A DNA stretch of 43,869 bases from Deltaproteobacteria bacterium. Lineage in GTDB: Bacteria; Myxococcota_A; Bradymonadia; REDH01. Of the stretch, positions 1 through 43,869 are shown one piece after another. Location of the stretch: NCBI GenBank assembly GCA_013205435.1, contig JABMMX010000165.1, positions 1-43,869 of the forward strand, written 5' to 3'. Below the pieces are notes generated by a model, which searched no databases, was not told the DNA's origin, and saw only the letters and a list, made by a program, of their open reading frames with translations. The position numbers and the translations under genes were made by a program. The first letter of the stretch is position 1. Each line of letters starts with the position of its first letter.

Positions 1-864
1 GAGGGGAGCGGTGTGGTGCCTCCGCCACCCGCGCCTGCGCCGATCGGGTTTGAATGTCTGCGCTGCCCCGGGGCGACGCCCTGCAGCGGTCAGAATGTCT
101 GCAATCTCACCGTGGCGGCCGACGGCAGCGCGACGGCCACCTGCGCCTGCGAAGCCGACACCTATGGCGAGGACTGCAGCCTGACGCGTGCCTTCTGCAA
201 CGACCACGGCACGCCCATCGGCGGCGGCGCCTGCGCCTGCGACGAGGGGTATGCGGGGCGGTCGTGCCAGCTGGTGGGTGTGGAGGTCTGCGGCGCCAAC
301 GCGGTGATGAACCCGGACGGGAGCTGCACCTGCAACCCCGGCTATGCGGGCGCCCGCTGCGACAGCTTCTGCGGCGACGGTGTGGTGGGCACGGCAGAGG
401 GCTGTGACGACGGCAACCAGACGGCCGGCGACGGTTGCAGCGCCCGCTGCTTCATCGAGCAGGGCTTCTCCTGCGAGGACACTGTGCCGACGAGCTGCAT
501 CGTGGATGCCGACGGCGACGGCGTGACCGATGAGGAGGACAACTGCCCGACGACGCCGAATTCGGACCAGAACGACGGCAACGGCGACGGGTCGGGCTAT
601 GCCTGCGACCCCGTCGAGATCTCGTCGGACACGGGCGTGAACGACAACGATATCATCGACCGCGACACGGGCGTGGAGCTCGAGGAGGAGGACACGGCGG
701 TGGAGGACACCGGCACGCTGCTCCCCGACACGGAGGGCAGCGCCGAGCCGGCACCCGCCCCGAAGAAGAAGGACGACGGCTGCTCGGCCGCGGGCGGCAG
801 CGCCGGCTGGCTGGCAATGGCGCTGCTGGCTGTGGCTCTCTGGCGGAGAAGGCGGCTCGCCTAG
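1..864 (+). CDS. Secreted cysteine-rich surface protein (EGF-like units, one myxobacterial Cys-rich repeat, TSP type-3-like Ca-binding repeat, MYXO-CTERM-like anchor); 5' partial
   Basis: The reading frame is open to the window edge and there is no signal peptide, so the N-terminus lies outside the window. EGF-like Cys spacing is present ('CACEADTYGEDC', 'CACDEGYAGRSC', 'CTCNPGYAGARC'). 'CGDGVVGTAEGCDDGNQTAGDGCSARC' matches the Cys-rich repeat. 'DADGDGVTDEEDNCPTTPNSDQNDGNGDG' is thrombospondin type-3-like. The C-terminus 'GCSAAGGSAGWLAMALLAVALWRRRR' is MYXO-CTERM-like. Confidence 0.75.
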   Translation, partial: EGSGVVPPPPAPAPIGFECLRCPGATPCSGQNVCNLTVAADGSATATCACEADTYGEDCSLTRAFCNDHGTPIGGGACACDEGYAGRSCQLVGVEVCGANAVMNPDGSCTCNPGYAGARCDSFCGDGVVGTAEGCDDGNQTAGDGCSARCFIEQGFSCEDTVPTSCIVDADGDGVTDEEDNCPTTPNSDQNDGNGDGSGYACDPVEISSDTGVNDNDIIDRDTGVELEEEDTAVEDTGTLLPDTEGSAEPAPAPKKKDDGCSAAGGSAGWLAMALLAVALWRRRRLA

Positions 865-900
865 GCGAGCAGCGCGGCCTCACCTACCGGCCCGAGCACC

Positions 901-2121
901 CTACCCTCTCGCGAGGGTGATCTCGGTGATCTCGGGTGGGGAGCCGACGCGTAAGGGGGGGCCCCAGCAGCCCGTGCCGCGCGAGACGTAGCACTGGAGT
1001 TTGCCGAAGTGGCCCAGCCCTGCGGCCAGCGGGTTGAAGAGGCCGACGAAGAGCGGGCCCGGGAAGAACTGGCCGCCGTGGGTGTGGCCGCTGATCTGGA
1101 GGTCGAAGCCGGCCTCTCGTGCTGCGGGGATGGACTTGGGCTGGTGGGCCAGGAGCAGGCGGAAGTCGTGCTGGGCCGCGCCGGCGAGGGCCCTCTTGGG
1201 GTCGGAGGCGTGGTCGGGGTCGAACTGGCCGCCCGTGAAGTCGGTGACGCCGCCGACCAGCAGGCGGGCGCCATCCCGCTCGACGATGCGGTGCTCGTTG
1301 TTGAGCACGGTGAGGCCGAGGCGGGCCACCTCGTCGCACCAGGCCCGGTGGCCGCTGTAATACTCGTGGTTGCCCGTGACGAAGTAGACGCCGTGGGCTG
1401 CCTTGAGGTCGCCGATGGGGGCCACCTCGCTGGCGTAGGTCTTCACGCTGCCGTCGACGAGGTCGCCGGTGAGGGCGATCATGTCGGCGCCGAGCGCGTT
1501 GGTCTTGGCGACGATGGCGGCGAGCTGGGCCCGGTTGAGGGGGGCGCCGATGTGGATGTCGGTGATCTGGGCGATGCGGAAGCCCTCAAGCCCCGGCGGC
1601 AGGTTGGGGAAGCGGAGGGTGACCCGCTTGTAGGGGGGCAGCTGCATGGCGGAGCGGAAGCCGGTGACGGCGAGGCCGCCCGTGGCGAGCGCAGCCGCCA
1701 TATGGGTCGCGTTGAAGAACAGCGCCCGACGCGCCGGCGAGGGGAGCAGCGGCTCGGCGCCGAGCCCGGTGGCCAGGCCGAGGATGCGGGCGCCGGCGCT
1801 CCAGACGAGCCAGCCGAGGTCGCGGACCAAGACAAGGAAGAGAAAGGTGAAGAAGATGCCCATGTAGCCATAGGCGGCGATGGTGAGGGCGTTGCCCGCG
1901 GCGCTGATGTTGCCCACCTTCCGGATGAGGAAGAGGCTGCCCATGCTGAAGAAGACGAGGAGAGCCGCGACGAGGTAGGGGAGCGCGGCGGGCCAGCTCT
2001 GTCCGTAGCAGCCGAGCCGGAGCGACGAGAAGATACGGGAGGCGACATAGAGGTGCATCCCGCCCCAGAAGAGGGTGACCATGGAGAAGAAGAAGGCCAT
2101 GCGGAGCTGGAGCGGTATCAC
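901..2121 (-). CDS. Membrane-anchored metallophosphoesterase (calcineurin-like phosphoesterase family)
   Basis: Several N-terminal hydrophobic helices are followed by the phosphoesterase motifs 'ITDIHIG', 'LTGDLVDG', 'GNHEYY' and 'GHTHGG'. The start is GTG at 2121, with an alternative ATG at 2100. Confidence 0.85.
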   Translation of the reverse strand: MIPLQLRMAFFFSMVTLFWGGMHLYVASRIFSSLRLGCYGQSWPAALPYLVAALLVFFSMGSLFLIRKVGNISAAGNALTIAAYGYMGIFFTFLFLVLVRDLGWLVWSAGARILGLATGLGAEPLLPSPARRALFFNATHMAAALATGGLAVTGFRSAMQLPPYKRVTLRFPNLPPGLEGFRIAQITDIHIGAPLNRAQLAAIVAKTNALGADMIALTGDLVDGSVKTYASEVAPIGDLKAAHGVYFVTGNHEYYSGHRAWCDEVARLGLTVLNNEHRIVERDGARLLVGGVTDFTGGQFDPDHASDPKRALAGAAQHDFRLLLAHQPKSIPAAREAGFDLQISGHTHGGQFFPGPLFVGLFNPLAAGLGHFGKLQCYVSRGTGCWGPPLRVGSPPEITEITLARG

Positions 2122-2148
2122 GGTCGTCTTCTTGGCGGAGGATGCGTT

Positions 2149-2526
2149 CTAGGGTTGGATGCAGGAGGCGTCGCGACAGATGCGGCCGGTGCCGCAGTCG
2201 TCGTTGCTGTCGCACTCGGGCAGGCCCATGCCGCCCCGCTCGCAGGTGCCGGAGCGGAGGGAGCAGCGGAGCTCCTTCTGGCACTCGTAGGCCGAGACGC
2301 ACTGGGTGCCGGCGGGGCCGGCTGCGCTTGCGACACACTTTTTGCCGTCGGTGCGTCCGGTGTCGAGGCACTGGGTGCCGCCCGTGCAGTCGGCGGCGGT
2401 GGCGCAGTTGGCGCCATAGTTGGCCGGCTGGCCCTGCTGGGCGAGCCCCTGGAGGAGTTCGGGGCAGCCCGTCTGGGTGAGCAGGAGGAGGGTGCCGGCG
2501 AGGGCGAGGCGGTGTGCGATCTGCAT
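2149..2526 (-). CDS. Small secreted cysteine-rich lipoprotein (unknown function)
   Basis: A signal peptide with lipobox 'LLLTQTGC' is present. There are 13 Cys in 125 aa, arranged as repeated 'CxxxxDCxxGxxC'-like units. GGAG lies about 5 nt upstream of the ATG. Confidence 0.65.
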   Translation of the reverse strand: MQIAHRLALAGTLLLLTQTGCPELLQGLAQQGQPANYGANCATAADCTGGTQCLDTGRTDGKKCVASAAGPAGTQCVSAYECQKELRCSLRSGTCERGGMGLPECDSNDDCGTGRICRDASCIQP

Positions 2527-2630
2527 GTGGGCTCCGAGGCTGCGTTCGGGACCCCTCTACGCGCGCCATGCTGGAATGTTCAACTGCCTTCGTGCTACCA
2601 GTGCGGCCCTCTCCGACCCCTGTGCGCCGC

Positions 2631-4700
2631 ATGGATCTCAGCAGCCTCAACCCTCCGCAGCGGGAGGCAACCAAGCATGATCAGGGGCCGCTCTTGGTGC
2701 TTGCGGGTGCCGGTTCGGGCAAGACGCGGGTCATCACCCACCGGATCGGGCTGTTGCTGGAGCGGGGGGTTCGGCCGGGCGCGATCCTGGGACTGACCTT
2801 CACGAACAAGGCGGCGACCGAGATGCGGGAGCGGCTCGCCTCGCTGATGAACCGCGACCTGGCCAAGCAGGTGCGGCTGCACACCTTCCACGCGCTGGGT
2901 GCCAACATCCTGCGCGATGAGATTGAGGCGATTGGCTACAAGCGGCCCTTCACGATTCTGGATGAGGCGGAGCGGGAGCGGGTGCTCAAGCGGGTGCTGG
3001 AGGAGCTAAAGCTCTCGTCGTCGGCGGTTCCCGTGGACCGGATCCTGGGGCTGATTTCGCAGGCGAAGAATGCGATGACGACGCCGGCAAAGCTGTCGGC
3101 GGCGAAGTTTTCGCCCGAGATGCCGCGGGCGCAGCAGCTGTTTGGCCATTACCAGCAGGCGCTCAAGAACCTGAACGCGGTGGACTTTGACGACCTGCTG
3201 CTGATGCCGACGGAGCTCTTGCGGACGCGGCCGGATATTCGGGAAAAGTACCGGCAGATGTTCCGGTATATTCTGGTGGACGAGTATCAGGACACCAACC
3301 CGATTCAGCTGGCCTTTCTGGCGGAGCTGGTGGCGCCGCCGCAGCTGAACCTGATGGTGGTGGGTGACGACGACCAGTCGATTTATGGGTTCCGCGGCGC
3401 GGCCTCGGACACGATTCTGCTCTTCGAGAAGATCTACCCGACAGCCAAGGTCATCACGCTGGAGCAGAACTACCGGTCGGTGAGCAACATCCTGCGGGTG
3501 GCCAACCATGTGATCGGGCGGAACACGAAGCGGAAGGTGAAGAACCTCTGGAGCGCACATGGCGACGGCGCGCTGGTGCAGCATGTGGCGCTGACGAGCG
3601 ATGATGAAGAGGCGAAGTGGATTGCGAACCGGATTGGGTCGCAGCAGGTGACGGAGCGGCGGACGCTCGACCAGTTTGCGATCCTCTTTCGGGCGGGCAA
3701 CCAGGCGCGGGAGCTGGAGGAGGCGCTGCGTGCGCGGCGGCTTCCCTACCGGCTGGTGGGGGCGCAGAGCCTCTTTGACCGCAAGGAGATCAAGGATGCG
3801 CTCTGCTACCTGCGGCTGCTGCTGAATCCGCATGATGAGCTGGCGCTGCGGCGGGTCATCAATGTGCCTTCGCGGGGCATCGGCATCACGACGATGGCGA
3901 ACATCGACCAGACCGCCAAGGAAGATAGCCTGGCGCTCTTTGAGGTGGTGCGCCGGATGTCGAAGCAGGGGAAGGTGGCGGAGAAGACGCGGGCCGGCAT
4001 GCTGGAGCTGACAGGGGTCATCGATGCGACCCGGCAGCGGCTGCGGGAGGTGGACCGCGAGGCGCTTCGGCCCATGCTGCTGAACTACCTCAAGGAGATT
4101 GGGGTGGAGCGGGCCATCCGTGCCGATGAGCCGAATCCGAATGTGGCGGAGATTCGGTGGAAGATGGTGAGCGAGCTGGTGGAGGGGATCGCGCGGGCGG
4201 AGGAGCCCGAGAGCGCCTCGGCCTATGCGGTGCTCGACCGGTATGTGCAGTCGGTGACGCTCGACCTGACGCTGATCGCGCAGGAGCGGGAAGAGGAGAA
4301 CCGGAACAAGATTACGCTGATGACGCTGCACTCGAGCAAGGGGCTGGAGTTCCCCGTGGTCTTCATGTGCGGCATGAGCGAGGAGCAGCTGCCGCACAGG
4401 CGTGCGGTGGAGGAGGGTGGCGGCGCGGCGATCGCCGAGGAGCGGCGGCTCTGTTACGTGGGCATCACGCGGGCACGGGAGCAGCTGGTGCTGACCCGGT
4501 CGCGGTCGGCCAACCTGCGGGGCGAGCGGGTAACGCGAAAGGCGTCGCGCTTCCTCGGCGAGATTCCGCCGGAGCTGCTGGAGATGCTGGATGCGAGCGG
4601 CGTGCCGACGATGCCGGTGGCGCCCGACCCGACGAAGCTGTCGAACCTGGAACAGATCGCGAGGCTTCAGGCGATGCTGCAGGCCAAGCAGAGACCCTGA
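2631..4700 (+). CDS. uvrD: UvrD/PcrA/Rep-family ATP-dependent DNA helicase
   Basis: SF1 helicase motifs are present: 'LNPPQREA', Walker A 'AGAGSGKTRV', 'ILVDEYQDTN', 'VGDDDQSIYGFRGA', 'QNYRS', 'TLHSSKGLEF' and 'YVGITRA'. I moved the start from the track ORF (2514) to the ATG at 2631 so that the Q-motif sits near the N-terminus. Confidence 0.9.
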   Translation: MDLSSLNPPQREATKHDQGPLLVLAGAGSGKTRVITHRIGLLLERGVRPGAILGLTFTNKAATEMRERLASLMNRDLAKQVRLHTFHALGANILRDEIEAIGYKRPFTILDEAERERVLKRVLEELKLSSSAVPVDRILGLISQAKNAMTTPAKLSAAKFSPEMPRAQQLFGHYQQALKNLNAVDFDDLLLMPTELLRTRPDIREKYRQMFRYILVDEYQDTNPIQLAFLAELVAPPQLNLMVVGDDDQSIYGFRGAASDTILLFEKIYPTAKVITLEQNYRSVSNILRVANHVIGRNTKRKVKNLWSAHGDGALVQHVALTSDDEEAKWIANRIGSQQVTERRTLDQFAILFRAGNQARELEEALRARRLPYRLVGAQSLFDRKEIKDALCYLRLLLNPHDELALRRVINVPSRGIGITTMANIDQTAKEDSLALFEVVRRMSKQGKVAEKTRAGMLELTGVIDATRQRLREVDREALRPMLLNYLKEIGVERAIRADEPNPNVAEIRWKMVSELVEGIARAEEPESASAYAVLDRYVQSVTLDLTLIAQEREEENRNKITLMTLHSSKGLEFPVVFMCGMSEEQLPHRRAVEEGGGAAIAEERRLCYVGITRAREQLVLTRSRSANLRGERVTRKASRFLGEIPPELLEMLDASGVPTMPVAPDPTKLSNLEQIARLQAMLQAKQRP

Positions 4701-4843
4701 TGCGTGGACCCATGAACACAACCCGACTGTTGCTCCTTCTGCCGCTCCTCGCTCTGGCTGCCTGTGTGAGCGGCGAGGAGTGCGCGACGGGCACCTGCGG
4801 GGGCGGGGCGTGCGCCGTCAGCAGCTTCTGCGTGGCCCCGTAG
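4700..4843 (+). CDS. Putative 47-aa cysteine-rich micro-lipoprotein
   Basis: 'MRGPMNTTRLLLLLPLLALAAC' is a textbook lipoprotein signal with lipobox L-A-A-C. The 26-aa mature part has 5 Cys. Its ATG overlaps the uvrD stop (ATGA). It is short, so coding status is uncertain. Confidence 0.45.
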   Translation: MRGPMNTTRLLLLLPLLALAACVSGEECATGTCGGGACAVSSFCVAP

Positions 4844-4846
4844 CCG

Positions 4847-5209
4847 CTACCAGCCGCCGTTGGGGAGCTCGGCCGGCTGCTCGACGGGCTCGGTCTCGGT
4901 CTCGGGCGCTGCGTTGCAGGTGTAGGTGGCCTTGAGCGGCACCACGAGGCCGGCCGTGAAGTAGATGGCGAAGATGGAGTACCAGGGCATGCCCGTGTCG
5001 ACGCGGGCGATGCCGTAGGGGCACTCCACCTTGGTCTTGCCGGGGATGAGGCCGTAGAAGAGGCCAACGGAGGTGTCGGATTCGAGCTCTCCGCCCCTGT
5101 CGGTGAGCAGGGCGCCCTCGTCGTCGATGGCGCGAATGCTCTGGCGGTAGCAGCCGGAGAGGGCGAGGAGGAGGGTGAGCGCAAGGAGGCGCCGTGAGGC
5201 TGTCTGCAT
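4847..5209 (-). CDS. Bor/Iss-like outer-membrane lipoprotein
   Basis: The start is set at 'MQTASRRLLALTLLLALSGC' (lipobox). 'LFYGLIPGKTKVECPYGIARVDTG..YFTAGLVVPLKATYTC' aligns by eye with lambda Bor ('FFVSGIGQKKTVDAAKICGG..ITLGIYTPLEARVYC'). The upstream 152 aa of the track ORF is low-complexity and overlaps deoA. Confidence 0.6.
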   Translation of the reverse strand: MQTASRRLLALTLLLALSGCYRQSIRAIDDEGALLTDRGGELESDTSVGLFYGLIPGKTKVECPYGIARVDTGMPWYSIFAIYFTAGLVVPLKATYTCNAAPETETEPVEQPAELPNGGW

Positions 5210-5258
5210 AGTTTGCTCCGGAGGTGGTGAGAGGCGTAGGGTCGGCATCGGCGCTTGG

Positions 5259-6620
5259 TCAACCGCGGCGGACCTGCTGGAAGCGGCTGGCGGGGATCGG
5301 GGCCGGGGTGAGGGCGGCCTCGTCGAGGCGGTCGATGAGGAGCGGTGGTTTGACCGCCTTTTCGCCGTAGGAGATGGCGGTGCGGAGCATGGGGATGCAG
5401 GCGTCGCGGCGGGCCTCGTCGTTCCAGTGGAGCTCGGCGATGACGTCGCCCTCGCGGAGCTCTGCACCGATGGGGGCGCGCCAGTAGAAGCCGACGGCGG
5501 GATCGACGCTGTCTTCGGCCTTGGCGCGGCCTGCGCCGAGCACGACGGCGGCTCGTCCGATGCGCTCACAGGCGAGACCGACGACGGTGCCGGAGCGGGC
5601 CGCGGTGATCTGGGTGACGTGGGCTGCCTGGGGCATGCGGGAGAGGTCGTGGATGGCGGCCACATCGCCGCCGTGTGCGGTGACGAGCTGGCACCATTTC
5701 TCGTAGGCGGCGCCGCTGTCGAGGTTCTTCACGAGCAGTTCGCGGGCCTCCTCGATGCTGCCTGTGCGACCGACGGAGAGGAGCATCTCGGCGGAGAGGA
5801 GCAAGGTGAGTTCGCGGATGTCGGCGGGGCCACCGCCGCGCAGGACCTCGACGCTCTCGATGACCTCCAGCGAGTTGCCGATGGCGGCGCCGAGCGGCTC
5901 GTCCATCTGGGTGAGGAGCGCGGTGACGCGGACGCCGGCGGCCTTGCCGATGGCGATCATGGTGGTGGCGAGGAGGCGGGCCCGCTCGGGGGTCTTCATG
6001 AAGGCGCCATCGCCCACCTTCACATCGAGGACGAGGGCGTTGATGCCTTCGGCGAGCTTCTTGCTCATGATGGAGCTGGCGATGAGCGGGATGCACTCGA
6101 CGGTCGAGGTGACGTCGCGGAGGGCGTAGAGTTTCTTGTCTGCGGGGCAGATGCTGCCGGTCTGTCCGATGAGGCCGCAGCCGAGGGTTGCGACCAGTTC
6201 GCGGAAACGTGGGAGGGTCTGCTGGGTGGAGAAGCCGGGGATGGACTCGAGCTTGTCGAGGGTGCCGCCGGTGTGGCCGAGTCCTCGTCCGGAGATCATG
6301 GGGACGGCGACGCCGGTGGAGGCAACGAGCGGCGCGAGGATGAGGGAGATTTTGTCGCCGACGCCGCCGGTGCTGTGCTTGTCTGCCTTGGGGGCGGGGA
6401 TGTCGGAGAAGTCGAGGACCTCGCCGGAGCGGAGCATCTCGCCGGCCCAGGAGGTCAGCTCCGCGTCGTCCATGTCGCGGAAGAAGAAGGCCATGAGCAG
6501 GGCCGACATCTGGTAGTCGGGGATGGAGCCGTCGGTGTAGCCGGCGAGGAGGTAGGCGATCTCTTCGTGGGAGAGGTGGCCGTTATCTCGCTTCCGCTGG
6601 ATGAGTTCGGGGACAAACAT
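5259..6620 (-). CDS. deoA: Thymidine (pyrimidine-nucleoside) phosphorylase
   Basis: The protein is colinear with E. coli DeoA: 'LIQRKRDNGHLSHEEI', 'DKHSTGGVGDK', 'PMISGRGLGHTGGTLDKLESIPGF' and 'ICPADKKLYALRDVT'. The start is set at ATG 6620 ('MFVPELIQ'). Confidence 0.9.
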   Translation of the reverse strand: MFVPELIQRKRDNGHLSHEEIAYLLAGYTDGSIPDYQMSALLMAFFFRDMDDAELTSWAGEMLRSGEVLDFSDIPAPKADKHSTGGVGDKISLILAPLVASTGVAVPMISGRGLGHTGGTLDKLESIPGFSTQQTLPRFRELVATLGCGLIGQTGSICPADKKLYALRDVTSTVECIPLIASSIMSKKLAEGINALVLDVKVGDGAFMKTPERARLLATTMIAIGKAAGVRVTALLTQMDEPLGAAIGNSLEVIESVEVLRGGGPADIRELTLLLSAEMLLSVGRTGSIEEARELLVKNLDSGAAYEKWCQLVTAHGGDVAAIHDLSRMPQAAHVTQITAARSGTVVGLACERIGRAAVVLGAGRAKAEDSVDPAVGFYWRAPIGAELREGDVIAELHWNDEARRDACIPMLRTAISYGEKAVKPPLLIDRLDEAALTPAPIPASRFQQVRRG

Positions 6621-6689
6621 GGGCGTGCTCCGCGTCGCAAAGCGCGAAGGTAGCGGGGCAGGCGCGGGGCTCAACTTCTTCGCAGTCTG

Positions 6690-8204
6690 CTAGCGCGCTC
6701 GCTGTTGGACGAGGGCGTCGAGGAGGGGTCGGGCGACCTCTGCGCGGAGGAGAGGCGCCATGCCACCGCCCGTGGCGATGTTGACGATTTTGCTGGCGCT
6801 GACGCGGACCGCCCCGCCGCGCATGCGGGCGTTGATGCCGAGGCTGGTATACATGGAGAGGTCGGCGACGAGCTCGGCCCAGCCCCAGGAGCCGTCTGCG
6901 TTGCGGCAGAGGCGGGGCTCGACGGCGGGCTGTACGATGCGCTGCACAATCCAGACATCGCCGGGGTCGTGGAGGGCGAGTTGGACCATCTTGGGCCAGT
7001 CGATGAAGGGGGCATCGTTGCGGAGCACGAACATCTCGCGGAGCTTCTCCTGCGTGGAGGGCTCGTGGAGGTGCTCTGCGAGGATGACGCTCTTTCCGCC
7101 GTAGGCCCAGCTCCGCTTGAGGATGAGCTCGTCGGGGTGTGCGGCGACGAAGGCGGGGAGGGCCGCGATGGCGGCGCCGCTCCAGTCGGTGGAGGCGCCG
7201 TCGGAGAGGAGGCGGGTCCAGGGCGGCAGCGTGAGTGCGGCGTGGCGCTCCTCTTCGGTGAGGGCCAGTGCGCTACCGAGCAGGTTTCGCTCGGCGGCGA
7301 ACTGGGCGATGGCGAGCATGGCCTTGACCTCGAGCTGCGGGTCGACCGGGTTGAAGAGGCAGTGGCGCCGCGGGTCGCGGAGCATGGCAGCGAAGGGCGA
7401 GGCGGCATCGATGCGCCAGGCGAAGATGTGGCGGTAGTAGAGGTCGAAGCGCTGGCCGGCGACGTGGGGGCCGTCTGCGTCGAGAGCGATGCTGTCGGGT
7501 GCGACGCAGGTGGATTCGACGCCGCGGGTGCGCCAGATGCGCTGGATGTTTTCGAGGTCGCCGCGCTGGCTGTCGCCGTTGCGGACGACGATGGCGATGT
7601 GGCGCACGGGGTGGCCGGGGCGTGCAAGCTCGGCCTGTTCGAGGAGGGAGTCGATGAGGTCGCCGGCGTTGGAGCCCTGCGCCTCGACGAGGGCGGAGAT
7701 GCGGGCCTCGTCGAGGCCTCCGACGCGGCCAACGCTGCGGATCCAGGCCTGCGCGACGGCATCGGCGTAGCCGGGCATGGCCGGGATGGTGGCGTTCATC
7801 TCGAGGGCGGAGTGGCCTCCGCCAATGGCCGGGAAGAGGTCGGCGCGGGCGATGGCGACGTTGCGGGCGTTGGGGAAGCCGGTCTGCAGACACTCGCGCT
7901 CGAGCGGCGAGAGGGCGGCAAAGATGCGGCGACGGTCGAAGAGGTGGAGCTGCCCTGTGATGAGCGCCTCGGAGCTCTTTCGGATGGCAGAGAGGAGGTG
8001 GTGGGCGCCGGTGGAGAGGCGGTCGCGGTGGTCATCTTCGAGGATGACGGGCGAGAGGACGGGCGGGATGACCTGGCGAGTCTGCGTGGCGTCGCGCCAG
8101 ACGAAGAGGCCGTTGCTCGAGGCCTCGTTGGCGCAGCCGTCGGCGAGGGTGGTGCGCTGCGCGGGCGTGAGCCCCTCCCAGGCCTGCGCGAAGGTGGTGG
8201 TCAT
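6690..8204 (-). CDS. ATP-grasp-like ligase of unknown substrate (resembles the glutathionylspermidine-synthase-like / circularly permuted ATP-grasp type 2 families)
   Basis: The start is ATG 8204 (residue 220 of the track ORF). The upstream part of that ORF is Arg/His/Pro junk lying over deoB in another frame. The start overlaps the deoB stop as ATGA. Supporting motifs are 'ARADLFPAIGGGHSALEMNATIPAMPGY', 'LILKRSWAYGGKSVIL', 'VWIVQRIV' and 'IVNIATGGGMAPL'. The family assignment comes from motif memory, not a search. Confidence 0.65.
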   Translation of the reverse strand: MTTTFAQAWEGLTPAQRTTLADGCANEASSNGLFVWRDATQTRQVIPPVLSPVILEDDHRDRLSTGAHHLLSAIRKSSEALITGQLHLFDRRRIFAALSPLERECLQTGFPNARNVAIARADLFPAIGGGHSALEMNATIPAMPGYADAVAQAWIRSVGRVGGLDEARISALVEAQGSNAGDLIDSLLEQAELARPGHPVRHIAIVVRNGDSQRGDLENIQRIWRTRGVESTCVAPDSIALDADGPHVAGQRFDLYYRHIFAWRIDAASPFAAMLRDPRRHCLFNPVDPQLEVKAMLAIAQFAAERNLLGSALALTEEERHAALTLPPWTRLLSDGASTDWSGAAIAALPAFVAAHPDELILKRSWAYGGKSVILAEHLHEPSTQEKLREMFVLRNDAPFIDWPKMVQLALHDPGDVWIVQRIVQPAVEPRLCRNADGSWGWAELVADLSMYTSLGINARMRGGAVRVSASKIVNIATGGGMAPLLRAEVARPLLDALVQQRAR

Positions 8205-9394
8205 GGCGCCTCTGCGATGGTGGACCAGAAGGAGGTGCCGAGGGCCTCGGGCTGAGCGGCAACATCGAGCGCGTCGAGGATGGTGCGGCCAAGGTCGGCG
8301 AAGGTGGCGCGATCGCCGAGCGCGATGCCGGCGGTGGCGCCTTGGAGGAGACCGAGCAGCGGGACCCGTTCGCGGGTGTGGTCGGAGCCGCGGTAGGTGG
8401 GGTCGTTGCCGTGGTCTGCGGTGATGAGGAGCAGGTCGCCGGGCTGGAGCGCGCCGACGAGGGCGGGGAGCTCGCGGTCGAAGTCGCGCAGACATTGCGC
8501 GTAGCCGGCGGGGTCGCGGCGGTGGCCGTAGTGCATGTCGAAGTCGATGAGATTGGTGAAGACGAAGGGGGCGGTGCGTGCGCGCATGGCAGCCAACGTG
8601 GCTCGGATGCCGTCGGGGTTGCCGTGGGTGAGCTCCTCGGTGGTCACGCCGCAGCCGGAGAAGATGCTGGAGATTTTGCCGATGCCGTGGACCGCGACGC
8701 CGGCTGCCGCGAGCGCGTCGAGGAAGGTGGGGCGGGGCGGCTCGAGGGCGTAGTCTTTGCGGTTGTAGGTGCGCTCGTAGTTCGGCCAGCTGCCGACATA
8801 GGGGCGCGCGATGACGCGGCTCATGCCGGCGGCCAGCGCGATGGGGTAGGCGAGCTCGCACCAGCGGTAGAGGGTGGCGAGTGGGACGACCTCTTCGTGG
8901 GCCGCGATCTGCATGACGGGGTCGGCCGAGGTGTAGACGATGGGGAGGCCGGTGGCGGCGTGTTCGCGGCCGAGCCGCTCGATGATCTCGGTGCCCGAGG
9001 CAGCGCAGTTTCCGAGCACGCCGGACACGCCCGTGACCTCGCAGAAGGCGGCGATGAGGTCGGCGGGGAAGCCGTCAGGGAAGGTCTCGAAGGGCCTGTC
9101 CATGACGAGGCCCATCATCTCCCAGTGGCCGGTGGCGGTGTCTTTGCCGGGGGCCGTCTCGTTCATGCGGCCGAAGAAGCCGGCGGGGCGTTCGACGGGG
9201 CCGCAGCCACGGATCGGGCTCGGGCGGGCGATGTTGCCGAGGCCGAGCGCGCGGAGGTTGGGGAGCTCGAGCGGGCCTGCAGCATCGGCGATGTGGCCGA
9301 GCGTGTCGGAGCCGGTGTCTCCGAAGGCGGCGGCATCGGAGGCCTCGCCGATTCCAACGGAGTCGAGGACGATGAGGGTCACCTGTCTCGACAT
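8201..9394 (-). CDS. deoB: Phosphopentomutase
   Basis: The protein is colinear with E. coli DeoB: 'LIVLDSVGIGEASDAAAFGDTGSDTLGHI', 'GKDTATGHWEMMG', 'IVYTSADPVMQIAAHEE', 'FTNLIDFDMHYGHRRD' and 'LITADHGNDPT..GSDHTRE'. The start is set at ATG 9394. Confidence 0.9.
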   Translation of the reverse strand: MSRQVTLIVLDSVGIGEASDAAAFGDTGSDTLGHIADAAGPLELPNLRALGLGNIARPSPIRGCGPVERPAGFFGRMNETAPGKDTATGHWEMMGLVMDRPFETFPDGFPADLIAAFCEVTGVSGVLGNCAASGTEIIERLGREHAATGLPIVYTSADPVMQIAAHEEVVPLATLYRWCELAYPIALAAGMSRVIARPYVGSWPNYERTYNRKDYALEPPRPTFLDALAAAGVAVHGIGKISSIFSGCGVTTEELTHGNPDGIRATLAAMRARTAPFVFTNLIDFDMHYGHRRDPAGYAQCLRDFDRELPALVGALQPGDLLLITADHGNDPTYRGSDHTRERVPLLGLLQGATAGIALGDRATFADLGRTILDALDVAAQPEALGTSFWSTIAEAP

Positions 9395-9395
9395 C

Positions 9396-10553
9396 TCAGC
9401 CCCTTCCCTTGGCGCGCTGCTCGCCGAGGCTCTTTGCAAGTCGTTGGATGGCCGGCGCGAGGTTTCGGTTCTTCTGCACCTTGGCGAGGTCGGCCTTGCT
9501 CAGGGTGTTGATGAGACCGCTGGTGAGTCGTAACGGGGCCTTGGGGTTGTTCACGATGTTGACCAGGATTTTGTAGTTGCGGCGGTACCTTCCGTTGGTG
9601 CCGATATACATGATGATGTTGTCGGGGAGGCCCTTGTTGCCGCTCCAGGCCATGATGTCGGAGGGCTGCACCTTGGGCGAAGTGACGGCGGCCATGTGGA
9701 CGAGCCGGTTGTTGTCTCGGATGAGATAGTCGCGGTCGGCCTTGCTGCCGAGGGTGGCGGTCCGGACTTTTTGGGAGATGCTCATCTTGCCGATTTCGGC
9801 CTGCCGGTTGTTGGAGCCTTTGGCCTCGTCGACGGCATCGTTCTGGCGGGTTCGGACCTCGACGACCTGCTCATCGGAGAGGTTGGCCAGCATGGCGTTC
9901 TCGGCAGCCTCCTCTGAGAGCGAGCGGTCGAGGAGCTTCTTGAAGGCGGCATCGTCGGCGGGAGCGGCCAGTTTGGGGTCGAGTTCCTGCGCCGTACGCA
10001 CATCGGAGACGAGCTGTTCGAGCACATAGACGCGCTCGAACTTGAGTTTGTGGCGGCGGCCGAGATCGGTGACCCGGTCGACGGTCGACATGCGGGCCGC
10101 GGGGTTGAGGAAAATCCCCTCGATGATGGGTGGGTGGCGGAGGAGACGGACCTCGTTGGAGGCGATCAGCTCGGTGATCGACTCGCTGCAGACCTCGGCG
10201 ACGGTGGCGAAGGTCTCGTCACCGGTTTTGGGGTTGAAGAGGAGCTTTTCGAGGAGCGCATCGTTGTGCTTGAAGAGCTCTGCGATGAGGTCGAGGACGA
10301 GGGTCGGGAGGGGGCCGGAGACGAGGCCGAGGAGGACGGCCTGGGGCATGCCTGCGAGGGTGTCGCGGGCGGCCTTGGCGATGGGTGGCTCGGCGTCGAA
10401 GGTGAGCTGGTAGAGGAGGACGACGAGCTCGTTCGGCGGCGCGGGAACGAGGCCGCGGGCGGCCATCATGCGCATGGGCGGAGGCGAGGCGGCCTCGACG
10501 TTGCGGCGCAATCCCTGCGGGATCTCCTCCAGCGTGAGGGGCTTTCTCTCCAT
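9396..10553 (-). CDS. Helical-repeat (HEAT/LRV-like) protein of unknown function
   Basis: This is a well-formed ORF whose stop lies 1 nt before the deoB start. The preferred start is ATG 10553 (GGAG 6 nt upstream); the alternative is ATG 10571. It carries repeated 'NPxxP'-type helical motifs ('LFNPKTGDE', 'FLNPAARMS', 'IVNNPKAPLRL'). Its C-terminal ~130 aa is homologous to the C-terminus of CDS 18448-19152. Confidence 0.7.
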   Translation of the reverse strand: MERKPLTLEEIPQGLRRNVEAASPPPMRMMAARGLVPAPPNELVVLLYQLTFDAEPPIAKAARDTLAGMPQAVLLGLVSGPLPTLVLDLIAELFKHNDALLEKLLFNPKTGDETFATVAEVCSESITELIASNEVRLLRHPPIIEGIFLNPAARMSTVDRVTDLGRRHKLKFERVYVLEQLVSDVRTAQELDPKLAAPADDAAFKKLLDRSLSEEAAENAMLANLSDEQVVEVRTRQNDAVDEAKGSNNRQAEIGKMSISQKVRTATLGSKADRDYLIRDNNRLVHMAAVTSPKVQPSDIMAWSGNKGLPDNIIMYIGTNGRYRRNYKILVNIVNNPKAPLRLTSGLINTLSKADLAKVQKNRNLAPAIQRLAKSLGEQRAKGRG

Positions 10554-10628
10554 GGTGGCTCCGGCGGTCATCGGGTGTGGAGGTGCGGGTTATTCGATGG
10601 CGGGAGCGGGGGCAACCTGCGGGCCGAA

Positions 10629-10835
10629 TCAGCCGCCCTGTGTGGCGGAGACGAGCTCGATGCGGTCGCCCTCGTTCAGGATTGTGGCGGACCACTCGGC
10701 GCGGCGCACCACCTCGCCGTTTCGGGCGACGGCGACGCCGGTGCGGTCGGGCGGCAGGCCTGCGAGGAGGAGAAGATCGGTGAGGGTGGCGCCGGCGGGG
10801 AGCTCGCGGTCTGCGCCGTTGAGGGTGAGCTTCAT
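10629..10835 (-). CDS. thiS: Sulfur-carrier protein ThiS
   Basis: The protein is 68 aa with a ubiquitin-like pattern ('MKLTLNG..LPAGATLTDLL', 'VAVARNGEVV') and a C-terminal 'GG'. Its start overlaps the thiO stop (ATGA). Confidence 0.85.
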   Translation of the reverse strand: MKLTLNGADRELPAGATLTDLLLLAGLPPDRTGVAVARNGEVVRRAEWSATILNEGDRIELVSATQGG

Positions 10836-11947
10836 GGTGTGGCGTGGGTGGCGAGGAAGGGGCGGGCCACCTCAGGGATGGGGCGACCGAGGTGATGTGC
10901 GGTGACGGTGGCGACGGTGATGGGGAGCAGCAGCACGCCGTGGCGGTGGTGGCCGAGCGCGAAGGAGAGGCCGTCGATGGGGGAGGGGCCGAGGATGGGG
11001 CGGCCGCTCGCGGAGGCGGGGCGGAAGCCGGCCCAGGTCTCGGCGAGTTCGAGTTCGTAGGTGGAGGGGACGAGTTCGTAGGCGGCGCGGAGGAGCTCGC
11101 AGACGGCCTCCGAGGTGACGCGGGCGTCGAAGCCCATCTCCTCCATGGTGCCGCCGACGATGAGGCGGTCGCGCTTGGGTGCGAGATAGACCTCGGTGCT
11201 GCGGAGGACGGCGCGGGGCAGCTCCTCGCCGGGGCGTGGGCGGAGGGCGAGCGCCTGGCCCTTGACGGGGCGGATGGGGGGGCGGTGGGGCGCGAGGCCG
11301 TCGATGGTGCGGGTCCAGGCGCCGGAGGCGAGGAGGAGGTTGGTCGTGGCGACGGATTCGCCGGTGGCGAGTGTGAGGCTGCGGACAGCGCCGGCGGTCA
11401 CCTCGACGGAGGCGACAGCGGCCTCTTCGCGGAGCTCGCCGCCAAGGGTCAGGAAGGTGGTACGGAGGAGCTCGACGAGCTTGCGGTTGTCGAGCTGGTG
11501 GTCGCCTGCGCAGACAACGGCCATTCGGGCGCGGGCGGAGAGGAGAGGTTCGCGCTCGAGGAGGGCGTCGCGGTCGAGCCGCTCGACGGGCAGGTCGTAG
11601 TGACGGGCGAAGTCGTACCAGCGGCGGGCGGCCTCTTCGTCGTCGCGGTCGAGGGCGACGAAGAGGGTGCCGGTGTCGTCGTAGTCCACGGCGGCGCGGC
11701 CGTCGGCGTGGAGGCTGTCGGCGTAGTCGGCCCAGCGGCGCTGGCTCTCGACAAGGAGGCGGATCATCTCCACATCGTCGAAGTCGGCCTCAAAACGGGG
11801 CGCGAGCATGCCGGCGGCGGCCCACGATGCGCCCCGCCCTGCCCTGCCTCTGTCGAGCAGCGTGACGGAGCGGCCGGCGCGGAGCAGTTCCAGGCCGCAG
11901 GAGAGGCCGACGAGGCCGCCGCCTAGGATGTGGATGCGGTCGCTCAT
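10832..11947 (-). CDS. thiO: FAD-dependent glycine oxidase (ThiO-type)
   Basis: An N-terminal dinucleotide fold 'IHILGGGLVGLSCGLEL..GRSVTLLDRG' and DAO-family length are present. The gene is translationally coupled to thiS downstream. Confidence 0.8.
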   Translation of the reverse strand: MSDRIHILGGGLVGLSCGLELLRAGRSVTLLDRGRAGRGASWAAAGMLAPRFEADFDDVEMIRLLVESQRRWADYADSLHADGRAAVDYDDTGTLFVALDRDDEEAARRWYDFARHYDLPVERLDRDALLEREPLLSARARMAVVCAGDHQLDNRKLVELLRTTFLTLGGELREEAAVASVEVTAGAVRSLTLATGESVATTNLLLASGAWTRTIDGLAPHRPPIRPVKGQALALRPRPGEELPRAVLRSTEVYLAPKRDRLIVGGTMEEMGFDARVTSEAVCELLRAAYELVPSTYELELAETWAGFRPASASGRPILGPSPIDGLSFALGHHRHGVLLLPITVATVTAHHLGRPIPEVARPFLATHATP

Positions 11948-12909
11948 GTTGCGGCTGCCTGCTTGGCGGCCTGGCCGCGCGCATAGTTGACCAGCATCAC
12001 GCCCAGCAGCGTGAGGCCGCCTCCCTTGATGGCCATCGCGCTGGGCGGCTCATCGAAGACGATCCAGCCGGAGGTGAAGGCCACCAGCGGCGCGAAGTAG
12101 AGCAGTGTGGCGCAGGTGGTGGGGCCCAGTTTGGAGATGGCGTAGCTCCAGAGCGCATAGCCAAGCGCGCCCGGCAGCGCGCCGAGGTAGATGAGGGCGC
12201 CCCAGTTCTCCCAGGAGGCCTGCTGGGCCTCTTCGAAGAGGCCGGGAGCGAAGGGGAGGAGGGCGACCGTGGCGGGGAGGAAGTTCCAGACGGTGAACTT
12301 CCAGCTGCCGTATTTTGCCACGAGCCGCTTCTGGAAGACGAAGTGGCAGGAGGTCGTGATGGCGCAGCCGACGATGTAGAGCGCCGAGAGTTGGAAGGAG
12401 AGGGTGCGACCCTGTCCGATGACGAGGAGGGCGGCGCCGGCGAAGGCAACCAGCATGCCGGCCCAGACCTGCCAGGTGATGCGCTCGAGGCCCAAGGCGC
12501 CGACGAGGATGGTGGTGAAGACGGGGGCGGTCTGCAGCAGCAGCGAGGTGGTTCCGGGCGGGACCTGCTGCTGCCCGAAGTTGAGGAGCAGGTGGTAGGC
12601 GGTGATGCCTACGAGGCCGAGCCCTGCGATGGGGAGGAGGTCTTCGCGGTCGGGGAGCGGGGTGATGCGGGCGGCAGGGTTGCCGGCGGCGACGCGGACG
12701 ACCGAGAGCAGGAGCAGGACGGCGGTGCCGATGGCGAAGCGGCCGAGCGCGAGCGGGCCGGGGCCGAAGCCCTCGAGGGCAATCTTCACGCCGGTGTAGG
12801 CGGTGCCCCAGAAGAGGATGACGAGCGAGGCGGCCATCCAGGCGAGCTGGCGCTCCCGCTCGGGGGTGCGGGTGGCGGGCGGCGAGGTCTGGGCGGCGGG
12901 GGCGGACAT
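11944..12909 (-). CDS. EamA/DMT-family transporter
   Basis: The protein is 321 aa with about 10 predicted hydrophobic helices in two EamA-like halves ('LFWGTAYTGVKIAL', 'YFAPLVAFTSGWIVFDE'). The start is ATG 12909, preceded by GAAGG. The stop overlaps the thiO start (ATGA). The upstream 266 aa of the track ORF is rejected as non-coding-like. Confidence 0.85.
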   Translation of the reverse strand: MSAPAAQTSPPATRTPERERQLAWMAASLVILFWGTAYTGVKIALEGFGPGPLALGRFAIGTAVLLLLSVVRVAAGNPAARITPLPDREDLLPIAGLGLVGITAYHLLLNFGQQQVPPGTTSLLLQTAPVFTTILVGALGLERITWQVWAGMLVAFAGAALLVIGQGRTLSFQLSALYIVGCAITTSCHFVFQKRLVAKYGSWKFTVWNFLPATVALLPFAPGLFEEAQQASWENWGALIYLGALPGALGYALWSYAISKLGPTTCATLLYFAPLVAFTSGWIVFDEPPSAMAIKGGGLTLLGVMLVNYARGQAAKQAAAT

Positions 12910-13044
12910 GGTGTTACCTTCGTTGCGCAGAGCGCTTATTGCGGCGGAGGGCGCGCGTCGAGATCCGCAGAGCGCGACCCTCGCCAACAGCGGGCGGTTG
13001 GGGTATGTCGCAGCCCTCTTGCGACCGCTCCGAAGGACCTCCAC

Positions 13045-15498
13045 ATGGCCACCCGATCCCGCCCCTCTCTCCCTGAACGCGACCCGAGCCGGCCGCGGAG
13101 CGGAGCAGGGAGCAACGCGGAGGGTGGCGAGGCAGTTGCAGGGCCCGACATCGAGGGGTTTGTCCGCGGCCTGCAGCGGGCGCAGCGGACGCGCGACTCC
13201 ATCACGATGCTCAAGCGGTTCCCGCCCAAGGCCGGTGATTTTGCCGCGATGCCCGACTTTGTGCCGGCCTGGATGTCGGAGTCGCTCGCGAAGATGGGCA
13301 AGGCGCGGCCCTACAGCCACCAGGCAGAGGCCTGGGGCCACATCCATGCGCGGCGCCACACCGTTGTGGTCACACCGACCGCCTCGGGCAAGACGCTCTG
13401 CTACAACGTGCCCATCGCGCAGATGCTCCGCGAAGAGGAGGGCACCGCGCTCTACCTCTACCCGACCAAGGCGCTGTCGCAGGACCAGTGCGCCGAGCTC
13501 AACGAGCTCTTCCGCGCGACGGGCATTGAGGAGCAGGCGCATGTCTATGACGGCGACACACCGGCCGACCTCCGGCGCACCATCCGCGACCGTGCGCGGG
13601 CGGTGCTCACCAACCCCGACATGCTGCACCAGTCGATCCTGCCCAACCATGACCGATGGCGGCGGCTCTTCTCGTCGCTCCGCTTTGTGGTCATCGACGA
13701 GATGCACACCTACCGCGGCGTCTTCGGCTCACACGTTGCGAACGTCATCCGAAGGCTCCAGCGCATCTGCCGCTACTACGGATCTGCGCCGCAGTTCGTC
13801 TTCACCTCGGCTACGATCGCCAACCCGGGCGAGCTGGCGGAGAACCTGATCGGAGAGCCTGCGACGGTTATATCGAAGTCGGGCGCGCCGTCGGGCGAGC
13901 GGCTCTTCATGCTCTACAATCCGCCGATCCTGAATATCGAAGATGGGCGGCGGCAGTCGCCCGGTTCGGCGGCGCAGCAGCTCGTTGTTCCGCTGCTCGA
14001 GATGGGCGCGGGCGCCATCGTTTTCGCGCGGAGCCGGCAGGGGGTGGAGGTGCTGACGCGCCGCATCCGTGAGTCGCTCGTGGAGCGGCGCAAGAAGGAG
14101 CTCGCGAGCCGCGTCGACGGCTACCGCGGCGGCTACCTGCCGGAAGACCGGCGGCGCATCGAGCGGGGTCTCCGCGCAGGCACCATCCGCGGCGTCATCA
14201 CCACCAACGCGCTCGAGCTCGGCATCGACATCGGCGCGCTCGATGTGGCGGTGCTGGCGGGCTACCCCGGCACCATCGCCTCCACCTGGCAGCAGGCAGG
14301 CCGCGCAGGCAGGCGACAGACCACCGCGCTCGTGGTGCTGGTGGCCGGCTCCGACCCCGTCGATCAGTATCTCATCACCCATCCCGAGAGCTTCTTCGAG
14401 TCGTCGCCCGAGTTCGGCCGCATCGACCCAGACAACCTCCGCATCCTGGCCGAGCATCTTCGGTGCGCCGTCTATGAGCTGCCCATCCGCACCGATGAGG
14501 CCTACGGTCGCTACGACGTGGAGGAGACGCAGGGCATCCTCGACTGGGTGGCCGAACACAACGGCCCGGTGCAGTGCAACGGTACCTCGTGGCGTTGGAA
14601 CGGCGAGGGCTATCCCGCACAGGGTGTGAACCTGCGCGACATGGCCGACGAGAACTTCGTCATCATCGACACCACGCAGCCGAAGAAGCCCAACATCCTC
14701 GGCGAGATCGACTTCGAGGGGGCCCACACGACGGTCTACGAGAAGGCCATCTACTCCCACTCGGGTGAGCTCTACGAGGTGCACCGGCTCGATTACAAAG
14801 AGCGCAAGGCCTACGTCCGGGCGGTGAAGACCGACTACTACACGCAGGCCATCGACCAGACGCGGGTCTTTGTGCTCGATGTGACCGAGGAGCTGGAAAG
14901 CCGGCGCCCCTTCCCCGGCGAAGGCGAGGTGCGGGTCGCCAAGCGGGTGGTCGGCTACAAGAAGATCCGGATGAAGACTTTTGAGAACATCGGTTACGGC
15001 GAGATCGCCCTGCCCGACCTCGACAAGCACACGACCAGCTACTGGTGCGTCTTCCCTTCGGCCTGGCTCGATCCGCTGGCCATCAAGGCCGACACGCTAT
15101 CGGGTGCGCTGACGGGTATCAGCCGGGTGATGCACACGCTGGCGCTGGTCCATCTGATGTGTGCAGCGGGCGACCTGCTGGTGACGGTGAGCGGGCGCCA
15201 GGGCGATGCCTGGGAGACGCTACCGACCAACGCGGCGCCGCTCGGGCCGCCGACAATTGCCGAAGACCCGGCCATCTTCCTCTACGACCGCTATCCGGGC
15301 GGCGTGGGCTTCTCGGAGCAGCTCTTCAAGCTGCACGGGGAGCTGCTGCGGAAGGCGAGCGAGCTGGTGGAGAGCTGCCCCTGCGGCAGCGGCTGCCCGT
15401 CGTGTGTGGGTCCGGTGGAGCTGATCGGCGAGGGCGGACGGGCGGCGGCCATCCGGCTGCTCCGCGCGGCGGTTGCCGACCTTGGGGAATCTTCATAG
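13045..15498 (+). CDS. mrfA: MrfA/YprA-type DEAD/DEAH-box helicase with C-terminal Zn-binding DUF1998 domain
   Basis: The protein is colinear with B. subtilis YprA/MrfA: 'VTPTASGKTLCYNVPI', 'LYLYPTKALSQDQ', 'LTNPDMLH', 'VVIDEMHTYRGVFGSHVANVIRRLQRICRYYG', 'FTSATIANPGELAE', 'TNALELGIDIG', 'QQAGRAGRR', and the C-terminal 'CPCGSGCPSCV'. The start is set at ATG 13045. Confidence 0.9.
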   Translation: MATRSRPSLPERDPSRPRSGAGSNAEGGEAVAGPDIEGFVRGLQRAQRTRDSITMLKRFPPKAGDFAAMPDFVPAWMSESLAKMGKARPYSHQAEAWGHIHARRHTVVVTPTASGKTLCYNVPIAQMLREEEGTALYLYPTKALSQDQCAELNELFRATGIEEQAHVYDGDTPADLRRTIRDRARAVLTNPDMLHQSILPNHDRWRRLFSSLRFVVIDEMHTYRGVFGSHVANVIRRLQRICRYYGSAPQFVFTSATIANPGELAENLIGEPATVISKSGAPSGERLFMLYNPPILNIEDGRRQSPGSAAQQLVVPLLEMGAGAIVFARSRQGVEVLTRRIRESLVERRKKELASRVDGYRGGYLPEDRRRIERGLRAGTIRGVITTNALELGIDIGALDVAVLAGYPGTIASTWQQAGRAGRRQTTALVVLVAGSDPVDQYLITHPESFFESSPEFGRIDPDNLRILAEHLRCAVYELPIRTDEAYGRYDVEETQGILDWVAEHNGPVQCNGTSWRWNGEGYPAQGVNLRDMADENFVIIDTTQPKKPNILGEIDFEGAHTTVYEKAIYSHSGELYEVHRLDYKERKAYVRAVKTDYYTQAIDQTRVFVLDVTEELESRRPFPGEGEVRVAKRVVGYKKIRMKTFENIGYGEIALPDLDKHTTSYWCVFPSAWLDPLAIKADTLSGALTGISRVMHTLALVHLMCAAGDLLVTVSGRQGDAWETLPTNAAPLGPPTIAEDPAIFLYDRYPGGVGFSEQLFKLHGELLRKASELVESCPCGSGCPSCVGPVELIGEGGRAAAIRLLRAAVADLGESS

Positions 15499-15561
15499 GT
15501 TGCACAGAACTTCGCCCCGCTCGGTAATGGGTGGGGTAGTCAGCAGCGAGGAGCCGGCCCC

Positions 15562-16311
15562 ATGGGCACGATGCAGTGGAAGCAACATTTTGAGCAGTCG
15601 GTGAACCGGCCGCGCAACATCCACTGGGAGGCTGGGTTCGCGGTGAAGTCGCCGTTGCGCGAGCCGCTTCTCCGGTCGCTGCAGACGCTGCAGCGTGGCC
15701 TCTCCTCGCCCGGCCTCGACTTCCGCACCAAGGTGCGCGCCTCCTGTCCGCGTGAGTATGCAGAGGTCATCGACCTCTATGTGCGCGAGAAGACCGTGCA
15801 CTCCGACCACCTCGCGCAGATCCTCTGGTCTGCGGGCGAGCGGCCGGTCTCGCGGCAGTGGACCGACTTTGCCTTCCGGCGGCTCCGGCGGCGCTTCGGA
15901 TGGGCCGAAGAGCTCATGGTGATGCTGACGGCGGAGATGGCCTCGGCGCCCTACTTCCGCGTGCTCTACAACACGGTGGATGACCCGCTGCTGCGCGAGG
16001 TGCTGGCCGGCATCATGGAGGATCAGGCCTATCATCTGGGCTTCCACCTCGACTTCCTCCGCGAAGAGCTGCAGAAGCAGTCGGCGGTCGATCGGGTGAC
16101 GACACAGCAGGTTTGGAGCACCTTCTTCGGCAGTGTGCTGGGCGTGGTCATCTTCGACAACCGCGAGGTCTTCGCGGCGCTCCGTTACGACAAGCTCACC
16201 TTCTGGACCGATGCCTGGAGCCTCTTTGCGCAGGTGCAGACAGGGCTCCACGGCAGCCAGCACATGTCGGCGCTTTTGGCGCGCGATCCACGCATCAAGT
16301 TTGTGGTCTGA
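15562..16311 (+). CDS. Hypothetical protein, possibly a ferritin-like four-helix-bundle fold
   Basis: GAGGAG lies 8 nt upstream of the ATG and third-position G+C is high. Helical segments carry paired acidic/His residues ('YVREKTVHSDH', 'IMEDQAYHLGFH') that resemble, but do not exactly match, di-iron ExxH motifs. Confidence 0.55.
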   Translation: MGTMQWKQHFEQSVNRPRNIHWEAGFAVKSPLREPLLRSLQTLQRGLSSPGLDFRTKVRASCPREYAEVIDLYVREKTVHSDHLAQILWSAGERPVSRQWTDFAFRRLRRRFGWAEELMVMLTAEMASAPYFRVLYNTVDDPLLREVLAGIMEDQAYHLGFHLDFLREELQKQSAVDRVTTQQVWSTFFGSVLGVVIFDNREVFAALRYDKLTFWTDAWSLFAQVQTGLHGSQHMSALLARDPRIKFVV

Positions 16312-16350
16312 TGATGCGTCACCGCTCTCCTTCGCGAGGCCTGTGAGGCC

Positions 16351-18447
16351 ATGAACAGCACCTCCGACCAGAAGGTCTTTGCGCTGCTTCCGCCCGACGC
16401 CTCGTGGCTCGATGCGGCCTTCGCGGCGACCGGTTCGGTCTTCTTCGCGCTCGATGGCGCGGGCTGCATTCTGGACATCATCGGGCCGGTGCTGGAGACG
16501 CTTCATGCGGAGCCCGGACAGCTGGTTGGGAAGCAGCCCGTTTCGCTGGTGCATCCAGACGAGCGGGAGCGCTTCCTCGCTTCGCTGAAAGATGTGCATC
16601 GGTTCGACCGGATGACCCGGATCACGGGTCGCTTCTCGTTGCGCGGCAGCGACTGGCGACGCCTTCACATGGATGTCTGGCGACCAAGCGGCGTAGTCGG
16701 CGTCTCTGTGATCGGACGGTTCACGGCGGTGGTACAGAGCACGGCGCTCGAGGCCGACCTGCTCCGCGAGCGCAACCTCTTCAACCAGCTGCTGCAGCAC
16801 CTGCAGACCGCCGTCATCGTCTGCGACGCGCAGGGCAAAATCCTCATCCACAATGAGCTGCTGAACAAGCACAAGTTCGCCATCCCACCGATGACGCCGC
16901 TGGAGGTGTGGCTGCCGAAGGTCACCGCCTTCACCGATGACGGCATAACGCCGCTCGATGTGCAGCAGACACCCATCCCGCGGGCGCTCCGGGGCGAGCG
17001 GGTCGAAGATCTCCGCTTCGCCATTCAGGTGGCGCCCGACGAGATGCGCTTCCGACGGGCCTGGGGCGGGCCCATGTTCGATGCGTCGGGTGCGATGGTG
17101 GGCGCCGTCTTTGCCATCCACGACGTGACGGATCAGCGGCGTGTGGAGACAGCGCTGCTGGCGCAGGCGACCCACGACTCGCTCACCGGGCTGCCCAACC
17201 GGTCGGTCGTGCAGGAGCGGCTGCAGGCGGCGCTCGCACGGTCGCGGCGCTCGAAGACGCCGGTTGCGGTCCTCTTCATCGACCTCGACCATTTCAAGCT
17301 GGTGAACGACACCATCGACCATGCCGCAGGCGACCGGCTGCTTGTCGCTGTGGCGCAGCAGGTGCGCGCCGTCATCCGGCCCGCCGACACGCTCGTGCGG
17401 CTCGGCGGCGACGAGTTCCTCGCCATCTGCGAGAACCTCTCCGGCGTAGGCGACGCGCTGACCGTTGCAGACCGCATCCGTGCCGCAGTCACCCACGCCG
17501 TCCGCACGCTCGGCATCGAGATTCCCGTCTCAGCCAGCATCGGCATTGCGATGGCGCAGACGGGGCTCGAATCGCCCGACTCGCTCCTCACCGACGCCGA
17601 CACCGCGATGTACCGGGCCAAAGAGTCGGGGCGCGACGGCGTGGAGGTCTTTGGAGAGGAGCTGCGCGCCAAGGCGCTTGCACGCATCGAAGGGCAGCGC
17701 GGCCTCACTGCGGCCATCGAGGAGCGGCGCATCCGCACCCACTTCCAGCCCATCTTCGACGCGGCCTCGGGACGCATGGTTGGAGCGGAGGCACTCGCAC
17801 GCATCATCGACCCCGTCGTCGGGATCGTGGAGGCGGGGAGCTTCCTCGATGTGGCCGAAGAGACGGGCTTGGTCACCCAGCTCGACGACATCGTCATGCG
17901 ACAGGCGCTCGCCTTCCTCGCGGAGCGGCGGGCAGAGGGCAAACTCGACCTCTTTGTCGGCATCAACCTCAGCCTCCGCACGCTAGGTCGAGCCGATGTC
18001 GTGAGCTGGCTCGCCGAGGCCGCAGACGCGGCGGGTGTGCCCATGAACCGAATCGGTCTGGAGATCTCGGAGAGCCGCATCCTGACGGCGCCCGCCCTGC
18101 TGCACGGCACCATCGAGGCGCTCGCAGAGCGGGGCGTCCATGTGGGGCTCGACCACTTCGGTTCAGGCAACTCATCGCTGGCATTTGCCCGTCAGTGGCC
18201 GCTGGCCTTCGTGAAAATCGACCGCCTCTACGTGGCCGATGTCGGCACCAATCCACAGTCGGCGGCGATCATCGACTCGCTCATCCGCCTCGCCCATGCG
18301 CTGCGCCAGAGTGTCACCGCGCAGGGCGTGGAGACGGCAGAGCAGGCGGCGGTGCTCCGCTCGCTCGGCTGCGACTTCCTGCAGGGCTTCTATCTCTCGG
18401 AGCCCGTCTCGGCCGGCGACTGGGAGACCGACCAGAGCCAGGTCTAA
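16351..18447 (+). CDS. PAS-PAS-GGDEF-EAL c-di-GMP turnover/signalling protein
   Basis: The GGDEF domain shows 'DSLTGLPNR' and 'RPADTLVRLGGDEF' (RxxD I-site 5 aa before GGDEF). The EAL domain shows 'QPIF..GAEALARI', 'GINLS', 'GLEISES', 'LDHFGSGNSSL', 'VKIDR', 'AQGVET' and 'GCDFLQGF'. The N-terminal ~260 aa looks like two PAS-like units. Confidence 0.9.
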   Translation: MNSTSDQKVFALLPPDASWLDAAFAATGSVFFALDGAGCILDIIGPVLETLHAEPGQLVGKQPVSLVHPDERERFLASLKDVHRFDRMTRITGRFSLRGSDWRRLHMDVWRPSGVVGVSVIGRFTAVVQSTALEADLLRERNLFNQLLQHLQTAVIVCDAQGKILIHNELLNKHKFAIPPMTPLEVWLPKVTAFTDDGITPLDVQQTPIPRALRGERVEDLRFAIQVAPDEMRFRRAWGGPMFDASGAMVGAVFAIHDVTDQRRVETALLAQATHDSLTGLPNRSVVQERLQAALARSRRSKTPVAVLFIDLDHFKLVNDTIDHAAGDRLLVAVAQQVRAVIRPADTLVRLGGDEFLAICENLSGVGDALTVADRIRAAVTHAVRTLGIEIPVSASIGIAMAQTGLESPDSLLTDADTAMYRAKESGRDGVEVFGEELRAKALARIEGQRGLTAAIEERRIRTHFQPIFDAASGRMVGAEALARIIDPVVGIVEAGSFLDVAEETGLVTQLDDIVMRQALAFLAERRAEGKLDLFVGINLSLRTLGRADVVSWLAEAADAAGVPMNRIGLEISESRILTAPALLHGTIEALAERGVHVGLDHFGSGNSSLAFARQWPLAFVKIDRLYVADVGTNPQSAAIIDSLIRLAHALRQSVTAQGVETAEQAAVLRSLGCDFLQGFYLSEPVSAGDWETDQSQV

Positions 18448-19152
18448 GTGGTAGCTCTTCGCCTCGCCTTCACCGCTGACGGATGGCGCGACGCCCTCCG
18501 CTCCGCCGCCGAACATGGCGGCATCATGGGGCGTCTCGAGGGCGCGGAGCGACCCGCGCTCTATGCGCCCGTGTCCGTTACAATCATGGTGGATGGTACG
18601 GCCATCGGGACGGCAGAGGGGCAGGTGCTCACCGTCACGCCAACGGGCGACCTCGCGCTCGCCGTGGTGGCCGCGAAGCTGCCGGCGAACGAGCCGCCTG
18701 CGACCACCGGAGCAGCAGCCAGCGCGCCGCAGGGAGCCGGCGCCGACGCACCGCTCTTCAAGCAGTTTGAGAGCCTGTCGCGGCCCGAGAAGATGCACTG
18801 GGCCAAGTTCGGCTCCGAGTCGCAGCGGCGGCAGATCCTCCGCGACCGCGATGCCTCGCTCCATCCGCTCGTGCTCCAGAACGCACAGCTCGGCGGGCGG
18901 GAGCTGGCGCAGCTGCTCTCGTCCGGGAGCGTGAGCGGCCAGTTCGTGGTGGCGGTGGCAGAGCGCGACGCGCTGCACCGCGACCCGGCCGTGGTGCTGG
19001 CGCTGGTCCAGAACCCAGTGACGCCTGTTCATGTGGCGGAGCGGCTCGTCGCGCGGCTCCCGCTCGAGACGGCCAAGCGGCTCGCCAAGAGTGGCGCGCT
19101 GCGACTGCCCGTGCTTTCTGCGGCCAAGAAGCGGGCTGCCGAGCAGCGGTAA
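18448..19152 (+). CDS. Hypothetical protein: N-terminal beta-rich (possibly degenerate PilZ-like) domain plus C-terminal LRV/HEAT-like module
   Basis: The GTG start immediately follows the TAA stop of the GGDEF-EAL gene (0-nt gap). Third-position G+C is high from the first codon. The C-terminal region ('ILRDRDASLHPLVL', 'VVLALVQNPVTPVHV', 'LPLETAKRLAKSG') is homologous to the C-terminus of CDS 9396-10553. Confidence 0.6.
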   Translation: MVALRLAFTADGWRDALRSAAEHGGIMGRLEGAERPALYAPVSVTIMVDGTAIGTAEGQVLTVTPTGDLALAVVAAKLPANEPPATTGAAASAPQGAGADAPLFKQFESLSRPEKMHWAKFGSESQRRQILRDRDASLHPLVLQNAQLGGRELAQLLSSGSVSGQFVVAVAERDALHRDPAVVLALVQNPVTPVHVAERLVARLPLETAKRLAKSGALRLPVLSAAKKRAAEQR

Positions 19153-19227
19153 CCGCGCCGCAACCTTGCAGCGGCTCCGCGCAGGCTCTACCTCGGAGCG
19201 ACGCTCACCACGCTCACGGCCCTCGCA

Positions 19228-21786
19228 ATGACCCAGCGCAACCTCCTCGCCCTCGCCGCCCTCCTCGGTCTCTCGGCCTGCGCGGTCATCGAGACGAGCT
19301 CACCGACCGACGAGGGGTTGAGCGATCGTAGCTGCGATGATGGGCAGGACAACGACCAAGATGGCCTCGTCGACTGCCTCGATGACGGCTGCGCCGCCGC
19401 CCCCATCTGCCTCTTCGTAGCGGAGGACACGGGCACCGCAGACACCGCGACGGGCGGCGAAGATACCGGCGTCGCAGATGCGACGGACGACACGAACGCC
19501 GGAAGCGGCGGAGACACCGGCCTGTCTGACGGCGGCGAAGATGCAGCCGACACCGCGGCAGACAGCAGCGGCGACACCTCGTCGGACACCTCCGCAGATA
19601 CAACCGCAGACACCTCCGCAGACACAGCCGGCGACACCGGCACGCCCGCCTTCCCCTACCCCGTCCGAGACTGCCTTGGCCGCCTCTCCTTCGACCCACC
19701 GGGCAACCCCGCAACCGTCTTTGCAGCGGGCGAGTGGAACGGCTTTTCGACCAGCGCAACGCCACTCACCGACCCCGACGGCAACGGCATCTTTGAGGGT
19801 TCGGTCGCCGCTACGCCGGGCGAGTATGGCTACAAGTTCTTCATCGATGGAAGCTGGGAATGGGACGGCACCGAGGTGCCCGCATCGGTCGCTGCGGCAG
19901 GCTACGACACCAAGTGGGTCGGCGACTCCGAGAACCGGCTGCTCGCCGTCGCCGACTGCGCCACGCCCGACCTCTACACCCTCTCCGCAACCTCCGACGC
20001 CACGACCGTCGAGGTGACCGCCCAGTTCGTCGCCGCCGCAGACGGCGTGCCCCTCGACGCCGCACAGATCATCGCCACCGTCGGCAACCGCACCGTCGCC
20101 GCAGAGGTCGACGCGGAGGCCGGCACCATCCACCTCCGGACCACCGCGCTGCCGACCGGAAAGAACTCCGTCCGCATCCTCGCGGGCGACGAGTTTGGCC
20201 GCGCCGCACGCGAGCTCTTCATCCCGCTCTGGAACGAGCCGACCCCCTTCGTCTGGCAAGATGCGACGATGTACTTCGTCTTCACCGACCGCTTCGCCAA
20301 CAGCGACGCGGGGACCGCCTCGGCACCCTTCGCGCCGGTGCCGGATGTGCGGGCGGAGGCCAACTACCAGGGCGGCGACTTTGCCGGGGTCATCGAGCAG
20401 ATCGAATCGGGCTATTTCGACCGGCTCGGCGTAAACCTGCTCTGGCTCTCGCCCGTCTACGACAACCCCGACACCGACTACATCGCCACCGACGGCGTCC
20501 ACGACTTCACCGGCTTCCACGGCTACTGGCCCAACGCGGCGCGCCGCATCGAACTCCGCTTCGGCGATGACAGGGCCACCGGCGAGCAGCGCCTCCGCGA
20601 GCTCATCGCCGCGGCGCATGCCCGAGGCATCCGGGTGCTCTTCGACCTCGTGCTCAACCATGTGCACCAGGACCACGAGTATGTGAGCCGCCAACCCTCC
20701 TGGTTCACCGCTGCGCCCTGCGGCTGCACCACCTCGCCCGGGGCCTGCAACTGGGACACCAACCCCATCGGCTGCTGGTTCATCGGCTACCTCCCCGACC
20801 TCAACTACAAGAACCACGAGATCACCCAGCAGCTGGCCGAGGATGTGGCCTGGTTCGTGACCGAGTTCGATGTGGATGCCCTCCGCATCGACGCCGCCAA
20901 GCACATGGACCATGTCATCATGCGGCGCATCTCGAAGCTGCTGAAAGACCGCTTCGAGCGGGGCGGCGGCATGCCCATCTACACCGTCGGCGAGACCTTC
21001 ACGGGCCAGGACGGCCACGGCCTCATCATGAACTACGTCTCGGACTACGAGCTCCGCGCGCAGTTCGACTTCCCGCTCATGTGGCCCATCCGCGACGCCT
21101 TCGGCGGCGGTGGAACCTTCCGGAACCTCGCCGCCCGCGTGGCAGTGGGCCGAGACGCCTATGGCGCCGCCTGGGAGTGGATGAGCCCCTTCCTCGGCAA
21201 CCACGACATCCCCCGCTTCTCGCAGGTGGTCTACGCACCAGGCGGCATCGATCCGTGGGGCAATGTGCCAGACCCCATGACGGCCACCAACAGCTCCACC
21301 TGGAACGTCGTCAACCGGCTGTCTCTCGCCTTTGCCTTCACCCTCACCCAGCCCGGCCTGCCGCTCATCTACTACGGCGACGAGATCGGCCTCTACGGCG
21401 GCGGCGACCCCGACAACCGGCGCATGATGAAGTTCGGCACCGACCTCTCCGAACAGCAGGCCCGCATCCTCTCCCGCGTGCAGGCCATCGGCCGGGCCCG
21501 CGCCGACTCCACCGCTCTCCGGCGCGGCGACTACCGCGAACTCTGGGTCAACGACTCCTTCTACGCCTACGCCCGCGACGCCGGCGGTGGCGATGTGGCC
21601 ATCGTCGCCTTCAACAAGGGTGCCACGGCAACCATCTCGCCCATCTCCGTCTCCGCGCTCGGCATCGAAGGCGCCACCTTCCGCGACGCGCTCGGCGGCA
21701 CCCGCACAGCCACCGTGAGCGGCGGCAACATCTCGCTCACGCTCAACGACTGGGAGTATGTGATCCTCGTCCGCAGCGACCGCTGA
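19228..21786 (+). CDS. Lipoprotein alpha-amylase-family glycoside hydrolase (GH13) with N-terminal CBM48/E-set-like glycogen-binding domain
   Basis: The lipobox is 'LLGLSAC'. A MopE-like Cys/Asp motif 'CDDGQDNDQDGLVDC' and an acidic D/T/G/S linker follow. The E-set region shows 'YGYKFFIDGSWEWD'. GH13 regions are 'GVNLLWLSPVYDNP', 'DLVLNHV', 'ALRIDAAKHM', 'VGETF' and 'FLGNHDIPRF'. Confidence 0.9.
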   Translation: MTQRNLLALAALLGLSACAVIETSSPTDEGLSDRSCDDGQDNDQDGLVDCLDDGCAAAPICLFVAEDTGTADTATGGEDTGVADATDDTNAGSGGDTGLSDGGEDAADTAADSSGDTSSDTSADTTADTSADTAGDTGTPAFPYPVRDCLGRLSFDPPGNPATVFAAGEWNGFSTSATPLTDPDGNGIFEGSVAATPGEYGYKFFIDGSWEWDGTEVPASVAAAGYDTKWVGDSENRLLAVADCATPDLYTLSATSDATTVEVTAQFVAAADGVPLDAAQIIATVGNRTVAAEVDAEAGTIHLRTTALPTGKNSVRILAGDEFGRAARELFIPLWNEPTPFVWQDATMYFVFTDRFANSDAGTASAPFAPVPDVRAEANYQGGDFAGVIEQIESGYFDRLGVNLLWLSPVYDNPDTDYIATDGVHDFTGFHGYWPNAARRIELRFGDDRATGEQRLRELIAAAHARGIRVLFDLVLNHVHQDHEYVSRQPSWFTAAPCGCTTSPGACNWDTNPIGCWFIGYLPDLNYKNHEITQQLAEDVAWFVTEFDVDALRIDAAKHMDHVIMRRISKLLKDRFERGGGMPIYTVGETFTGQDGHGLIMNYVSDYELRAQFDFPLMWPIRDAFGGGGTFRNLAARVAVGRDAYGAAWEWMSPFLGNHDIPRFSQVVYAPGGIDPWGNVPDPMTATNSSTWNVVNRLSLAFAFTLTQPGLPLIYYGDEIGLYGGGDPDNRRMMKFGTDLSEQQARILSRVQAIGRARADSTALRRGDYRELWVNDSFYAYARDAGGGDVAIVAFNKGATATISPISVSALGIEGATFRDALGGTRTATVSGGNISLTLNDWEYVILVRSDR
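19423..19644 (+). repeat. Low-complexity acidic D/T/G/S/A linker with 12-nt quasi-repeats in the amylase gene
   Basis: Protein residues 66-139 read 'EDTGTADTATGGEDTGVADATDDTNAGSGGDTGLSDGGEDAADTAADSSGDTSSDTSADTTADTSADTAGDTGT'. The DNA shows repeated 'tccgcagacacc'-like units. Confidence 0.8.
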
Positions 21787-21787
21787 G

Positions 21788-22480
21788 ATGCAGCCAGCGC
21801 AGGCCTTCGAGCTCGGCTACCTCGCATCGGCTTCGGGCTTCTTCTTCGACGGCATGGAGGTGGTGGCCGCCGCCGCTCCAGCCGCTGGAGGCCTCGAGCC
21901 GCTGACCCACGCCTTCGCGTTGGTCTCCGATGAGGCGCTCGCGACCCGTGAGCGGATGGAGGGACTCTGCGCCCTCGTCGGCGCCGCGCACAGCGTCGCC
22001 TGGCCGCTCCCGAACGGCGTGGATGACTATCGGCTGCTCCTCACGAACGGCGTCTTCGACATCGTCAACCGCTGGTCCTACATCGCCGACGCCAAGCAGA
22101 TGGGCCGCCTGCAGGCCTGGTTCTATCTCGGCTTCGGCATCGGCCGCGCCACCTCTGTGCTGAAGGCACTGCCGCTGCTCGTGCGGCTGCGCGACACCAT
22201 CGGCGTGACCGAGCCGGTGCCCTCCATGTGCGAGAGCCTGCGCAGCCTGCTCGCAGAGGCCATCCGACAGCTCGAACTCGCTGCGCGCGAGGCCGACCTC
22301 GACGCCGTCCGTCCCGAGCTGATGGCCGTCGCCGATGCGCTCAAACCGGTCGCCATCCGGCTGCTCGGCGAGGCCGACATGCTCGCGCCTTCGCTCGATG
22401 ATGGCGAGCGGCTCGGCCTCCTCCGCGCGCTGCTCGAGCGGGCCCGCAACCCGGGCTTCGCGCCCATCCTCCGGTCGTAG
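21788..22480 (+). CDS. Hypothetical protein (no signal peptide, no recognised domain)
   Basis: The ATG lies 1 nt after the amylase stop. The 230-aa helical-looking sequence has normal composition and high third-position G+C. Confidence 0.55.
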   Translation: MQPAQAFELGYLASASGFFFDGMEVVAAAAPAAGGLEPLTHAFALVSDEALATRERMEGLCALVGAAHSVAWPLPNGVDDYRLLLTNGVFDIVNRWSYIADAKQMGRLQAWFYLGFGIGRATSVLKALPLLVRLRDTIGVTEPVPSMCESLRSLLAEAIRQLELAAREADLDAVRPELMAVADALKPVAIRLLGEADMLAPSLDDGERLGLLRALLERARNPGFAPILRS

Positions 22481-22483
22481 CGG

Positions 22484-24700
22484 CTAGAGCGCCTCGAGCC
22501 GCAGCGAACCCTTGATGAAGAGGCTCCAAGCGGAGGGATCAGTTTCGGTCGCGCCATCGAAATGGAGGCCCGAGTAGAAGACCGTCCCGGGCATCGGCTG
22601 GTAGGAGAAGAGCAGGTCCTGCGTGGCCACTTCGGCCAGGCTGTCCCACTCGTAGATGTAGCGGAAGTCGGCCGTGCGGTGGAACCAGTGCTGCAGCTTT
22701 CCGCGCAGGATGTGCTGTCGCGACAGCTCGCGGCCGCCTGCCTCGTCGAAGAGTTCGCGCGCCTGCCAGTCGAGCGTGAGCGCCATAGAGGGGAAGGGGC
22801 GGATGACGGCGTCGGCATAGGGCGAGAGCTCGAAGCCAACGCGCGCCGGGTTCGTATTGCCAGCGGCGTCGGTGCCGAGGAGCTCCTCATCACGGAGTAC
22901 GGTGTTGCCCACGCGGGCGCCGCCCTCCGCCGAGAGCCAGTCGGTGGGCTCCACGCCAGCGGCAAGCTCGGCAGCGGGCGTCTCGAGCCAGTCGCCCGTC
23001 TGCTCCTCACGCTCCCGGTTGTAGGTGACCGTCGCAAAGAGCCAGCTGCGATCGGCGGTCTGGATGTAGGTGTTGGCGCCTGTGACGCTCTCCACCTCGT
23101 TGCCCTCCATGTCCCAGTATTGCTGCTGCCAGATGCCGGGGCTGGCGTAGCTCACACGGCCCTCGCTGCTGCGGTAGTAGCCATCGAGTTTGGCCTTCAC
23201 CATCTGGAAGCCCGCCCGGTTCACGAAGCCGGCATCTGCGCGGAAGTCCTCATCGATGCGCTGCCACTGCGTCGCGAGCCGGAACTTCTTCTGCTCCCAG
23301 GTGAGCGTGGTGTTGGCCGCTGTGCCATCGGGCGCCAGGTTGCCCTGCTCGGTGTGGCTCGCTGCGAGGTCGCTCTTCAGGCGGAGGGTGGGGAGCAGAT
23401 AGAAGGAGCCGTCGACGCCCGCGACCAAGTTGGACGACTTCTCGTCGCCCGCCTCTTCCGGGTCGGCCTGCCGATAGGTCAGCGTCTGACCCACCACGTT
23501 GCGCTCACCGGCGTCGAACTGGCTCCGCTCCGCCAGCACGAAGCTCTCGCCGTCAGCGCGGCGGCGCGCAGTCTCCACATCGTAGGCGGCGATCACGCCG
23601 GCGCGGCCCGATGACCACTCCGTGAGCCCCTTCATCGCGTAGAGCGGACGGCCGATGGAGCGGGTGTAGATGAGCTGCGTCGGCAGCGTGAAGAGGTCCT
23701 GGCCCTCGAGGAAGAAGGGGCGCTTCTCCTCCAGAAACAGAGCAAAGCGGTTGTTCACCGCGAGCTGGCCCGCATCGGCCTCCACCTGCGAATAGTCGGG
23801 GTTCCAGACCGCCTCCACGCGGCTCTGCGGCTTGGGCTGCCAGAGCGCGCCGAGGCTCGGGCGAAGCGCGCCGCCCTCGGCCTCGAGACCGGTGCGGCCG
23901 AGCTCCAACCCATCGAAGGAGAAGCCACCTTCTCTGTTGGAGGCGTCCAGGGTCACAGCGGGGAAGAGCGAGAGGCCGCCGGAGCTGGAGAGACCCTTCA
24001 TGCCGCCTAGACTGCCGGCCTGCGAGAGCCGGTTGGGGAGGTCACGCTGGATACGCGACCAGACCACCGTCTGCTGGAGGTGCCAACTCGTCGCGAAGAG
24101 GTTCATACGCCAAGCGGTGCCATCCGTGGGGTGGGGCAGCGACGAGAAGGGGATCTTCGCCTCGACGGTCCAGTGGTCCGGCGAGACGGTCACGGCGGCA
24201 TCGAAGAGCGAGTCCCACGAGGGGTCGGCAGAGGCGACATCGTTCACGGTCGCATCACGGAGCTGGCCCGAGGCATTTACGATGAAGGAGTAGGCGCGCA
24301 GCCCTGTCGCGAAGGGGTCGAGCTGAAGCTCCACATAGTCGCCGCTCGGAAATCCGTCGCGGGGGCCGAGCCCGCGGTTGAGCTGCGATTCCGGGATGGC
24401 GACCTCGACGGTGAACCAGAGCGCATCAGGGGTGCGGAGAATGCGGCCCGTCACGCCAAAGCCGGCCTCGCCTTCGTCGTCGGGCGAGAAGGGCGAGAAG
24501 CCTGTGAGCGGAATCGCGTCGGCCCAGGCGCTCTCCGTGGCCTGGCCGTCGAGCGAGAGCGAAAGCTGCGCGAGCGAACCGGTGACCTTTGGTGCCGAGA
24601 TCTGGCGCGGGAGGATGGAGAGCTCCTTCATCGGCGCAGCCTCTTGGGCGGCGGCGACGACGGGGAGAAAGGCGAGCAGGGCAAAGAGAAGCGACCTCAC
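22484..24700 (-). CDS. CBM9-like / DUF5916-family secreted (probably outer-membrane beta-barrel) protein
   Basis: The signal peptide is 'MRSLLFALLAFLPVVAAAQEA'. The N-terminal region matches the CBM9/DOMON-like pattern of this family ('ESAWADAIPLTGFSPFSP', 'DYVELQLDPFATGLRAYSFIVNASGQLRDA', 'DPSWDSLFDAAV..HWTVEAKIPFSSL', 'WRMNLF'). A long beta-rich C-terminal region ends in an aromatic-rich strand. The GTG start overlaps the stop of the upstream gene (GTGA). Confidence 0.75.
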   Translation of the reverse strand: MRSLLFALLAFLPVVAAAQEAAPMKELSILPRQISAPKVTGSLAQLSLSLDGQATESAWADAIPLTGFSPFSPDDEGEAGFGVTGRILRTPDALWFTVEVAIPESQLNRGLGPRDGFPSGDYVELQLDPFATGLRAYSFIVNASGQLRDATVNDVASADPSWDSLFDAAVTVSPDHWTVEAKIPFSSLPHPTDGTAWRMNLFATSWHLQQTVVWSRIQRDLPNRLSQAGSLGGMKGLSSSGGLSLFPAVTLDASNREGGFSFDGLELGRTGLEAEGGALRPSLGALWQPKPQSRVEAVWNPDYSQVEADAGQLAVNNRFALFLEEKRPFFLEGQDLFTLPTQLIYTRSIGRPLYAMKGLTEWSSGRAGVIAAYDVETARRRADGESFVLAERSQFDAGERNVVGQTLTYRQADPEEAGDEKSSNLVAGVDGSFYLLPTLRLKSDLAASHTEQGNLAPDGTAANTTLTWEQKKFRLATQWQRIDEDFRADAGFVNRAGFQMVKAKLDGYYRSSEGRVSYASPGIWQQQYWDMEGNEVESVTGANTYIQTADRSWLFATVTYNREREEQTGDWLETPAAELAAGVEPTDWLSAEGGARVGNTVLRDEELLGTDAAGNTNPARVGFELSPYADAVIRPFPSMALTLDWQARELFDEAGGRELSRQHILRGKLQHWFHRTADFRYIYEWDSLAEVATQDLLFSYQPMPGTVFYSGLHFDGATETDPSAWSLFIKGSLRLEAL

Positions 24701-25905
24701 TTCGACACCGCCTGCACCACCTCTGCGAGCGCATCGACTGCGGCCAACCGCTCGCCGTCTGCGACACCCTTCCGCACAAAGTCGACGAGCGACCGATCGG
24801 CATCGCCGCGCCAGGCGAGGTAGCTCGCTGCAACGGTGTCGAGCGCCTCGAGCGGCGGCCGCGTAGGCTGCCTCATCGCAGCCTCCCAGGCCGGCCAGGC
24901 GGCCTGCACCGCGGCATGCTCCGCAGCCCGCTTGCTGTGACGAGCCGCCGCTTCGCCACCGGCCTGCGCAGCAGCCTCGTGCGACAGACGCGAGGCCTGG
25001 AGCTTGGAGGCCACCTTCCCGAGCCGCTTCACCCGCTCTGCGACGCCCGCGCGAAGCTGCTGCAGCGCGGCCTCGTAGAGCGCTCGCTCCAGGGCATCTT
25101 TGGCGGTTGGGATCCGCACCCGCTCATACCAGGCGATGAGCGCCCAGAGGTTGCCGGTGAAGTCGCGCGTCGCCTCGAACTTGGGCATCAGCGCGCCGTA
25201 GCGGACGGCATCGAAGGGCTCGTCGATGACGGTCGTCACCTCGCCGTAAAGCCGGTCTTCGGGCACGTCGCGGCGCACCGCAGAGCCGGCCGTCAGCACC
25301 GCGCCGAAGCCCACCCGCACGGGGCTCACCACCTGGGTCTGGCCGCCAACGAAGATGGGCCGCTCGCGCAGGAAGACGCCCCTCGCAACGCCACCGAAGA
25401 GGCTCGCATACTTATCGCCCCATGGCGTGAAATTGTAGAGCGCCAGCGTGCTGCCGATCTCGCTGTGGTCGCTCCGGCTCGTGCCGCCGGAGACCAGCGC
25501 GTCGCAGAAATTGATGAGGCTGCCCGCCACCACATAGGGCAGGAAGACGGTCATTTTGTAGCCAACATGATGGGCCGCTTCGCAGCCCTCCTCGAGCAGC
25601 GTTCCGCCCCGCACCTCGGCGTGGCCGCGCATGGTCACATCGGCGAGGAAGACCGCATCCTCAAAGTAGCCGCCGTAGAGGTCGCACCGCTCGCCGCAGC
25701 GCACATTCTCAAAGAAGCCACCGCCAGCGCGGCCCAGACGCGTGCCGGCCCGCAGCAGCGTCTCGGCGCCGCGAACGACGCAGCCGGGGTAGAGCACCAC
25801 GCCCGCCTCGATGCGCGACACATCCACCTCTTCGACCACCACCGACGACGGCGCGGGGATCTCCACCCCCTTGGCCAACAGCTCTTCTACAAGCGACTTC
25901 GACAC
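24697..25905 (-). CDS. Left-handed beta-helix (hexapeptide-repeat, GlmU-C-terminal-like) protein with C-terminal helical domain
   Basis: The repetitive beta-helix-like stretch is 'VVLYPGCVVRGAETLLRAGTRLGRAGGGFFENVRCGERCDLYGGYFEDAVFLADVTMRGHAEVRGGTLLEEG', followed by 'SGGTSRSDHSEIGSTLALYNFTPWGDKYASLFGG'. The preferred start is GTG 25905, preceded by AGAGGAGAA. The alternative is ATG 25935. Confidence 0.6.
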   Translation of the reverse strand: MSKSLVEELLAKGVEIPAPSSVVVEEVDVSRIEAGVVLYPGCVVRGAETLLRAGTRLGRAGGGFFENVRCGERCDLYGGYFEDAVFLADVTMRGHAEVRGGTLLEEGCEAAHHVGYKMTVFLPYVVAGSLINFCDALVSGGTSRSDHSEIGSTLALYNFTPWGDKYASLFGGVARGVFLRERPIFVGGQTQVVSPVRVGFGAVLTAGSAVRRDVPEDRLYGEVTTVIDEPFDAVRYGALMPKFEATRDFTGNLWALIAWYERVRIPTAKDALERALYEAALQQLRAGVAERVKRLGKVASKLQASRLSHEAAAQAGGEAAARHSKRAAEHAAVQAAWPAWEAAMRQPTRPPLEALDTVAASYLAWRGDADRSLVDFVRKGVADGERLAAVDALAEVVQAVSK

Positions 25906-26114
25906 GGCATCTTCTCCTCTGCGTTCGGCCCGCATCGTGGTGACTTGCAGGCCGTCGTGCAACCTTCCTGCACCATAGGCAGCGCCTCGCCCGTTGACAC
26001 AGCAGCACCCTCCCCGCGAAGAGGCGAACGCCAACGCTGGAGCCCTGCCTGTTCCCCCACCTCCCAACCCTCCGCATCATCCTCCGCGCGCTCTTCTCGC
26101 GCCGCTGGTTTGGA

Positions 26115-27218
26115 GTGCGACGGCTCGCCGGCATCTCGCTGCTTGTGGCCTACTACCTCTTCGTCATCACGCAGAACTGGCTCTTCGACGCGCTCGACGC
26201 GCTCTTCTTTCCACGCGCCGCCAGCACGCCCACGCCGGCCCCCGTCATCGTGATTGCGGTGCCTCGCAGCGGCACCACCTTTCTCCATGGACTGATGGCG
26301 CAGGACCGCGCCCGCTTCCGCTTTCTAACCATGTTCGACAGCATGTTCCCCGCGGTCAGCAGCCGGAAGATCTACGACGCCTTTGCCGCGCTCGACCGTC
26401 TCATCGGCGCCCCCGTCGCACGCCTCGTCGGCGCCATCGAACGGGCCGCCTTCGCAGGCTGGGACGGCATCCACGCCACCGGCCTCATGCGCCCAGAAGA
26501 GGACGAGTGCCTCTGGTGCTTCCCCATGCTCACGCCTGCCATGTGGCTCGCCTTCCCCTTCACCGAAGAGCTCCGCCACCTCCGCTACATCGACCTCATG
26601 CCGGCCCCCGTCCGCGCCACGCTCACCGCCTTCCTCCGGCGCTACATGAGCAAGCAGGCCGCGCTCGACCCTGCACGCCGCACCCTGCTGCTCAAGAATG
26701 TGCTGCTCGCCGGCCGCATCGAGACCGTGGCGGCCGCCTTCCCCGACGCCCGCTTCATCTACCTCGTACGGAGCCCGCACGAGACCATCGCCTCGGGCGT
26801 CAGCATGTTCTCACGACCGTGGCGGCTCCACTCCCCCGACCTCGCCTACAACCCCGCTGCCACCCGCGCCTGGGCCGACCTGCTCATGGACTACAGCGAC
26901 AGCTACGACGCCTTCGTCGACGGGCTGCCAACAGAGCGACGCTTTGTGCTCGACTACCAGCGGCTCGTTGCAAAGCCGAGCGAGGCGGTGGCTGCCATCT
27001 ACAGCCACTTCGGCTGGGAGATCGAAGCAGACTTCCGCGAGGCCCTCACAGCATCCGACAGCCGGCAGGCACGCTTCGCCAGCAGCCACAGCTACAGCCT
27101 CGAGGCCTGCGGGCTCACCAACCAGGCAGTGGACCAACGCATGGCCCGCTTCATGACCCGCCACGGCTTTGCGCCCACTGCAAATCAGAGCGCGTCGGCC
27201 GAAGAGCGGATCGGCTAA
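26115..27218 (+). CDS. Sulfotransferase-family protein with N-terminal hydrophobic segment
   Basis: The PAPS 5'-phosphosulfate-binding loop 'VPRSGTTFLHGLM' and a 3'-phosphate motif region 'IYLVRSPHETIASGVS' are present. The N-terminal 'GISLLVAYYLFVITQNWLF' is hydrophobic. The start is GTG. Confidence 0.75.
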   Translation: MRRLAGISLLVAYYLFVITQNWLFDALDALFFPRAASTPTPAPVIVIAVPRSGTTFLHGLMAQDRARFRFLTMFDSMFPAVSSRKIYDAFAALDRLIGAPVARLVGAIERAAFAGWDGIHATGLMRPEEDECLWCFPMLTPAMWLAFPFTEELRHLRYIDLMPAPVRATLTAFLRRYMSKQAALDPARRTLLLKNVLLAGRIETVAAAFPDARFIYLVRSPHETIASGVSMFSRPWRLHSPDLAYNPAATRAWADLLMDYSDSYDAFVDGLPTERRFVLDYQRLVAKPSEAVAAIYSHFGWEIEADFREALTASDSRQARFASSHSYSLEACGLTNQAVDQRMARFMTRHGFAPTANQSASAEERIG

Positions 27219-27853
27219 CGGTCGCCGAAGTTCTGCGTCCAGTAGTGCGTATATTCGGAGCCCGGCACGCTCGCGTAGCCGATGCCGATGACGCCGAAGT
27301 CTGGGTCCATGATGTTGCGGCAGTGGCCGTCGCTCGCGAGCCAGCCCGCCACCACCTCTGCGCCCGTCGAGTAGCCCGCTGCGATGTTCTCGCCCATCGC
27401 GCCGCCGTTGTAGCCCGCCGCCTCCATGCGCTGGAAGGGGTCGAGCCCGTCGGGGTCGGTGTGGTCGAAGAAGTTCCGGTTGCCCATGTCCTTGCTCAGG
27501 GCCCGCGCTGTGCCAACGAGGATGGGGTTGAGACTGAGCGCCGGCGCTGGCCCGAAGACACCCTCTGAGTCACAATTCGCGCCTCGCGCACGCGCCGCAT
27601 TCACCCCGGCAAGGACGTCGGCCTCGAGCCGCGTCCAGGAGGCCGGCCAGCTGTCTGCTACACCCGTGTCGGCGCTGCCCGTGTCCGTGCTGCCCGTGTC
27701 CGTGCTGCCCGTGTCGCTACCGCCCGAGCTCGAACCGCCCGAAGAGCCGCCCGAAGACCGGCCCGTGTTCCGCTCCGGGATCTCGCTCCCGCAGCCCGTC
27801 AGACCCGTCACAAACAGCAGAGCCAGCACTCGATAGGAAATCGCTCGCATCAT
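27215..27853 (-). CDS. CAP/SCP/PR-1-like (YkwD-type) lipoprotein
   Basis: GAGGTGAG precedes the ATG ATG start. The lipobox is 'LTGC', followed by a Ser/Gly and 'DTGST' linker. The CAP domain shows 'LAGVNAARA', 'LSKDMGNRNFFDHTDPDG', 'GENIAAGYSTGAEVVAGWLASDGHCRNIM' and 'YWTQNFG'. Confidence 0.85.
   Translation of the reverse strand: MMRAISYRVLALLFVTGLTGCGSEIPERNTGRSSGGSSGGSSSGGSDTGSTDTGSTDTGSADTGVADSWPASWTRLEADVLAGVNAARARGANCDSEGVFGPAPALSLNPILVGTARALSKDMGNRNFFDHTDPDGLDPFQRMEAAGYNGGAMGENIAAGYSTGAEVVAGWLASDGHCRNIMDPDFGVIGIGYASVPGSEYTHYWTQNFGDR
27650..27718 (-). repeat. In-frame short tandem repeat (15-nt unit, about 3-4 copies) encoding (S/A)(T)DTG units in the CAP lipoprotein linker
   Basis: The plus strand reads gctgcccgtgtccgt / gctgcccgtgtccgt / gctgcccgtgtcgct consecutively (about 27674-27718), with a degenerate copy before. 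The protein reads 'GSDTGSTDTGSTDTGSADTGVADS'. Confidence 0.85.
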
Positions 27854-27985
27854 CTCACCTCGACGGAACCAACAGGTGCCTCCCAGTGTACCCTGTGTTA
27901 TAGAACCGCGCCGCCCGATTGGAAAGGTGCGCCGCGTCACAGCCGCTGCTAACGCCCGCACCACCACTGCAAGCGAGCCACCGCC

Positions 27986-28912
27986 ATGTCTTCTCCGTCG
28001 CTCTTCGACCGCGCCACCGACCACATGATCGCCCTGCAGGAGAGCATCCTCTCGTCGCTCGAGACCCTCGAAGGCGGGCCCGCCTTCCGGCACGACGACT
28101 GGCAGCGCGAAGAGCAGGAAGAGAGCGGAAACCCCGCCGCCCCCATCCTCCGCGGCTGGGGTCGCACCCGCGTCATCGAGAACGGCCGCTTCTTTGAGCG
28201 GGGCGGCGTCAACCTCTCGGTCGTCGAGGGCCGCTTCGGCAGCGTCGCACCAACCCATATGCCGGGCGACGGCCGCCACTTCCGAGCCGTCGGCGTCTCA
28301 CTCGTGCTCCACCCCCACAACCCCTTCGCCCCCACCGTCCACATGAACTACCGGCGCATGGAGCGGGGCAGCACGGGCTGGTTTGGCGGCGGCGCAGACC
28401 TCACCCCCAACTACCTCTTCGAAGAAGACGCCCGTCACTTCCACACCACCCTCAAGGCGGTCTGCGACGCCCACCCCGCGGTCGCCAACCACACCGCCAT
28501 GAAGGAGGAGTGCGACCGCTACTTCACCATCCCACACCGCGGCGAAATGCGCGGCGTGGGCGGCATCTTCTTCGACCACATGATGACCCAGCCCGAGGAG
28601 AGCTTCGCCTTCCTCCGCGACGCCAGCCAGGCCTTCATCCCCGCCTACCTCCCCCTCGCGGAGCGGCGCGGCGGCACCCCCTTCGAGCCCCACCACCGCC
28701 AGTGGCAGCTCCTCCGCCGCGGCCGCTACGTGGAGTTCAACCTCGTCAACGACCGCGGCACCCAGTTCGGCCTCCGCACCGGCGGCCGCATCGAGTCCAT
28801 CCTCATGTCGATGCCCGCCACCGCCTCCTGGGCCTATGACCACCACCCCGCACCGGGCTCCGACGAGGCCCGCATGGTGGCAGCCCTTCAGCCCCGCGAC
28901 TGGACGATCTGA
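27986..28912 (+). CDS. hemF: Oxygen-dependent coproporphyrinogen III oxidase
   Basis: HemF signatures are 'FERGGVNLSVV', 'GVSLVLHPHNPFAPTVHMNYR', 'WFGGGADLTPNY', 'GGIFFDH', 'YVEFNLVNDRGTQFGL' and 'IESILMSMP'. Confidence 0.92.
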   Translation: MSSPSLFDRATDHMIALQESILSSLETLEGGPAFRHDDWQREEQEESGNPAAPILRGWGRTRVIENGRFFERGGVNLSVVEGRFGSVAPTHMPGDGRHFRAVGVSLVLHPHNPFAPTVHMNYRRMERGSTGWFGGGADLTPNYLFEEDARHFHTTLKAVCDAHPAVANHTAMKEECDRYFTIPHRGEMRGVGGIFFDHMMTQPEESFAFLRDASQAFIPAYLPLAERRGGTPFEPHHRQWQLLRRGRYVEFNLVNDRGTQFGLRTGGRIESILMSMPATASWAYDHHPAPGSDEARMVAALQPRDWTI

Positions 28913-28988
28913 CCTGCGTTTCGCCTGAGCCAAAAACGGCGCGAGGGCCGGAAGCCCGACCCTCGCCTTCGCGCGCTTGCGAACCAGC

Positions 28989-31913
28989 CTAAGCCAGCTC
29001 GGCCTCGCCGTTCGTGATGACCTTCTCGCCACGCTGGTTCACCGACTCGATCTCGATGATGCGGCGACCGTTGGCCTCGCTCTTGAGCCAGCCACGGGTC
29101 GTGATCTCGTCGCCCGGAAGCACCGGCTTGGAGAAGCGCACCTTGAGCCGCTTGAGGTTGGCGGACTCGCCAGCAAGCAGGTTGTCGATGACGCCCCGCT
29201 GCACGAAGGCCATGGTCAGAAGGCCGTGGCCGATGACCGAGGGGAAGCCCACCGCCTTGGCGATGCTCTCGTCGGTGTGGATGGGGTTGTCGTCGCGCGA
29301 GGCGGCGGCGTAATCTACCGTCTGGCCGGGCTCGAGCGTGGCCGTCGCCGTGAAGAGCGGCGTGCCGCGCTCCGGCTCTGCCACCGGCTCGCTGCTGCCA
29401 CCCGACTTGTTGCCACGGATGAAGTAGCGGCTCACGATCTCCACGGCAGGAGCACCGTCGACGAAGATGGTCTGGCCAAGCTCGATGACCTTGCCCGAAG
29501 CCTTCTCCTCCACCTTCAGGAGCTTGCCGCGCGGGGTCATGAGATCCCACGGACGGAGCACCTGGTTGAAGGTCATCTCCTGCTCGCCATGCACGAGCCG
29601 GCCGAGGTCGAGGTCGAGGCTCCGATCCATGACCGCACCCTGCGCCATCTTGTGCACCGCGCGTACCGCAAATAGGGGCGGCGCAATCTGGTCGGCCCCT
29701 TCAGCATAGCGCGGGTTGCTGTCGCGCGTGGCCTTGGCATAGGCCTCGATGTCTGCGGCACGCGCAAACTCTGCGGGTTCGCGGTAGCGCAGGCCGACGG
29801 GCGAGCGGGGCGCAGCAGGTGCAGCAGCCGGAGCAGCAGCGGGCGCAGCAGCCGGAGCCGCGATGCGCGCCGCAATCTCCTTCGCCCCCTTCGTCATGTC
29901 GAACGAGGTCGCGTAGCGCATCAGGTCGCCCATGTTGGAGGCCTTGATCTTGCCAGCCATGAAGGCCTTCTCCGCCTTCTCCTTCCCCATCACGATGTCG
30001 ATGAAGGTGTCGCCCGTCGCGAAGTTGATGACACAGGTCGGCGTACCCACCTTGCCCTTCGACGACTTCACGGAGCCGCCCGCAATCTCCACCGAGTATT
30101 CGCCAATCCCCTTGATGTCGAAGAGCAGGTTGGCCGTCCAGCCAGCACCCTTCTCCGGCAAGAAGGCCTCCGCCATCCGCGAGAAGACCTCATCGGTCAC
30201 CGAACTCGCGCTCGGTGCCGCAGCGGCAGGCGCAGCGGCGGCCGGAGCCGCAGCGGGAGCCGCCGCAGCCGTCAGACGGCCCGCAATCTCCTTCGCCCCC
30301 TTCGTCATGTCGAACGAGGTCGCGTAGCGCATCAAGTCCGCCATGTTCGACGCCTTGATCTTGCCCGCCATGAAGGCCTTCTCCGCCTTCTCCTTGCCCA
30401 TCACGATGTCGATGAAGGTGTCGCCCGTTGCGAAGTTGATGACACAGGTCGGCTCGCCAACCTTGCCCTTCGCCGTCGTCACCGAGCCGCCCGAAATCGC
30501 CACCGAGTATTCGCCAATCCCCTTGATGTCGAAGAGCAGGTTGGCCGTCCAGCCAGCACCCTTCTCAGGCAAGAAGGCCTCCGCCATGCGCGAGAAGACC
30601 TCGTCCGTCACCGAACTCGCGCTCGGTGCCGCAGCGGCTGCAGCAACAGGCGCAGCGGCGGCCGGAGCCGCGGCAGCCGTCAGACGGCCCGCAATCTCCT
30701 TCGCCCCCTTCGTCATGTCGAACGAGGTGGCGTAGCGCATCAGGTCCGCCATGTTGGAGGCCTTGATCTTGCCCGCCATAAAGGCCTTCTCCGCCTTCTC
30801 CTTCCCCATCACGATGTCGATGAAGGTGTCGCCCGACGCGAAGTTGATCACGCAGGTCGGCTCGCCAACCTTGCCCTTCGCCGTCGTCACAGAGCCGCCC
30901 GAAATCGCGACCGAGTATTCGCCAATCCCCTTGATGTCGAAGAGCAGGTTGGCCGACCAGCCAGCACCCTTCTCCGGCAAGAAGGCCTCCGCCATGCGGG
31001 AGAAGACCTCGTCGGTCACCTGCTGCGGCGTCACCGGCGCAGCAGCCGCGGGAGCCGCAGCCGGCGCAGCAGCCGCACCCACCGAGAGCGCCTCAATCTC
31101 AGGCAGCCGGCGCGCAATCTCCTGCGCTGTCCAGTGGCCATCATCACGCTGCGCGCCGGGCGTCAGCAGCATCTTGTACTCGATGATCTCCGCGCCATGG
31201 CAGCCGAAGGTCCGGCCCGTCACCTCAGCAGCGAGGTCGCTCGCCAGGAAGACCACCATCGGCGAGACATACTCCGGCTTCTGGTCGTCGGCGACGATGT
31301 CGATGTCCTCGGTCATCCGCGTCTTGGCGATGGGCGCGATGCAGTTGGCGCGAACGCCCGACCGACCGATCTCCATGGCGAGCACGTTGGTGAACGACCA
31401 GATGCCCGCCTTCGCAGCCGCATAGTTCGACTGACCGTAGTTGCCCTTGAGGCCGGCAATCGAGGTCGTGTTGATGATGCTGCCGTTTCCGCTCTCCATG
31501 AGCGCAGGCAGGCAGGCGCGGGTCACCAGCATCGTGCCGGTGAGGTGCACCGCGATGACCGCGTCCCACTGCTCCTGCGTCATCTTCACAAAGGTCTTGT
31601 CGCGCAGGATGCCCGCGTTGTTGACCAGAATGTCGATGCGTCCGAAGGCATCGAGCGCGCTCTTGGCGATGCCCGCCGCGCCCTCTTGCATCGCCACATT
31701 GTTGAAGTCGGCCACGGCCTTGCCGCCCGCCGCACGGATCTCCTCCGCCACCATCTCAGCCGCAGCCGAGCTCGTGCCCACGCCATCACGCGTGCCGCCA
31801 AGGTCGTTGATGACCAGCAGGGCGCCTTCGCGCGCAAGCTGCAGCGCGTGGCTCCGACCGAGGCCGCCGCCGGCACCCGTTACGATCGCTACCTTTCCAT
31901 CCAGCAATCCCAT
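28989..31913 (-). CDS. Multifunctional enzyme type-2-like fusion: SDR (3R-hydroxyacyl-CoA dehydrogenase-like) + three SCP2 domains + double hot-dog hydratase-2 (MaoC)
   Basis: The start is ATG 31913 (GGAGAGAGAAC upstream); the track ORF's 82-aa N-terminal extension is rejected. The SDR part is colinear with the human HSD17B4 N-terminal domain ('VTGAGGGLGRSHAL', 'VINDLGG', 'ILVNNAGILRDKTF', 'YGQSNYAAAKAG', 'IAPIAKTRMT'). Three SCP2 units follow ('GWxANLLFDIKGIGEYSV..FMAGKIKASNM'). The hydratase part shows 'LVHGEQEMTF' and 'SRDDNPIHTDESIAKAVGFPSVIGHG'. Confidence 0.9.
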   Translation of the reverse strand: MGLLDGKVAIVTGAGGGLGRSHALQLAREGALLVINDLGGTRDGVGTSSAAAEMVAEEIRAAGGKAVADFNNVAMQEGAAGIAKSALDAFGRIDILVNNAGILRDKTFVKMTQEQWDAVIAVHLTGTMLVTRACLPALMESGNGSIINTTSIAGLKGNYGQSNYAAAKAGIWSFTNVLAMEIGRSGVRANCIAPIAKTRMTEDIDIVADDQKPEYVSPMVVFLASDLAAEVTGRTFGCHGAEIIEYKMLLTPGAQRDDGHWTAQEIARRLPEIEALSVGAAAAPAAAPAAAAPVTPQQVTDEVFSRMAEAFLPEKGAGWSANLLFDIKGIGEYSVAISGGSVTTAKGKVGEPTCVINFASGDTFIDIVMGKEKAEKAFMAGKIKASNMADLMRYATSFDMTKGAKEIAGRLTAAAAPAAAAPVAAAAAAPSASSVTDEVFSRMAEAFLPEKGAGWTANLLFDIKGIGEYSVAISGGSVTTAKGKVGEPTCVINFATGDTFIDIVMGKEKAEKAFMAGKIKASNMADLMRYATSFDMTKGAKEIAGRLTAAAAPAAAPAAAAPAAAAPSASSVTDEVFSRMAEAFLPEKGAGWTANLLFDIKGIGEYSVEIAGGSVKSSKGKVGTPTCVINFATGDTFIDIVMGKEKAEKAFMAGKIKASNMGDLMRYATSFDMTKGAKEIAARIAAPAAAPAAAPAAAPAAPRSPVGLRYREPAEFARAADIEAYAKATRDSNPRYAEGADQIAPPLFAVRAVHKMAQGAVMDRSLDLDLGRLVHGEQEMTFNQVLRPWDLMTPRGKLLKVEEKASGKVIELGQTIFVDGAPAVEIVSRYFIRGNKSGGSSEPVAEPERGTPLFTATATLEPGQTVDYAAASRDDNPIHTDESIAKAVGFPSVIGHGLLTMAFVQRGVIDNLLAGESANLKRLKVRFSKPVLPGDEITTRGWLKSEANGRRIIEIESVNQRGEKVITNGEAELA
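29862..31019 (-). repeat. Tandem triplication (periods 408 and 411 nt) encoding three near-identical SCP2 domains with Ala/Pro-rich linkers
   Basis: Plus-strand shadow ORFs beginning 'MLEALILPAMKAFSAF', 'MFDALILPAMKAFSAF' and 'MLEALILPAIKAFSAF' start at 29932, 30343 and 30751. On the coding strand, 'VTDEVFSRMAEAFLPEKGAGW' recurs at residues 299, 435 and 572. Units 1 and 2 differ at only 2 residues across the ~112-aa core (S/T at 'GWxANLL' and 'NFAxGD'). Confidence 0.95.
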
Positions 31914-31948
31914 GTTCTCTCTCCGAAGTTCTGTGTGTGTGTTGAAGG

Positions 31949-33097
31949 CTACTGAGGCTTGCGATCGATGATGGTCGCGACGCCCTGGCCGAAGCCGATG
32001 CAGAGCGTGGCGAGGCCATACCGGAGGTCGCGCTTCTCGAGCTCGTTGAGCAGCGTGCCGATGATGCGAACGCCCGAGCAACCCAGCGGGTGACCCAGGG
32101 CGATAGCGCCACCATTCACATTGGTCTTCGAGAGGTCTGCGCCCGTCTCCTTCGCCCATGCAAGCACCACCGAGGCAAAGGCCTCGTTGATCTCAAACAG
32201 GTCGATGTCGGCGATGGTCAGACCGGCCCGCTCGAGCACCTTCTTGGTCGCCGGAATGGGGCCCGTCAGCATGATGGTCGGATCCACGCCCGAGACCGCC
32301 GTCGCAACGATGCGGGCGCGGGGCTTGGCACCATGCTTAGCGGCGAACGAGGCCGACGAGAGCAGCGCTGCTGCAGCGCCGTCCGAGATCTGGCTCGACG
32401 AGGCCGCCGTGATCACGCCGCTCGTCTTGAAGGCCGGCTTGAGCTTGCTCAGCTTCTCGATCGTCGAACCCTCGCGGGGCCCCTCGTCACGGGTCACCAC
32501 AATCGGCGCACCGTCGGGAGTCACGGTGTGGACCGCGAAGATCTCGCTGTCGAATCGGCCGCTCGCCTGCGCAGCAAGCGCACGCTCGTGGCTCATCGAC
32601 GAGAAGGCATCGAGCTCCTCGCGCGAAAAGCCCCACTTCTCCGCGATCAGCTCCGCCGACAGCCCCTGCGGGATGATGTCGAAACGCTCCGTCAGCTTCT
32701 CCGAAATCTCGGCGGCGTCCGAGCCCATCGCGATGCGCGACATCGACTCCACACCCGCAGCGACCGCCACATCGGTCTGGCCGGCCATGATGCCGTGCGC
32801 GACGAAGTTGAGCGCCTGCAGGCTCGAGCCGCACTGACGGTTCACCGAGGTGCCCGCCACCGTCACAGGGTAGCCCGCCATCAGCGCCGCAACGCGGGCA
32901 ATGTTGAAGCCCTGCTCGCCCGTCTGCGTCACGCAACCCATCACCACATCTTCCAGCGTCTCCACGGGAAGCAGGCCGCGACGGGCAATCTCCGCCAGCG
33001 GCAGCGCCGCAAGCTCGTCGGCCCGCATCGTCGACAGGGCTCCACCGCGCTTGCCGATCGGCGTGCGCACCACATCCAAAATGACCGCATTCGACAT
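31949..33097 (-). CDS. Acetyl-CoA C-acyltransferase (thiolase)
   Basis: Thiolase motifs are 'VRTPIGKRGG', active-site 'VNRQCGSSLQA', 'NEAFASVVLAW' and 'NGGAIALGHPLGCSGVRI'. The gene ends 35 nt upstream of the MFE-2-like gene on the same strand. Confidence 0.9.
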   Translation of the reverse strand: MSNAVILDVVRTPIGKRGGALSTMRADELAALPLAEIARRGLLPVETLEDVVMGCVTQTGEQGFNIARVAALMAGYPVTVAGTSVNRQCGSSLQALNFVAHGIMAGQTDVAVAAGVESMSRIAMGSDAAEISEKLTERFDIIPQGLSAELIAEKWGFSREELDAFSSMSHERALAAQASGRFDSEIFAVHTVTPDGAPIVVTRDEGPREGSTIEKLSKLKPAFKTSGVITAASSSQISDGAAAALLSSASFAAKHGAKPRARIVATAVSGVDPTIMLTGPIPATKKVLERAGLTIADIDLFEINEAFASVVLAWAKETGADLSKTNVNGGAIALGHPLGCSGVRIIGTLLNELEKRDLRYGLATLCIGFGQGVATIIDRKPQ

Positions 33098-33159
33098 CGC
33101 TCTTCTCCTTGGTCTCGGGCAAAGCTCCGGCCCGGTTAGCAGTTAGGTTCTTCGTCCGG

Positions 33160-33732
33160 TTAGGCGCCGGCCCGCCGCAGGTAACGCGCCTCGCGCGTGT
33201 CCACCACGATGCGGTCGCCCGCCTCCACAAACAGCGGCACCTTGAGCTCCAGCCCCGTCTCCAAGCGGGCCAGCTTCAGCGCCGCATTGACCGTGTCGCC
33301 GCGCACCCCCGGCTCCGCATAGACCACCTCGAGCTCCACCGTCGCCGGCAACTCGATGCCGATGCAGTTGCCATTGAAGACCAGCGCCCGCACCTCATCG
33401 TTCGCACGGATGAAGGGCAGCTCCTCCTCCACATCCTTCCGCTTCAGCGGGAACTGCTCGTAGGTCGACTTGTCCATGAAGTAGTAGGTCTCGCCGCCCT
33501 CATCGTAGAGGTACTCGGCTGGCCGGATCTCGAAGTCGGGCGACTTCACCCGGTCGCCACCCGAGAAGGTGCGATCCACCATCGCGCCCGTCTTGATGTT
33601 CCGAAGCTTGCAACGGAACAGGGTCTGGCCGCCGCGGCCACCCGTCGTCTGCGTGCTCATGTCAGAGATGGCGTAGGGCTCGCCATCGATCTCAATCCGC
33701 GTGCCACGCTTGAAGTCGTTCGTGTTGATCAT
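33160..33732 (-). CDS. efpL: Elongation factor P-like protein (EfpL/YeiP subfamily)
   Basis: The protein is 190 aa and colinear with E. coli YeiP/EfpL ('TGGRGGQTLFRCKLRN' vs 'PTARGAATLYKMRF', 'YYFMDKSTYEQF', C-terminal 'REARYLRRAGA' vs 'EERRYMGRAD'). The loop tip is Arg33 rather than the Lys of canonical EF-P 'KPGKG'. Confidence 0.85.
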   Translation of the reverse strand: MINTNDFKRGTRIEIDGEPYAISDMSTQTTGGRGGQTLFRCKLRNIKTGAMVDRTFSGGDRVKSPDFEIRPAEYLYDEGGETYYFMDKSTYEQFPLKRKDVEEELPFIRANDEVRALVFNGNCIGIELPATVELEVVYAEPGVRGDTVNAALKLARLETGLELKVPLFVEAGDRIVVDTREARYLRRAGA

Positions 33733-33761
33733 CGTCGCTCCCTGCCTGCCTCAACCGGCGC

Positions 33762-34400
33762 CTACTCCGGCGCCGCGGCCGAACACTCAACACCCGTTCC
33801 GCGCAGCCCGCAATAGCCATCGGGGTTCTTGTGCAGGTACTGCTGGTGATACTCCTCCGCGTAGTAGAAGGCCGACGCGCCGAGAATCTCGGTCGTAATG
33901 CCTCCGCGACCTGCCCCGCGGAGCGCCGCCTCGTAGCCGTCCCGCGAGTGCCGCACCCGCTCACCCTGCAGGTGGCTCGTGAAGTAGATCGCCGACCGGT
34001 ACTGCGTCCCCACATCGTTCCCCTGGCGCATCCCCTGCGTCGGGTCGTGGCTCTCCCAGAAGAGCTTCAGCAGCGCCTCCAGCGACACCGTGGCCGGGTC
34101 GAAGAGCACCCGCACCACCTCGGTGTGTCCCGTCGCGCCGTCACACACCTCGCGGTAGGTGGGGTTCGGCGTCGTGCCGCCCGCATACCCGACTGCTGTC
34201 ACCCAGACCCCGGCCCGCTGCCACATCCGGCGCTCCGCGCCCCAGAAGCAGCCCATCCCGAACCAGATCTCCTCCAGCCCCTCCGGCGGCGGCGCCTGCA
34301 TCGGCCGTCCGCTCACGGCATGAATACCGCTGATCACCAGCGCCTGAGACCGGCCCGCAGGCGGCTCCGCTCCACTGCCCCACTTGAATCCGAACACCAT
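33762..34400 (-). CDS. msrA: Peptide-methionine (S)-S-oxide reductase
   Basis: The protein is 212 aa and colinear with E. coli MsrA: '[14 protein letters not shown]', '[16 protein letters not shown]', '[12 protein letters not shown]', '[13 protein letters not shown]' and '[14 protein letters not shown]'. The start is set at ATG 34400. Confidence 0.92.
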
Positions 34401-34411
34401 CGTCGCCTCGC

Positions 34412-35695
34412 CTACTTCAGCAGCGGCTCGCCCGGCTTCGCCAGACCCGCCATCCGATACAACGCCACCACCGCGGCCGTCTGTTCCACCTCGGCCTGAA
34501 CCACCGCCAGCTCGGCTCCGTAAGCCTGCGACTGCGCCAGCTCCACATCGAGCCGGCTCGCCGTGCCGCCCGCCTCGGACCGCTTCGACTGCTCCAGCAA
34601 CGCCTTCGAAAGCTCCGCCCGGCTCCGCGACGAGGCGACCAGCGACTCCGACCGCTCCCACCGCGTGTAGGCCTGCTCCAGCCCACGCGTCACAGCCTCT
34701 TCGGCCCGACGCTGCGCCAGCTCCGCCCGCTGCACCGATAGCGCGCGGCGGTCGATCTCCGCCACCGTCGCACCACCCGCATAGAGATCCCAGTTGAAGA
34801 TCAGCGCCGCGTTCCAGCGGAAGGCCTCATCATTGAAGGCCGTCGTCTTCTGGAGGTTCGACTGCAGCTGCGCCGCGAGCGTGGGCCAGAGCTGACCCTC
34901 GCCCTCCTCCAGTTTATGCGACTCCACCGTCGCCAGCCCCGCAGCACGCGCCAGCTCGGGACGGCTCAACAGCGCCTGCTCCGTCAGCGCCGCCCGCGCG
35001 GGAGGCGTCGGCAGCGCAACCGGCGCCACCACCTCCACCGCCTCCTCGCTCCGCAACAGCGCCGCAAGCGACTCCAGCGCCTGCCGAAGCCCCAGCTGCG
35101 ACGAGGCCACATCCTGCTCCGCGCTCTGCACCGAGAGCTTTGCCCGCGTCACCGCAAACTCGGTCCCTACGCGACCGGCAAAGAGCTTCTCGGCACGCTC
35201 CAGCTCCACACGGCTCGTCGCCAGGTTGCGCGACGCAACCTCCGACGATCGCGCCAGCAGCAGCGCCGCAAAGTAGGCCTCATCCACCCCCTCGACCAGC
35301 CGGTATTGCGCCGTCGCACGCTCCGAACCAGCTACCTCCGCCAGCGACTCCGCCACGCCGAGCGCGGGATAGGCGCGGCGATTGAAGAGCGTCTGCGAGA
35401 GCGTCACCGTGCCGCGATAGTCCCACTGCGGCGTCACCACCTGATCGACGCCGAACGAGGTCTCATGGTCGTTGTAGGTCAGCTGCCCGGTAATGCCCAC
35501 GCTCGGACGCAGCGTCGCCCAGGCGCTCTCCGCCACGCTCCGCGCCTGCGCTAAAGCCAGGTCGAGCTCCGCACCCTCCAGGCTCTGCTCCAGGGCTGCG
35601 CTCCGCGCCTCCTCCAGTGTCACCGGCCGGCCCGCCGCGGCGGCACCCGTCGACACCACCATCAAACACAACGACAACCACCAGCTCGCCTTCAT
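34412..35695 (-). CDS. TolC-family outer-membrane efflux protein
   Basis: The signal peptide is '[21 protein letters not shown]'. The '[14 protein letters not shown]' opening and two long coiled-coil/beta repeats are typical of outer-membrane factor proteins. The start is ATG 35695, preceded by AAGGTGGAG. Confidence 0.8.
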
Positions 35696-35822
35696 GCGCT
35701 CCACCTTCGTCCTCGCCTGCGGCAGCCCATCGGCTAGCCCCTCTCCAGATGCGCCACAGCCACTTTCGGTGCGAACGCCACATCGCCAACATAGACGATC
35801 GCCCGAATTTGGCTAAAGAACC

Positions 35823-36202
35823 ATGCTCCACCCCGAGCCAACCAACATGCTCGAAGATGCCTGGATACAGACCGTCGCCCAGATCGACGCCCTCGCCGAC
35901 GAAGGACGCTTCGACGAAGCCTCCACACGCCTCCGCAACCTCGAGTTCCTCCGGCCGCCGAACGGCGAAGACGCAGACCTCTTCGCCCGCTTTCACCTCC
36001 GCTGGGCCGAGACCGTCGAAGCCGACGAGCCCCTCGTCGCCATCCGCCTCCTCACCATCGCCCGCCATGCCGCCTGGCAGTTCGCAGCAATGGCGAGCGG
36101 CCCCTCCACTGGCTATCCTCGCATGAAGCGGGTTCAACTCATCGACCGTAAACTCCAGTCGCTGCGCGCACGCGTCGCCACGCCTCCCCCTAGCGATCCC
36201 AC

Positions 36203-36206
<4 letters not shown>
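35823..36206 (+). CDS. Hypothetical 127-aa helical protein, translationally coupled to the downstream kinase
   Basis: The composition is normal with high third-position G+C. The stop overlaps the kinase start (ATGA). No recognisable domain or clear ribosome-binding site was seen. Confidence 0.55.
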
Positions 36207-37594
<1,388 letters not shown>

Positions 37595-37602
37595 CCCAAG
37601 GC

Positions 37603-39576
37603 TTAGGCCCGGCGGCGACGCGCAAGGGCAAGCAGACCGAGCAGCGCAAGCCAACTCCACGAACCACCGCCCGCGGCAGAGCAGCCCTCGTCAGCCTTCG
37701 CCTTGGTCGAGGGCGGCGTAGCCGTTGTGTCTTCGCTGCCGCTGTCGCTCCCCGCATCTGCATCGCTCCCCGTATCGGCCTCGGACGCAACGCAGGCCGC
37801 CGTATCGAGCGTGCAGGCGGCCGTGCAGACCAGCGTGCCCGAAGCAAAGCCGAGCGCATCGCACGACAGACCCAGTAGGTCTGCGCCGTCGCAGGACTCG
37901 TCCGCCGTTGCCACGCCATCGCCGCATCGATCTACAGGTGCGACCGCGCAGGCCGTCGTGTCGATAACGCAGGTTGCCAGACAGGCCAGCGACCCCTCGC
38001 CAAGACCCAGGCTACCGCAGCTCGTCGTGCCAAAGTCGCTGCCGTCACACACCTCGCCCGTATCCATCTCGCCGTTGCCGCAGAGCGTGCAGGCGGCCAC
38101 ATCGAGCTCGCAGGTCGAAGTGCAGCCAAGCGTGCCGGCCGCAAACCCCTCGGTGGTGCAGGCGAGCTCCGCAGGAACCGTGCCGTCACAGCTCTCCTCC
38201 GCATCCAGCACACCATCGCCGCAACGCGAGCAGGAGGCAGTCTCGAAGGTGCAATCCGAACCGCACCCGAGCGTGCCGCTCTCAAAGCCCAGGCTACCGC
38301 AGGAGCCGCCGTTGAGGTCCGTGTTGTCACACACTTCGCTGCCCGTCGCAACGCCGTCGCCACAGACATCCACCACGGTGCCGACGCAGTCGCTCGTATC
38401 GAAAAGACAGCCCGAAACGCAGCCAAGCGTACCACCCGTAAAGCCGAGCATTTCGCAGGTCGTGCCTCCCAGATCGCTGCCGTCGCAGGTCTCCGAACCA
38501 TCACGCGTGTCGTTGCCGCAGAGTGTGCAGCCCGAGGTGTCGAGCCCGCAGCCGGCGCAGCCCATCGTGCCGCCCGCAAACCCCTGCGCCTCGCAGGTTG
38601 CGCCACCAAGATTGCTCCCGTCGCAGGTCTCGCTGCCGCTGATGGTGCCATCACCGCACTGGTTGCAGAAGACCTCGTCGAAGGTGCAGTCTCCGCCGCA
38701 CAGCAGCGTCCCCGCCGTGTAACCGCGGCTCACGCAGGTTGCTCCACCTAGGTCGCCCGCGTCACAATTCTCGGTACCCGTCCGGGCGCCATCGCCGCAA
38801 ACCTGCCCCGGGAGCGTCGTGCAGCCCGAGATGTCGACGTCCAGGCAGTCCGCAGCACAGGCCAGCGTGCCGCCCGCAAACCCAAAGGAAATGCAGGTCG
38901 TGCCGGAGGAGATTCCATCGCTGCCATCGCAGCCCTCGGTGCCCGTGCGCACGCCATCGCCGCAAACATCGGTCGGGAGCGTCGTGCAGCCCGACGTCAC
39001 CAGGCCGCTGCAGCTCGCGTTGCATGCCAAGGTTCCACCGTCGAAGGCCTCGGTCACGCAGGTTGCTCCGCCCAGGCTCGTGCCGTCGCAGGCCTCGCCC
39101 GCAGCCACATAGGTGGCGCTGTCACCGCACGGGTTGGGGCAGTTCTGGGTGCCACCGGCGCCACCGCCGCACCGCGCACAGTTGGCCCCCGTGCCGGAAG
39201 TCGAGGCGCAGCTCGCGTAGCCTGGCAACGTCGCGACCAGCAGCGTCGGGTTGGCGTTGCCGGGCCGCCAGGCGCCCGTCGGGTCGCCCAGCTCTTCGCC
39301 ATTGGTGTAGCCGTCGCCGTCTGCATCGAGCGCAGCGAGTGCAGGCCCCCAAACCACCGAACCAACAGCGCCAGAGACCGTCAGAAAGCTGAACTCAATC
39401 TGCGTTCCGAACGCGTTCCGCGCTCCACCGAAACCACTCGTGTGGCAGCTGAGGCAGTTGGCCTGCGAGCCGTTCGGAATCTGTCCCACCCGAAACGAGC
39501 GCGCCTCAGACGACGAGGCGCCAAGCACGAGACCACAGAGCACAACCAAGCAAGACAGCAGCGAAAGAGAGCGCAT
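37603..39576 (-). CDS. Secreted CXXCH / TSP3-like / 9x cysteine-rich-repeat protein with MYXO-CTERM-like anchor
   Basis: The start is ATG 39576, preceded by GAGGAGG. The signal peptide is 'MRSLSLLSCLVVLCGLVLGASSSEA'. Also present are 'CLSCH', 'DADGDGYTNGEELGDP', nine 'CGDGxxxGxExCDGxxLGGxxC..GxLxC..C' units, and the C-terminus 'GCSAAGGGSWSWLALLGLLALARRRR'. Confidence 0.8.
   Translation of the reverse strand: MRSLSLLSCLVVLCGLVLGASSSEARSFRVGQIPNGSQANCLSCHTSGFGGARNAFGTQIEFSFLTVSGAVGSVVWGPALAALDADGDGYTNGEELGDPTGAWRPGNANPTLLVATLPGYASCASTSGTGANCARCGGGAGGTQNCPNPCGDSATYVAAGEACDGTSLGGATCVTEAFDGGTLACNASCSGLVTSGCTTLPTDVCGDGVRTGTEGCDGSDGISSGTTCISFGFAGGTLACAADCLDVDISGCTTLPGQVCGDGARTGTENCDAGDLGGATCVSRGYTAGTLLCGGDCTFDEVFCNQCGDGTISGSETCDGSNLGGATCEAQGFAGGTMGCAGCGLDTSGCTLCGNDTRDGSETCDGSDLGGTTCEMLGFTGGTLGCVSGCLFDTSDCVGTVVDVCGDGVATGSEVCDNTDLNGGSCGSLGFESGTLGCGSDCTFETASCSRCGDGVLDAEESCDGTVPAELACTTEGFAAGTLGCTSTCELDVAACTLCGNGEMDTGEVCDGSDFGTTSCGSLGLGEGSLACLATCVIDTTACAVAPVDRCGDGVATADESCDGADLLGLSCDALGFASGTLVCTAACTLDTAACVASEADTGSDADAGSDSGSEDTTATPPSTKAKADEGCSAAGGGSWSWLALLGLLALARRRRA
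37792..39129 (-). repeat. Nine tandem ~46-55-aa cysteine-rich repeats (myxobacterial 'CGDG..E.CD.G' type) within CDS 37603-39576
   Basis: Repeat starts are at Cys150, 205, 260, 307, 353, 405, 452, 499 and 551 of the 657-aa protein. Each has 6 conserved Cys and the core 'CGDG/CGNx...E.CDG..LGG..C...G...G.L.C...C'. Confidence 0.9.
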
Positions 39577-39643
39577 CAAAACCTCCTCAAAGAGCGTTCT
39601 GGCACTCTGCCACCGCCGCCGCATTGCCGCAAACTTCACGCGA

Positions 39644-40426
39644 TCAGACCGCCCAGAACCTGCGACGGCTCACAAGCGCAGCCATCAGGAGCAGCCCAAG
39701 CCCGGCTGCACCGCCGCCACCTGCGGCGCAGCCGCCCGGCTGCGTCACGCTCGTCTCCACGGGCGAGCTGTCATCACTGCCCTCGCCCGCATCAGCCTCG
39801 CTCCCCGTGTCTACGGAGCCCGATGCATCGGCTCCCGGGTCGGCGCCTTCGCGCAAACAGGCCGACGCATCCACCGTGCAGATCGCTCGGCAGCTCACCT
39901 CGCCCGACAGATAGCCCAGCGAGACACAGCTGTTGCCGCCAAGGTTGGCACCATCGCAGTACTCGCCCGCTCCGTCGGCCAAGATGCCGTCGCCGCAGAC
40001 ACTCGGGCATCGCTGAACCCCCGTCGCCGTGCCACGGCACCGACCGCAGCTCCGCTCCGCCGTCGGAAGCTCGTCACAGGTCGCAAAACCCGGGAAGGAG
40101 AAGGTCGCAGGTGCCGGATCGCCGGGCAACCAGGTGCCCTCGGGGTCGCCGAGCTCCTGCCCGTTCGTCGCGCCGTCGCCGTCCGAGTCCAGGGCGGCGA
40201 AGGCAGGGCCCCAGAGGACATCGGCCGAGCCCACTGAGCCCGGCGCGAGGAAGCCTGCCTCCATCGCCTGGCCGAACGGATTGAGCTGGCTGCCGTTGTG
40301 GCATGCGTTGCAGCTGAGCGCGGCGCCAGCGGGCAGCTGCTGCTCACGGAAGGGGCGCGCCAAAGCGGGAGCGGCAGCAGCAAAGACCCCCGAAACCAGA
40401 GAGAGCGCAAAAATAAGGTGACGCAT
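39644..40426 (-). CDS. Secreted CXXCH / TSP3-like / 1x cysteine-rich-repeat protein with MYXO-CTERM-like anchor (short paralogue of 37603-39576)
   Basis: The start is ATG 40426 with signal peptide 'MRHLIFALSLVSGVFAAAAPALA'. Also present are 'CNACH', 'DSDGDGATNGQELGDP', one 'CGDGILADGAGEYCDGANLGGNSC' unit, and the C-terminus 'GGCAAGGGGAAGLGLLLMAALVSRRR'. Confidence 0.75.
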   Translation of the reverse strand: MRHLIFALSLVSGVFAAAAPALARPFREQQLPAGAALSCNACHNGSQLNPFGQAMEAGFLAPGSVGSADVLWGPAFAALDSDGDGATNGQELGDPEGTWLPGDPAPATFSFPGFATCDELPTAERSCGRCRGTATGVQRCPSVCGDGILADGAGEYCDGANLGGNSCVSLGYLSGEVSCRAICTVDASACLREGADPGADASGSVDTGSEADAGEGSDDSSPVETSVTQPGGCAAGGGGAAGLGLLLMAALVSRRRFWAV

Positions 40427-40562
40427 GGGAGCCCTAACCGTTGGTGCAAATGTTGCGCGGGCGAATCCGGTAAAGCACCCGCTACTCGCCCAGCGAACGA
40501 TAGAGATCGTCCTTGCCGATGGTATCGACATCTTCAAAAAATCCATCTCTTGGGACAGTGAA

Positions 40563-43280
40563 TCAGCGGGCGGGACGAACAGGCACCAGCGAGATGGTCG
40601 CCGCCTCGATCGGAGCCACCGACATGTTCAGGTCGCGGGGGGTGTTGCTCAGCCAGAGCGGCAGGTGGTCTTCGTAGTTCGGAGAGGTCCGGTGCTGGCT
40701 CTGCCCGCCGGGCAGCTGATACTGGCAGCTCACCGTGGACGAGACAGGGTCGGCCTCACACTGCATCCGCATCGAAGCGCCCGCCGTGTGCGAGTAGTCT
40801 CCGCCACGCGGCGACTCCGGGTTGGCCACATCCACCGTCGCAAAGCCTCCGTCGTTGGCATAGGGGCCGTTGTCATAGGTCGTGATGCCGAACGAGCTGA
40901 AGAGGTCCGCCGGGAGCTTCAGCACATGCTTGCGGCCCCAGAGCCAACTGTCGGCCTCTGCCGAATCAAAGGCCGCCGTCAGCTTGACCGACGCAGCCGT
41001 CAGCGCCCGGAGCAGCGTCTCGCCCTGCGTCTCCGTCACAGCTGACGTCGACACATCGTCCCAGTAGTTGTGCGCCGCATCGAAGGTGCCGGGCTGCGAC
41101 ACGAGCCGGAGGAGCGTCATGACCGGAGCCTTCACCGGCCAGGCCGTGCCCGTCCCCGCCGCATAGCTGTTGGCATTCGCCTCATCATCAAAGGTCAGCT
41201 CGGTCGCCGTCTGCAGGTACTGGTGGAAGATCATGCAGGCCACCGCCGCCTCGCGGGCCGCAGCATCGTCCGAGGCCGCACCGGCCGCGTCCGAGGTCGC
41301 AAGGCCGGTCGGGCAGGTGCGGTCCCAAGCTGTCAGACGCGCAACCAGTGCGGTCTGGTTCGCGTCGAGCGTCGCAGCAGCGGCCGCCTCAAAGAGCGAC
41401 GGCAACAGCATGTCGGCCGCCAGCAGGTAGGTGTCTGCGGCGATCGCATTCATCGTCGCCTTCGTGTGGGTGGCTCCACCGGCCTCCAACAGCGCCTTGA
41501 TGCGACTGGCGCGGAAGCCAAAATCGCTCGAGCTCTGCAGCGGCGAGTAGCCGTCGTTGGTCGCATCGCCGTCGGCCAGCGCGCCCGTCATGTCGTTGTT
41601 CGCCGTCACCACATAACCCGCGACCGGGTTGAGCGCCTGCGGAAGGTCGTCATAGGCATAGAACCCCTGCCACTCGGCCGAACCATCTCCGGGGAGCGCA
41701 GCCCACGGCGAGAGCGAACGGCTCGCCCACGGGCGCAGCGGAACCCGGCTCAGCGGGAACCAGCCAATGTTGTTCTCCGCATCGATGACCACCCAGTTCT
41801 GCCCCACGCTTGTCGCCTGCGAAATCGCCACCTTCGCCTCGGCGATGTTGTTCGAAAAGTTCAGGTCGGTGAGGAAGTTGATGTCGGTCGTCATGTCGTT
41901 GCCAGTCCAGCGCAGCGACACCGCCTTGCCGCTCGCCGCATCGAGCGACAACACAGGCCCGTGATGGGGCACTATCTTGAGAGGCACCACCTGCGGCTCC
42001 AGCACGCCCGTCGCCGAGTTGGCCACCTCGAACGTATGGTCCACCGTGATGAAGGGCACCGTCTCGCCGTTGAAGACAACGCCGTCGCCGTCGGCCGACA
42101 GCGTCTCGAGGTAGGCGTCAGCCATGTCGTAGTAGGTGGTCGTGGCGCCCCAGGCGACCCGCTCATTCTGTCCGATCAGGAAGAGCGGAAGGCCCGCAAA
42201 GCTCATGCCGCCCGCATGCCAGTTGCCCGTGCCGCGCGACTTCGAATCCACCGTCGCGATGTACCAGATTGCGGGATTCGACAGCGTCAGGTGGGGGTCG
42301 TTCGCCAGCAGCGCGTTGCCGCTCGCCGACCGGCTCCCCGCCACCACCCAGTTGTTCGAACCCTTGATGGAGTTCCGCAGCGTCGCAGGCACATAGTCGG
42401 CCTGGCCGAGCGCACTCGCCATCACACTCCGCCACGGTCCGTAGTCGGGTGCCTTGCCCGTGCGCGGGAGCACAAGCGAGCCGCGGCCCGCCGGCGCATA
42501 GTCTGGCGCGATGACGGTCGGATCGAGGCTCCACGGACCCACCAATTCGTAAGCCAAGTCTTCGCCAAAGCCGGCGATGTAGTCCGAGATCGCCAGGTCG
42601 TCTCGGCCCGAGTTCGTCAGGCTGTCTGCCAGCGCGATGACCGACGAGACCGTGTCCTTCGGCTCCCAGTCGGGGATGTTCTCCTCACGCACGAGCGCGA
42701 AGCTGTACTCCTCCGAGAGCACCGCCCCATTCCGCCCCGCACGCATGTCGGCCAGCCAGGCATTCACGCCCGTCGCATAGGCCTCCAAAATCGCCAGTGA
42801 CTTGGGCGACGCGTTCGCGAGGATTGCCTCCTCGAGGTAGCGACCGTCGCGGGTCATGAAGGTAACCCGGTTCCGCTTGTCGACCTCGATGGCCGCCGCG
42901 CCCACCAGCTGCGAAATCCGACCCGTCGTCGAACGACGCCGCAGATCCATCTGCTCAAAACGGTCGCGGGCATGGAAGTAGCCTAGGCCGGCCGCGCAGT
43001 CCTCGTCGGTCGCACAGAGCAGGTGCAACACGCCGAGCGCGTCGAAGCTGGCAGTGAGCTCGCCGGAGAGCCCCGGGATCGAGACGCCTTCGAGGGCGCC
43101 GCTGCCGTCGGTGTCGCCGCTGCCCGTGTCGCTACCGCCCGTATCTCCGCTCCCCGACCCGGCCGTGTCGCCGCTGCCGCCCGTGTCCTCGGTCGAGGTC
43201 GACTCCTTCTTGTCGTCCGAACAGGCCACCGCCAACAGCGCAAGCGCCGAAACCAGACTCCACTTCGTCATGCTCTTCAT
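40563..43280 (-). CDS. Penicillin-acylase-family (Ntn-hydrolase; penicillin/AHL acylase-like) lipoprotein
   Basis: The lipobox is 'LLAVAC', followed by an acidic 'GDTGGSDTGSGDTDG' linker. 'GYFHARDRFEQMD' matches the alpha-subunit pattern. 'GSNNWVVAGSRSASGNALLANDPHL' contains the family's beta-subunit N-terminal Ser nucleophile motif (SNxW). Confidence 0.88.
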   Translation of the reverse strand: MKSMTKWSLVSALALLAVACSDDKKESTSTEDTGGSGDTAGSGSGDTGGSDTGSGDTDGSGALEGVSIPGLSGELTASFDALGVLHLLCATDEDCAAGLGYFHARDRFEQMDLRRRSTTGRISQLVGAAAIEVDKRNRVTFMTRDGRYLEEAILANASPKSLAILEAYATGVNAWLADMRAGRNGAVLSEEYSFALVREENIPDWEPKDTVSSVIALADSLTNSGRDDLAISDYIAGFGEDLAYELVGPWSLDPTVIAPDYAPAGRGSLVLPRTGKAPDYGPWRSVMASALGQADYVPATLRNSIKGSNNWVVAGSRSASGNALLANDPHLTLSNPAIWYIATVDSKSRGTGNWHAGGMSFAGLPLFLIGQNERVAWGATTTYYDMADAYLETLSADGDGVVFNGETVPFITVDHTFEVANSATGVLEPQVVPLKIVPHHGPVLSLDAASGKAVSLRWTGNDMTTDINFLTDLNFSNNIAEAKVAISQATSVGQNWVVIDAENNIGWFPLSRVPLRPWASRSLSPWAALPGDGSAEWQGFYAYDDLPQALNPVAGYVVTANNDMTGALADGDATNDGYSPLQSSSDFGFRASRIKALLEAGGATHTKATMNAIAADTYLLAADMLLPSLFEAAAAATLDANQTALVARLTAWDRTCPTGLATSDAAGAASDDAAAREAAVACMIFHQYLQTATELTFDDEANANSYAAGTGTAWPVKAPVMTLLRLVSQPGTFDAAHNYWDDVSTSAVTETQGETLLRALTAASVKLTAAFDSAEADSWLWGRKHVLKLPADLFSSFGITTYDNGPYANDGGFATVDVANPESPRGGDYSHTAGASMRMQCEADPVSSTVSCQYQLPGGQSQHRTSPNYEDHLPLWLSNTPRDLNMSVAPIEAATISLVPVRPAR

Positions 43281-43317
43281 CGCAAACTCCCGGTCGCAGG
43301 TCTTCTTCCAATCGCCC

Positions 43318-43869
43318 TTATCGCACCTGTTTCGCTACCGATGCAAACAGGGCGCGCAACCAGCGATGGGCCGCGCCCTGATGGGTCCGCTCGTGCCAGA
43401 CCAGCGCTGTCCAAAAATCCGGCAGCTCGATCGGCGGCGCAACCACCTTCAGCCCGTAGATGCCGGCATACTTGAGGGCGATCCGCTCCACCGTCGTCAG
43501 CACCATGTCCGACTTGGCCACCAACGCCGGCGCCACCAAGAAGTGGGGCACACTCATCGCGATCCGCCGCTCCAGCCCGTGCTGCGTCAGCACCTCATCC
43601 ACCGCGCCCGTCCAGCCGCCCGACGGCGTCACCACCAGATGGCGCATCCGCAGAAAGGCATCGAGCTCCAGCCGCTCGCCCCGCACCTCGGGATGGTTCG
43701 CCCGCACCACGCAGCAGAACCGCTCCGGCAGCAGCAGCGTCCGGTAGAGCCGGTCGGGCAGCTGGTCGATTCGACCCATCGCCAGCGCCACATCCACCTC
43801 GCCCTTGTCGAGCGGGTAGAGACAGAGGTCCTCTCCCAGCGACCGCACCGAAATCTCCACGTTGGGCGC
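43318..43869 (-). CDS. LysR-family transcriptional regulator, substrate-binding domain only (5' partial; the HTH lies beyond the window end)
   Basis: The frame is open to the window edge. The LysR effector-domain pattern is 'GEVDVALAMG', 'FCCVVRANHP', 'HLVVTPSGGWTG', 'IAMSVPHFLVAPALVAKSDMVLTTVERIA' and 'LVWHERTHQGAAHRWLR'. Confidence 0.8.
   Translation of the reverse strand, partial: APNVEISVRSLGEDLCLYPLDKGEVDVALAMGRIDQLPDRLYRTLLLPERFCCVVRANHPEVRGERLELDAFLRMRHLVVTPSGGWTGAVDEVLTQHGLERRIAMSVPHFLVAPALVAKSDMVLTTVERIALKYAGIYGLKVVAPPIELPDFWTALVWHERTHQGAAHRWLRALFASVAKQVR

Follow-up and report, generated by a model that had tools for sequence, protein, structure and literature searches.

A two-gene operon encoding a thiolase and an SDR-SCP2x3-hydratase-2 protein in a freshwater Myxococcota organism: a probable module for beta-oxidation through (3R)-hydroxy intermediates

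Organization of the Locus

The window considered here, that is, the whole 44-kb stretch of DNA (43,869 nucleotides) that was analysed, derives from a freshwater Myxococcota organism and carries on its minus strand a two-gene operon composed of a gene for a 382-aa 3-ketoacyl-CoA thiolase (31949-33097) followed by a gene for a 974-aa multidomain protein (28989-31913, stop codon included). The first-pass annotation had placed both coding sequences at these coordinates, leaving the strand unstated, and all of the motifs that it quoted are found in the translations. The stop codon of the thiolase gene ends at 31949, and the resulting 35-nt intergenic spacer (31914-31948, minus strand) contains a ribosome-binding site, GGAGAGAG, which precedes the ATG start codon at 31913. 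This ATG is taken as the start of the 974-aa protein because of the ribosome-binding site, and because a longer open reading frame, reaching to 32159, overlaps the thiolase gene; the N-terminus so defined agrees with those of homologues. No terminator was found between the two genes, which are therefore read as an operon, and a terminator-like site on the same strand (28931-28966), consisting of an 11-bp GC-rich hairpin and then a T-run, starts 23 nt past the stop codon of the second gene and is probably where the operon ends.

The Thiolase

Pfam, TIGR01930 and PDB matches identify the product of the first gene as a classical thiolase I. Specifically, Thiolase_N and Thiolase_C are matched at E 2e-63 and E 3e-50, respectively, TIGR01930 reaches 444 bits (cut-off, 240 bits), and the catalytic residues are present in the form of a Cys (NRQCGSS), an Asn (NEAF), a His (GHPLG) and a second Cys (CIGFGQG). 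The best PDB matches are Thermus thermophilus 1ulq, Salmonella FadA (3goa), and the FadA and FadA5 proteins of Mycobacterium tuberculosis. An earlier description of this enzyme as SCPx-like is not borne out: Thiolase_C scores 169 bits as compared to 19 bits, below cut-off, for the SCP2-thiolase-type Thiolase_C_1, Pfam detects no SCP2 domain in the protein, and the enzyme is of the FadA/FadA5/ACAA1 type. Nor do the thiolase and the multidomain protein constitute a conserved pair. A thiolase gene adjoins a homologue of the 974-aa gene only in relatives of >94% protein identity (L001/L002/L006/L007 and L084), and no adjacent thiolase was found for the 44-52% homologues examined; the core role of the wider family therefore needs no such thiolase.

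The 974-Residue Protein

Pfam and a family-specific HMM confirm that the 974-aa protein consists, from N- to C-terminus, of an MFE-2-type SDR (residues 1-276; 31086-31913), three SCP2 units joined by Ala/Pro linkers, and a double hot-dog 2-enoyl-CoA hydratase 2 (residues 703-974; 28992-29807), all encoded on the minus strand. The Pfam adh_short model matches residues 7-203 (E 9e-45), SCP2 matches three stretches with a total E of 6e-21, the N-terminal hot dog is matched by FAS1_DH_region/MFE-2_hydrat-2_N at residues 718-834, which include VHGEQ, and MaoC_dehydratas matches residues 851-958 (E 2e-27).

The catalytic residues of both enzymatic domains, the loss of any of which would have spoken against the proposed activities, are intact in the alignment. 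The SDR contains TGAGGGLG, VINDLGG with Asp37, NNAG and the Ser151/Tyr164/Lys168 triad, and the Gly-rich loop, Asn36-Asp37, NNAG and all three triad residues are kept in each of the 25 aligned family members. Asp37, in VNDLGG, is the residue by which MFE-2 dehydrogenases select NAD. In the hydratase, the MaoC domain carries Asp874-x-Asn-Pro-Ile-His879 and Gly897; His775, Asp874, Asn876, Pro877, Ile878, His879 and Gly897 are invariant in the same 25 sequences, and Gly776, Glu777 and Gln778 are kept in at least 90% of them.

Comparison with solved structures supports the assignment of both catalytic domains to the MFE-2 type. The SDR is best matched by the MFE-2 proteins of Candida tropicalis, Drosophila, human and rat, with 211-223 bits for single-domain chains and 378 bits for 2et6, which contains two SDR domains, and the alignment extends through the C-terminal extension specific to MFE-2. 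The hot-dog part is best matched by the hydratase-2 domains of Phytophthora, Drosophila and human, and a Foldseek search with the model of the whole protein ranks full-length Drosophila MFE-2 first (3oml, E 5e-34). Because AlphaFold predicts the domains with confidence (pLDDT 85-95), the linkers at pLDDT <50, and the whole at a pTM of 0.38, the model indicates a protein resembling beads on a string, the domains of which would lack a fixed arrangement.

The SCP2 Array

With borders set by the family HMM, SCP2 unit 1 spans residues 296-420 (30654-31028, minus strand), unit 2 residues 432-556 (30246-30620, minus strand), and unit 3 residues 569-691 (29841-30209, minus strand), the first two being of type A and the third of type B. 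Sterol-carrier-type domains had been proposed here, and true SCP2 folds they are: the unit profile matches human SCP2 (E 1e-11) and the MFE-2 SCP2L domain (E 6e-10), and the unit model (pLDDT 89) finds significant fold matches (E <= 1e-3) to SCP2-fold domains only, among them UbiJ-SCP2 and the substrate-recruiting C-terminal domains of SdsA1 and YjcS.

The three units are 87-96% identical (90-99% over HMM match columns). Units 1 and 2 are the closest (96% raw, 99% over match columns), and unit 3 is 87-91% identical to the other two (~90% over match columns). At the DNA level, the units and their Ala/Pro linkers are coded by a tandem repeat (29811-31020) with a period of 408-411 bp, ~3 copies and 90-93% matches, the product of a recent tandem amplification in this lineage that probably began from a single unit. 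Faulty assembly does not account for the triplication, since three units also occur in L001, an independent contig from a MAG that matches the window collinearly over 14.7 kb (91.8% nucleotide identity). Most of the differences between units are silent (14 synonymous versus two non-synonymous codon differences between units 1 and 2), which shows purifying selection on the repeats, and all copies thus appear to be maintained as functional.

Relationship to Known Enzymes

Among solved structures, the best structural and sequence match of the 974-aa protein is eukaryotic MFE-2 (D-bifunctional protein, HSD17B4; Drosophila CG3415, PDB 3oml), which contains the same three domain families and catalytic residues. 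As the first-pass annotation had noted, however, the domain order differs, being SDR-SCP2x3-hydratase in the bacterial protein and SDR-hydratase-SCP2 in MFE-2. Additionally, SCP2 is here internal, triplicated and placed between Ala/Pro linkers, and the bacterial protein lacks a C-terminal PTS1, ending in ...AELA. The hydratase domain is ~25% identical to its eukaryotic counterparts (60-82 bits) but scores 130-265 bits against bacterial relatives. It was therefore not acquired from eukaryotes in recent times, and the bacterial architecture more likely arose by a separate fusion event.

The same SDR-SCP2 junction, in the same order, occurs in Caenorhabditis elegans DHS-28 and in human HSDL2, each composed of SDR and SCP2. 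In C. elegans, the same chemistry is performed jointly by DHS-28, MAOC-1, a separate hydratase-2, and DAF-22 (PMC9352923, PMC9863881). Unlike this split set, the protein described here is a single fused bacterial polypeptide with several SCP2 units, and its partner thiolase is of another type than DAF-22/SCPx. Actinobacterial ChsB1/Hsd4A (PDB 7lg9/7lgb), Hsd4B, Rv0148/HtdY and the M. avium SDR 3qlj share the SDR subfamily and the double hot-dog hydratases, but are separate proteins without SCP2; of these, Hsd4A and Hsd4B belong to the cholesterol-catabolic regulon. The M. avium SDR scores as high as human MFE-2 against the SDR (213-215 bits), while ChsB1 is a clearly weaker match (158-162 bits).

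The best fold matches of the SCP2 unit model, namely the alkylsulfatases SdsA1/Pisa1/YjcS and UbiJ-SCP2 (E 1e-7 to 6e-6), share the idea of an SCP2 domain that recruits a hydrophobic substrate for the soluble enzyme to which it is attached, but have other catalytic partners and a single C-terminal SCP2 in place of a tandem internal array. Near-identical small domains in variable copy number on flexible, Ala/Pro-rich linkers are likewise found in the lipoyl domains of PDH E2 and the ACP repeats of PUFA synthases, where carriage is covalent (lipoyl, phosphopantetheine) rather than non-covalent as in SCP2.

Distribution and Genomic Context

The rarity that the first-pass annotation implied for this layout is not observed. 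The database contains at least 120 clusters with an SDR-SCP2(1-5)-hydratase layout, every one of them of metagenome or MAG origin, from Myxococcota, Planctomycetota, Acidobacteriota and Nitrospinae, and one SDR-hydratase relative without any SCP2 was found; the number of units (1-5, also 0, across the family) is evolutionarily labile. The annotation had named as refutation a layout both common and already characterised: common it is, being widespread in uncultured bacteria, but no sign of characterisation was found. The literature yielded no published study of the bacterial SDR-SCP2xN-hydratase architecture, and NCBI names the protein 'SDR family oxidoreductase', nothing more.

Near-identical genes occur in MAGs labelled Bradymonadia or Myxococcales. 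No neighbour gene recurs throughout the family. At 1-3 kb from the operon lie genes for a CAP-domain protein and for a sulfotransferase, both syntenic in L084, and among distant homologues a TetR gene and a P450 gene lie directly downstream in L081 and a P450 gene lies 7 kb off in L082.

Proposed Function

Taken together, these data make it fairly probable that the operon catalyses the second to fourth steps in the beta-oxidation of fatty acids, through a (3R)-hydroxy intermediate. Firstly, 2-enoyl-CoA would be hydrated to (3R)-hydroxyacyl-CoA by the C-terminal hydratase-2; secondly, the N-terminal NAD-dependent SDR would oxidize this product to 3-ketoacyl-CoA; and thirdly, the co-transcribed thiolase would cleave the latter. 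The three SCP2 domains, located between the catalytic halves on disordered linkers, would hold the hydrophobic acyl tail non-covalently, and are predicted to recruit and solubilise long-chain acyl-CoAs and to keep both active sites near. The locus is thus most likely an NAD-dependent beta-oxidation module, the SCP2 array of which probably captures long hydrophobic acyl-CoAs, and which possibly also feeds PHA synthesis. Stereochemistry, flux direction, substrate chain length and the role of SCP2 are all points that we infer; all three reactions are reversible, so that flux direction is not readable from sequence. Because the window contains no gene for an acyl-CoA dehydrogenase or oxidase, an acyl-CoA ligase or FadL, two genes carry the whole pathway assignment. 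The operon would belong to a Bradymonadia-like predator that scavenges fatty acids: in cultured Bradymonabacteria, FabB/F and FabI are missing, fadL is present in many copies and prey lipids serve as food (PMC7460792), which gives the beta-oxidation reading its ecological fit.

An unlikely alternative, though one compatible with beta-oxidation, is that the main role of the module is to provide PHA synthase with (R)-3-hydroxyacyl-CoA, the hydratase acting in a PhaJ-like manner on prey-derived enoyl-CoAs; the thiolase and SDR could, in addition, operate in the sense of PhaA and PhaB. An R-specific route gives exactly the substrate of PHA synthase, and the hydratase domain is homologous to the PhaJ structures 1iq6 and 5cpg, but this similarity is weak (31-37 bits versus 62-82 bits for hydratase-2), the window contains no phaC, phasin or phaR gene, and the dehydrogenase, being part of the same polypeptide, would compete for the R-hydroxy product instead of releasing it. 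Furthermore, the invariant Asp37 marks an NAD-type SDR, while the PhaB type is NADPH-dependent. Cultured Bradymonabacteria do store PHA during predation, and an (R)-specific enoyl-CoA hydratase was predicted to channel beta-oxidation intermediates into it (PMC7460792), but the organism studied here is a freshwater relative of these strains.

The substrates originally suggested, steroid side-chain or 2-methyl-branched acyl-CoAs degraded while SCP2 units carry sterol-like molecules, in analogy to bile-acid synthesis with MFE-2/SCPx or to the mycobacterial Hsd4A/Hsd4B, are improbable. SCP2 folds can bind sterols, but they also accept fatty acyl-CoAs and many other lipids; MFE-2-type enzymes take bile-acid intermediates and 2-methyl-branched acyl-CoAs, but the SDR is closer to generic MFE-2 and to the M. 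avium SDR (213-223 bits) than to ChsB1/Hsd4A (158-162 bits), the hydratase matches ChsH1/ChsH2 at E 1e-3 only, and the thiolase, at 396 bits, falls short of the 515 bits required by the steroid 3-ketoacyl-CoA thiolase model NF005889, FadA models scoring about equally. Some Myxococcota make sterols (PMC10202945, PMC12004948), and the CAP-domain, sulfotransferase, TetR and P450 genes described above would suit such a role, but conservation of neighbours is lacking across the family, and the window contains neither steroid-catabolic genes (KstD/KshA, ChsE-type acyl-CoA dehydrogenase, Ltp2/DUF35 aldolase, Mce4) nor sterol-synthesis genes.

Least probable is reverse operation, in which fatty acids would be elongated or synthesised on CoA and independently of ACP: the thiolase would condense, the SDR would serve as ketoacyl-CoA reductase, the hot dog would serve as dehydratase and the SCP2 array would take the carrier's place. 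Tandem carriers on Ala/Pro linkers are typical of megasynthases such as PUFA synthases with their ACPs, and the hydratase domain matches fungal FAS dehydratase at 56-74 bits as well as FAS1_DH_region. Such a system would make up for the FabB/F and FabI losses of Bradymonabacteria (PMC7460792), and an archaeal fatty acid synthase has been reconstituted from a ketothiolase, an SDR ketoacyl-CoA reductase and a MaoC-type dehydratase (bioRxiv 10.1101/2024.07.05.601840). Against it, however, stand the lack of an enoyl-CoA reductase or DUF35 scaffold among the window ORFs scanned, the lack of an adjoining thiolase in most family members, the non-covalent binding of SCP2, which is no thioester carrier, the NAD-type cofactor site, and the nearest characterised relatives, all of which are catabolic.

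Organization of the locus

The 974-aa SDR-SCP2x3-hydratase-2 protein and a 382-aa thiolase are encoded, according to gene calls and translation, on the minus strand at 28989-31913 and 31949-33097, respectively. The first-pass annotation had described both genes and their domains from sequence, and this observation is real, as all of the motifs it quoted are found in the translations. Because the 35-nt spacer leading from the thiolase to the 974-aa gene carries a GGAGAGAG ribosome-binding site, a GC-rich hairpin and T-run lie 3' of the 974-aa gene (28966-28931), and the pair is flanked upstream, on the same strand, by genes for EF-P, MsrA, and an outer-membrane efflux protein and downstream by a convergent coproporphyrinogen oxidase gene, the two genes look like a two-gene operon among housekeeping genes. 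A sigma-70 promoter scan, which is uninformative for the organism of the window, gave zero matches.

Domain architecture and catalytic residues

Pfam searches resolve the 974-aa protein into an adh_short domain (residues 7-203), three SCP2 stretches (75 bits against a cut-off of 21.3), a FAS1_DH_region/MFE-2_hydrat-2_N domain (residues 718-834), and a MaoC_dehydratas domain (residues 851-958). The kinship to eukaryotic multifunctional enzyme type 2 (MFE-2) that had been proposed for this protein is borne out by structure and sequence matches of both catalytic parts. Specifically, among solved structures the nearest to the SDR domain are the (3R)-hydroxyacyl-CoA dehydrogenases of MFE-2: it matches the Candida tropicalis structure 2et6, which contains two SDR domains, at 378 bits, and human (1zbq), rat (1gz6), and Drosophila (3oml) MFE-2 at 223, 221, and 211 bits, respectively; a Mycobacterium avium SDR (3qlj) scores about the same as the MFE-2 structures (215 bits). 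Similarly, the C-terminal 270 residues match hydratase-2 of Phytophthora (3kh8), Drosophila MFE-2, and human 1s9c, with a TM score of approximately 0.8 to 3kh8 and 1s9c, and also match the dehydratase domains of fungal FAS. The permuted domain order stands as well: eukaryotic MFE-2 is arranged as SDR-hydratase-(SCP2) and carries a C-terminal peroxisomal targeting signal, whereas the window protein is arranged as SDR-SCP2x3-hydratase and ends in AELA.

Residue conservation, judged across 25 aligned members of the family with three units each, revealed no loss of either the SDR triad or the hydratase-2 Asp and His residues. In the SDR part, the Gly-rich loop, Asn36-Asp37, NNAG, Ser151, Tyr164, and Lys168 are invariant (25/25), such that both the Ser-Tyr-Lys triad and the NAD-selecting Asp (D37) of MFE-2-type SDR domains are present. 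Equally invariant are His775 in the first hot dog, where Gly776, Glu777, and Gln778 are kept in at least 90% of the aligned members, and Asp874, Asn876, Pro877, Ile878, His879, and Gly897 in the MaoC part. The hydratase-2 motif D-x-N-P-[LIV]-H and the oxyanion Gly are present, the window protein reading SRDDNPIH; the Gly that usually precedes the motif Asp is replaced by Arg, at a position that varies across the family.

The SCP2 alpha/beta fold (PF02036) is recognized both by profile, with matches to human SCP2 (E 1e-11) and to the SCP2-like domain of human MFE-2 (E 6e-10), and by a structure model of a single unit (pLDDT 89), for which all Foldseek matches at E <= 1e-3 are SCP2 folds. In the full-length AlphaFold model, whose best Foldseek match is full-length Drosophila MFE-2 (E 5e-34), the domains are confidently predicted; pLDDT values below 50 in four linkers (residues 277-293, 414-428, 551-565, and 686-702), together with a pTM of 0.38, indicate that the protein is probably arranged as beads on a string.

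Identity of the thiolase

The thiolase carries Thiolase_N and Thiolase_C domains (Pfam) and the catalytic motifs NRQCGSS, NEAF, GHPLG, and CIGFGQG; the domains and the catalytic Cys, Asn, His, and Cys residues are those of degradative thiolase I (FadA/acetyl-CoA C-acyltransferase). It scores 444 bits against the general acetyl-CoA C-acyltransferase model TIGR01930 (cut-off 240) and reaches the cut-off of no equivalog model. Its nearest structures are thiolases of Thermus, FadA of Salmonella, and both FadA and FadA5 of M. tuberculosis, with biosynthetic thiolases also among the best PDB matches. The suggested kinship to SCPx, the thiolase-SCP2 fusion, proved to be wrong: Pfam detects no SCP2 domain on the thiolase, its best structure matches are those named above, and its C-terminal part scores 169 bits as Thiolase_C and 19 bits, below the cut-off, as Thiolase_C_1, the type of C-terminal domain found in SCP2-thiolases.

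A widespread family with a variable SCP2 array

The best matches among 5.8 billion clustered proteins, at least 120 in number, all contain SDR, SCP2, and MaoC domains. When SCP2 units were counted with a family HMM, 17 proteins were found to have one unit, 68 to have two, 27 (the window protein included) to have three, eight to have four, and one to have five; an additional protein, P0160, is a true SDR-hydratase relative with no SCP2 unit. All of the architecture matches originate from metagenomes or MAGs, bear labels including Myxococcota, Planctomycetota, Acidobacteriota, Nitrospinae, Schekmanbacteria, and 'Deltaproteobacteria', and are named by NCBI just 'SDR family NAD(P)-dependent oxidoreductase'. 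The impression of a unique layout was in this respect overstated. Literature searches for a bacterial SDR-SCP2-MaoC enzyme found no paper describing this layout; a search for sterol carrier proteins of bacteria that produce sterols yielded background only. The window protein belongs to a widespread bacterial family of MFE-2-like fusions in which the number of tandem SCP2 units varies.

A search with the hydratase domain among 1.84 billion representatives at 50% identity returned 167 proteins at E <= 1e-30, of which the best 150 (130-265 bits) comprise approximately 28 proteins that are 580 aa or longer and match at their C-terminus, as well as stand-alone double hot dogs of approximately 280 aa. 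Those of the longer proteins that were checked are fusions of the same kind as the window protein. Matches of 400-600 aa are mostly truncated versions of the same architecture or SCP2-hydratase fragments, P0160 being one exception, and two Streptomyces loci (L046 and L047) were rejected as full-length fusions, as in each the SDR and MaoC parts are encoded by separate, neighboring genes. Eukaryotic MFE-2 hydratases in the PDB score only 60-82 bits against the window hydratase, and because the scores of the bacterial relatives (the best 150 of 167) far exceed these values, the fusion family is, judging from sequence similarity, embedded in bacterial diversity and not a recent eukaryotic import; a specific sister relationship to eukaryotic MFE-2 was set aside on the same scores.

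History of the SCP2 array

In the 36 proteins with at least three units, the upstream units are on average 79% identical to one another and 46% identical to the last unit, a pattern observed in 31 of the 36 (Wilcoxon p 2e-8), and the nearest foreign relative of a last unit is another last unit in 81 of 104 cases. Since the upstream units are alike while the last units are distinct and cluster together, the upstream units must have been amplified repeatedly across the family. By these identities, the unit adjoining the hydratase is family-wide a distinct, older, conserved type and the upstream units are young duplicates, which suggests that multi-unit members may contain two functionally different SCP2 classes.

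The window protein lacks this differentiation, all three of its units being 87-96% identical. Relatives at 94-96% identity aside, its seven closest homologues by catalytic domains (54-57% identity) have one unit each, suggesting a recent amplification of a sole SCP2 unit in the lineage of the window. Contig L001, which aligns collinearly with the window (91.8% nucleotide identity), also encodes three units; the unit types are ordered A-A-B in the window and A-B-B in L001, a difference that speaks for separate duplication events or for gene conversion. Most codon differences between the window units are silent (in one comparison, 14 synonymous versus 2 non-synonymous), which places the SCP2 copies under purifying selection.

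Fewer units are found in syntenic but more distant relatives, namely one in L084 (protein P0002; approximately 87% nucleotide identity) and two in protein P0001, counts that may be too low if the repeat collapsed during short-read assembly. Three lake MAGs have the gene divided between two contigs that end inside SCP2 repeats (L002/L005, L003/L007, and L004/L006). Short-read assembly probably breaks or collapses the repeat, and copy numbers in databases are therefore unreliable; for the same reason, MAGs often contain only a split or collapsed version of the gene, which goes unnoticed as a generic 'SDR family oxidoreductase'.

Genomic neighborhood across the family

As determined by tblastn, adjacency of the thiolase is restricted to relatives whose protein identity exceeds 94% (L001/L002/L006/L007 and L084). 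The gene stands alone in the homologues at 44-52% identity, which have no neighbors in common, and an all-against-all BLAST of the flanking ORFs of 17 loci found nothing in common except the gene itself. Immediately downstream of a four-unit Myxococcota homologue are genes for a TetR regulator and a cytochrome P450 (L081, 11529-13869), and a P450 gene (L082, 17783-18892) lies approximately 7 kb from a three-unit homologue; P450 genes near two homologues are too little to build on.

Proposed function and alternatives

The best-supported reading of the operon is a putative NAD-dependent beta-oxidation module proceeding via a (3R)-hydroxy intermediate, in which hydratase-2, then the dehydrogenase, then the thiolase would act in turn, and in which the SCP2 array, being flexible, would gather long hydrophobic acyl-CoAs close to the two active sites and keep them in solution. 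Alkylsulfatases and UbiJ likewise carry appended SCP2 domains, which the model of the window SCP2 unit matches by fold; these appended domains are thought to recruit or solubilise hydrophobic substrate. Genes nearly identical to that of the window occur in MAGs from freshwater lakes that bear the label Bradymonadia or Myxococcales. The Bradymonabacteria in culture are predators; they have neither FabB/F nor FabI and possess many fadL genes (PMC7460792), and such a lipid-scavenging lifestyle would fit an enzyme with reinforced handling of long-chain acyl-CoAs.

A role in storage would not exclude beta-oxidation, as the R-hydroxy intermediate could also feed a PHA synthase, and cultured Bradymonabacteria store PHA predicted to derive from beta-oxidation via an R-specific hydratase (PMC7460792). 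The window hydratase is nevertheless not of the PhaJ type, a single hot dog of approximately 135-160 aa linked to phaC: it scores 31-37 bits to 1iq6 and 5cpg, and there is no phaC in the window.

The steroid or branched-chain substrates suggested by the first-pass annotation are unlikely and find no positive support in the window. Measured against the actinobacterial steroid enzymes (Hsd4A/ChsB1, Hsd4B, and FadA5), the locus shows neither a steroid-catabolic gene cluster nor best similarity: the SDR match to the cholesterol side-chain enzyme ChsB1/Hsd4A (7lg9) is clearly weaker than those to MFE-2, at 158-162 bits, the C-terminal 270 residues match ChsH1/ChsH2 at E 1e-3 only, and the thiolase scores 396 bits against the 515 required by the 'steroid 3-ketoacyl-CoA thiolase' model. 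A faint tie to the sterol idea may be provided by a Sulfotransfer_3/Sulfotransfer_1 protein (26115-27218, plus strand) encoded back to back with a CAP-domain (cysteine-rich secretory protein) protein (27215-28279, minus strand), 1-3 kb from the operon and syntenic in L084; in eukaryotes, sterols and lipids are targets of CAP proteins and of sulfotransferases of the cytosolic type. A 524-aa ORF at 25994-27568 (plus strand) has no Pfam match and was rejected, the real gene being the sulfotransferase in another frame.

[quoted passage not shown]

If the beta-oxidation reading holds, bacteria would have built their own all-in-one enzyme of the peroxisomal D-bifunctional type from the same three domain families in another order, with the lipid-holding domain as an array of variable copy number (0-5) between two active sites. 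The naturally occurring variants with 0, 1, 2, 3, 4, and 5 units would then constitute a natural experiment on the contribution of SCP2 to catalysis, a question open for human MFE-2. The enzyme would also be relevant to the fate, as fuel or as reserve, of prey fatty acids in predatory bacteria that scavenge lipids.

Other genes in the window

Two adjacent Temptin_C proteins, whose domain takes its name from a mollusc pheromone, are encoded beside a 905-aa protein of the penicillin-amidase family (37603-39639, 39644-40546, and 40563-43280, all on the minus strand), an unusual trio that is conserved at the edge of L084. Also syntenic in L084 is a gene for a Ser/Thr protein kinase with an N-terminal cyclic-nucleotide-binding domain (36203-37594, plus strand). 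A 1051-aa DEAD/Helicase_C protein (12343-15498, plus strand) contains an MrfA Zn-binding (MZB) domain and an HRQ1-type winged helix, by which it is a predicted MrfA/Hrq1-like repair helicase; its gene is followed by one for a PAS-GGDEF-EAL protein (16351-18447). Lastly, an ORF at 13-864 (plus strand) encodes eukaryote-like extracellular repeats of the teneurin-type EGF, DUF4215, and thrombospondin type 3 kinds.
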